64,000 bases of DNA from contig NW_024704771.1 in the NCBI RefSeq assembly GCF_018977255.1, positions 3,782,001 through 3,846,000 of the forward strand. Direction: 5' to 3'. The notes below the pieces were generated by a model. It saw only the letters and a list, made by a program, of their open reading frames with translations, had not been told where the DNA came from and did no database searches. The DNA comes from Callorhinchus milii (lineage: Eukaryota). The position numbers were made by a program, and so were the translations under genes. Positions 1-64,000 of this stretch are shown here, piece after piece. How positions within the stretch are numbered: position 1 is the stretch's first letter; each line of letters begins with the position of its first letter.

Positions 1-799
1 TCCCAGGAAAATGTGAAACGTAATCGGAAGCTAAACTCAACCTGTCCAGCAAAGCTACTCCTAACCATTTAACTATCAAGCCTTCATGCAGTTGTTGTTC
101 GAAATATTACCAAGACACCTTGAGCTGTTAGGCGGCATATTTCAACACCCTGCAGAGCGATCCGCCAACTGGGCTCCTACTTACTGCCAGGTAAACAGAG
201 GCGTGTGGATTAAGGAGACTTGCCTAAGGTTTTGCCCTGCCCAGGAATCAAATCTGGGTCCTCTCGCTTGCGAGACGAGTCCTCTAACCACCACACGACA
301 GGACACTTCTTAGGGATTCAAATTGGTGCGTGGTTTTAAAGTTTAAGAGAAAATGTGGAGTCGTGTGGCGCAGTGGTTACGAGTGCTCACCTCGCAAACG
401 AGAGGACCCAGGTCAGGGTGAGGTCCGTAACCGAGCAGTAAGTAGGAACCTGGTTGGTAGTAGATTGGCGCAACCCTTTCCGGGGGCAATAATCCCTCGC
501 CCCCCAAAAAAATGTGGTCACTAAATCCACAACTGTTTTTTGGACACTGTTGCGTGTAATTGGCTCTAGAGTTCGACAGCAAAATACATGGTTAATCCAA
601 TTTGCAGTACATCCTGTATATTCGTGCAAAGACGTGATAAGCTCTATATCGAGTGCAAGGATTATTATTATTATAGTATTCGTCAATTGATTTTTTTGTT
701 CATTCTTTTATCGTTTAGGATGTTGGAAAGCCCAGATATAACACAGAAGCCCTGACCCAGTTTACTGTGCAAATTTCTGCCCTGTTCATCAAAATCTCT

Positions 800-1896
800 A
801 TGGAGATGCTACGTCGCTTCAATAAATGCCGGCTGATTGGCTTTCTGCGGAAACCTCGGTTGGGTGTGGGTTTGTTGCTCGTGTTGATGCTCACGGGCAT
901 TCCTTTCCTGGTGGATTACGCCCAGGAATGGACCCTGCGGAGAGACCCAACGCCCATCACCAATGGCAGTATCGTGCAGATGCGGGCGAGGGCCGTGAGC
1001 TTCAACATGGAGGTCTTCAGACACAACGCTTCCAAATATTACCTCATTCCCAACACAAACGCCTGTGACGGTCCCGACGTCTTCCTGGTCAGCTTTGTCA
1101 TCAGTAAAACGGGCCACTTCCAAAGCCGGGAGGCCATCCGCCAGAGCTGGGCGAGCGTCAAGGACGTTCAAGGACACACAGTGTTAATACTCTTCGCTTT
1201 GGGGGTCCCCGAGAGCACAGAAGAACAGGAGAGAATCGAGGAAGAATCATCTCAATACAAGGACGTGGTTCAAGGGGTCTTTAGGGATACTTACCACAAC
1301 CTGACCCTGAAGACCATCATGATAATGCAATGGTTGGCACTTATTGCCCGGCTGCCAGATACCTCCTCAAAGTCGACGACGATGTCTTTCTGAACTATCA
1401 CAACCTAATGGAGCATCTCATAGGCCTCAGCGACGATTCCGAGGACCTGTATCTGGGTTGGGTCCATCGTAGGGTCAGACCCGTTCGAAACAAGAACGAC
1501 CTGTACTACGTCTCGGAGTCCGTGTACTCGAAGGACGTCTACCCGGACTACTGCAGTGGGACGTCTTATGTTGTGTCCAAGGATGTTGTCCTCAAGGTCT
1601 ACGTGGCAGCATTGACCACTCCGCTGATAACCATCGAAGATGTCTTTGTGGGGTTGTGTGCTCATAAGATGGGGGTTTCACCCACTCACACCTCTAAGAT
1701 ATCTGGGCCAGTTCGATTTCACTTAAACCAATGTTGCTACAAGTCTATATACGCTTCCCATCACATCAAGCCGGGAGAGTTCCTGAAGATATGGAAGCTT
1801 GTGAATGACGGGAGCAGATGCTCGTTGCTCGCTAAGTACACTGGGCTGTTCATGTGCAAAGCCCTCGCCTTGTTGAGTCCAGTTATTAATCAATGA
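800..1896 (+). CDS. B3GALT4: Beta-1,3-galactosyltransferase (GT31), B3GALT4-like, single coding exon with a 1-nt frameshift at ~1331-1333
   Basis: ORFs 767-1393 and 1330-1896 join into one type II membrane GT31 protein: N-terminal TM (LGVGLLLVLMLTGIPFLV), then IRQSW, LFALG, DTYHNLTLKT, KVDDDVF (DxD), YPDYCSGTSY, EDVFVG, CCY. CAA TGG TTG GCA needs one extra G to read Q-W-V-G-T-Y-C-P. Likely acceptor ttttatcgtttag|G at 718/719. The B3GALT4 name rests on tail-to-tail synteny with WDR46 and intact NLTLKT/DDDV; the paralog B3GALT9 is not excluded. Confidence 0.8.
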
Positions 1897-1943
1897 GGAG
1901 CCTGTAATGGCTCTCCTGTTTGGGGAACAGACTGGGGCATTGT

Positions 1944-2295
1944 GGAATCCTGTAGCGTAGTGGTTAGAGCGCTCGCCTCGCTAGCGAGGGGACCCGGGTT
2001 CGATTCCCGGGCAGGGCGAAACCTTAGGCAAGTTTCCTTACTCCACACACCTCTGCTTACCTAGCAGTAAGTAGGGACCCAGTTGTTAGTCAATCGGCAG
2101 ATCAGGTAATGATCCCTTAAAAAAAAAAAAATTGGTCACTCAATCCATGACTGTTTGTGGGACACTTGGAAGCAATTGTCTCCTGCATTTCGCTCACAAA
2201 ATATACAGTCAATTCAGTTTACAGTGTATCCTGTGAAGCGGTTTGAGACTCACGCAGACGTGATAAGACGCTATATCAAATGAAGGGATTATTAG
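1944..2295 (+). mobile_element. tRNA-Ala-derived SINE, older subfamily (representative of >25 copies or fragments, e.g. ~357-675, 5351-5660, 6370-6700, 14246-14609, 18608-18910, 24900-25230, 35915-36300, 38515-38875, 50920-51330, 60290-60630)
   Basis: Head tgtagcgtagtggttagagcgctcgcctcgc...gggttcgattcccgg (CGC anticodon), body ...aacccggttgttagtcgattggc...gctgtgcgcaattggctgcc..., tail gagacgtctcgaagacgtgataaggcgctatatcaaatgcaagg(att)n. Confidence 0.8.
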
Positions 2296-3519
2296 TTCAA
2301 GTGCTCTGGGACGCTACCCTGTGTCGGGGAGCTATGTGAATGCAAGTGTTATTGCCGTCACGGATTTGAGTCCGTGCCCACCCTCCTCACACGGTGTGAG
2401 GTTGCGAGGACATGCTGAGCGTAGCTGAGAGCGTTTCCTCACGGTGAGTGAAGTGAGCGGAAGGGGAGGGAAAAGTCTGACACATGCGGAAACCCATCAC
2501 CGTTGCTTAAGAGTCTCCAAACCCAAGCTGAGAATTGCATGGATCTCATCCACACATGGAAATCCCAGAGATAGGATTGTTGGAATGGAATGCTCTCTCT
2601 CTCCCTGGAGGGATGCATCCTGCTCACCTAATTCCGGAGAGTATTAGGCGCAGGTTGGCAAGAGCCAAGGCTTGGGGACCCCAGTGTGGGCGTTGGGGTA
2701 ACTGCTGGAGTCTAAGCTCAAACCACAAAGCTTGCCATTGATATCACAGTCTGGCCAGCTTTCCCGCCGCTTGTCCGGCCGGGACCACCCTACCTGTTAG
2801 GGCTCTGGCTTGCAGGGCTAACGGGAGCTGAGTGGGATGACTCCCTGCCCCCAGTGACTGGTCTGCCCTTCCAGGTCCTCCCGATGAGCTGGGCTGTAAC
2901 TCTTGATGTCCTTCTTTGTACATTGCAGGAAGCAGTCCCGACAGATGGTTGACTAATCAACCAGTAAAACCATACCTTCCAGAGTCTGATTCACGAACCT
3001 TTGGTCAACGACTTCTGCTTTTGTTTCCGATCTCCAGCATCTGCAGTAATTTTGCTTTTCCTTGCAGTTTTCCCTTCCCCTGTGACTGAGGACCCCGCAG
3101 CGTGTCTTTTAATCTTTTTCACCGACTACTCCGTGCAAATTTGGGCGAACGCCCAAGGGGTAAAAATGAATTTCGGCCAAATGCAAAACACAGTTGTGCC
3201 AAAAAATCTCGTCCCTGCAAAGCCGGCGTTGGGAACGTGTGTACGGTACGATGCAGCGAACACACACGGTTAAGCACACGTGTAATTCTGTTAGGTTCAC
3301 ATAGCCGTTCTCTTTACGTTACAATGACCTCTATCTGCGAAGGAGGTCGTGTTGGGTTTTTTTTTTACAAAAAGAATGAAGTTAATGATTTGCTGGTAAC
3401 GAACTTAACTTACGGAGCGTGTTTTTTTTTTTTGAGGTTCCAAAATAAACTCCGATTTTTTTTCACTGAATTGTTTTGTTTCGCGTCAATTCCTTTCACC
3501 CCCAATTTTCGGACAGATA

Positions 3520-4335
3520 ACAACAACTTGGATTTATATAGCGCCCTCCACGCCGGACGGCGCCTCGGAGCGCTTTACAGTTTAGGATCCTGGGGCCGAG
3601 CCGGGAAGAGGGGGAAGGTGACCAAAGGCGCGGACGAAAAGAAAGGTCTTCAGCAGAGAATGGAAAGGGAGGAAACGAGGCGAAGGGAGTGAGGAAGGCA
3701 GTTCCAGAGCCTTGGGGCATAGCGGCTGAAGGCGCGGCCGCCGAGGGTGGAGCGGAGGACTCAGGGGACAAGGAGGAGGCGAGACCCGGAGGAACGAAGC
3801 CAACAGTACTGTGCTGAGGAGAGGTCAGAGAGGTCGGGGGGTGCAGAAGAGCGCAGGGACTTGAATATTGGTCCGTCTGGGATAAGATAATAAGAGGTAT
3901 TGGCGGAGACGGGTGATGCGTCGGAGGTGGAAGAAAGCGTTGCTGGTGAGGGACCGGATGTGGAGGAGGAAGGATAATTGGGGGTCGAACCTGATGCCAA
4001 GGTTGCGTACGGGTTTGGAAAGTTTTAGGGGAGGTTGGGTAGGTGGAGGAGGTGAGAACCGTGAGATTTTAGACATTGACGAGAGCCGAAGAGTACGGTT
4101 TCTGTCTTGTCAACGTTCAGCTGAAGGAAGTTTGAGCTCCTCCAGCCCCTGAGATCTGACAGGCAGAACATCAGGGCACTGGGGGTCGCAAAGTGAGGTG
4201 GAAAAGTAAGAGTTGGGCGTCATCCGCATGACCGCTATGTCTGCGGATGACATCCCCAAGAGGGAGCAAGTAGATCAGAAAGAGGAGGGGGCCAAGGATG
4301 GATCCTTGGGGTATCCCGCAGGTAACCGGGTGAGA
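3520..4335 (-). mobile_element. L2 LINE 3' fragment (decayed RT C-terminus and 3' UTR)
   Basis: HADDAQL (rc of gagttgggcgtcatccgcatg) and VRNLGIRFDPQLSFLLHIRSLTSNAFFHLRRITRLRQYL. Confidence 0.8.
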
Positions 4336-6090
4336 GCGGGAGGAGAGCCGTTTATGCAGATGTACTGCTGGTTGTTAGTCAATTGGCCGATCGCTTTTTC
4401 AGGGGTAATAATCCCTCCAAAACGTAATTTGGTCACTCAACCCACGTGTGCGCAATTGGCTGCCGCATTTCACCCACAAAATAAGAGTGGATTCACTTTA
4501 CAGTGTATTCTGTGAAGCGCTTTGAGAGGTCTCAGCGATGCGACTGGGGTCAGAGGTGCCGTCCTTCAGATCACATGAGGTGTTGAACTGAGGGTTCTCG
4601 GTCTGTCTGCTCACGTGGACGTTAAAGATCCCGCTACATTTTTGAAAAGGCGGCGTTTATCCCAATTTCCTAGCTGACAAGACGCATCGTAAATGTAAGT
4701 TACCCGCCACGTTCTCCCCTACAAATACGTAGTCACTACGCTTCATAAAAATCCAGTGAAATGCCTTGAAACTTTTCGACTTGAGACCCTGTGATCAGAC
4801 ACTACGGTATATAGGGATTATTATTGTTACACTTGGGGCCTTTCTACTGTGAGAGTCCCGGACGCTGAGCGAATCTTGTGACAATGATTGATTAGAGGAA
4901 GACGGTGGTTAACTTGACTGCGGATGTGACGCTCAGCACAAAATGAGACGCAGCGACTGGAAAGTCCCACGAACTTGTTCACCCGTTCGTAACACTGTGA
5001 CTGTCCAGCGCCTTGGGAAGTCCTCCCACCATGAAAGGCGCCGCGTAAATGTGTTGGTGGTGTTGTATCAAACGTAACTATTATTATCTGTCCTTGACCA
5101 GGCGTTCGTTGCTGACATCCAGTCTCAGGTGCATTATCTTTGCGAACCACAATCCAGAGGTTATCAACCCCAATTTTTGTGGGTACCTTAAACCTGAATG
5201 ATCACATTCCACACACCCTGTTCCTCAGCTTCGAACTGAACTGGAAGACTTGCATTTTTGTAGAGCTTAGGATCATGTCTTGAAAGCGCTCATGGTGTTT
5301 CGATGGTTACTACAAGTCCTCACCAACAGTTCTAGATTCTGTCCTACAATGGAGTCCTGCAGCTCAGCGGTTAAGAGCGCTCGCCTCGCAAGCGAGAGGC
5401 CTGGGTCTGATTCCCGACAGGGTGAAACCGTGCGCACGTTTCCTTACTCCACAGCCCTGATGATAATCCCTCAAGAAAAACAAAATAAATAATTCGGTCA
5501 CTTCGATCCATGACTGTTTGTGGGACAGTTGCCGCGTTTCACCCAGAAATATACAGTCAATTCATTCTACAGTATTTTTGTGTGAAACGCTTTGAGACCT
5601 CTAGAAGTGGTGAAAAGCGCTGCATCAAATGCAAGGATTATTATTATTATTATTATTATAAACAGTCGTGGATCGAGTGACTGATTATTTGGATTATTAT
5701 TACCCCCTGGAAAGAATCCGCCTGTGTGTCGACTTACTTCTCGGTAAACAAGAGGCGTGTGGAGTATTGAAACTTGCCCCACCCTGGAACTGAATCCACT
5801 TCCTCTCGCTTGCGAGGCGAGCGGTCCAACCCACTACGCTCCAGGACACCACCTGCACACTCATTGGACGTTATAAGGATATAAAATGCCGTGAAATATT
5901 TCGACCAGATTAATTTGCTGACTTGCCCTGCCCTGCCCCCATCCCAACCGGCTCGACACACAAAATAATAATAATAATAATAATAATAATCCTTGCATTT
6001 GATATAGCGCTTTTCACGTCAGGAGGACGTCCCAAAGCGCTGCACAGAACACACTGTAAAGTGAATTGACTGTATATTTGTGGGCGAATC

Positions 6091-6255
6091 GCTGCAGATG
6101 TTGGAAACCTGAAATGAAAACGGAAGTGGCTGGGAACCCTCAGCCGGTCAGGCAGCATCGAGGGAGAGAAGAAAAACGAGTCGACGCTTCAGGTGGATAA
6201 ATTCTCGTCGGATAAAAGCTGTGCGCTGAAAGGTTATTGACCTGAAACGTTTGCT
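6091..6255. mobile_element. Penelope-like element terminal remnant with inverted repeat
   Basis: gctgcagatgttggaaacctgaaatgaaaac...gctgggaaccctcagccggtcaggcagcatc resembles the Penelope-type ends common in shark genomes (recognised from memory). Inverted arms at ~6184-6200 and ~6234-6250. Confidence 0.5.
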
Positions 6256-8436
6256 CAAATCGGAAGCTGCATAGGCTGACATGGGTGAATGAGAAGTTGA
6301 CGAGTTGACTTGCCTGAAGTGGTTGGGAGCTTCAGGGGATGCAGGACCGTAGGTGCAACTCAGGCCAAAGTTCTGGTGTCCCGGTGTAGAGGTCAGAGCG
6401 CTCGCCGCGCGAGCGAGAGGGCACTGGTTCGGTTCCCGGGTGGGGCGAAAACGTAGGCAAGTTGCCTCACTCCACGCACGTGCCTCGGTTTACCAAGCAG
6501 TAACTAACCCGGTTGTTAGATGGTTGGCGGATCGCTTTCCGAGATTAATCCCTACCGCTCCCCTCCCCAAAAATAAATTAGCAACTCAATCCCAGACAAG
6601 TTTGCAGGACACTGGTGGCCACAGTCACTTTACACTGTGAAGCGCTTTAGTGCGTCTCAACGACATGATAAGGCGCTATATCAAATGTAAGGATTATTTT
6701 TCTTATTAGCCAGTTCTCGGGGAGGTGCAAGCTGCCCTCCTGACTTGAGGAGGTGTCTGACAGGGAGGGTTTGCTGAGAACAAGGCAATGCTGGCCTTGC
6801 TAGGTTCCTGCGGGAGAATAGGGGCTCGTGGGGGGGTTGGGGGGGGGTTTGCTTGAAGCTTTCCTGTAAAAAGCACGGGGAGAAACTTGTGTGAAACAGA
6901 CATGGCGCTGATCTACCTGGTTTGTGGAGATTAAAGTGCTGGTTGAATAAACAATAATCCTCGCATTTGATTTCGCATCTTCAAGACGTCTCAAAGCGCT
7001 TCGAAGAACATACTGCAAAGTGTAGTGACTGTATATTTTGTGGGCGAAACGTGGGGGCACAGCAGCGTCCCACAAACAGTCGTGGAGTGATCATTAATTC
7101 ATCTCGGAATCCATGACTGTTTGTGGGACACTGATCTGCGCAATTGGCTACTGCGTTTTGCCATTTAAAATAAAGTCAAACCATTGAATATTATATTCTG
7201 TGAAGCGCTTTGAGACGTCTCAACTGCGTGATAAGGTGCTATGTCAAATGCAAAGGCTTAGTATTATTATTGACAGAGAAAACTGAACTCCGGTTTTCAT
7301 TCGCACAGGAGGAGATCTTGGTTATGCAACAACAAAATTACATTTGTTAGCGCCTTTCACGGGGGAGGACGTCCCAAGAGACGTCCCTCTCAGAGATTAA
7401 GCAAAAGCAGAACCAAAGTCACAGTAAATTGTTCCTGAAATATTTCCTGCGCTGGTAAATTCAGTTGCTTTTCTTTTTGCTTACTAAGTGTTATTGAACA
7501 CCCTGCTGCCCACTCACCCTCCACAAGCTGCAGACTGCTCAGAACTATGCAGCCCTCGATTCGTTACGTCATCGAGACGTCTCGAAGCGCTCCACAGAAA
7601 ATATTGTATCCACCCCGCCCGGTAATCGAACCTGTTTCCTCGCTAGCGAGGCGAGTGCTCGAACTACACAACTCCAATCGTGTCGAGGCAGGAATCCGCG
7701 AGTTGGCGAATTTTGCTTTTATTTTCTTAAGAAATGTAGATTTTTGGGGGAAAAAAAATCCACAAAGGTTATTTTCAGAGAAATTCTCCTTTCACATTTG
7801 CGTTGCCTTGCAGTCAGTCTCCTGGTATTTCTGCAAACAAAACAAACCAAAAATATCCCAACCGCCACTGCTCTGAACACAAATAATTTGACGCAGTGAA
7901 CCGGTTTTTGCAACGGAAAGGCATCTGCTGAAGTTGGCGGAAGGGGAGGAGAGAACGTTTCGAATGGTGCAGAGTTTCGTGGGGGGAAAATCTCCTGGGG
8001 CAGCCTAACCAGAGGGGGGGGGACACATCTGCAGACACCGCTTCAGTGAGCGAGCGAGCAGGAAACTGACAGAACAGGCTCCCATTTGAGACGGTGGAAG
8101 CAGAAAGTGTTCAAGTCTCTCAAGGACAAATCAGATAGGTGTCTGCAAGAAAATAATAGTGTATATAGTTTGGGACATGACATATCAAGCGACTGCCAAG
8201 GATGGTGGAAGACGAACTGGATGGACCTTGGTCTTCTTTCTCCAGCAATTTCTTATGTTCTTAGGTGAAGACGGGAAAGGCAGATGAGAGCACTCTTCAG
8301 TCCACTGCTTTCTGTTAGCACTGGGTCTGGAATAAGCTCTGTGCTCGGTAAATTTGCAAGATTCTTTCACCCCTAACCCCACCGCCTGCGCCCCAGCACT
8401 CCAGTCCGGTCTGAAGCTCCAGTCCCAGTCATCTGG

Positions 8437-11400
8437 TTATTTTCTGAAACGATCGAGAGCTGTCCTCTGTCCCAGCTCTGTGTTCCTGTCCTTCAGTCTC
8501 AGTTCCTTTGCCTTTTCTTCCTTTGCTTTCTCCTGAACGCTCTTTCGGATTTCTTCCTGCAACATGGAACAAATACAGAACCACGCCGATTATTAACCAC
8601 ACGCTGGTTATCCGCATGTCAGGCTCAGGGGCTTAAAAGGGGCGACAGGGTCTGAGGCCCACAAAGGTGGTTGGGTATCTAACCTGTGTCCGTAATAATC
8701 CCGCGCACATGCATGCAAAAGATTAATTAAAAACTTAAGACAGTGAAATCCTGGGAAGCACTTTGAACCACATCTGTGGGACAAAGAAAATAATAATTTG
8801 GTCACTCAATCCACGACTGTTTGTGGAAGACTGCTGTGCGCAAGTGGCTACCTCGTTTCACTCACAGCATAGACAGTCACTGCACTTTAACAATAATACT
8901 TGGCATTTGAGATAAAGCCTTTTTGAGACCAATGAAAGCGCTTCAAAGGATATACTGAAAAGTTTATTTTTTTGTAGGCTGTAACCACTGAGCTGCAGGG
9001 CTTTACATTATATTCTGTGAAGTAGTTTTGACATGTTCGATGACATGCTAAGATAAGGCACGGTTGAAAAGAAAGGTATTAGTGCAGGTTTTAAAAGCAG
9101 GGAAGCAAAGGGTGAGGCAGATTACTCACGATCAGGTTTCACAGGAAAGGTGCAGAGTGGTTGAAAGCTCATCAACGACAGTAGGAGGGTCACGAGGGTA
9201 AATGAGGGAGCTCATGAAGTTCACCGAGATTGAGAGGGGGGGGGAGCCTCGGTTTGCTGGAGGGTAGGGTGGGGTCAGCCGGGCTGGGTGAAACTTACAG
9301 AGGATTAAGTGGAGAGATTTCACAATGTTGGCACCAAAGACGTCTTTCTTTAAGAAAGTTTTTGGAGGCTGGGAGAGGGAACTCTTGAGAGACAAGGAAG
9401 ATTTTGGAAGGTATCAGCGGAACCCTGCTGTCCGGTAAGCTTTCCTGCTGCTTGTCCAGCTTGGGACGCCCTACCCGTTACGGCTTTGGCTGGAGGGTTA
9501 ACAGGAGCTGAGTGGGAGGATTCCCTGCCCCCAGTGACTGGTCTGTCCTTCCAGGTCCTGCTGGTGAGCCAGGCTGGGCTGTGGGTGGCAGGTACCAAGA
9601 ACTCCCTGCGAGCTTCCCGGTGGGCAACACCACTCAGCGTGAAATGCGTGAGAACATTGCCACCATCTTCCGAGCAGGGATGGAAGGAAGGAAGGAAGGA
9701 TTAACACAAAAAGTGCGTGCAAGAACGGGGGAGAATAACCCTGGAACAGATTGCAGACATGAAGGAGAGAAGGAATCTGAAGGTTGTTGTCAAGGGTGTT
9801 GCATCTCCCTGAGACAATGTTTAGCTACAGTTTCTGAGCAGTTTGGCAGCACGTGATGTGAGAATTGTGTTCACGGTTTATTGGGGGAGGTTGTGGGGGG
9901 CAGGAATTGTATGGTAATTGAGGTTAAAATTACATTCACAAAGATTGTATAATCAGCCATTTGGAAAATAATGTGACCTCAAGCATGGAAATAGATCATT
10001 CCCCAGTATAGTACGTTCAGTGAATTATGAGGCCAGTCTCCAGCATTCTTGTTTGCCTTCCTATAGTCGTTTGCTACTTTACACTTTTTTGGTCAGTCGG
10101 GTGTCTGACACACGCGGAAACCCATCACCGTTACTTAAGAGTCTCCAAACCAAGCTGGGAATTCCTTGCCTCCCACCCACACACGGAAATCCCAGAGACA
10201 GATCGTTGGAATGGAATGCACTCTCTCCCCCTGGAGGACTCTCTCCCTGGAGGAAGGCATCCTGCTGACCTAATTCTGGCGAGTATTAGGCGTAGGTTGG
10301 TAAGAGCCAAGGCTGGGGGGAGACCAGAGTGTACGTTGTGGTAACTGCTGGAGCCTAACCAGCTAAAACTGCAGAGTTTGCCATTCAAAGCGCTGTCCGG
10401 CCAGCTTTCCCGCTGCTTGTCCAGCTAGGATCACCCTACCCGTTAGGGCCTTGGCTTACAGGGTTACCAGAGCTGAGTGGGTAAATTCTCTGGCCCCTGT
10501 ATTATTATTACAATATATCCAGTATTGTGTGCTACAGCAATTAATTCTGTATGGAAATAACAGGTCATTCGCAGCAGTAAATGTCCAGTGAAATATCATG
10601 TCAGTCTCGTCACAGCCTCTGATCAGCCGCTCACTCACCCTCTGTCTATCAAACGCCACCTTCTTCTTCCTTTTCTCAATATTCCCAGTCGAGCTCCGGC
10701 CCTTCATTTTGTGCTTTGGCTCAAACTTTTCCTTCACCAAAGGATCATATCCCTGTGATTGAACAAACAGTGTTTATTCAGAGGCCCTAAAGGTTCACAA
10801 CAACCCCTCGTCTACCCCACATCCGTTGGCACAACTTCTGCCGTGTGTACAACAGAACAAATCAACAACTTCCATTTACCCGGCGCCTTTCACGTCAGGA
10901 GGATGTCCCAAGGTGCTGGACAGGCAGTCAGGTATTTGGTGCCGAGCTGGGGGTTAGGATCGGGAGGGGTGGAGGATAGGGAGGGTGGAGGGGCAGGGGG
11001 CGCGGTCGAAAAGGAGGGTCTTGAGATGGGTCTTGAAGGAGGCAGGGGAGGGGGACGAGACGAAGGGACTGTCCAGACGAAGGGACCCCAGGCATCCATT
11101 CGTGTACATACCAGGCGCTCTGCTCGCTCAGTGAGTTTCTGTTTCATGGTGATGAAGTCAACCTCTCCCAGCTTGTTTGGGTCGAGAGTGATCAGCTCAG
11201 GCTGGATCTGAAAAAGAAAACGGGTTTCTCGGACTTAACCCAGAACGTACAGCACCACGAAAGACAACAGTGGTCACCCAGCCAGTATATAAAACTGGTC
11301 ACTCAATCCACGACTGCTTGTGGGGCATCGCTGTGCGCAACGGGCTGCCGCGTTTCGCCCACAAAATATCGTCGGGAGAGGGTGACTCTCTTCTCTTTCA

Positions 11401-14400
11401 GAAGAGATCTGCCGTGGGATCTTCTGTGAAGCGCTTTGCGACGCCCCGATGACACGGTGAGGTGAACGACAACAACAACTTGCATTTACATAGTGCTCCT
11501 TACGCAGAATAGCCTCCCAGAGTGTTTGACAGTGGCGGAGCCTGTCCAGAGGCTGCATCAAGTGCAAGGATTATTCTAATAAATAAAAAATTCTACTCCA
11601 GTCTCACGCATCGTTTCATTTGTCTGTGCCTCCGATTTCGAAACATCTGAAAATGCTTCACAGGTAATTTGATCCCAACCTTAGAGAGACTATTTCTAAG
11701 CAAACACAGCCGCCAATTTCCACACTGGAACATCTCGCAAACAGCCCCCAGGTCAATGACTAATCTGGAGAATTGCTGGCCAAACCGCTTTCTCTTTTCC
11801 ACTAGCACGAGACAATCATTTACATCTATAACAACAGGCAATCAGGAGCTACACTCACACAAGTCACAGCAGTCGGGACCATGAGGTTTAATAGGGCTTA
11901 CACGAGTCCGAGTTGCAGGAAAACTGTATAAATCGTGTAAAATCCCAGTTAAGCGATAATCTACACTGCGCTTGTGTAATTCACTGCAGCCGGTAAGTGC
12001 TGGAGTAATGGAGGGCCGGGGAGCAGTGTTACAAGTTAAGAGATGATTAATACGAACTAAGAGATGGTTAATGTGAGTCGTGCCAAGAAATCAAAGTGGG
12101 TTTGATAGGAAACTGTATGGGACTCACGACCCGAGGCCATTACGTGGTTTGTACATCGACTGCTGCGAGTTTTACGGTACTTTTAAAATCTCGCCCCAAA
12201 CCTTGGCCACCTACCTTCTCCAGAAGCGCTTTGACCTCCCATTCCTGCCTCTGCTTCTTGCTCTGATAGGGATTACATTCCAAGGCATCGAAGTTAGCCT
12301 CGCCAGCACCTAGACCACAGGCAAAACATCAGTCAAACAGGTCCAACTACAACCGAACCTCGCCTTGGGGCAGGCAGAAAAGATTGTTATATCAGGGCGT
12401 TCACTGTAACAGTGCTTCGCAACTCACAACCTCCTGACACGGAGGGACAGTGCTATCCATCACTGAGCCAGGCCGGCACGAAAGCTCCCCATTAAACAGG
12501 CAGATATGGTTATGTTGCCCCCTGGTGACTGTGCTGGGTGGGGTGTGGGGAGCACGTACCTGGCACTAACATGCTGGTGAAGCCCTCGCCGTGCCCAATG
12601 CCCAACACATCTTCATAGGGACAGAACTGCAGTCCGTGCACACTCTGCCGTACAGAGTGGCACATGTATGGCTTATTCATGCCCTCCAAATGGGCATCTT
12701 TGTAAACCTGGGAGTGGGGAGAGGGAAAGAGAGAGACTGTTTAATATAATGCAGTTCAGTACAATACGGTCCTTACCTTCAAAGGTCTTCACGGCCTTGC
12801 TGCTCCCTACCCCTGTGACCTCCTAACCCCCCTACCAATCTCCCTACTCCCTCCGCTCAGCGGGCTCCAGCCTGCTTCACGTCCAGCCCTTCACAGAATG
12901 TACTGTAAAGTGAATTGGCTGTATATCTGTGGGTGAAACACGTCAGCCAATTGCGCACAGCGGAGTCCCACAAACAGTTGTGAATTGAGTTGCCAAATTA
13001 TTATTATTTTTTGGAGGGATTATTATCGCCGGAAATGCGATCCGCCAATCGACCAACACAACAACAACAACAACAAAATTACAACCAAGGAGAAACTATG
13101 TCCACTGGCGGGTGAGTTTGTAACCCGAGGACACCGATTTAAAATAATAATAATAATAATCCTTGCATTTGATATAGCGCTTTTCACGTCGGGAGGACGT
13201 CCCAAAGCGCTTCACAGAACACACTGTAAAGTGAATTGACTGTATATTTGTGGGCGAACGCAGCAGCCAATTGCGCACAGCAATGTCCCACAAACAGTCG
13301 TAGATTGAAAATGACCAATTTATTATTGTTTTGGGTTTTGGAGGGATTATTATTAGGCTCTGTGTGGAGTAAGGAAACTTGCCCAAGGTTTGGCCCTCTG
13401 CCTGGAATTGAACTCAGGTCTCTCACTTGCAAAGCGAGTGCTCTAACCACTGAGCTACAGGACTCCCGCAGTTGTTAAAAGAAAGAGGGAGAGGCGAGGA
13501 GAAACTTTTTCACACAGCGAGTTGTTGGGATCTGTAACGCATTGCCTGAAGGGAGTGTGGAAGCCGATTCGATAACAACTTGATAATTATTTAGGGAGCA
13601 CAAATTTGCAGAGCTATGGGGAGAGAGGGCAGGAGTGGGATTGAGTGGGATGGATAGCTCTTTCAAAGAGCTTGCACAGACACGATAAGCTGTATAATTT
13701 TATCTGCCAAATTCCTGCTAGATAAACAGAGGTACATAGAGTAAGGAAACTGGCCTAAGTTTCAACCCAACCAGGAATCAAACCCAGGCTCTCTTACGCT
13801 TAATCCTCCCCAAGTAACATAACCCTTCTTGCCTTCATTAGTGTGCAACATTGTGTGACGGGAGAGGTAAAAAGATTATGAAAAGTGTTTTTTTTCCCCC
13901 ACAGATGTCAACATTTCCACGATAAACGATAAGAAATAAGACGGGGACACCTTGATTAAAGAAAATTCTCAGGCTTTAAAGGACACCGTAGTGAGACCTT
14001 CACTGCAATGGACTGAAAGTTCGCTCAATTAATCTCTGTAGCGTCTTTTGTGTAGGAGAATATCTCAAAGCGCTTTGCAGAGACAGAATGGGACTCGAGA
14101 TTGATGTTGGCAGCGAGGTGGAAAGATTTAGCGAGGGAATTTGAGATCAGCGGCAAAGAGGCTGAAATCTCTCCTGCAGATAGCAGAGGTCATGAATTTT
14201 AACCAAACCTCGTCATCACGTTTATACTCGTGACTCTGGTGCATTAATAATAATGATCCTTGCATTTGATATAGCGCCTTATGACCATCGTCGAGCCATC
14301 TCAGAGCGCTGCACAGAATATACTGTAAAGTGGATTTGTGGGTGAAACACGGCAGCCAATTGCGCACGGCAATGTCCCCACGAACAGTCGTGTATTGAGT

Positions 14401-17400
14401 GACCAAACTATAATGTTTTGAAGGGATTATTACCCCCGGAAAAGCGCTCCACCAATCGACTAATGTTTTCCTACTTACTGCTAGGTGAACAGAGGCGTGC
14501 GCGTGGAGTAAGGAAACTTAAGAGTAAGGTTTCACCGCGCCCCGGAAATCGAACCCAGGTCCTCTCGTCTGCGAGGCGAGCGCTCTAAACAATATGCTGC
14601 AGGACTCCACCACAACACAGGCAAAGGCAGCAACATTTGCACACAGCAAGGCCCCACAAACAGTCATGAAGTAAGCAATCGATTTTTCCTACTCACTGCA
14701 AGGCTAACAACTAATTCGATAGGATTTTAAGGAAAATATGGTAGCGTACGTGGACCACGTTCCCACAGCCAGCTGCCAGCAGGTTGCTCTGACTGAAGGT
14801 GAGGTGACTGGCTCCCAATGGAATGACGTAGGACTGCACCTGCCTCAACGCACGGATATCAAAGATTTTCAGCTTCTTATCCAGACCGGAGGTAGCCATG
14901 TATCTGCAAAGACAAGAAAGACGTTTCGCCCACAAAATATACGGTCACTACACTTTACAGTATATTCTGTGAAGCACTTTCGAGACAACAAGATTTCATT
15001 TATGGAGCGCCTTTCACGTCGGGAGGACGTCCCAAGGCGCTGGACAGTTGGGTCAGGACCCGAGCAGGGGGGAAATGGTCAGGGGGAGGGAAGGGAGAGA
15101 GGGGGCGAGGAGGGGGTAGAGAGTCGAGAGGGGAGCTGAAGGCTGAAGGTCAAAGACAAAGGTCTTGAGACCGGCCTTGAAGGAGGAAAGGGAGGAAGCG
15201 GCGAAGGCACTGGGGGATGGAGTTCCAGAGCCTCGGGGCTGAGAGGCTGAAGGCCACCGATGGTAGGGCAGTTGGGCGGGGGATGTGGAGCAGACTGGAG
15301 CCAGAGGAACGGAGGTTACGGGCGGGTAGGTAGGGGGATAGTAGGTCGGAGAGGTAGGAGGGAGCAAGACGTCTCGAAGACGTGATAAGGCGCTGTATCA
15401 AATGTAAAGGTAATAATTATTAAATAATAATTATTATTATTAAAGACTTTAGCGGAAACATCAAGCCTGACCACTCAGAAGCTCGACTGCTAGTTGGTAA
15501 CAGACACACTGGAGGGATGCTTCCTGCTTAATTAATTCCGTAAAGTAATAGGCGCAGGTTGGCAAGAGTCAAGGTTTGAGGTGAGGTGACTGGCTCCCAT
15601 GGAATGCTGTAGGAATGCACTGGCCTCTGGGCTTCTGCTGAAATCTAACCAGCAAAAAATGCATAGCATGTCATTGCACGCTACAAGCTACAAACCGGGG
15701 GGAAACTAACTCTCTTAGAGCTCTACCGAGGACCGATAACATACACCCGGCTTCTGGTGCTAAGAGGGAGAAGAGGGAGGAAATGGAATATGAGAGTAAA
15801 CTAGCTGGAGAAGAACAGAGCTTTAACAAGTACATAAAGAGGAAGAGATTAACAAAGGTAGATGTGAGTCCCTTACAGGCAGAGACAGGAGAAATTATAA
15901 CGGGGACGAAAGAAATGGCAGAGTCACTAAACAAATACTTTGCTTCTGTCTTCACGTTAGAAGATACTAAAAACTTACCAAAAATAGTGGGGAACCAAGA
16001 GATTAAGGTTAGTGAAGAACTTAAAGAAATTAATATCAGTTATCGTACTAGAGAAATTGTGGGACTAATAACTGATAAATCTCCTGGACCTGATGGCCTA
16101 GGGTCTTAAGAGAGATGGCTGCGGAGACAGCGGATGCATTGTTTTTGATTTTCCCAAATTCTCTGGATTCTGGAACGGTTCCCATTGATTGGAAGATCGC
16201 AAACGAAACACCACTATTTAAGAAGGATGGGAGAGAGAAAAAATGGGGAACTATAGGCTAGTCAGTCTGACATCGGTGGGGAAAATTCTAGAGTCTATAA
16301 TCAGGGACGTCATCATGGGGCACTTACAAAGTCTTAATATGATTAGCAGAGTAACAACGGTTTCATGGAAGGGAAATCAACTGTTTACAGTTTACATCAA
16401 TGACTTCGATGAGGAAATGGAGCTTAATGTATCTGAATTCACGGATGATACAAAGCTCGGTGGGAAAGTAAGCTGTGAGGAGGACACAAGGAGGATGCAA
16501 AGGGATATAGACAGGTTAAGTGAGTGGGCAAGAAGGTGGCAAACAGAGTAAAATGTCGGGAAGTGTGAAGTTGTTCACCTAGTTAGAAAAAATAGAAAAG
16601 CAGATTATTTTCTAGAGGGGGAAGAGACGAGGTAGTGTTAGTATTCCGTGGGATTTAGGTGTCCTTGTACCACCATCACAGAAAGTTAGTATGCAGGTAC
16701 AGCAAGAAATTAGGAAGGTTAATAGCATGCTAGTGTTTATTGCAAATGGGTTAGAGTACAAGAGTAAGGAAGTCTTGCTGCAATTATATAGGGTCTTGGT
16801 GAGACCGCACCTGAAATATTGTGAGCAGTTTTGGTCTCCTTATCTAAGAAAGGATTAGAGGGGGCTTAGAGGGGGTACAACATAGGTTCACTGGGTTGGT
16901 TCCTGGGATGAGGGGTTTGACCTTATTCCAGAACACTTCTGATGACAGCACAGTCCAGCTTGGCTCATCAGCAGACTTGTCTGGGGCCTAGGAGTCATCC
17001 CACTCAGTCCCTAATGGGTCGGGGGGGTGGTCCTGGTTGGACAAGCAATGGGAAAGCTTGCCAGACAATGATGTCAATGGTAAGCTATGTTGTTTTAGCT
17101 GTTTCACTCCAGCAGTTACTCCCAACACACCCAGTTGAGCAAAATAATTTTTTAAAAAAGGGAGTGAAAAAACAATGAGGTTACAGAACACAGGATCATT
17201 TACGTTCCAGTCTTGTCGACGGCAATCGCTCGAATGCCTCCGCGATGGCACAGCATCTTCACCAGAGGCTCCTTGACATTCGGGCTCCACATTGTCACAG
17301 TCCCTGTGATAGATTGGACAGCACGTTACAGCACAAAACCAGTCTCACAGTGGACAGAGCTTCGTGAGCCACGACATTCTTTTACACGTAGTAAACACAG

Positions 17401-20400
17401 TCCAGCCCAAAAACAACAAGATTACATTTGTATTGCGCCTTTCACGTTGGGAGGACGCCCCAAGGCACTGCACATTGTACAGCATTCCAGACCAGAGCTG
17501 GGGTCAGGGAGGGAGAAGGGCGGGGTCTTGAGGCGGGACTTGAAGGAGGCTAAGGAGGGGGTGAGGTGGAGTCATTGGGGGATGGAATTCCAGAGTTTGG
17601 GGGCAGAGTGGCTGAAGGCTCTCCTGCCAACGGTGGGACGGGTGGGTCGGGGGACATGGAGTAGGCCAGAGCCGGCTGAACAGAGGCTCAGTTACAAGTT
17701 GAGGGTGTTTACAACAAAAATAACTTGCATTGCACAGCACCCTTCATGCGAGAAAACGCCTCAAGAGCGCTTAACAGTGGTGGAGCCTAGGCCGAGCGGG
17801 GCGGGGGGGGGAAGGGAGGAGGTGATCGTAAGCATGGCTTTCATTAGTGATCTAAGCGAGGAAGGATGGGGAAAGGTAAAGGGACTAGAAAAAGAGAGTT
17901 CCAAAGCTTCGGGCTGTAGTAGTTGAAAGCGCAGGTGCCGATGGTGGAGCGGAAGGGACGAGGGGCAAACAGGAGGCTGGAGCCAGCTAAGCAGAGGCAG
18001 CGGGTTGTAGGTGGGGGACTAAGCAGGTGGGAGAGGTCGGGAGGTGCCAGGGCGTGAAGGGTGAGAGGATCTTTAAATCAATCAGCTGAGCCTGGCGAGG
18101 ACTGGGTGATACAGAGTTTAGTGCGTGTGATAGGGGGGGAATAGAGTTTAGTGAGGATTTGGACAATATGGGATTCTCCTTGACGTGAAAGGCACTCTAC
18201 AATATGTAAGTTGTTGTTGTCAGTCAGTCAGTCAGTCAGTCTCCCCTGGGAGTGAAACCTCAGGAGGGAAAACCAAAGGAAAAAAGTATGAGGAGCCTCA
18301 CCTGTTGTGTGTCCCAAGTGTATAATGGCGTTGTAGGGATTCTGGGCCATCACGTTCAGACGACCTGCTTTGGTGCAGGTAGCAGTGACCTCCTTCCCCA
18401 CAGAGACATCGAGGTACTGCAGGAATCCACTGGCACTCTGAAAATCAGCAGGAGCACAGCACACGTTGACTTGATAATGTCGCCTTCTCCAGTCATAAAG
18501 AGGCGCGACAAAATGGCCGACTTCTGGGTCCCAGGTCGCCGCTGACGTCATTTCCTTCGCAATGGAAGTGACGTCTGGGCTTCACGCCCACGTGCAGGGC
18601 TTAGAAAGTGGAGGAGTCCTGTGGTTAGAGCACTCGCCTCGCAAGCTGGAGGACCCGGGTTCGATTCCCGAACAGGGCACAACTTTAGGCGGGTTTCCTC
18701 ACTCCACACGCCTCGGTTTGCCCAGCAGTACGTTAGAGACACGGTTGTGGGTGGATTAGCCAGATTGCTTTCCGGGAGTAATAATCGTTCAATCCACGCG
18801 AGACACCGCTGTGCACAATTGGCTGCCTCATTTCGCCCACAAAATACATTCAATTCACTTTATGGCACATCCTGTGAAACACTTTGAAAAGTCTCAATGA
18901 CATGATAAGGACCTCTACGTAGAGCCTTCGCCTCGCAAGCGAGAGACCTGGGTTCGATTCCCCTGGCGGGGCAGAATGTTGGGCAACTTTCCTTACCCCA
19001 CACGCCTCCGTTTACCCAGCGGTAAGTTGGAAGCTGGTTGTTAGTCAATTGGCAGATCGCTTTTTCGGAGGTAATAAACCCTCCAGAAAGAAACAAAAAT
19101 GTGGTCACTCAATCTGTGACAGTTTGTGGGACAAACGACGGCAGTGTTTCACGGTGACTGGATTTGTGTGATGCATTTTCAATTTGTAAGGTAAGAAATA
19201 ATCCTCAGGGCCTACAAGCCAATCCTGTTAGTGAGGCTCGATATTATATTGGGGTCCAGTAGGAGCCACAACATGAAGAGTTTACTGCTGGAAAATTTAT
19301 TTGAAAAATTATAGCTCCGATTATTGTTTGACCTCAAGCTTTATGTAAAAAATATTCTTACAATGAGATGCAGAACGGTGGGAGTCATGTTACGATGGAA
19401 TCTTAAACAAATCATCACACATGCCAGAGTCATATGGAAGTAATATGCTGATATAAACAATACTGCATTGTTACAACCTGCACCCTTGAGAGCTGCAGTA
19501 AAATTATAGTCAAATCCAATTTTTTAGAGGTCAGTCGGGTGTCTGACACATGCGGAAATCCACCACCGTTACTTAAGAGTCTCCAAAGCAAGCTGAGAAT
19601 TCCATACATCCCATCTACACCTGGAAATCCCAGAGGTAGACTGTTGGAATGGAATCGACACTCTCTCCCTGGAGGGACACATTCTGTTGACCTAATTCTG
19701 GAGAGTATTAGGCCCAGGTTGGCGAGAGCCAAGGCTTGGTGACCCCAGAGTGTGGGTTGTGGCAACAGCTGGAGTCTAACTAGCTAAAACCACACAGCTT
19801 GTTATTGATATCACTGTCTGGCAAGCTTTCCCGCCGCATGACCATTCTGTTTGGTTTGGATACTCTTCAAGCATAGTGACTGCTTTCCACATGTGTCGAG
19901 AGACCTGGCTGACCAGATCAGGCGTTGTGCCAAATGCAAGGATTATTATTGTTATAATTACTCACACATGTGGCCAGGAGGAAATGATACGGCAGGAATT
20001 CCATCCGTAAGACGTCATTGAATTTCTTCACGCAGTGCAGCTCAATTCCCATGTTGTCGTAGATGTACAGCCACTTCTTTTGTGCCACAGCAAACATGTT
20101 TTCTGAGTGTAACCACCTGCAGAACATTCATTCAATGGTCAACAACTTCAATGTAAGCAGCTAGCATTTCTCTGTACTGCGCTCGCCACCCCCCAACCCA
20201 TCATCACCTCAAATCTCCTCCCCCCCCCCATACCTCTCCGACCTCCTGACCCACCACACCCTGTTCGCTCCCCTCCGCTCAGCGTGCTCCGGCCTGCCTC
20301 ACGTCCCCCGCCTCGCTCGCCCCACTATTGGCAGGCGGGCCTTCCGCCACTCTGCCCCCACCCTCTGGAACGCCATCCCGCGGTCCCTCCTCTTTGACCA

Positions 20401-23400
20401 CGCTTTCGAATTCAAATTCCTTCATGCCCTGGCACCTCCCTACCTCTCCAACCTGCTTACGCCCCAACCGACTACCCGCTGCCTCTGCACGACTGGCTCC
20501 GACCTCTTGCTTGTTCCTTGTGCCCTTCGTTCTACCGTCGATAGCCGCACTTTCAGCCGTTACGCCCCAAAACCCTGGAACTCTATCCCTCCACCTTCCC
20601 CTTTACTTCCCAATCTTCAGGTCGTGCCTGAAGACCTTCCCCTTTGACAGCGCCTACAGTCACCTCCCCGCCCCACTCCGGCTGGGAGTCGTGCTCCGCC
20701 ACTGTCAAGTGCTCTGGGACGCTACCCTGCTTTAGGGGCGCTGTCAAATGCAAGTTGTTGTTGTAGTTTAGCGGGGCTATGAGCTGTTAGTTAACTTGTT
20801 TTGAAAACTGTTCCAAGGAGCGAACAGTAAGTACCAAGGCTCCCGTACATACCGGACATCGTTGATGCTCTCCATCACGTTGATCTCACACAGGAGCTGT
20901 TTTGTGTGCCAGTCCAGGGCCGCCACATGCCCTCGACGGCCGCCCATCAGCAGGTGTCTGGAAGCGCGAAAAAGCAGGTCATTTCCTCTACAATGTAACG
21001 AACCCTTTAAATAGAATTATATTAACTGCACAATTATCACTGGACTGTGCTCTCAATGGCAAGCTTATGGTTAGACTCCAGCAGTTACCCCAAGCCGATC
21101 TCTGGGCTCCCCCCAAAGCCTTGGCACTCGCCAATCTGCGCCTAATACTCTCCGGAATTAGGTAAAGCAGGATGCATCCCTCCAGGGAGAGAGAGCACAT
21201 TCCATTCCAACAATCTACCTCTGGGATTTCCATGTATAGGTGGGATGTATGGCGTTTCGTTTGGAGACTCTTAAGCAATGGTAATGGGTTTCTGCAAGTG
21301 TCACGACACCAGGTTGATCGATAAAAATACAGTCAAAGCAGCCACATGACTTTTTTCCCTGCATTACACCTTCCTGTGCAGGTGACTGATGCTCTCTCTC
21401 TCTCTCTCTCCAATGTTTGTGATGATGGTATCTTGCGGTTAACCTCTAGAAGCTGTGTTATCGACTCTCACAACAGTACAACACTCTGACCCCATCTGTG
21501 GTGGCTCTGGGAATAGGCACCACCATCATTGGGAACTTGATTGACTAACAAACTTTTGTTCCTTCCCCCCCCACCCCCCCTTAATCTCTTGACAACACGA
21601 TTCAGACCTGCCGTTCCTGGTGTAGTTTATTCGGTAGGGTCCAAACTGATCCAGCACCAGGTTAAAATACTGGAAAAGACAAAGGAATGGTGTGAAGAAT
21701 GCAAACTTTTAAAGGATACAAAAACAAACACATAAACCACACCCACACCACACGACACCCACCCACGCACACACCACATGAACACACACCCACGAGCACC
21801 TGTGCGCGCACCCACGAGCGGGCGCACACACATGCGCGTGTGTTTGCGCCTGTATTCACGCGCGCATGTTTGTGCGAGCGGGTGCGAGCACGCGCAAACA
21901 CACACACACAAAGAAACACACGAACACACAAACAAGATCATGGCAAAGAACAAACTTTTTTTTAAAACAATAAGATAACTCCAGAACACTCTTCCTCAAT
22001 CTCCCTTCTTTGCCCCCTCCTTCTCCATCTTTAGGTCCCACCCGAAGACCTTCCTCTTCGATTCTGCCTTCAAAACCCTCCATGGTCACCCTCCCCCACC
22101 CCCTCTCCCCACTGTCATGCGCTCTGGGATTCTACCCTGCGTGAGGGGGTGCTGTGTTGTTACTGTAGGATGAGAAACTGAAATGGATCGATTTATAGCG
22201 AGTGGTTTTTACAGTGGAATCTTTTGAACGCGCGTTCACTTAACAATTCAATGGCACCATTTCCGTGCACAGTTGCAAATTCAACCTCAGGACCCGCTCT
22301 GAGAGCTATAATAATAATAATAATAATCCTTGCATTTGATATAGCGCTTTTCACGTCAGGAGGACGTCCCAAAGCGCTTCACAGAACACACTGTAAAGTG
22401 AATTGACTGTATATTTGTGGGCGAACGCGGCAGCCAATTGCGCACAGCAATGTCCCACAAACAGTCGTAGATTGAAAATGACCAATTTATTATTGTTTTT
22501 GGGTTTTTTTTGGAGGGATTATTATTAGGCTCTGTGTGGAGTAAGGAAACTTGCCCAAGGTTTCGCCCTCTGCCTGGAATTGAACTCAGGTCTCTCACTT
22601 GCAAAGCGAGTGCTCTAACCACTGAGCTACAGGACTCCACGGCTAGGAGAGGGGTAGTGTCCCAGGGCACTTCACTGAGATAAGGGACGGATATCCCGCT
22701 CCATGTTCGAGAGACATATTGCAACGGATTCCCAACGTATATTCTGGGGTTGGCTTTTGCCATCCTGCGTCGAATACTTTAGGTAATGATAATAATCCTT
22801 GCATTTGATATAATATAATAATAATCCTTGCATTTGACATAGCGCCTTATCACATCTTTGAGACGTCTCAAAAGCGCTTCACAGGATATACTGTAAAGTG
22901 AATTGACTGTATATTTTGTGGGCGGAACGTGGCAGCCAATTGCCCCCGAGTTCCTACTCACTGCTCGATAAGTAGAGGTGTGTGGAGTAAGAAAACTTGC
23001 CCAACATTTGGCCCTGCTGGGAATGGAACCCAGGTCTCTCGCTTCCGAGACGAGTGCTCTCACCACTGAGCTACAGGACTCCAAATATAGCACCTGATTA
23101 CATCTTCGAGACGTCTCAAATCATTTCACCGAATATTTTGTAAAGTGTAGTGACTGTATATTTTGTGGGCAATGTCCCACAAGCGGTCGTGGATTGAAAG
23201 ACCAAATTATTATTTTTTTGGAGGGATTATAGGTGAAAAGCTCAAGGGCACCGACCTTCGAACTGCTGGTTATGTCGACAGCATCTGCAATGTCCTTCTG
23301 ATCAATGATACATGTGTCCTCTCCCTCGTTGACTTCTAAAAACCTTGGGAAAGAAACGTAAACACCTCAGAATAACAGTGAGACGAACAGAAAAACCTTC

Positions 23401-26400
23401 CCACATTATGGGTTGCTGCTCTCAGTTCTGCATCAGAAAATATTTGCCACACTAATCCTCACATTACTCTGCAGCCCATGTCCTCTCCCGCACTAAGCTC
23501 TGCGACTCTGTCACCCCGATCTTTGCCCGACTTCACCGGCTTCCCATCACACAGAGGATACAGTTCAAGATCCTGATCCTCACCTTCAAAGCCCTCCACG
23601 GTCATACTCCCCCCTAACTCTGCAACCTCCTAACCCCTACCATTCTGTTCGCTCCCTCCGCTCAGCGGGCTCCGGCCTGCTTCACGTTCCATCTTGCTTG
23701 CCCCACTGTTGGCGGGCGGGCCTTCCGCCGCTCTGCACCTACCCTCTGGAACTCCATCCTGCAGTTCCTCCGTCTCACCCCCCCCTCCATCGCCACCTTC
23801 GAGACCCTCCTCTTTGACTGTGCTTTCGATTTGCCTGCTTCCCCCCCACCTTCCACCCTCCCCCACCCCCCAGCTTGGGTCCGTAACTCTGTCTGTCCAG
23901 CACCTTGGGATATCCTCCTGACGTGAAAGGCGCTTTACAAATGTAATTTTGTTGTTGTTAAGGTTGCATTATCAAACCCGGGTCCTCTCGAGTGCTCTAC
24001 ACTGAGCTACAGGACTTCACAATCACTCATTGTGCCACCACCACCCAGCCTTACCCACTGCGCTAACTATAACTTGGCCTTGGGCTTACCCAGCCTCCTC
24101 AGGCAGCAGGAGGTTGAAGCTGGCCGCCTGTTTCTGCGCCTCCTTATATTTCTTCTCCATCTTCGTCATCCGATACTTCAGGTTCTTGTTGCCGATTTTC
24201 CTCTTGGGTGAAACACATGGATCAAAGTTACTATTTGAACGAAGTCTCTCATCGTCTTTAAAATATTCTTGTTCCGCATCATGGAAGATTGCAGCACAGA
24301 AGGAGGCCATTCGGCCCATCGTGCGTGTGGGCCGGCTCTTTGAAAGAGCTCTTCAACTAGTTCCTTTCCCCCGCTCTTATCCCATAGCCCTGCAAATGTT
24401 TCCTTTTTAAGTACATGTCCAATTACCCTTTCAAAACTGCTATCGAATCTGCTTCCACCATCCTTTCAGGCAACACCTTCCAGACCGTAACAACTCTCTG
24501 TGAAAGAAAAACTGTTTCCTCATCTCCCCTCTGGTTCTTTTCCCAGTTATCTTAAAGCTGTGTCCTCTGGTTACAGACTCACCCACCAAAGGAAATAGTT
24601 TCTCCCTACTTACATGCCAATTTACAACAATCTACAGAAATTTACAAAAATAATGGGACGAACTAAATGATCGCGGCTTTTAAATTTTGTGGACAGGCCG
24701 TTTACCTTCTCTTAATAATAATAATCCTTGTACTTGATACAGCACCTTAAGAGCTTCACAGAATATACTGTAAGTGAATTGACTGCATACTTTGCGTTGG
24801 CAAAATGCAGGAGGCAAATTCGCACAGTAATGTCTCACAAACAGTCGTGGGTTGAGTGACCAAATTATTCTTATTTCAGTTTTATTTGAAGAGATTATAA
24901 TAATAATATTCCTTGCAATTGATACAGGGCCTTATCACGTCATTGAGCCGTCTCAAAGCGCTTCACAGAATATACTGTAAAGTGTGTGACTGTGCATTTT
25001 ATGGTCGAAATTCAGCAGCCAACTGCGCACAGCAATGTCTCACAGTCGTGGATTGAGTGACCAAATTATGATTTTTTTATAAAAGGAAATATTATCCCCC
25101 GGAAAGCGATCCGCCAATCGACTAACAACCGGGTTCCTACTTACTGCTAGGTAAGTGGAGTAAGTGGAGCCCTGGACTCCACACACCTCAAACCCAGGTC
25201 TTCTCGCTTGCAAGGCGAGTGATCTAACTATAGTTTCCAAGGGAAACTACTGGCTTCAAGCAAGTAGTTGGAGGAGCGATCAGTGGATGAACACAATGTT
25301 GGAGAGCAGCAAGCCTCTGTCCCAGTACTTAAAGGGACAGATATTTGCTCATCGATGACAATCACTCACCAGTTCTATTTTCTCTCCTCTCTTGAACTTT
25401 TTCATCGTCTCTGCAGGGATGGGGACACCACCTGGAAAGGGATCATCCGGCTAGAAACACAAGATTAGTTCGTTTTTACTCGCACTGAACTTAACAGGTT
25501 TATGAGAAACACAGGTAACTGGAGTACAGTAAAACTCACGTAAATCATATCAGTCGGCCACAACATTTAATATCACCTACGCAAAGTCCGAGTTGCAGAC
25601 AAACATGTGTAATTCACTGCAGCCGGTAAGTGCACATCTGGTGATAGATCAACACTACATTTCTACGAACTTAATGTGTCTTGACCCATCGCCACATACA
25701 CACTTACTGGCAAGCGTTGCAATCGCATTGAATAGCGGGAAATGACGTTCTTCTACTCATATCGATAGATCACTACTACGTTTCACGCAATTCAATGCAG
25801 ACGGTAAGTACTGGAATAATGGAGGGAAAGGGAGTGATGTTACAAATTAGGAGATTATTGATACGAGTCGTGCAAAGAAATCTAAGTGGGTTTGATAGGA
25901 AACTAATGGGACTTGGTTAGATGAATGACTTAAGTGATTATACAATTTATAAAGATAACTGACTTATTTAACTGCAGTAGATAAATGCACTTCACTTTAC
26001 AGTACTGAGCCACACAGACTAGGACATTTATATTATTATTAATACAATAATATTATTTAGTGAAAAGATTCAATTTGCTCACTGAAAGCAACAACACTAA
26101 CAAGTGACATTTACACAGCGCCTTTCACATCGGAAAGACGTCTCAAGGCGTTGGATAGTCAGGGATTGGACACAGGGGTTGGGATCAGGAGGACAGAGAG
26201 GCTAGGGGTAGGAGGGTGACCAAAGGCGTGGTCGAAGAGAAGGGTCTTGAGACAGGCCTTGAAGGAGACACGGGAGGGGGCGAAGTGAAGGGAATGTGGG
26301 GACGGAGTTCCAAAGGGTGTGGCAGAGAGCGCTGAAGACATAGAGCAGGCCGGATCCCACAATATCATGGGCATATTGTTTTTTTTGGGGGGTGGGGGTG

Positions 26401-28470
26401 GCGATCTCCTCTCATTGATGAGCTATATTAAAAATGCTTTAATGCCAAAAAGATGCATCGTATTCTACAACTACGTAGCAACAGAGGAAAGCATTCCCAG
26501 AGATACATCTATATTCTGCAACACTAATTTTTTCTGGTTGTTATGGAAGCTAGAGTCCTCCCCTGGTGACAGAGAGAGAGAGAGAGAGAAACTGAGCGAG
26601 CGAGAGAGAGACTGAGAAAGCATATTAAAGGAGGCCTCCCACTGAGCCCTCCCAGTTCAGTATAGATAAAGACAAAATGTGTCAATTGACCTTCCATATT
26701 GGATCCTTTGGTTGCAAGCAACGGATTCTGCTAGTTTACATTAAGAGCACAGCAGTAAGGAGGACATTTGAATAGAACAGAATTGCTTTTACACTTCATC
26801 ACCCTTTAAATTCCTGTGATCAGAAGCAGGTCATTCTACCTGAACAATAATAATAATAATCCTTGCATTTGATATAGCGTTTTTCACGTCGGGAGGACGT
26901 CCCAAAGCGCTTCACAGAACACACTGTAAAGTGAATTGACTGTATATTTGTGGGCGAACGCGGCAGCCAATTGCGCACAGCGATATCCCACAGACAGTCG
27001 TAGATTGAAAATGACCAATTTATTATTGTTTTTTGGTTTTGGAGGGATTATTATTAGGCTCTGTGGAGTAAGGAAACTTGCCCTTTAAGACATGCAAATC
27101 ACAATAAGCAGGTCACAACTGCAAGTTGTAAAAATGAATAGTCTTCAGATCACAGAATTTCCACTCACCCCCGAAATCATTGCCTTTTTTCTAGCTCCCT
27201 CCTGTTTATTTTTCATAGCCGTCTGAATACTCGGTCGATCTGCTTTCGTTCCCTTCGCTTCTCTCTGCTCGCTACATATTTTCTTGCCTGCACCAACACC
27301 TTCGGATTCATTTCCCGTTGAATCCCAGTATCGCTTTGCTTTCTGGAAGGGGGGGAAACAGAGACAAAGATTTGTACAAATGTGAAAGAGCAGGAGCACT
27401 GAGGAGTCTCTCTTAGTTGGTAAGTGCTCCCACTGATGACACACTCGGCATCTAAGCTCAGTAAATCAGAGAATCAGTAAAGCTCTTCTTTGTTCACATA
27501 CTAACTGACTCATCTTCACACTTATTGTATCATGAGAGCAGCACTGAATGTCCATACTTTGCCTTTATGACTTGAAAACAGGACGAGATCTTAGGCAAGT
27601 TTCCTTACGCCACACACCTCTATCTATCTGGAAGTGAATAGGAACCCGGTTGTTAGTCAACTGGTGGATGCTTTTCCGGGTATAATAATCACTTCTGAAA
27701 TAAATAGTAATAATTTTGGTCACTTAATACCCCACTGTTTGTGGGACGTTGCTGTGTGGCGGCCACACTTTGCCCACAAACTATACACTCACTCACTATA
27801 CTCTACAAAATATTCTGTGAAACGCTTTGTGAGACGTCTCGAAGATTTAATCAGGCGCTATATTTCTCTCTCTGTTTAACCCCTCTCCTCTCTCTCTCTG
27901 TTTAACCCCTCTCCTCTCTCTCTCTGTTTAACCCCTCTCCTCTCTCTGTTTAACCCCTCTCCTCTCTCTGTTTAACCCCTCTCCTGTCTCTCTGTTTAAC
28001 CCCTCTCCTGTCTCTCTGTTTAACCCCTCTCCTGTCTCTCTGTTTAACCCCTCTCCAGTCTCTGTTTAACCCCTCTCCTCTCTCTGTTTAACCCCTCTCC
28101 TGTCTCTCTGTTTAACCCCTCTCCGGTCTCTCTGTTTAACCCCTCTCTGGTCTCTCTGTTTAACCCCTCTCCTCTCTCTGTTTAACCCCTCTCCTGTCTC
28201 TGTTTAACCCCTCTCTGGTCTCTCTGTTTAACCCCTCTCCTGTCTCTCTGTTTAACCCCTCTCTGGTCTCTCTGTTTAACCCCTCTCCGGTCTCTCTGTT
28301 TAACCCCTCTCTCTGCTCTCTCTCTCTCCCTCATGTGATCTCCTCTCCTCTTCTCCTCCCTCTTGTTATCTTTTCTCCCCTGTGGCTCCCCTTTACCTCA
28401 TGTGACCCCCTCTCTCTCTCTCTCTCGGTACCTGACGTTTCACACGCGTTTCTCCTCTGATCGCCGCCAT
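8437..28470 (-). CDS. WDR46: WD repeat-containing protein 46 (Utp7 homolog), 16 coding exons, ~591 aa
   Basis: Exons (minus strand): 28470-28432, 27342-27169, 25450-25370, 24202-24090, 23343-23256, 21669-21608, 20957-20853, 20116-19966, 18437-18302, 17303-17204, 14903-14750, 12707-12560, 12309-12215, 11207-11112, 10752-10639, 8556-8437. All introns are GT-AG with matching phases; total 1776 nt. Recognisable WDR46 peptides: [128 protein letters not shown]. Confidence 0.96.
10091..10497 (-). mobile_element. Unnamed ~400-bp interspersed repeat (representative copy)
   Basis: Other copies at ~2475-2897, 19529-19838 and 54017-54432 (same orientation) and ~21040-21310, 43760-44155 (opposite). Partial copies at ~9395-9580, 15480-15600, 32540-32655, 33340-33490, 35785-35910, 37910-37975. 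Strand is assigned from the A-rich end. Confidence 0.75.
13143..13466 (-). mobile_element. tRNA-Ala-derived SINE with L2-type tail, young subfamily, full length
   Basis: Head GGAGTCCTGTAGCTCAGTGGTTAGAGCACTCGCTTTGCAAGTGAGAGACCTGAGTTCAATTCC (A/B boxes, TGC anticodon), stem-loop tail, (ATT)n end. Confidence 0.85.
15700..16920 (+). mobile_element. CR1 LINE ORF2 fragment with an internal deletion
   Basis: [64 protein letters not shown]. The expected SCLTNL...[10 protein letters not shown] block is missing at the ggaaatca|actgtttac junction (~16380). CR1 3'-end pieces also occur at ~13480-13690, 24280-24620, 31700-31810, 49010-49210, 58960-59130. Confidence 0.85.
22308..22638 (-). mobile_element. 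tRNA-Ala-derived SINE, young subfamily, full length
   Basis: Near-identical to 13143-13466. Confidence 0.85.
26845..27083 (-). mobile_element. tRNA-Ala-derived SINE, young subfamily, 5'-truncated
   Basis: Near-identical to the 3' two-thirds of 13143-13466. Confidence 0.8.
27864..28312. repeat. Minisatellite, ~19 units of 20-24 bp (ctctctgtttaacccctctcct), WDR46 intron 1
   Basis: Direct reading; 19 copies of gtttaacccc counted. Confidence 0.92.
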
Positions 28471-28547
28471 TTTGTCCACAAAAAAGCCTTTTCCCGGCAG
28501 CCCTCGCGCCCGTGACCCGAGCAGTGAAGCGTGAGCCCCGCCCCCCG

Positions 28548-29189
28548 GTTACCATGGAGACAGGGAGCCCCGCCCCACCAGCTGGTTACCATGGAGACAG
28601 GGAGCCCCGCCCCACCAGCTGGTTACCATGGAGACAGGGAGCCCCGCCCCACCAGCTGGTTACCATGGAGACAGGGAGCCCCTCCCCACCACCCTGATTA
28701 CCATGGAGATAGAGAGACACGCACGGTTACCATGGAGATAGAGAGCCCCCTCCCTGGTTACCATGGAGATAGGGAGCCCCTCCCCTGGTTACCATCGAGA
28801 TAGGGAGCCCCTCCCCTGGTTACCATGGAGATAGGGAGCCGCTCCCCTGGTTACCATGGAGATAGAGAGCCCCGCCTTTGGTTACCATGGAGATAGTGAG
28901 CCCCACCCCTGGTTACCATGGAGATAGGGAGCCCCTCCCCTGGTTACCATGGAGATAGAGAGCCGCTCCCCTGGTTACCATGGAGATAGAGAGCCCCACC
29001 CTTGGTTACCATGGAGATAGAGTGCCCCTCCCTTGGTTACCGTGGAGATAGTGAGCCCCGCCCTTGGTTACCGTGGAGATAGTGAGCCCCGCCCCTGGTT
29101 ACCGTGGAGATAGAGAGCCCCGCCCTTGGTTACCGTGGAGATAGAGAGCCCCGCCCTTGGTTACCGTGGAGATAGAGAGCCCCTCCCCA
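28548..29189. repeat. WDR46-upstream minisatellite, 20 units (4 x 37 bp, then ~31 bp), each carrying an RFX X-box-like core
   Basis: Core GTTACCATGGAGAC (units 1-4), GTTACCATGGAGAT (most middle units), GTTACCGTGGAGAT (last 5). Starts 78 bp upstream of the WDR46 ATG. Confidence 0.9.
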
Positions 29190-30344
29190 TCCGTCTCAAG
29201 ACCCTCCTCTTCGACCAGTCACTGTGTCGGGGGGGATCCCTCTCAGCTCCTGGGAACCCGCAGCCAAAGCCCTCACGGATGGAGTTCCAGAGGGTGGGGG
29301 CAGAATGGCAGACAGTGGGGCGAGCGAGCGAGCGAGGCCGGACAGGGTGGCAGGGGGTGAGGAGGTCGCGGGGTGAGGAGGTCGCGGGGTGGGGGGGGGA
29401 GAAAGACCGCGGAGGGCTTCGAAGGTGAGGACCAGGATCTTGACCCCTGTATCCGGCGGAAAGCGCGACATCCAAATGGTGGAGCGGAGGGCGCGAGGGA
29501 CGGGCGGGAGGCACCGCGGTGCCCGTCGAGTGGCGGCACCGCACCGAGTGGTGGATCGGGGAGGGAGGAGGTCGGAGAGGGGAAGGAGGTGCCGGAGAGC
29601 GAAGGAATTTGAACGCGAGCGTGAAAATCCTGAAGTCGATCCGTTCGCTGACGAGGAGCCAGTGGAGCCCGGGCCCGAACTGGTGATTATTATTATTATT
29701 ATATTCATAATAACAATAATAATAATCCTCGCATTTGATGCAGAGCGGTTCACAGTAGACGTCCCAAAGCGCTCCACGGAATACACTGCAAAGTGAATCG
29801 ACTGCGTATTCGTGGGCGATATATTTTTGGTTTCGTGCTCTGGATTCAATGGGACTGACAACTACAACAAAAGTCCATTGTGGAGAGAGACAGAGCCTTT
29901 TCACGTTACCTGCGAAGTGCTTTGAGACGACTCGACCAAGTGAATAGAGCCGCGGAAACTTGTCTAAGCTTTCACTGAGGCCGGGAGTCGATACCCGGAA
30001 GGATGCTATTCGTAGGACCGGACGTTCATAAGCTCTCCTGCGTCCCTCGTTCCTTTGTTGCTGATGGAAGCTATGATATTGGGCACAAATAAATCAATAT
30101 TATTCTTACGAGAGAGTGAACTTTGGCTCACTTTGCTTACTTGGGGGGCAAACCTGCATTTGGAACCTGAACTCAAATATTTGCCGCTGTGGCAATGGGT
30201 TACGATCAGCTCCGAGTCAACATCGAAATCTGTACACCGGGAACGGTGCGTAGTTCGGGTCCCGCAATAATATAATCCTTTCATTCACCTTATTATGTCG
30301 TTGAGACGTCTCAGAGCGCTTCACCTGTTAGGGCTTTGGCCCGT

Positions 30345-30674
30345 GGAGTCCTGTGGCTCGGTGGTTAGAGCACTCGCTTTGCAATCGAGAGACCTGAGTT
30401 CAATTCCAGGCGGAGGGCCAAACCTCGGGCAAGTTTCCTTACTCCACGCAGAGCCTAATAATAATCCCTCCAAAACCAAAAACAATAATAAATTGGTCAT
30501 TTTCAATCTACGGCTGTTTGTGGGACATTGCTGTGCGCCATCGGCTGCCGCGTTCGCCCACAAATATACAGTCAATTCACTTTACAGTGTGTTCTGTGAA
30601 GCGCTTTGGGACGTCCTCTGGACGTGAAAAGCGCTATATCAAATGCAAGGATTATTATTATTATTATTATTATT
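30345..30674 (+). mobile_element. tRNA-Ala-derived SINE, young subfamily, nested inside the ~400-bp repeat
   Basis: The flanks cctgttagggctttggc and gcaggggt...gattccctgccccaagtgactgg rejoin into the ~400-bp family sequence. Confidence 0.8.
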
Positions 30675-30919
30675 GCAGGGGTAAAAACTGAGTTGATTCC
30701 CTGCCCCAAGTGACTGGTTGCGACATTTAATTGTGACATTAATGAAAGGATTATCATTATAGTCTCTTTCTGTCTCCCGCTCCTGTCTCACCATGTCTCG
30801 TCCATACGCCAGGCATGAGAAGGTTTGGGTGTTGTTTGTTTTTCAGAGGACGTTAAGCAATGAGGTGAGGGTTGTGTTATAGACACACCAACCCGGGGCA
30901 GAGCACGTGATCACTCACT

Positions 30920-30982
30920 AGTTCTGCTAACTCTGCCATTTAATCCCTCACATCAGTTGTCGGCATCTCCTGCCAAACACGG
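30920..30982 (+). other. Possible 5' UTR exon of the SOUL-family gene (5' end undefined)
   Basis: Strong donor acgg|gtaagt at 30982/30983. The ATG exon starts at an acceptor (ttccttgcag|G, 32396/32397), so an upstream exon is required. An in-frame TAA makes this segment non-coding. Confidence 0.35.
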
Positions 30983-31327
30983 GTAAGTCTGTCCTGGGTT
31001 CTCTTCAGGATGAAAATTATTACATACATATATGTATAGAATGATAATACTAATTCTTGCAATTCTTACCACGTCGTGAAGCTATCGCAACTTACTATTT
31101 TTAACCATTGATAATCCTCGGGTTGGACGGAGCATCTATGCCACGGCATCAAGAAATCTCAATGTGCTTCACAGGAATTTACCGTGAAGCGCAGCCATCT
31201 GCCTGAACAGGCACAGACTCATCTTAACGTCTCGTCTGCTCAGACAATTCAGTGTCAGCCTAGACAGCCTGATCCCTTCAACAAATCTGAACTGTTTGAG
31301 GGACGCTGCCGCGCGCAATTGGCTGCT

Positions 31328-31657
31328 ATAATAATAATAATAATAATCCTTGCATTTGATATAGCGCTTTTCACGTCGGGAGGACGTCCCAAAGCGCTTC
31401 ACAGAACACACTGTAAAGTGAATTGACTGTATATTTGTGGGCGAACGCGGCAGCCAATGGCGCACAGCAATGTCCCACAGACAGTCGTAGATTGAAAAAT
31501 GACCAATTTAATTATTGTTTTTGGTTTTTTGGAGGGATTATTATTAGGCTCTGTGTGGAGTAAGGAAACTTGCCCGAGGTTTCGCCCTCTGCCTGGAATT
31601 GAACTCAGGTCTCTCACTTGCAAAGCGAGTGCTCTAACCACTGAGCTACAGGACTCC
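31328..31657 (-). mobile_element. tRNA-Ala-derived SINE, young subfamily, nested in an older SINE copy
   Basis: The flanks gcgcaattggctgc and gctgcgtttcacccacaaaa rejoin into the older SINE body. Confidence 0.8.
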
Positions 31658-32402
31658 GCTGCGTTTCACCCACAAAACACATCTATTATTTGCAAAGATA
31701 TGGGGAAAGAGAGGGATTGGGGCTGACTGGGCAGCTCTTTCAAAGAACTGGCATAGGTACGAAGGGCCGATTGGCCTCCTTTTGTGCTGTAATATTCTGC
31801 GATTCTATTATTTTGTCATTGATTTTTGCTGCATTCTTAACTTCTGCCTCTTACAAAGTACCCCAACCCTAACCCTACTCAAATACTAATACTAACCCTA
31901 ATACTAACTCTAATTCAAATACTAATTTTTGATTCTGTATCCCTCCAACTCCCCTCTCAATCTCTCTCGCTCTCTCTCTCAGTCTCTCTCAACGCGCTGT
32001 ATCAAACACAAGGATTTTATTATTTTTGCAGTGAATCAACGACAACACATCAAATTCTTGCAGCACCTTTCACGTCGAGAGGACGTCCCAAGGTGCTGGA
32101 CAGTCAGGAAATTTTGCCTCGAGCTGAGGGTTGCGATCATGAGGGGTGGAGGGTAGGGAGGGTGGGGGTAGGAGGGTGATCAAAGGTATGGTCTTGAGAC
32201 ACCTTTTGTAGGAGGTAAGGGGTAGGGGGGGTGGTGGGAGAGCGAGGCGAAGGGACTGTGGGTCGAGCGGAAGCAACAGAGGACCACTGAAGGTGCAAAT
32301 CCAGTGCCGCTCAACACACAGAGAGTGAGAGTGATAAGCACAGTTATTTACCAGCCACAATATTTACTTATCACCCTCGAATGCTATTCCTTGCAGGATG
32401 CA

Positions 32403-35400
32403 ATGTCGCCCAGGGTGCTGTTGCTGATCTTTCCACTTCTCGCCACAGGAGTTTGCTCTCGGAGGTAAGAGGCAGTGTGTTGGCCCGGCTCCCCCACAAC
32501 CTCCCTGAATAAAATAGGTCACTCAAGCAAACACCCGACCCGTTAGTTAGTTAGTTAGTTAGGACTTTGGCTGTAGGGTTAACAGGAGCTGTTTAGGAGG
32601 ATTCCCTGACCCCGAGCGATTGATCTGCCCTTCCAGGTCCTGCTAATGAGCCAGCAGGCTCTGTCGCGCTCTCCCGCGCTCTCTTGCCCTCTCTCACGCA
32701 CTCTCACACTCTCTCACGCTCCTGACACGTTCCTGACACGTTCCTGTCACATTCTGTCACAGGAGAAACCCCGAAGCTTGCGTTGAAGCTCCAGAGACTT
32801 TGAGCTTTAAGGTTTTGTGCAAAACTGCCCATTATGAGGTAAGAGAAACGCGTTGAATATTTCTATTTCTGGCACGTAAATTCTTGCTTTCTTGTTTACA
32901 GCACCTACAGTGTGGAGAGAGAATGGGATTTGCCTACACTATGTGGAGTCCTGAGGCGTAATAGTCAGAGCACTCGCCTGACGAGCAAGAGGGCCTGGGT
33001 TTGATTCCCGAGCAGGTCAAAACCGTAGCCAACCACAACAAGATTACATTTGTATAGCGCCTTTCACATCAAGTTCAAGGGTTACTACTGTAATCAGATG
33101 CAAAGGATTTTTATTACTGAACGTGGCAGGATTTGCTGGGCGCTAGTCTCCGAAATGCAATGAGGAAATTAATAAATGTACAGTCTGGTCAATCTTCAAC
33201 CCTTGCTGTCGTGTTTAGAGTTTTTCTGTAGCATACTCTCCACTGGAGGGCAGCCATGGATTTTATTCGGACAAACGTTCCAGTTTCTTTCTCCTCACAG
33301 GCTGTTTTTAAATTTGCTCAGCGCACTTGTGCACAATCGTGTGGATACCCATCTTGCTTAAGAGTCTCCAAACCAAGCTGAGAATTCCATGCCTCCCACC
33401 TACCCCTGGAAATCCCAGAGATAAGATTGTTGGAATGGAATGTGCTCTCTCTCTCTCTCTCTCTCTCTCTCCCTGGAGGGACACATCCTGCTTACGTCTC
33501 AAAAGGCGTAAACTGTATAATAATAATAATTATTAAATCCTTGCATTTGATATAGCGTCTTCGAGACGTCTCGAAGCGCTTCACAGCGCTTCACTGTAAA
33601 GTGAATTGACTGTGTATTTGCGGACGAAATGCGGCAGCCAATTGCGCACAGCTGCGTCCCACAAACAGTCGTGGATTGAGCGACCAATTTATTATTATTA
33701 TTTTTTTTTGAAGGAATTATTACCCCCGGAAACTGATCGACTAACGACCGAGTTCCGACTTTCTGCTAGGTAAACAGAGGCGTGTGGAGTAAGGGAAACT
33801 CGCCCAACGTCTCTCACTGCCACAATCAAATGCAAGGATTATTAATTACTAATATTACTATCGTTAGTATTTGGCGAGTCAGTAGGCAGACACTATTGCT
33901 GACACACTAATGAGCCTGGAATGTGAAGTTAATATAACGCCAGCAATATCGCTGTCTCTCGCTCTCTTTATCTCTTACTCTCTCTCTCTCTCTCTGGTAA
34001 TAGATCCGCAATTACACTGCTTCGGTCTGGGCCAAGACCGGACTGATGTACTATAGGTGGCCGGGCTGGAAGCAAGGGTACCAGCGTCTCGCTCAGTACT
34101 TCGCGGGCAATAATGCAAAGGGTAAGATTGCGTGACATCCCACCTCTTGTTCCCTTCACCCCACTTCCTCCTCTCTCCCCGGAGGTGGGGGGAGCTGAAG
34201 TGTGTCGCACGATCCACACAGACCATGGGGTCAGGATTCCTCGCACTGAAACACACAGACAGTTTTAAGAACATCGACCACCTCTACATAGTCTGATATT
34301 AAGAGTGACACCTCTACATAGTCTGATATTAACAGTGAGCACCTCTATATAGTCTGATATTAACAGTGACACCTCTATATAGTCTGATATTAACAGTGAG
34401 CACCTCTATATAGTCTGATATTAACAGTGACACCTCTATATAGTCTGATATTAACGACACCTCTATATAGTCTGATATTAACAGTGACACCTTTATATAG
34501 TCTGATATTAACAGTGAACACCTCTATATAGTCTGATATTAACAGTGACACCTCTATATAGTCTGATATTAACGACACCTCTATATAGTCTGATATTAAC
34601 AGTGAGCACCTCTATATAGTCTGATATTAACAGTGACACCTCTATATAGTCTGATATTAACAGTGACACCTCTATATAGTCTGATATTAACAGTGAACAC
34701 CTCTATATAGTCTGATATTAACAGTGACACCTCTATATAGTCTGATATTAACAGTGACACCTCTATATAGTCTGATATTAACAGTGAGCACCTCTATATA
34801 GTCTGATATTAACAGTGAGCACCTCTATATAGTCTGATATTAACAGTGACACCTCTATATAGTCTGATATTAACAGTGAGCACCTCTATATAGTCTGATA
34901 TTAACAGTGACACCTCTATATAGTCTGATATTAACAGTGACACCTCTATATAGTCTGATATTAACAGTGAGCACCTCTATATAGTCTGATATTAACAGTG
35001 ACACCTCTATATAGTCTGATATTAACAGTGACACCTCTATATAGTCTGATATTAACAGTGACACCTCTATATAGTCTGATATTAACAGTGAACACCTCTA
35101 TATAGTCTGATATTAACAGTGACACCTCTATATAGTCTGATATTAACAGTGAACAAAAGCTGAAAAGGACACCTCTATATAGTCTGATATTAACAGTGAG
35201 CACCTCTATATAGTCTGATATTAACAGTGACACCTCTATATAGTCTGATATTAACAGTGACACCTCTATATAGTCTGATATTAACAGTGACACCTCTATA
35301 TAGTCTGATATTAACAGTGGACACCTCTATATAGTCTGATATTAACAGTGAGCACCTCTATATAGTCTGATATTAACAGTGACACCTCTATATAGTCTGA

Positions 35401-37872
35401 TATTAACAGTGATACCTCTATATAGTCTGATATTAACATTATCAAATACAAGGATTATAATTATTATTATTCCCTTCTCGGGTCCTCACTCTCTTTCCCA
35501 CCCCCTCCCCCCACCCACCGCCCCCCAACAACCCCACCTCAGGTGCCTAATTAATTGTGTGATGTTGACTCTCCTTTACCCCTTTCAGGCGTTGTCATGA
35601 ACCTGACCTCTCCAGTCCTCACCTCAGTCTCTGAAGACGCTGCCTGGACTCGTGACCTCTACTTCTTGCTTCCTGAGGACTTTCAGGACAGCCCTCCGAC
35701 TCCCAACGACTCACAGGTAAGTTTTACCCCCCCCCCAACCCACCCACCTTACCCCTCAAGGGTCATTTTTTTGTGGAGAAGTCAAGCTGACACACGCGGA
35801 AACCCATCACCGTTGTTTGAGAGTCTCTAAACCGAGCTGAGAATTCCATGCATCCCGCCTACACATGGACATCTCAGAGATAGTTTGTTGGAATGGAATG
35901 ATCTCTCCCTCTCCCTGTAGCTCAGTGGTTAAAGCACGCGCCTCGCAAGCGACAGGACCCGGGTTCGATTCCCAGGTGCGGTGAAACCTGAGACAAGTTT
36001 CCTTACTCCGCACGCCTCTGTTTACTCAGCAGTGAGCAGGAACCCGGTTGTTAGTCAATTGGCAGATCGCCTTCTGTGGATAATCCTTCAAATAAATAAA
36101 TTCAGCCTGCTAAATAAGTCAATAAATCATTCAATAAGTAAATCATTTGATCACTCGATCCATGACTGTTTGTAGGACACTCCAGTGCCCACAGCATAAG
36201 CAGTCGATTCACTTCACAGTGCATCCTGTGAAGCGCTTTGAGACGTCTTGAAGACGTGATAAGGCGCTATATGAAATGCGGGGATTCTTATTATTATGAT
36301 TATTAAATGCTTTGAGATGTATCGAACACATTATTATTGCGATTATTATAAAGGTGTGTTTACGTGACTCCCCTTTGTTTACTCTGCACAGGTGGTTCTA
36401 GTCGATGCCCCTGAGCCGTATCAGTTTGTGAAGCAGTTCCAGGGCAGTCCCAGGAAGGCCCGGGAACAGGCCTCGATCTTGGGCAAGAGCCTGACGCTGA
36501 ACAGGGTTGACTTCGATCCCATGCGCTACTACGTAGCTTCCTATCAGTGGTGAGCAATAGGACCTTCACGTATACATCACTGACCAGTCCATCTAGCCTA
36601 ATGGAGTCCTGTAGCTCAGTGGTTAGAGCACTCGCCTCGCAACAACAACAACAACAACAACAAGATTTCATTTATAGAGCGACTTTCACGTCGGGAGGAC
36701 GTCCCAAGGCGCTGGACAGTTGGGTCAGGACCCGAGCAGTGGGGGGAAATGGTCAGGGTGAGGGGAGGGAAGGGAGGGAGCGAGGAGGGGTGAAATGGTC
36801 AGGGTGAGGGGAGGGAAGGGAGGGAACGAGGAGGGGTGAAATGGTCAGGGTGAGGGGAGGGAAGGGAGGGAGCGAGGAGGGGTGAAATGGTCAGGGTGAG
36901 GGGAGGGAAGGGCGGGAGCGAGGAGGCGGTAGAGAGTCGAGAGGGGAGCTGAAGGCACGGTCGAAGAGAAAGGACTTGAGACCGGCCTTGAAGGAGGAAA
37001 GGGAGGAAGGAAGGTGAAGGCACGGGGGAAGGAGTTCCAGAGCCTCGGGGCTGAGAGGCTGAAGGCCCGGCCACCGATGGTAGGGCGCAAGCGAGAGCCC
37101 TGAGTCCGATTCCCGGGCAGAGCGAAACATTGGGCGAGTTTCCTTAGTCCACACGCCTCTGTTTACTCAGCAATAAGTAGGAACCCGGTTGTTAGTCGAT
37201 TGTCACATCACTTTTCCGGGAGTAATAATCCCTTCAAAAAATAATAATAATTATAAATTGGTCCCTTTAATCTACAACTGTTTGTGGAACACTGCTGTGC
37301 GCAATTGGCTGCCGCATTTCTCCCACAAAACATACAGTCAATTCCCTTTACAGTAAAGCGCTTTGAGACATCGCGAAGATGCGGTAAGGATTATCATTAT
37401 TTTATTATTATTGTTATCATCTTAAACACCTCAGTCAGGTCTCCCTCTCCATCACCTCAACAACAACAACAACAACAACATCTTATGTTTATATAGCACC
37501 CAGAGCGCTTGTCTGTGGAGCCTGATGCCAAGCCTCGGGTGGGGAGGAGAGGGGAACATCTCAGTAAATCTACGCTGTCCTCTCTCGAACTCTTTATATT
37601 ATCTTTCCTGTAATGTTGGGCCCAGAACTCTACACAGTTTTCCAATAATAATAAAAATAATCATAATAATAATCCTTGCATTTGACGTAGCACCTTATCA
37701 CGTCGTCGAGACATCTCAAAGCGCTTCCCAGAATATAATTATACAGTGTATATTTTGTGGCGGAAGCACTGATTGTCGCACAAAGAGGGGATCGAGTGAC
37801 CAAATTATTATTTTTTTTTGGAAGGGATTATTACCCCCGGAAAAACAATCCGCCAATCGACCTTGAACCGGG

Positions 37873-37908
<36 letters not shown>

Positions 37909-39646
37909 GGGACGCACCTTGCTTACCGAATTCCGGAGAGCATTAGGCGCAGGTTGACAAGAGCCGGCAAGGCTTTCTCTGTATCTATCTCCTCTTATAT
38001 TCACCTTAAACCTGTTACGATCACCATCACTAGGAACCCTCAATGCCGGTACAGAGCTGACCTGAGCCACGTGGATCTGGATTTCCTGGAGGAATTCTTC
38101 AGCATAGACGCCCCACGTAAACGCGGTTGGTTCGGAGGTGAAGAGCGAGGCTCCCGGTTGAGAAGCAGAGACAGCGAGAGGCTGGATGACGGGCAGTACC
38201 GGGAGGAAAGAAGCAGGAGACAGTTCGGCCAAGGATGGTGGCAGCAGCACAGACGGGGCTGGGGTAACCACGGCAACCACGATGGCCGCCATGACGGTGA
38301 AGAGCATGGGGACCGAGGCCATGGGCGTCGTTACGACCGAGGCCAAGGGCGGTATGACAACCAAGGCCGTGGGAACGAGGATAACCAAGGCCGTGGGTAC
38401 CAGGATAACCAAGGCCGTGGGAACCAGGATAACCAAGGCCGTGGACACGGGTTCCATTGGAGAGACGAGGACAGAAGAAGAGGCCACAACCCTCACGGAT
38501 GCGGGTAAGCGAGAAAATAATAATAATAATAATAATCCTTGTATTTGATGCATTACCTTACCACGTCTTCCAGACATCTCAGAGCGCTTCACTCTTAAGT
38601 GAAGCGACTGTGTATTTTGTGGGCGATTGCGCACAGCAGCGTCCCACAAACAGTTGTGGATTGAAGTGACCAGTTTATTATTTTTCTTAAGGGATTATTA
38701 CCCCCCGGAAAGCGATCCGCTGTTCGACTAACAACTGGGTTCCTACTTACCTCTGGGTAAACAGGGGTGCGGAGTAAGGAGTAAACTTGCCCAAGGTTTT
38801 ATCCCGCCCGGGAATCGAACCGGGTTCTCTCGCTTGCGAGGCGAGAGCGCGCTCACCACTACGCTACAGGATGCCACTTCGGTAGAGAAAGACACAGCTC
38901 CCAGTCTCCATCACTGACTGCTCTGTGCTGTGTTTGTACCCATCGGAATTTCCAACGCTGAGGTGGATAGAGTTGTTAGGTCAGGGGACCGAGGGATATG
39001 GGGCAAAGCTCGGTAGCTCGAGTTGAGGTACCAGCTAAGCCATGATCTAACAGGCTCGAGGGGCCGTGTGGGCACGTTTCGCCACAAAAATACACAGTCA
39101 CTCCACGTTACAGTATAATTCTGCAGCGCTCTGAGATGTCTCAATGATGTCAAGTGCAGGGCTGATTATTGAAGAGAGCGCGAGAGAGCAACAACAACAA
39201 CTTGCATTTACACAGCGCCCCTCACGCGGGGTAGTGTCACAGAGCGCTTGACGCTGGCGGAGCCGGTGGGGGGTGGAGTGGGGGGGGGGGGGGGGGGGGT
39301 GTGGGGAGGTGAACGTAGGCCAGAAGATGGGGAAGGAGAGAGAAAAAGGCAGAGGGGAGAGTTTGTAGGGCGTAGCGGCTGAAAGCGCGACCGTCAATGG
39401 TGGAGTGAAGGATGTGAGGGACCGGCAGAGGACACGGAGGCAGACACAGAGACACGGACAGAGGCAGGCGCAGGCAGACACGGAGACGCACAGACACCAA
39501 CAGACACAGACGCCGCCAGACAGGTGGTTGGGGAGATGGCCCGTGTAATGTGTGTCTTCTTGTATCGCAGCTCTGTTCAGTGTCAGCGTAATGAGGTGTG
39601 GCACAGTTCGAGGAAAGCCCCAACTTGCTTTCTCCAGCCCGAGTGA
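32403..39646 (+). CDS. SOUL / heme-binding protein family member with signal peptide and a large low-complexity insert (362 aa; 205 aa without exon 38034-38504)
   Basis: Exons 32403-32464, 32763-32838, 34004-34121, 35589-35716, 36392-36549, 38034-38504, 39571-39646; all GT-AG and phase-consistent (2,0,1,0,2,2). Translation: [19 protein letters not shown] (signal-like), then [81 protein letters not shown]. These match SOUL-family motifs (YEIRxY, GFxKLxxYIxGxN, MTAPV, PPxPxD, YxAGY, RxNEVW). Confidence 0.88.
34279..35438. repeat. Minisatellite, ~37-38 units of 26-32 bp (cacctctatatagtctgatattaacagtga), intron after the third coding exon of the SOUL gene
   Basis: Direct reading of near-perfect tandem units, with one interruption at ~35152-35170. 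Confidence 0.95.
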
Positions 39647-39785
39647 CCTGAGCTCAATGCTTCTCTCACACCCGATCTGGGGAAACAACAACAACAACAA
39701 CAACAACAACATATATATATATATGTGTATATATATATATATATATCTGGCGTGGCATCGAGGGCTATCGTCCCGGAGCGTTTGA

Positions 39786-39806
39786 AATAAAGTACTAATA
39801 AATAAA
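39786..39806 (+). terminator. Two AATAAA polyadenylation signals of the SOUL-family gene
   Basis: AATAAA at 39786-39791 and 39801-39806, 140-160 nt after the TGA at 39644-39646. Confidence 0.55.
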
Positions 39807-39829
39807 AGGCTCTGTGTAAATTCTACTAA

Positions 39830-39876
39830 TCTCTCCCTCCTCCCTCTCTCCTGCCTCCCCCCACTCTCTTCCGTCT

Positions 39877-39910
<34 letters not shown>

Positions 39911-40270
39911 CACCCTCTCTCTTCCCCCCTTTTCTCTCATTCTGTCTCCCTCTCTTTCCTTCCCTCTCTCCCTCTTTACTTCCTCTTCCCCTCCCCTCCA
40001 TCTGTCTCCCTCTCTCTGTTTCCCCAACTCTCTCCCTGTCTCCCTCCCCACTGTGCTCTCTCTCCCCCCCCGCCCCAAACTCTCTCCCCCTCTTTTTCTT
40101 CCCTCTCTCCTCCCTCTTCCCTCCCTCGCCCCTCCCCTCCAGCCCTCTCTCCCCCTTCTCTCTCCCACCCCCTTCCCATCTCTCTCTTCCCACTCTTTGT
40201 CTTACTCCCCCTCACTCTCTCCCCCCCACCCCACTGCTCTCTCTCTCTCTCTCCCCCCACACCCCCCACA
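39830..40270. repeat. Long C/T-rich low-complexity tract
   Basis: Almost purely pyrimidine on the + strand; source of the spurious R/E/G ORFs at 39098-40269. Confidence 0.85.
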
Positions 40271-41339
40271 TTCAGCCCTGCCGAGAGGCACTGTTGGTGG
40301 AACTAAATCATCGCTGTCTGTATTCCTTTACTCAATGCTCTTTGAGATGTGCAAAATTCACATAAATTCATAATAAAAATTAATCTTTGCATTCAACGCA
40401 CCCGATTGTTGTGTCTTCGAAACTTCTCAAAGCATTTAATAATAATAATAATACCCGCATTTCATGTAGCGCCTTATCAGGTCATCGAGACGTCTCTAAG
40501 CGCTTCACAGAATATACTGTATAGTGACTGTATATTTGTGGGCAAAACGCGACAGACGATTGCGCACAGCGGCGTCCCACAAAGAGCCGTGGATAGAAGT
40601 GACCGATTTTATTATTGGTTTTTTTGAGGGCTTATTATCAGACGTGTGTGTGTGTGTGTGGAGTAAGGAAACTTACCAAGGTTTCGTGCCCCCCACACCC
40701 CAGCCCCCACCCCTTGCCGGGAATCGAACCCAGACGGAGTGACTGGGGGATGGCATTCCAGAGGTTGGGGGCAGAGTGGCTGAAGGCTCTCCCGCCAATG
40801 GTGGGGCGGGTGGGTCGGGGGACGAGGAGCGGGCCAGAGCCGACTGAGCGGAGGGAACGGGCGGGTTGGTAGGGGGTTAGGAGGCCGCAGAGGTAGGGTG
40901 GGGCGAGGCCACGGAGGGCTTTGTAGGTGAGGACCAGGATTTTGAATCGGATCCTCTGGAAGGAGAGGGACCCAATAGAGTCGGGAAGTGTCGTGACTGT
41001 GTTTCGTTGGTTGGAGACGGCGGCCGTTTCGCACAAACGGCGATGAAGTGGGCGAACAATTTTATTTGGGGGATTATGGGCCAAGACACCGGTGGGGGGA
41101 AGGGGAGAGAGAGAGACTTGGGGGTTTAAACCCACAAAACCCCTGGCTCAGAGGTGAGCGAGAGAGAGAGAGAGAGAGAGAACTGAACCAGGCTATCACA
41201 GCAATAAAAAAAAATGTCAATTTCACATGAAATCAGGACACATTAGATATGTTTTTCCTGTGTTAAATGTATTCCTTTCTCTCTCCGTATTTGTGTGTCT
41301 CATTCTCTCTCGGTCTCTCTCCTCCTCTCTCAGTCTCTC

Positions 41340-41875
41340 GCTGTGTGACTCTCTCTCCCTGTGTCACTCTCTCAGTCTCTCTCTGTGTGTCACACTCTCT
41401 CCCGTGTACTCTCTCGATCTCTCTCTCCCTGTGTCACTCTCTCAGTCTCTCTCTCCGCGGCACTCTCCATCCCTGTGTCACTCTCTCAGTCTCTCTCCCT
41501 GTGTCACTCTCCATCCCTGTGTCACTCTCTCAGTCTCTCTCCCTGTGTCACTCTCTCCCTGTGTCACTCTCTCAGTCTCCCTCCAAAACCAAAAACAATA
41601 ATAAATTGGCCATTTTCAATCCACGACTGTCTGTGGGACATCGCTGTGCGCAGTCGGCTGCCGCGTTCGGCCACAAATATACAGTCAATTCACTTTACAG
41701 TGTGTCGGTTCTGTGCAGCGCTTTGGGACGTCCTCCCGACGTGAAAAGCGCTATATCAAATGCAAGGATGATTATTATTATTATTACACCTCTCTCCGCG
41801 TCACTCTCCCTGTGTCACTCTCTCAGTCTCTCTCTCTCCGCGCGTCACTCTCTCTCTCCACTGTGTCACTCTCTC
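41340..41875. repeat. Tandem ~26-bp CT-rich repeat (ctctctccctgtgtcactctctcagt) interrupted by a SINE piece at ~41580-41787
   Basis: Direct reading. Confidence 0.8.
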
Positions 41876-42127
41876 GGTCTCACTGTACACTCCGTCACAT
41901 GCACTCTACCAATCTTTCACTTTCACAGCCTCTCTTTCTCTGTGCGGAGAAGGAACCACTTTGGTAGGTAGCGTTCTCTTCAGCGGGAAATTTTCAGTCT
42001 ATATTTTCCTGCAAGCTTTAGCTAAAACCCTTCTCTTCTGCAACTCCCACTCTCTCTTCATAATACTCTCTCGCTCTTAACTTGAGTTGCTATTTGCTAT
42101 TAATTTCTTCTAAACTTGAAAACAACA

Positions 42128-42188
42128 GGAAACTTTCCTGGGAGAGAAAGTGAAAGTGAGTGAAAATTCAGCCCAGATCTTCATTCGA
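42128..42188 (+). promoter_or_regulatory. Candidate butyrophilin-like gene promoter: kB-like site, ISRE/IRF-E and end of a non-coding first exon
   Basis: GGAAACTTTCC (42128-42138) then GAAAGTGAAAGT (42146-42157; fits the IRF1/2 consensus GAAASYGAAASY), then a strong donor cga|gtgagt at 42188/42189, about 1.5 kb upstream of the leader exon. Confidence 0.6.
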
Positions 42189-42229
42189 GTGAGTTACTGT
42201 GTTTGGGTGTGTCTCTGTGTGTACATGGA

Positions 42230-42288
<59 letters not shown>

Positions 42289-42479
42289 GTGTGTGTGGTG
42301 GTGGTGGTGGGAGTACTGTCTGTGCGCCTGTCTGTGCGCCCGTCTGTGCGCCCGCCATATGTCTATACCCTATCTGTCTGTGTGTGGTGCGGAGGGGGGG
42401 GGTTGTCTGTGTGTATGTGCCTGTGTATGTGACTGCGTGTGTGACTGTGTGTACACCTTGACTGTTTGTGTGTCTGTGT

Positions 42480-42965
42480 GTGAGTGCGTGTGTCTGTGCC
42501 CTGTGTATGTCTTGTGTCTGTGTCTGTGCCCCTGTGTACGTCTTGCGTCTGTGTCTGTGTACGTCTTGTGTCTGTGTCTGTGCCCTGTGTATGTCTTGTG
42601 TCTGTGTCTGTGCCCCTGTGTACGTCTTGTGTCTGTGTCTGTGTATGTCTTGTGTCTGTGTCTGTGTCTGTGTACGTCTTGTGTCTGTGTCTGTGCCCTG
42701 TGTACGTCTTGTGTCTGTGTCTGTGCCCTGTGTACGTCTTGTGTCTGTGTCTGTGTCTGTGTACGTCTTGTGTCTGTGTCTGTGCCCCTGTGTACGTCTT
42801 GTGTCTGTGGCTGTGCCCTGTGTATGTCTTGTGTCTGTGTCTGTGTACGTCTTGTGTCTGTGTCTGTGCCCCTGTGTACGTCTTGTGTCTGTGCCCCTGT
42901 GTATGTCTTGTGTCTGTGTCTGTGCCCCTGTGTATGTCTTGTGTCTGTGTCTGTGCCCCTGTGTA
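42480..42965. repeat. TG-rich compound minisatellite (tgtgtc)n + tgtgcccctgtgtacgtct
   Basis: Direct reading; lies in the first intron of the butyrophilin-like gene, next to (GT)n, (TCTG)n and (GGT)n microsatellites at ~42235-42310. Confidence 0.85.
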
Positions 42966-43687
42966 CGGCTGTTCAGATGGACGGTTAAGATCCAGTGGCG
43001 GCTTTGGAAAAGAGAAGGGAGTTTCACTCTCTCCGTGTCATGGACGACAATCCCCCAAATAAAACAGGTCATTCGCCCCACGGCTGTTTGAGGGTTTACA
43101 CTTTATCCTCGGAGACATTTAACGACGTGATATGGCACTGGATCAAACGCTCGGATTATTTCATTATGGTTAATAACTAACTCCCTGTTGCAAAGAAAGG
43201 CTTTCGGCTGCACTTTGAGACGCAGAGACTGGCACAGACACAGCGTTGTGGAGGGCGGGGAGGGTGGGGTTGGAGAGTGGCTGAAGGCTCGGGCAAAGAT
43301 AAGGGTCTTGAGACAGGCTTCGAATGAGATAAGGGAAGGGGTGAGGTGACGGACTGCGGGATGGAGTTTGAAGGGGTGGGGACAGAGAAGGTGAAGGTCT
43401 GATCGCCAATCGGGGTTGGCGGTGAAGGGGGTGGGGGCGCAGGGTCGGCGACATGGTGCAGCCCGGAGCCCACTGAGAGGAGAGAGCGGATAGAAACACA
43501 GTTCAACACTCACACCCTCACACGCTCGCTGTCACACACACTCACTGTCTCTCTCTCACACACACAGGCAGGTCACTGGAGACCCATCATCTAAACGTTT
43601 CTGTTTTCTCTCTTGTCGCTGAGGATGGTTCGTTCAGCGATGCCCAGGTCCCGATCAGCCTCCAGCTCGTTCCTCACCTCCTGCAGG

Positions 43688-46600
43688 ATGTTTGGGACTC
43701 GCCGTCTCCTCCTCTGTCTCCTGATTTCAGCGGTCGGTGAGTGAACCTACACGAGAGACGGGGAATCCTCCCACCCACTCAGCTCCTGGTTATCCCGCAG
43801 CCAAAGCCCCAACGGGCCGGGTGGTCCCGGCTGGACAAGCAGCGGGAAAGCTGGCCAGACAGTGATATCAATGGCGAGCTATGGGGTTTTAGCCGGTTAG
43901 CCTCCAGCAGTTACCCCAAACACTCACTCTGGGCTCACCCCCAAGCCTTGGCTCTTGCCAACCTGTGCCTAATAATCTCCGGAATTAGGTGAGCAGAGTG
44001 CATCCCTCCAGGGAGAGAGTGTGGACTCCATACCAACGATCTATCTCTGGGATTTCCGGGGGTAGGTGAGATGTGGGGAATTCTCAGCTTGGTTTGGAGG
44101 CTCTTAAACACGGTGATGGGTTTCCGTGTGAGTTAGACACCCGGCTGACCAAAGAAAATACGTGCCAGCCCCCCGCTCAGGATCAAATCCCCGACTGCTC
44201 AATGCTTTGGGACGTCCTCGTGACGTGAGACGATACAAATCTCCCCCACCTGCATTTTTTTAACATCAATTCTCTGCTTTTTTTCCCCGGCTGCCAATAA
44301 TTACAGGCAAGTTCGAATGCCATTCGCATCCGAGCACATCCCAAATTATTTTAATTCCCCGCGGAACCATTTTATTCGACTGTAACCCTCAGCCCCGATA
44401 TTTGTGATACAACAACCCACATTATCGCAGTGTTTACAGATGAAAGAAAACGCATCGGTTTTCCCGCAGAGTCGGGTAATAATTGACGAACATATTTACT
44501 CGTCACATTTTTTTTTATTTAACTGAACAGTTAATGACTGCGCACCACTACAATTATTTTATTTTCAATCCCAGTTATTAAAATTATATAAATATATATT
44601 TTTTAAGAAAGCTGCAGTACTGTTTCGTGGCCACACAGTGAAACGGTTTTACAGGTTCAAAGGAAATTCATGTGTCAGGTGTAATTGACGACTGTATTCA
44701 ATGTATATTTAATTGCAGTTTATTCTTTTTTCGACGGTTAATGGCTGAACATGAGTAAATTTATTGTGTTTTTACGGTTAAAGTTCATTCCGTGCAACAC
44801 AAAATAATCTGCACCGTTAATCTCAACCCTGAATCACATTACTTTCTGGGGGCAATATTTTTTTTGCGCTTATAATTGACTAATCTATTCATTTTCAACA
44901 CTTGACCTCATAACGGCTTCATAACGTTCAAACATTTAATGGATCAAAAATAATTTCAAACAATTGAGATGCTTCAGTAACTCAGTGCGGCTCTATTACA
45001 AGGTGCAACGATGATTATTATTGTAATGTTAATTATTATATACGTTGTGAGCTGTGGAGTCCTGTAGCTCAGTGGTTAGAGCACTCGCCTGGCAAGCGAG
45101 AGGACCTGGGTTCAATTGGCAGCTACGTTTCTCCCACAAAATACACAGTCACTACACTTTACCGTGTATTCTGTGAAGCCCTTCGAGACGTCTGAAAGAC
45201 TTGAGAAGGCTCTGCGGCAAATGCAAGGATTATTATTATTATTTTTAGTGTTATTGTATTATTGTATCATCGTCATCGTTATTGATGCTGAGATGTTTCT
45301 GACGAGCAGTTGGCTTCGAGGTGTCGGGGCCCAAGGAGGCGCTGGAGGTGACCGTGGGGGAGGACGGCGTGTTGCGCTGCCAGGTGGAGCAGGCTTTGCC
45401 TCTGATGAACCTGGAGGTCAGGTGGGTCAGGCAGGATTGGAACTCGCCCGTCTATCTGTACAGAGACAGAAAGGAGCAGCTCAGCGTCCAGGACAAGGCG
45501 TATCAAGGGAGGACCGAGATGGATAGCCAGCAGATTTCTGCGGGCAATTTTTCGCTGATGATCAAGAACGTTCAACCCCCAGACAACGGCTCCTACACCT
45601 GTTTTGTTAAATTGTCCGAGAAATCCAACGAGGCTCTGGCAGAGCTGAAGGTTCGAGGTGAGACCGTGATGTCACCCTGACACAGCGTTCAAACCGGCCT
45701 CTCACTTTGCTTACAGAGAGAGGTTGGGTTCATGTGTGTGTGTGAATGTGTGTGTGTGTGTGCGTCTGTGAGTGACAGTGTGTATATGTGTGTGTGTGTG
45801 TGTGAGAGACTGTATGTGAATGCACGTGCGTGTGTGTGTGATAGTGTGTGTGTGGGGGGTGGTGGGGGGGGAGACAGNNNNNNNNNNNNNNNNNNNNNNN
45901 NNNNNNNNNNNNNNNNNNNNNNNNNNNNNNNNNNNNNNNNNNNNNNNNNNNNNNNNNNNNNNNNNNNNNNNNNNNNNNNNNNNNNNNNNNNNNNNNNNNN
46001 NNNNNNNNNNNNNNNNNNNNNNNNNNNNNNNNNNNNNNNNNNNNNNNNNNNNNNNNNNNNNNNNNNNNNNGTGTGACAGCGTGCGTACGTGTGTGTNNNN
46101 NNNNNNNNNNNNNNNNNNNNNNNNNNNNNNNNNNNNNNNNNNNNNNNNNNNNNNNNNNNNNNNNNNNNNNNNNNNNNNNNNNNNNNNNNNNNNNNNNNNN
46201 NNNNNNNNNNNNNNNNNNNNNNNNNNNNNNNNNNNNNNNNNNNNNNNNNNNNNNNNNNNNNNNNNNNNNNNNNNNNNNNNNNNNNNNNNNNNNNNNNNNN
46301 NNNNNNNNNNNNNNNNNNNNNNNNNNNNNNNNNNNNNNNNNNNNNNNNNNNNNNNNNNNNNNNNNNNNNNNNNNNNNNNNNNNNNNNNNNNNNNNNNNNN
46401 NNNNNNNNNNNNNNNNNNNNNNNNNNNNNNNNNNNNNNNNNNNNNNNNNNNNNNNNNNNNNNNNNNNNNGTGTGACAGCGTGCGTACGTGTGTGTGTGTG
46501 ACAGTGTGTGAGTGAGAGACAGTGTGTGTGTGTGTGTCTGTGAGTGACAGTGTGTATATATGTGTGTGTGTGAGAGACTGTATGTGAATACACGTGCGTG

Positions 46601-46909
46601 TGTGTGTGTGATAGTGTGTGTGTGTGGGGGGTGGTGGGGGGGGAGACAGCATGTGTGTGACAGCGTGCGTACGTGTGTGTNNNNNNNNNNNNNNNNNNNN
46701 NNNNNNNNNNNNNNNNNNNNNNNNNNNNNNNNNNNNNNNNNNNNNNNNNNNNNNNNNNNNNNNNNNNNNNNNNNNNNNNNNNNNNNNNNNNNNNNNNNNN
46801 NNNNNNNNNNNNNNNNNNNNNNNNNNNNNNNNNNNNNNNNNNNNNNNNTGTGTGACAGCGTGCGTACGTGTGTGTGTGTGTGTGACGGTGTGTGAGTGAG
46901 AGACAGTGT

Positions 46910-46946
<37 letters not shown>

Positions 46947-49854
46947 ACAGTGTGTAAGTGGACAACCCCAGGCTTCTCTTTTCCACCGCAAACCGTTTCC
47001 TCCGTCCACCTGCCCATGCCTCTCGCCCATCCTCTCCTCGAACTCCAACTGTGAGGAGATGCTGGACTTCTTCGAATCTAAAATCAAGGGGATACATTCA
47101 GTCACCTCAGCCCCGTCCACAGCCATCACCTCTCCCTCCTGACCCACCAACCCACCACCCTCCCATACTCCTTCGAGCTTATCTCTCCCTCCTCCCTCAA
47201 GATAACTGTCCGCAAACTCAAACCCACCACCTACTCCCTCGATCCCATCCCCAGCTCTCCCCTCATCTCCCAACTCCACCTTCTGGCCCCTCTCCTGTCC
47301 AATGTCATCAACCTCTCCTTATCCCCCTAAATACAGCCGTCATCAACCCCATCTTGAAAAAGCCTTCCCTGGACCCATCCCTCCTCTCCAGCTACTGCCC
47401 CATCTCTAACCTCCCATTCCTCTCCAAGGTCCTGGAATGAGTCGTCGCGTCCCAGCTCTGTTCCTTTCTCTCTCGCCATTCCCTCTTTGAACCTCTCCAA
47501 TCCGGCTTCCGCGCTGCCCACAACACGGAAACAGCCCCGGTCACAGTCACTAACAGAATTCTGAACATCTGTGACCACACGGCTCCCTCTGCCTCCTTGT
47601 CCTCCTCGACCTCTCTGCCGCCTTCGACACTGTCGACCACTCCATCCTCATGCACGCCTCTCCCCTCTACTTAATCTTCACGGACCTACCTTTGCCTGGT
47701 TCGATTCCTATCGCTCTCACCGTCTCCACTTTGTTGCCTGTAACAGTTTCTCCTCCAGCCCCCGCACTGTCACGTCTGGTGTCCCCCAGGGCTCTGTCCT
47801 TGGCCCCCTCCTCTTTAATATCTACATGTTCCCCCCTTGGTGACATCATCCGCAGACATGGGGTCAACTTCCATATGTATGCGGATGACACCCAACTCTA
47901 TCGTTCTGCCTCCAACCTCAACTCCAGGACCACTGCTGTCCTGACAAACTGCGGTCGGACATCAAGTCATGGATGAGGGCAAATTTCCTACAGTTGAACA
48001 AGACTGAGGCCCTCCTGATCGGCTCACGCCAGCGCCTCAGCACCTCAGGCTCTGGCAGCGTCACCCTCCATGGTTGCTCACGACAACTCACCAGCCATCA
48101 GGAACCTGGATGTCTTGTTCAATCCTCAACTGTCTTTTCTTCCCCACATCCAAGCCATGACCCGCTCTGCCTTCCCTCACCTCTGTAACATCGCCCGACT
48201 CTGCCTCACTACCTCAGCCTCCTTCAAGTCCCGCCTCAAGACCCTCCTCTTTGGCCATACCATCGGTCACCCCCCCTTCCCCTCCCCTCCCTTCCCCCTC
48301 CCTGACCCCAGCTCAGGTCTGAAATGCTGAACACTATCCAGCGCCTTGGGATGTCCTCCCGACATGAAAGACACTATACAAATGTAATCATGTTGTTGTT
48401 GTGTGTCTGGGGGGACAACAGTGTGTGTGTGTGAGAGATAGTGTGAGTGTTGGGGAGTGTGTTGGGTTGTCGGGAAGTAGTGTGCGCGGGGGGGTGGGTG
48501 CTGTATGTGTTGGGGGGACAGTGTACAGTAACCACCTGTAACACCAGCTCTAGGTGAGGCCCCGCTGTTACACACAGAGGGTTACCAGAACGGGGGGATC
48601 AGGCTAAGCTGTCACTCCGAGGGCTGGTTCCCGGAGCCCCAGATCCTGTGGGGGGACGGCAGCCGCAGGAACATGACCGCACAGTCGCAAACCAGCCACG
48701 TGAAAGATTCCAAGGGTTTCTTCACCACGAAGAGCAGCGTGACTGTGAGCAGTGACTCCACAGACACTCTCACCTGCCAGATACGGAACCGCTTGCTCAA
48801 CAAGGACCAAGAGGCTATGATTATGATCTCAGGTCAGTGTTTCCCTCGCATTAACCAGACTTCACGAGCAACGAGTGGCGTCCAGTAGGTTAGTGGTCAG
48901 AGCACCACAAACAAAACGTGGTCACTCAATCCACGACTGTTCGTGAAACGCTGCTGTGCGCAATGGACTGCCGTGTTTCACCCACAAAACGCACAGTGAT
49001 GGGATCTTACAGTACAGAAGGAGGCCATTCGGCCCATCTTGCCTGTGCTGGCTCTTTGAAAGAGCTGCTAACCTGTCCCACTCCCCCCCTCTTAACCCAC
49101 AGCCCTGCAACTCGTTCCTTTTCAAGTACCTATCCAATTCCCTCGTATCGAATCTGCTTCCACCAGCCTGTCAGGGCGTTAGTTCCACACCGTAACAACT
49201 CTGGGGTGAAAAATGTATATTTTTTGCACATTCACTACACTTTATAGCGTATTCTGTGAAGCGCTTTGAGACGTCTGAACGACGTGATGAGGAGCTATTT
49301 CAAACGTATTTTTATTGATAATGTATCACAAAGGAGGGAATGAAATGAATTGTGCGGCTTAATCCCTGTGGGTTGGGGACGTCCTCCTGACGTGAAAGCA
49401 AAGGCGCAACAGCAATATCAGTTGTTGTCGTCGTAGTGGTGGTGGTGACTCTCTTGGTTTCTCTGGCAGAGGAAATGTTTCCCCGGGTCTCTGCCTGGAT
49501 GGTGCTGTTTATTCTGCTTCTCGTCGTCCTCCCCATGGCTGTCGCTGGAACCGTCTTCATTTGGAGAAAACAGACCACGAAGATTAAAAGTACGTTTGCT
49601 TTTCCTGACTCACTCGGAGCCCCGTAGCTCAGCGGTCAGAACGTTGGCCTCGCGAGCGAGCGAGCGAGGGGACCCGGGTTCGAATTCCCGGGTCGGGGCG
49701 AAACCTTAGGCAAGTTTCCTTACTGTACACACGCACAGGCACACGCACACACGTGCTTCTGCTTACCCAGGAGTAAGTAGGAATCCGGGCGTTAGTGGAT
49801 TGCTGGATCACTTTCTGAGGTAAGTGGTTTCTGTGTCAGCCTGGCACAGTGGTA

Positions 49855-49897
<43 letters not shown>

Positions 49898-52800
49898 GCT
49901 GAGTCAGAAGGTTGTGGGTTCAAGCCCCCCCACGTCAGGTCTAAGCTGATGCTCCAGCGCAGCTCTGGGGGGGGGGGAGTGTTCCGTTGTCGTAGACCCC
50001 GTCCTTCGGATGAGACGTTAAACCGTCTGCCTTTTCTGGTGGACGTTTTAAGTTATCTCATCCATTATTCGTAAGGGGAAGGGAGTTTCTCTCTCTCTCT
50101 CTCTCTCTCGCTCTCTCTCGCTCTCTCTCGCTCTCTCTCTCTCTCTCTCCCGGTGTCCTGGCCAACAATCCCCCAAATAAATCGGTGCTCTGAATCCACA
50201 GCTATTTGTGGGACGCTGCTGTGCGCAAAACGGCTGCCAGTTTCAATCACAAAATACACAGTCACTCCGCTTTACAGTACGGTCTGCGAAGCGCTTTGAG
50301 ACGTCTTGAAGACACGATGAGGCGCTTTATCAAATGCAAGGTTTATCATCATTATTATTATTCGTCCAACTAATCCGTGCTGGAGTTTATACTCCACGTG
50401 AGTATCCACACACTCCTTACTCTCTCTCCCGCACTCCCTCCGGGTTGGTTGGCAGTTTGCCCACAAAACACACAGTCAGTCGTGCTCTGTCACAGTTAAG
50501 CGCTCTGGGTCCCAAGTTGTTGTTGTAATGGTGGACTTCCCTCAAATAATAATAATAATAATAATAATCTTTGCATTTGGTACAGCGCCTAATCACGCCT
50601 TCGAGACGTCTCAACGCGCTTCACGGTAAAGTGCAGTGACTGTGTATTTTGTGGGCGAAACATGGCAGCCAGTTGCGCACAGCTTGGATTGCTCACACTT
50701 GAAGGGTGCTCTGGGGTGCGAGTTTACGTCAAGGCTCTCGCTGTCCCAGTAACACGATCTTTCTTTCCGTTTTGTTTTGCAGAACGCGATGGACTCAACG
50801 ACAACATCGCGAGGACTGGTGAGTGAGATCGGAGTGTAAGCCTTTGCACTTCGCGACCGCGGTCCGTCTGCAGAGGAAAGAGAGAGTAACATCATATGGG
50901 ACCGCATGATTTACACACGGTGTCCTGTAGTGTAGTGGTTAGAGCGCTCGCCTCGCAAACGAGAGGATCTGGGATCGATTCCCGGACAGGGTGAAATGTT
51001 AGGCAACTTTCATTACTCCACACACACACACGCACACACGCGCGCGCCTCCGTTTACCCAGCAGTAAGTAGGAATCCGCTTGTCAGTCGATTGACAGATC
51101 GCTTTTCCGGTGTAATAATCCCTTAAAAAAAACGAATAGTAATCTGGTGACTCAATCCACGACTGTTTGTGGGGACGCTGCTGTGCGCAATTGGCTGCCG
51201 TGTTTCTCCCACAAAATATACAGTCAATTCACTTCACAATGTATTCCGTGAAGAGCTTTGAGACGTCTCGAAGACGTGATGAGGTGTTGTTGCATCAAAT
51301 GCAAGGATTATTATTATTATTATCATCATCATTATAAGGTTCAGGTTCTAAAACATCCTTTTTCATCCACAGATGAGAGTTTGAAGCTTATTACGAACGG
51401 TAGGTACAAGTCAGGCAATCACAGTAAAGCTCACATTTCAGCAAATTGATGAAAAGCCGTTGGTGGGAGCTTTAAAATGTGGGAATTCTGAGCAGATGGA
51501 AGTGAAAATTGAAATCGGAGATCATTGAAATCTGCTCAGGTGTGAATCATTCAGCAACGAGACGTCAGCAAACGTATGTTGGTTGATTGGCGGATTGTTT
51601 TCCGGGGGTAGTAATCCCTTAAGAAAAATAACAATTTAGACACGCAGTCCACGACTGTTTGTGGGGACGCTGCCGTATGCAATTGGCTGCCACTTTTCTC
51701 CCACAAAATATACAGTCAATTCACTTTACCGCATATTCTGTGAAGCGCTTTGAGACGTCTCGAAGACGTGAGTAGGCGCTACATTGAATGCAAGGATTAT
51801 TATTATTATATAACGTAAACAGGAGCTCAGACACTGATGTCCACTCCTGACATTGCTTTTAAAGGACTGTGGAATAAAATTAATAACTTTATTTCTTAAG
51901 ATGTTATTTATTCTCATTTGCTTTAGACCGGACACAACTTAAGAAGGCGCTGGGTAAGTGTTTCCTTCAGTCTCCTCCTCCCGGTATTGTGAGTGTGTTT
52001 CTGTCTGCGCAGATAAATGTGTAAAGAATATAAATACATTAATATAAGTAAATATACAGAATCTCCAAAGTCAGCAGTTCCTATAACAATGTGATTGTAA
52101 ACTCCTGTCACTGTTTCACACAAAACATTGAATTCTTCAAAACATGTTCTTACGTTCAATGTTTTTTCTGAAACGTTGTTAAATATTATTATCCGTCCTT
52201 TGGATGAGACGTTAAATCGAGGTCCCGTCTGCCTGTTCGGGTGGACGTTAAAGATCTCCTGCGGCACTATTCGAAAAGAGGAGTTTCTCTCTCTCTCTCT
52301 TTCTCTCCTGGTGTCCTGTCCAACAATCCTCCAAATAAAAAAAATACGAGTTACTATCTCCATGTTGGTTTGTGGTCACTGCTGTGTGTAGTTGCGATGC
52401 CACGTTTCGCCCACAAACCACACTTTATAGGATAAACCCCTTGACGTCCTGTCACCTCCCTACCTCTCTGACCTGCTTACTCCCCAACCCACCACCCGCT
52501 GCCTCCGCTCGAGTGGCTCCGGCCTCCTGCTTGTCCCTCGTCCCCTCCACTCCACCATCGGTGGCCGCGCTTTCAGCCACTACGCCCTGAAACTCTGGAA
52601 CACTCCTCCCTCTACCCCTCCACCTGGTCCCCTTCCTTCCCCATCTTCAGATCCCACCTGAAGACCTTCCTCTTCGACGGTGTTTACTGTCACCTCCCCC
52701 ACACCCCCAGCGGCGGCGGCTTGGCATCGCGCTCCGCCACTGGGGTGTGACCCTGCCTGAGGAGTGCTGTATAAAAGCAAGTTGTTGTTGTCAGTGTGGC

Positions 52801-55800
52801 ACTCCAGCTGCCAGCAACGTTCCCTGCTTGTGGTCTCGGAGCCGGGTCTAACGTGTTGGGGAGTTGTTGGGCGTTAGAAATCCCGCCTGGCGTCTGTTCC
52901 AATCGAAAACGTTAGCCACAAAACCCTTTTCTTTTTTGGTCATTTTCAGATATTGAGAAACGCTGCACTGAATCAGGTCTGAATACTGCTCAACACTCAG
53001 CCTCCGCGAGACACCGCGACTGTTACTGTCGTGGCATTACATTCAGACACCACAGCGCCCGCCTCTGACCCCATCTCACACCCAATGTCCCCCAAACCTT
53101 CTTCGCGCCTTCCACCTCCCGACGGCTTCTCAAACACCTCCCTCCCCTGTCTCCCCAGCTCCACCCATTCATCTGCAGGCTACACCCTTCTCTTCAAACC
53201 CCCCCCCCCCCCACCCCACCCCCAACGCCTCTGCCCTCGCCAGGCTCCACTGTGGCTCTGTCTCCCCCAGTGGATCAATTTCAAGGTGGACTCCTATGGT
53301 GTAATGGTTAACCTAACCCTAACCCTAACCCTAACCCTAACCCTAACCCGGTTGTTAGTCGATTGGCAGATCGCTTTCCAGGTGTAATATCCTTTAAAAA
53401 ATTTGCTGTTACTCAATCCACAGCCTGTTCGCTGGATGCAATTGACTGCTTCGTTTCGCCCCCCCCCCAAAAAAAATACAGTCAATCCACTCTGTGGAGC
53501 GCTTTGAGACGTCTCAATGATGCGATGAGACCCTATGTCAACTGCAAGGATTATTATTATTGTTATTATTATTATTGCATGATTTACGAGCATCTCACAC
53601 TCCCTTTTTTTTTCAAAAAGCTCCCATTGCCTCTGTCCTCGCCAGGCTCCACTGTCTCCCTGTCTCCCAAGGGATTTTAAATCCCTTGCCCTCACCTATA
53701 AACCCCTATACACCTCCAGCATCTCCCTATATCTGCGATCTTCTCCTACCCCGACTCTTCCACTCCCCCCCCACCCCCACTCATCAACTCGAGTTGATTG
53801 CCCTCCGCTCCCACTATCAGTGACCGAGCTTTCAGCTTGTCCTACTCTGACCAAAGTTTGTGTGTGTGTTTTTCCAGAGTGGGACAAATATCGCAAATGC
53901 AACGGTAAGCCACTGTTACAGTAAATGCAGATTGAAATATCTAAGCTGCTTGTAATCGATCCTGGCCTGTGGGGCAGCCTGTAGCTGTCAGCCGTGTCCG
54001 CTCTGCCTTTTTCTTTGCTCAGCCGGGTGTCCGACGCACGCGGAAACCCATCACCGTTGCTTAAGAGTCTCCAAACCAAGCTGAGAATTCCATACACCCC
54101 ACCTACACCTGGAAATCCCAGAGATAGATTGTTGGAATGGAATCCGCACTCTCTCCCTGGAGAGGGAGGCATCTTGCTGACCTAATTCCGGAGAGTATTA
54201 GGCGCCGGTTGGTAAGAGCCAAGGCTTGGGTGGAGCCCAGAGTGTGCGTTGGGGGAACTGCTGGAGTCCAACCAGCTAAACCACATAGTTTGCCATCGAT
54301 ATCACCGTCCGGCCAAGCTTTCCCGCTGTTTGTTCAGCTGGGACCCCCGCGATCCACGGCTTGCAGGGTTACCAGGAGCTGAGCGGGAAGATTCCTTGCC
54401 CCCCAGTGACTGGTCTGCCCTTCCAGGACCTGCAGACTTAAATCACCGCTGAATAACCTCTTGTTGCAGTTAAATAGATGCAGGTTTTACCTGCGCTAAC
54501 CGAGCTGTCACGTGTTTCTTTCAGATTGCAAGAATCAACTGGAACAATTTGGTAAGATATTGCCGATCAAAGAATGTATTTAACACTTTGCCGCAAATAA
54601 AGGTCCATCCCAGCCTACGTTACAGTGAGGGGCTGTAGTGGGGGTTGACTGTGCATGTGCTCACCAGGGGTGGGGTAAATTGGGGGCTGTTTCCTGCACA
54701 AGATGAAAAATTGGCCAACTTCCAAGTCGTCAGGTCACCGCGGAAGCTCAACAGGTGCAAAGCGGGAAGTGACATCGGCAGTGACCCTATTACAACAAAA
54801 ATATTACATTTATCTATAGAGCGTCGCTCACGTCGGGAGGACGTCCCAAAGCGCTGAACAGTCAGGGGTCAGGACCTGAGCACGGGGGAGGGGGTGGGGT
54901 TGGGGTGAGGGAAGGCAGAGAGGTGGGAGGGCGACTGAAGGCACGATCGAAGAGAAGGGTCTTGAGACCGGCCTTGAAGGAGGCAACAGCAACAACAACA
55001 AGATTGCATTTGTATAGCGCCTTTCGTGTCGGGAGGGCGTCCCAAGGCGCTGGACAGGGCATAGCATTTCAGACCTGAGCTGGGGTCGGGGGGGGAAGGG
55101 GGTGACCGATGAAGGGAGGAAGCGAGGCGAAGGGACTGTGGGGTGGAGTTCCAGACTGTGGGGGCAGAGAGGCTGAAAGTAACAGGAAGTAGGAGGTTTC
55201 TGTGCAGGGCCTGTAGTCGGAGAGACCAGTGGGCCATGACTCACAAACTCATTGGAGATCAGTGGTTAGAGCACTCGCTTTGCAAGTGAGAGACCTGAGT
55301 TCAATTCCATGCAGAGGGCCAAACCTCGGGCAAGTTTCCTTACTCCACACAGAGCCTAATAATAATCCCTCCAAAACCAAAAACAATAATAAATTGGTCA
55401 TTTTCAATCCACGACTGTTTGTGGGACATTGCTGTGCGCAATCGGCTGCCGCGTTCGCCCACAAATATACAGTCAATTCACTTTACAGTGTGTTCTGTGA
55501 AGCGCTTTGGGATGTCCTCCCGACGTGAAAAGCGCTATATCAAATGCAAGGATTATTATTGTTATTATTATTGACCGGTGCTCGCGATGTGAATAGTGTC
55601 CACAAGTTGTGGTAGCAGTATTTTGACTGTTCCAACAGGTCTGCCCTTTGTGTAAATTTTACAACATGCCAAAGTATTGTCTGAGCTCAAATTCTGCTGC
55701 CGCCCCTTGCGTTTGATATAGCGCCTTTGAGACGTCTCAAAGTGCTTCACAGAATATACTGCAAATTGGATTGACTGTGTATTTTGTGGACGAAACGCGG

Positions 55801-58788
55801 CAGCCAATTGTCGTGGATTGAGCGATCAAATTAAAAATAAAATATTTTTTGAAAGGTATTATTACCTCCGGAAAAGCGATTCACCAATCCACTGACAACC
55901 GGGTTCCTACTTACTGCTACAACAACAACAACAACAACAAGATTTCATTTATAGAGCGCCTTTCACGTCGGGAGGACGTCCCAAGGCGCTGGACAGTTGG
56001 GTCGGGACCTGAGCAGTGGGGGAAATGGACAGGGGTGAGGGTGAGGGGCGAGAGGGGGGAAATGGTCAGGGTGAGGGGAGGGAAGGGAGGGAGCGAGGAG
56101 GGGGTAGAGAGTCGAGAGGGGAGCTGAAGGCACGGTTGAAGAGAAAGGTCTTGAGACCGGCCTTGAAGGAGGAAAGGGAAGAAGCGGCGAAGGCACTGGG
56201 GGATGGGGTTCCAGAGCCTCGGGGCTGAGAGGCTGAAGGCCCAGCCACCGATGGTAGCGCGGTTGGGGCGGGGGATGTGGAGCAGACCGGAGCCAGAGGA
56301 ACGGAGGGTACGGGCAGGTAAGTAGGGGGATAGTAGGTCGGAGAGCTCGGTAAACAGAGGCGGGTGGAGTAAGGAAACTTACCCAACGTGTCGCCCTGCC
56401 TGGGAATTCAACTCAGATCCTCTTGCTTGCGAGGCGAGTGCTCTAACCGATGCGCTGCAGGACTCCACTGAATGCCGTAATGCTATATTTTGCGACAGAA
56501 TATAAAATCTAACCAAACCCAGACTGAATAATTCTTTCTGTTTTCCAGAGGGAAGCAGACTCGGGCCAAGTACAGGTAAGAGACTGTGTGATAATCCGCT
56601 TCAGGCTGAGTGTTGGAGATGGTTTGTGTCAATTTATAATGATTACAACGTGTAATCACAGGACATGTTATAACCCAACTGTCCCTACTCTGTGACCACG
56701 CAATATAATGAGTAGTGAAGAATGTCTGACTACTAAAAAGTCACACTCCTTGGCTCAGAGTCAATGACTCCGTCAATGTCTTCACTGCTGTGGATCTGAC
56801 CTCCTCAACCTCCCTGAGCTCTCCCTCAGACTCACCGAACCAGTCCGCAACCTGGGCGTCCGTTTTGACCCCCGGCTGTCCTTCCTCCCCCAATTCCGGG
56901 ACCTGACCAGAAGCACCTTCCTCCACCTACACTACATTGCCTGCCTTCGACTGTACCTTACTCCAACTGCAGGTGAAACCCTCGTGATTGGTTTGTCAAC
57001 TCCTGCCTGGATTACTCCAACACACTCCTCACTGCTCTCCCCAGCTCCTCTGTTCAAATGATCCAGCTCATTCAGAACTCTGCCGCCCGCATACTGACCC
57101 GTTCTGGCCCAGGCTCCACTGGCTCCCCATCACCAAACAGGTCGCCTTCAAGATCCTCATACGTGGGGTTCAAATCCTTTCACTCTCTGGCACCTCCCTC
57201 CCTCTCCGACCTCCTCACTCCCCAATCCACCACCTGGAGCCTTCGCTCGACTGGCACCGACTTCCGGCTGGTCCCTCGCATCCTCCACCCCATCGTAGGA
57301 GGTCGTGCATTCAGCCACTGTGCCCCCGAAACTTTGGAACACTCTCCCTCACTCCCTCTGCCTTGCCCCTTCTCTCCACTTTTTCAAATCCCGCCTGAAA
57401 CCCTTTTCGACCGTGTTTATGGTCACCTTCCCGCTCCGTGTCCCGGCTCGGAGTCAGGCTCTGCCACTGTTAAGCGCTCTGAGACGCCACCCTGCATGGA
57501 GGGCGCTAGATAAGGGTAAGTTGTTGCTGGCATCACTTCCTACACTCTATACATGTGCACTATGTGTGCACCACTGATATCATTTCCTGTTAAATGGTGT
57601 TAGGGGACGTGACATGAGCAATCCTTCCTGTGCATGCACTGGACATGACATCAGGAGTGACCTGGACCGGGAAGTCAAGCCATTTTGTAGCGTAGAAAGC
57701 TCTCTGGTACAGAAGACAGTGGATCACATCCAAGGGGCCGCCCTGTAAATCCTATTAAACACACAGGGTCGATTTCTCTGACCTGCTTATTCCCCAACCC
57801 GCTACCCGCTGCTTTCTCTCAACTGGCTCCGGCCTCTTGTATGGTCCTCCGCTCCACCATCGGTGGCCGCGCTTTCAGCCACTACACCGCAAAACTCTGG
57901 AACACTCTTCCTCTATCCTTCAGCCGTGCCCCTTCCTTCCCCCTCCTCAGATCACACCTGAAGACCTTCTTCTTCAACCGTGGCTTATGGTCATCTCTCC
58001 CCTCTAACCTGTCGGCTTGGTATCGTGCTTATCCACTGTCAAGTGCTCTGGGACGTTACCTTATGTGAGAGACGCTGTGTAAATTCAAGTTGTTGTTCGC
58101 TGGGTGTTTGCTTCACTCAGTAATTGTCAGTGATTGTTTGCATTTGATGTAAAGAGCCGATAATTGTAAACAGGGAAACGGTTGCAATTTCTCTCCAGCC
58201 TCCGTGGTTCTGGACCCAAAGACCGCTCACCCAGACCTCATCGTGTCCCAGGACGGTTTGAGTGTGAGTCTCGGTGACCATCCTCAGAAGGTCGGCAAGA
58301 GCACAAATAGGTTCAGTTCGCACAGGGCTGTCCTGGGAATTGATGCATCCACAGCCGACATACAGAAACTTAACGGATTCGCAACCGGGATACACTCCTG
58401 GGAGGTGGAGCTCGGGAAAAAGACGGCATGGACTATCGGAGTGGCCAGGGAGTCCATCAAGAGGAATGAAAACATCACCCTCACACCTGACAACGGATTC
58501 TGGGTTGTGTCACTGAGCAACGGGGAGGATTATCAGGCTCTTACTTCACCCTCCACCAAGCTGAGCCTCAGTGTGAAACCCGGGAAGATCGGAATTTACC
58601 TGGACTTTGAGGGGGGGCGGGTGTCGTTTTACAACGCTGATAACATGTCTCTCCTCCACACTTTCACCCACGCTTTCACTGAGAGGCTTTATCCTCTCTT
58701 CTGCCCCGGATCAAATGAAAAGGGTACGAATTCTGACCCTCTGAAAATCTGTGCGGTTAACAAGGAAGAAGACCAGTCGGTGGTGTAG
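43688..58788 (+). CDS. Butyrophilin-like type I membrane protein (leader-IgV-IgC-TM-micro-exon stalk-B30.2/PRYSPRY), ~529 aa
   Basis: Exons 43688-43736 (leader [16 protein letters not shown]; in-frame upstream ATG at 43625), 45310-45657 (IgV, 348 nt: [36 protein letters not shown]), 48548-48832 (IgC, 285 nt: [29 protein letters not shown]), 49470-49589 (TM), 50783-50818, 51373-51399, 51927-51953, 52950-52976, 53878-53904, 54525-54551, 56549-56575, 58199-58788 (B30.2: [47 protein letters not shown]). All introns are phase 1 and the frame is open throughout. Confidence 0.92.
45730..46955. repeat. GT-rich tandem repeat containing three N runs (45878-46070, 46097-46469, 46681-46848)
   Basis: Recurrent gtgtgacagcgtgcgtacgtgtgtgt units flank the N blocks; lies in the IgV-IgC intron. 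Confidence 0.85.
46955..48400 (+). mobile_element. L2 LINE fragment (decayed reverse transcriptase)
   Basis: [63 protein letters not shown] across several frames. Confidence 0.88.
49830..50355 (+). mobile_element. DeuSINE (SacSINE1-like), with further Deu-domain fragments at ~4545-4640 and ~52190-52420
   Basis: ctgagtcagaaggttgtgggttcaagcccc head, Deu-like core ccgtccttcggatgagacgttaaaccg...ggtggacgt...cccggtgtcctggccaa, and the shared L2-type tail. Family recognised from memory of the SacSINE1 consensus. Confidence 0.65.
53309..53349 (-). repeat. Short interstitial telomeric array, TAACC + (TAACCC)6 = (TTAGGG)n on the minus strand
   Basis: Six perfect units at 53314-53349, embedded in a SINE. 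Confidence 0.9.
55254..55573 (+). mobile_element. tRNA-Ala-derived SINE, young subfamily
   Basis: Near-identical to 30345-30674; head slightly clipped. Confidence 0.8.
56740..57520 (+). mobile_element. L2 LINE 3' fragment; many more at ~10860-11110, 17410-17690, 20200-20760, 23500-23960, 26100-26330, 29190-29700, 40740-40985, 52430-52790, 59160-60150, 62950-63460
   Basis: [36 protein letters not shown] motifs. Confidence 0.75.
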
Positions 58789-61659
58789 AATTGCTGACCC
58801 TTTTGATCGTCTTTGAGCTGTTATCATCTTAAGCTTTTACTCAATGTACGAAATAGGCGTAAGGTTCTGCAGAACTCAAAGATTTGATCGGGTGACTATC
58901 GCGAGGTGTGTTATTTCTCTGTGAGAGACGTGACCTCTCACAATTTGGTATTCATAGATTCATCGATTCATAGAATGTTATGGCACAGAAGGAGGCCATT
59001 CGGCCCATCGAGGCTGTGCCGGCTCTTTGACAGAGCAAGTCACTTTCACTAACCCCAATCACCAGCTTTCTCCCCATAACTCTGCAAACCCCCAGATACC
59101 TATCCAGTTCTCTCTTCTTACCTATGTCCATTTTAAAACATAAAATGCTCTAATAATTGTATTATTGCAATCCAGAACTCCGCTGCCCACATACTCACCC
59201 GCACTAAACTCTGTACCCCCATCAAGCCAGCGCTCGCCAGGCTCCACTGGCTCCCTATCACCAAACGGATCGATTTCAGGATCCTCTCACTCGTCTTCAC
59301 ACCCCACCAATCCCCGTCACCTCCCCACCTCTCCCACCTGCTTACTCCCCAACCCACTTGCATTCGGTAAAGGATGTCAATGAATTGCCTGTACATTTTG
59401 AGGGTGAAAAGTCCGTTCTTGTAAACTGATCACTCCTAATACTGGGATTGTAGGATTAAACCCTACGACAATGTGAAAATCATTTTTATAAACAGTTTTA
59501 CATCAACCTCTTGTATTTTTTCATTGTGTTTGTGTTTTATTAATCCTTTCACGAATCCTTTCAAGATGCCGTGACACTGCTCAAAACGAGAAGGCAGATT
59601 ACAGAACGTGCGGTCAAAGAGTCAGGTCTTGATGTGTCTTGAAAGAGAGTGAGTCGGAGGATGGTTCTCCAGTCAGAGAGGCAAAATGGCGATGATGGGG
59701 CAGGTGGGGTAGTGGGTGGGGGGGGACAAGCTGGTATTTGCTGGGCCAAAGGAACGGCTGATTCAGGAGAAAGGCACTATATAAATGGAAGTTGTTCTAT
59801 TAAATGCATATTAGGGCTTCTTAATACATTTTGTGGGCGAAACAGCAGTTCTTGTCGCAGAGGAAAGGTGAGGAGAGGAATGAGGAGAGGAATCCTATCC
59901 TGGTCTCTCCATCGTCTATCCTGCTTTCATTACATGCAAACTCATTGCTTGTCGGCCTCTCCAACTCCTCCCTCCGTAAGCTGCAGATCATCCAGAACTC
60001 TGCAGCCCGTGTCCTCTCCCGTACCAGGCTCCGCGACCCCATCACCCCCATCCTCGCCCGACTCCACCGGCTTCCCATTACACAGAGGATACAGTTCAAG
60101 ATCCTGGTCCTCAACTTCAAAGCCCTCCATGGTGATACCCTTCTCTTCAGCAATGCCCAGTCTCAAACTTGGGGGATGTGCTCAGAATCTCACTAAAATC
60201 TCTCAAATATATCTATACAGTAGGTGACATGCTGTGAAGTGCTTCAAGACGTCTCAATGGTGTGATAATGTGCTGTATTAAATTCAAGGATTATTATTAT
60301 GATGATTGTTAACATTAAACCTTGCATTTGATGTAGCGGCTGATAGTGTCTTTGAGACGTCTCAAAGCACTTCACAGAATATACGGTGAAATGAATTGAC
60401 TGTATATTTTGTAGGCCAAACGCGACAGCCAATTGCACACAGCAGCGTCCCACAAACAGACGTGGATTGAGTGACCATTTTTTTTTGAAGGGACCGTTAC
60501 CCCCGGAAAGTAATAAGTTCCCGCTTACTGATGGTAAACAAAGGCATGTCGCGTAAGGAAACTTGTCTAAAGTTTGCAATGAAACCCAGGTTCTCTCGCT
60601 TGCTAACCACTACTCTACAGGACTCCACAGATGAGGTATTGTGTCCCTGGGGCCAAATTCGCTCCGTCCTGAGAACAGGAACAATCTGAGCAAGAATAAT
60701 AACATTGTTAAACAGACACACATCAGAGAAACACAGCCATTAATCCAACAATCTCCTCCAATAACTGTTAGCATCAGCAATTGTGGTGAGTTCAATTTTT
60801 TGTACGTGTCCCTGGATCTGTTATCTCCGTCCTCGACTACTCTAATGCCCTCCTCACTGGTCACTCCACTATCCACAGACTACAACTCATCTAAAATTCC
60901 ACCACATTTATTCTCACACACACTAAACTTCAACTCCCTCTCACAGAACAAATCAATATCACGATCCTCTCACTCGTCCGCAGATCCCTTGACTCCCTGA
61001 CACCTCCCAACCTCCCCGACCTGCTTACTCTCCACTACATTACCCACTGCCTCCGCTCGCTGGGCTGGCACTGGCCTCCTGCTCGTACCTCGACCACTCC
61101 GCTCCGCCATTGGCGGCCGCACTTTCAGCCACTGCACCCCAGAGCTTTGGAAATCTCTCACCTGTTACCTCTGCCTTGCTCCCACCCTTCCCCTCTTTCA
61201 GATCCTGAATGAAGACCTTCTTCTTCGCCCCTTCCTCCCCCCGCGCCCTCCCCCGCGCACACCTTCCCGGCTTGGCATTAGGCTGAGCCACTGTTAAACA
61301 CCCTGAGATGCTGCCCTACGTGAAGGGCACTGTATAAATACAACAACAAGATTACATTTGTTTAGCGCCTTTCACGTCGGGAGGACATCTCGAGGCTCTG
61401 GACAGTGACAGCATTTCAGACCCGAGTTGGGGTCAAAACTAACATTCTTCCGTGTTTCACCAATGCCATTTTACGTTGTACTTTAAACTACTGGTTTAAA
61501 CACAAATTGTTTCATGAAATACTAAAATACTAGTTGTTCACAAAATATTAGGCCTGGTATGGGTCTCCGCTTGTGTCAGACGCTTGACTGACCCCCAAAA
61601 AGATAGGGTGACAGGATGTAATCTTACATTTTTGGTAATTTAAAAAAAACGTTATAAAC

Positions 61660-61671
61660 GAAAGTGAAAGT
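61660..61671 (+). promoter_or_regulatory. Second perfect ISRE/IRF-E 12-mer
   Basis: GAAAGTGAAAGT identical to 42146-42157, immediately 5' of the IgC remnant; the flanks are not homologous to the first site. Confidence 0.4.
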
Positions 61672-61737
61672 AACATTCTTCCTTGTTTCACCAACGCCAT
61701 TTTATGTTGTCGTGAAACTTCTTGTCCCAAACTGCAG

Positions 61738-63979
61738 AGAAAGGTACGAGAGACAGACTTTCAGGTCATATTGTTCGCCTGAGCAGAGGAATGGGGTAAG
61801 GTCTTTACTTTTTAATACCAGAGTTTTAATGGAGATAAATTATTCTACCAACAAGATCAGGTGTCTGATTCGCAGCAAGTTACTGAGAGATGAGCAAGAA
61901 GGAAATCTCCAAATCTCAGGTCAGTGACCACATCAGCCTGAGATATTAGTGAGAGTCTGATAGATGTGTCGCGGGTTGTGTAACACATCAAGTGAATACA
62001 AAATCAGTTGAGATGAAGAAAACCCTTCAGTCCATTTGATCTCATCCTCTCAAAATACCAAACCCACCACCTTCCATTCCAGCACCAATCTGTTTCTTAA
62101 ATGTGCCCAGTGACCTGACCCGGCATTAACCTCTTCCAGCAGCTGAGTACTTTGGGTTAAAGATATTTCTTCCTTGTAACTTTCCTAAACTTAACTCATG
62201 TTGGGTGGATGTCCTAAGGCGAATAATAAGATTAACTCATGCATTCATCACATCGAGGCTTGACTATGCAAACTCTTTGGTTGTTGGCCTCCCCAACTCC
62301 TCCTCCTCACGCTGCTGAAACTCTGGTCCACGCCTTTATCACCTCAAGGCTGGACTATGTGAACTCTCCTCGCCGGCCTTCCCGGCCCTCCCTCCACAAT
62401 CTGCAGGTCATTCAGAGCTCTGCAGCTCATGGACTGTCCCGCACCAGGCTTCGCGACCACATCACTCCCACCTTCGCTCGCCTCCACTGGCTCCCCATCC
62501 CCCAGAGGATCGAATTCAAGATCCTCATCTTCACCTACAAGGCCATTCACGGCCTCGCTCCCTCCTACCTCTCTGACCTACTATCCCCCCACGTACCTGC
62601 CCGTACCTTCCGTTCCTCTGGCTCCGGTCTGCTCCGCATCCCCCGCCCCAACCGTCCTACCATTGGTGGCCGGGCCTTCTGCCTCTCAGCCCCGAGGCTC
62701 TAGAACTCTATCCCCCAGTGCCTTCGCCGCTTCCTCCCTTTCCTCCTTCAAGGCCGGTCTCAAGACCTTTCTCTTTGACCGAGCCTTCAGCTCCCCTCTC
62801 GACTCTCTACCCCCTCCTCGCTCCCCCCCTCCCCTCCCCTCACCCTGACCATTTCCCCCACTGCTCGGGTCCTGATCCAACTGTACAGCACCTTGGGACG
62901 TCCTCCCGACGTGACAGGCGCTCTATAAATGGAATCTTGTTGTTGTTGTTGTTCCATAGGCTGCAGATCATCCAGAACTCTACAGCCCGTGTCCTCTCCC
63001 GTACCAGCCTCCATGACCCTATCACCCCCATCCTTGCCTGTTCCACTGGCTTCCCATCAAACAGAGGATACAGTTCAAGATGCTGATCCTCAGCTTCAAA
63101 GCCTTGCGTGGCTTTACTCCCCCCTACTTCTGTGACCTATCCGCTCCCTGCACTTAGTGGGCTCTGGTCTCCTTCACAACCCCTGCCTCAGACGCCCCAC
63201 CATTGGCGGGCAGGCCTTCTGCCACTCTGCCCCCACCCACTGGAACTCCATCTCACCTTGCCCCCCCATTGCCTTCCTTCAAGATCCATCTCAAGAACCT
63301 TCTCTTCGACCATACTTTCAATCACCTGCTTCCCCCGACTGCCCTCCGCCCTCTCTAATCCGGACTCCCAGCTCGGGTCCAAAACATTGACTGTCCAGTT
63401 CCTTGGGATATCCTCCCAACCTGAAAGGTGCTATACAAATGTAATTTTGTTGTTGTTGTTTATTATTATCCTTGCATTTGATATCGCGCTTTTCACGTTT
63501 TCTGGAAGTCTCAAAGTGCTTCACAGAATATACTGTAAAGTTAATTGACTTAATTGTTAATTGTTCCCTTAGTTTAGCACTTCATATATTCGGATAATGA
63601 ATTTTGGGTTGTTTACAATGTCTATTTCCACTCCCTGGATGATGAAGCCATGTTTTCCTCTCTCCCCTCAGTGATTTCTATTAAATAAATTCATATAACA
63701 ATGAGATGTGACATTGCCATCAGCAGAACACAGATCGGATTGAAAGTGTAGCATGTGAGAGGCTTGTGTTGTGTGTAATACAGTCACATAGGGGTAAATA
63801 TGTTATTGTTGTTTGATATCAGAATAGATGTTTAAATCCCTATTTACATCCCTCGACAGACGAGTTCTTTCCCAAAGTGCCAGTGGATGTGGTGGTTTCC
63901 TCAGTGTTCTTAGGACTTGCCATATTGGTGCTGAGTGTTCTTGTCGGCTACAGTGTAAAACAGCGCAGAGAGATCAAAG
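61738..63979 (+). pseudogene. Second butyrophilin-like copy: degenerate 3' half of an IgC exon plus an intact TM exon; continues beyond the window
   Basis: The segment ending at 61919 reads STNKIRCLIRSKLLRDEQEGNLQIS|gtcagt, paralogous to [25 protein letters not shown]|gtcagt of the first gene. Exon 63860-63979 is 120 nt, phase 1, DEFFPKVPVDVVVSSVFLGLAILVLSVLVGYSVKQRREIK, the same length and pattern as TM exon 49470-49589. No leader, IgV or IgC 5' half was found in 58789-61700. An apparent TAA (61797-61799) and frameshift (T5, 61809-61813) lie in the remnant. Confidence 0.65.
62240..62950 (+). mobile_element. Young L2 LINE 3' end; same family at ~14990-15367 (-), 36640-37087 (-), 55915-56345 (-)
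   Basis: AETLVHAFITSRLDY...[35 protein letters not shown]...IGGRAF, followed by a 3' UTR, stem-loop and (TTG)n tail; the copies are nearly identical. Confidence 0.85.
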
Positions 63980-64000
63980 GTAAGTTTCCACCAGTTATGT

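Follow-up and report, generated by a model that had tools for sequence, protein, structure and literature searches.

The window analysed here is a 64,000-nucleotide (64-kb) stretch of the genome of the elephant shark, Callorhinchus milii (contig NW_024704771.1, positions 3,782,001 to 3,846,000), and the gene of interest, LOC103190751, is present on its plus strand. Utilizing the sequence between positions 27000 and 41000 of the window, we rebuilt the seven exons of this gene, which encodes a protein of the SOUL family, and found that all of their borders are GT-AG. IgV and PRY/SPRY exons and a galactosyltransferase gene lie in its neighborhood, and no functional link between these and the SOUL gene was found. 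The features of the gene, in window positions, are the following.

32403..32464, plus strand: exon 1 of the rebuilt gene model, with the start codon and a signal-peptide-like N-terminus; ends in phase 2
32763..32838, plus strand: exon 2, mature N-terminus with two conserved cysteines (EAC...KVLC)
34004..34121, plus strand: exon 3, where the SOUL core begins; contains an N-x-T glycosylation sequon (Pfam match)
35589..35717, plus strand: exon 4, SOUL core (...NLTSPVL...) (gene model and Pfam match)
36393..36549, plus strand: exon 5, SOUL core through the strand RYYVASYQ; ends on the TG of a split codon, phase 2
38034..38504, plus strand: insert exon, 471 nt, phase 2 on both sides, residues 181-338 (W-NPQC...NPHGC-G)
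38359..38444, plus strand: tandem repeat within the insert exon, 24-nt unit, 3.6 copies, 95% matches
38506..38508, plus strand: in-frame TAA within the insert-exon donor GGTAAG; the open frame ends at 38505
39571..39646, plus strand: last exon, with the residual loop SVQCQ, the terminal beta-strand RNEVWHSS, the conserved C-terminal cysteine (PTC) and the stop codon
39786..39806, plus strand: candidate polyadenylation signals read from the sequence, three overlapping AATAAA about 140 nt past the stop

The introns that flank the insert exon each split a codon after its second base (...TAT CAG TG| and |C TCT), and the borders of the exon are the acceptor ...catcactag|G and the donor GCGG|gtaagc. 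The frame that starts at 38035 is open for 157 codons, with NPQC at its start and NPHGCG at its end, and the 24-nt repeat within it encodes DNQGRGN(Q/E) octapeptides. Inclusion of the exon gives a product of 362 aa and leaving it out gives one of 205 aa, in frame; the codon at the 5' junction then changes from W (TG|G) to C (TG|C), and the codon at the 3' junction of the included exon encodes G. The 362-aa product matches the RefSeq entry XP_007909829.1, 'uncharacterized protein LOC103190751 [Callorhinchus milii]', and is identical to XP_042200821.1, its isoform X1; positions 31403-40646 of the window have an identical sequence in scaffold MU249860.1 of GCA_018977255.1. A tandem CAGGAG at 32760-32765 serves as the acceptor of exon 2 and explains the isoforms X1 and X2, one Arg apart (RRR versus RR; 362 versus 361 aa). 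When the insert-exon donor is not used, the protein ends in ...NPHGCG at 338 aa, which corresponds to the UniProt entry A0A4W3HB03.

Membership in the SOUL family was established with the Pfam profile PF04832, which has a cut-off of 27 bits. The 362-aa form scores 96.6 bits over profile positions 2-158 of 173 and the skipped 205-aa form scores 104.7 bits over positions 2-171 of 173, while the insert alone has no Pfam match. We also examined an AlphaFold2 model of the 362-aa protein, built from a 55-sequence alignment. The pLDDT of this model is above 90 over most of residues 31-180, including the RYYVASYQ strand region at residues 173-179, and about 85-88 over the terminal strand RNEVWHSS at residues 344-351. 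Between these strands the pLDDT falls below 50 over residues 186-190, 206-235 and 244-335, and the only predicted element in the otherwise disordered insert is a short helix, LDFLEEFF, at residues 196-203. In Foldseek, the model superposes on human SOUL (4ayz and 3r8j) with a target-normalised TM of 0.77 and an E of 3e-13, and on mouse HEBP1 with a TM of 0.73. The modelled structure is thus the SOUL alpha+beta fold with its sheet completed by the C-terminal strand; since RNEVW, its final strand, is retained in the last exon, the fold is predicted to close around the insert, which is expected to form a disordered loop of about 150 residues on the protein surface, between the last two strands. 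At the N-terminus, the strongest hydrophobic 10-residue window starts at residue 5 (mean Kyte-Doolittle of 3.07) and is followed by GVCS|RR, and a hydrophobic N-terminus is present in all of the relatives compared. The 362-aa protein contains three N-x-S/T sequons, and its mature part has six cysteines with the insert exon and five if the exon is skipped. A preliminary description of this locus, made from the sequence, had proposed a SOUL-family protein with a signal peptide and a 471-nt exon at 38034-38504, bounded by phase-2 introns, that inserts a disordered segment between the YYVASYQ and RNEVW strands and whose removal leaves an in-frame 205-aa protein of family-typical length. The sequence reading, the rebuilt gene model, the profile match and the structure model agree with it in these respects, the N-terminus being signal-peptide-like; two small corrections concern the junction codons, W or C at the 5' junction and G at the 3' one.

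HEBP1 and HEBP2, the familiar members of the family, are cytosolic proteins that lack a signal peptide, and at the site of the insert their loop comprises about 10 residues; heme binding is disputed even for human SOUL. HEBP2/SOUL and HEBP1/p22HBP (PDB 4ayz, 3r8j, 7oon and 2gov) share with the shark protein the PF04832 domain, the fold and the conserved terminal NE(V/I)W strand, at sequence identities of about 29-30% to human SOUL and 24% to mouse HEBP1. Unlike them, the shark protein has a hydrophobic N-terminus, extra cysteines, sequons and the 157-residue insert.

An open frame of this length has to be read with caution. The insert exon contains little T (12.5%), a stop-free antisense frame likewise runs across it and into the flanking repeats, and 6% of all 471-nt windows in the 64-kb window have an open frame. 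When the exon was shuffled with its dinucleotides preserved, at least one of the six frames was open in 21% of the shuffles; the frame demanded by the neighboring exons was open in 0.5%. Because of the T-poor composition, the open antisense frame and the 21% of shuffles, the open frame is by itself weak evidence for an exon. The decisive support comes from the gene model, from the exons of the orthologues described below and from the entry V9L1W3 ('Heme-binding protein 2-like protein', 362 aa), which has the same junctions and differs at three positions (A30P, R211H and R293H). The V9K/V9L entries of C. milii derive from the transcript set of the 2014 genome paper, and the private substitutions of V9L1W3 fit an independent source. 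The insert exon is therefore a genuine, previously annotated coding exon.

To find relatives we utilized a full HMMER scan over 1.84 billion representatives, which returned 480 relatives with a highest identity of no more than 38%. Searches for homologues by word index, run with the 362-aa and 205-aa forms and with a 9-sequence alignment, gave back the query proteins only, probably because low-complexity words swamped them. The best single-domain matches of the HMMER scan are chondrichthyan proteins that consist of a SOUL core, a long low-complexity insert and then xE(I/V)WF...C. Five sharks and rays carry the insert at the same place.

Heptranchias perlo, XP_067829767.1, 266 aa
Pristiophorus japonicus, UPI00398F50CC ('streptococcal hemagglutinin-like'), 659 / 661 aa
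Chiloscyllium punctatum, XP_072405766.1, 282 aa
Narcine bancroftii, XP_069775718.1, 301 / 312 aa
Leucoraja erinacea, XP_055486571.1 (isoform X7), 402 aa

Counting the elephant shark, the automatic gene models of all six cartilaginous fishes that were sampled contain the insert. Its length among the elasmobranchs ranges from about 50 to about 460 residues, and each of the five elasmobranch models is either 'uncharacterized' or misnamed after its Ser-rich repeats. The scan also identified ordinary secreted SOULs of 208-227 aa, among them XP_007909114.2 of C. milii itself, XP_032815012.1 of lamprey, H2ZYS1 of coelacanth ('soul5, like'), A0A8D2ZP93 of turbot and teleost 'soul5'. These soul5 or 'HEBP2-like' paralogues resemble the insert-bearing proteins in the hydrophobic N-terminus, in the cysteines near both termini and in having a phase-2 intron at the codon of the insert, but their loop is plain, Y(N/D)(S/R)P....NRHNEVW, and the intron contains no exon. 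In an alignment of nine proteins, comprising the insert-bearing orthologues and three ordinary secreted SOULs, the E and W of the terminal strand and the C-terminal Cys are invariant.

In a maximum-likelihood tree computed with the inserts removed, the six insert-bearing proteins group together as a single clade (SH-aLRT 85), within which the elephant shark is sister to the elasmobranchs (SH-aLRT 98), and this clade stands beside the soul5 group within a well-supported set (SH-aLRT 96). LOC103190751 is specific to cartilaginous fishes and is a sister paralogue of the soul5 group, the secreted SOUL proteins of vertebrates. Secretion as such is nothing novel in the family, since the soul5 group has signal-peptide-like N-termini, a second such protein being encoded by C. 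milii, and secreted members are found outside vertebrates as well. The tomato apoplastic SlHBP2 has a signal peptide and acts extracellularly (PMC10663603), and SOUL proteins of the venom of the siphonophore Physalia carry signal peptides and act extracellularly (bioRxiv 10.64898/2026.08.01.742136). Both fall outside the vertebrate clade analysed and differ from the shark protein, SlHBP2 having no insert and the Physalia proteins having an added N-terminal amphipathic region rather than a loop insert. Nor is the locus the 'new system' that had been proposed, given the automatic gene models of all six species. Annotation of the insert across orthologues had been named beforehand as the observation that would speak against novelty, and here the outcome is divided: the insert is in the gene models, and searches of the literature by locus, by accession and for heme-binding protein 2 in sharks or elasmobranchs found no paper on LOC103190751 or the insert-bearing paralogue. 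The insert-bearing chondrichthyan SOUL is an undescribed variant of a known family, known from automatic gene models alone.

The gene structure of the insert was mapped in three elasmobranchs. It is a single exon of 144 nt in Heptranchias and of 258 nt in Chiloscyllium, with phase 2 on either side in both, and in Narcine it is divided among eight mini-exons, each of 33-75 nt, a multiple of three in length and in phase 2; these belong to duplicated sets with common intron flanks, and a mini-exon of 33 nt is the annotated difference between Narcine X1 and X2 (312 versus 301 aa). At the homologous codon (...YN R|P...), the soul5 paralogues of C. milii and lamprey have a phase-2 intron that is empty, and this ancestral intron sits two residues past the conserved Tyr of the second-to-last strand. 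Because the ordinary paralogues have a phase-2 intron at exactly this codon, we infer that this ancestral intron is where the insert exon or exons originated. One common origin, preceding the split between chimaeras and sharks or rays, fits the tree and is not proven by it; it would rest on position, phase and tree, because the elephant-shark insert has no similarity beyond composition to those of elasmobranchs. The insert has since diversified via tandem repeats and exon duplication, with one exon in the elephant shark and the two sharks and eight in the electric ray. In all three mapped elasmobranch genes the last exon begins at the strand itself, and the elasmobranch orthologues have a Cys just before the insert; the elephant shark alone keeps the residual loop SVQCQ. 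The 64-kb window holds no second copy of the insert exon, and its flanks are copies of an abundant interspersed repeat; a transposon origin of the exon was rejected for the repeat families of the window, the exon being single-copy there. The gene downstream of the Heptranchias orthologue has Ig-like exons, with no detectable similarity to the IgV or B30.2 exons of the window.

The inserts are hypervariable and full of repeats, and they differ in composition among lineages. In that of the elephant shark, R, G, D, Q, N and H are abundant (18% Arg, 17% Gly and 7% His), there are RG and HG runs and the net charge is +3, and those of the skate, electric ray and sawshark have 21-23% Ser and are net acidic (-10 to -18). 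Similarity beyond composition was found solely among Pristiophorus, Narcine and Leucoraja, where none of 400 shuffles reached the observed score. Homology between the elephant-shark and elasmobranch inserts was suggested by eye by an acidic-hydrophobic stretch followed by basic residues (elasmobranch EELDFMSGIDTRRRR) and is not claimed, the local alignment scoring no higher than shuffles. The insert was also matched, with an E of 2e-7, by a bullfrog serpin that contains NQGQG octapeptide repeats, a match treated as convergent low complexity.

Multibasic motifs of the furin type, R-x-(K/R)-R, close each repeat unit in Pristiophorus, Narcine and Leucoraja, with 7 observed versus 0.6 expected in the first, 3 versus 0.2 in the second and 13 versus 1.4 in the third. 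The excess over shuffles has a P of 0.0004 or less in each of the three, a value that is inflated because the repeat units are near-identical. No excess over shuffles was found in Heptranchias, Chiloscyllium or the elephant shark (1 versus 0.9 expected); the elephant-shark site PRKR reads PRKH in V9L1W3, so that it is not strictly conserved, and the basic residue before E(V/I)W is partly ancestral (canonical RHNEVW).

Our preferred explanation of these observations has two parts, which we hold with different confidence. The first, that the insert exon is a constitutive, clade-wide disordered-loop exon, is very probable. The whole, in which this exon of a secreted SOUL encodes a loop that serves as a cleavable connecting peptide, we regard as the best overall account and as somewhat better than an even proposition. 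According to this account, the protein would enter the secretory pathway, where the small-ligand-binding SOUL domain would fold with three disulfides and the exposed loop would be accessible to proteases as a connecting peptide. Convertases of the furin type would then probably nick or excise the loop at multibasic sites, the candidates being RSRR, RKR and RRR in the elephant shark and REKR, RKKR and RRRRRR in elasmobranchs, and the final strand would stay attached via the sheet and the C-terminal cysteine. Cleavage of the loop is fairly probable in the skate, the electric ray and the sawshark; in the elephant shark it is possible, with the odds leaning slightly against it.

The comparison that this account invites is to the connecting peptides of proinsulin and to multi-copy peptide precursors, which likewise have a disordered, fast-evolving, basic-bounded segment in a disulfide-bonded secreted protein, and the repeat units that end in R-x-K/R-R in three elasmobranchs resemble those of precursors cut by convertases. 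Unlike proinsulin, the protein has the SOUL fold and not the insulin fold, no conserved peptide product is recognisable and the elephant-shark sites are at chance level. The comparison is an analogy for a possible mode of action and makes no claim about family, cleavage in the SOUL protein being a supposition. An extension of it, which we consider quite unlikely, is that the SOUL intron acts as a nursery of in-frame precursor exons, from which convertases would release lineage-specific peptides (Gly/His/Trp-rich in the elephant shark; acidic and possibly phosphorylated in rays) and leave a disulfide-held two-chain domain. If true, this would be a peptide-precursor function nested within a folded ligand-binding domain.

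The alternative that survives best is that the loop is not cleaved and is a charge-rich, repeat-expanding disordered appendage with which the secreted SOUL binds something extracellular, such as metals or heme via the His/Gly-rich stretch of the elephant shark, or calcium, mineral or matrix via the acidic Ser/Asp/Glu repeats of the skate, electric ray and sawshark. The His and Gly content of the former and the Ser content and negative charge of the latter would suit these partners. Relatives in salmon and whitefish bear a Pro/Thr-rich low-complexity tail after the fold, so that the family tolerates disordered additions and may use them, and a SOUL protein is reported in a mussel-shell proteome study (PMC6641155). 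However, the composition varies by lineage, from basic or neutral in the elephant shark and Chiloscyllium to strongly acidic in rays, which argues against a single shared binding function, and the furin-type sites that end the repeat units of three species are ill-suited to a loop that is to remain intact in the secretory pathway. We consider this alternative, the main rival of the cleavable connecting peptide, rather unlikely.

The preliminary description had regarded the loop as switchable, that is, the insert exon would be a regulated cassette whose tissue-specific skipping toggles between a 205-aa SOUL and the 362-aa looped form. The exon does have the length and phase of a cassette, being symmetric with 471 nt and phase 2 on each side; the skipped product aligns to the canonical family with a loop just two residues shorter and has the higher Pfam score of the two forms; and the acceptor of the insert exon is a TAG after a weak pyrimidine tract. 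In the annotation of other species, the 33-nt mini-exon of Narcine is alternatively included and Leucoraja has at least seven isoforms. Nevertheless, all four recorded products of the elephant-shark gene (362, 362, 361 and 338 aa) contain the insert exon, so the forms on record are inclusion forms only, where a cassette calls for both. A collection of 15 billion sequences contains neither the exact 205-aa product nor the exact 204-aa one, a weak negative, and skipping leaves the mature protein with an odd number of cysteines. Full skipping would moreover delete the loop in the three mapped elasmobranchs, because their last exon starts at the strand; skipping looks normal in the elephant shark alone because its last exon retains SVQCQ. 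A splicing switch is possible but unlikely, and the proposal of a switchable loop is unsupported.

Finally, the notion that the insert exon is not real and is a chance intronic open frame taken up by gene predictors, for which its T-poor composition, its open antisense frame and the general frequency of open frames in shuffles and in the window might speak, is largely refuted and hardly credible, given that the one frame required by both neighboring exons is so rarely open in shuffles, that V9L1W3 has identical junctions together with its own polymorphisms and that the mapped orthologue exons are at the same codon and phase.

The insert exon opens no long-standing question, and the correct family assignment of gene models that were unnamed or misnamed is a small practical gain. 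What LOC103190751 and its orthologues offer is a natural example in which a disordered segment of about 50 to 460 residues lies between the last two strands of a compact fold and leaves that fold unbroken. This segment was built by new symmetric exons in an ancestral intron and, across cartilaginous fishes, diversified as repeats expanded and exons were duplicated. Should the loop be processed, or should it bind mineral or metal, these proteins would represent an unstudied secreted class in a lineage that lacks several of the secretory protein families of bony vertebrates.

The insert of the SOUL orthologue of the electric ray Narcine bancroftii (locus L005, 17782-33071) is encoded by eight phase-2 mini-exons of 42, 33, 33, 72, 42, 33, 75 and 42 nt, which form duplicated sets with near-identical intron flanks, and one 33-nt mini-exon at approximately 20571-20603 is annotated as alternatively included. 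No second copy of the elephant-shark insert exon was found elsewhere in the 64-kb window. The repeat that flanks this exon on both sides resembles a SINE, contains (AAT)n and tRNA-like segments, and occurs at more than 50 further places in the window.

Features surrounding the insert exon and the SOUL gene (window positions; strand where assigned)
767-1896 (+): beta-1,3-galactosyltransferase-like coding region (Pfam Galactosyl_T)
27865-28323 and 28547-29188: arrays with 24-nt and 31-37-nt units, 5' of the SOUL gene
34279-35438: minisatellite, 30-nt unit, about 39 copies, within the SOUL gene (intron 3)
37600-37860 and 38516-38870: abundant interspersed repeat copies flanking the insert exon
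45321-45680 (+): immunoglobulin V-set exon
58204-58788 (+): PRY/SPRY (B30.2) exon

The three arrays listed are large minisatellites. The exon 2 acceptor of the SOUL gene (32760-32765) is a tandem CAGGAG, which accounts for the annotated isoforms X1 and X2; these differ by one arginine, located directly after the predicted signal-peptide cleavage site.

The preliminary description placed the SOUL gene beside immune genes. The V-set and PRY/SPRY exons, which lie downstream on the same strand and together resemble a gene of the butyrophilin or TRIM type, are that neighbor; no connection between these exons and the SOUL gene was found. N runs totaling 734 bases lie at approximately 45700-47300, amid TG/CA-rich simple sequence. 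The galactosyltransferase-like region is divided between two overlapping frames, which match profile positions 2-75 and 76-193, respectively. The reading frame apparently shifts by one base around 1328-1335; the region could be a pseudogene or reflect a sequencing error.

In the HMMER scan with the elephant-shark SOUL protein, the strongest non-self matches (P0002, P0003 and P0004) were all very long proteins, two from amphioxus (1529 and 867 aa) and a third of 3105 aa. They match the query over 4-8 stretches, a sequence pattern consistent with several tandem SOUL domains. The salmon and whitefish relatives, in contrast, have a Pro/Thr-rich tail C-terminal to the domain. A serpin A3K-like protein of the bullfrog Aquarana catesbeiana (P0119) carries at its N-terminal end a run of NQGQGNQQ octapeptide repeats that resemble the DNQGRGNQ units in the elephant-shark insert, a likeness that we judge to be convergent low complexity.
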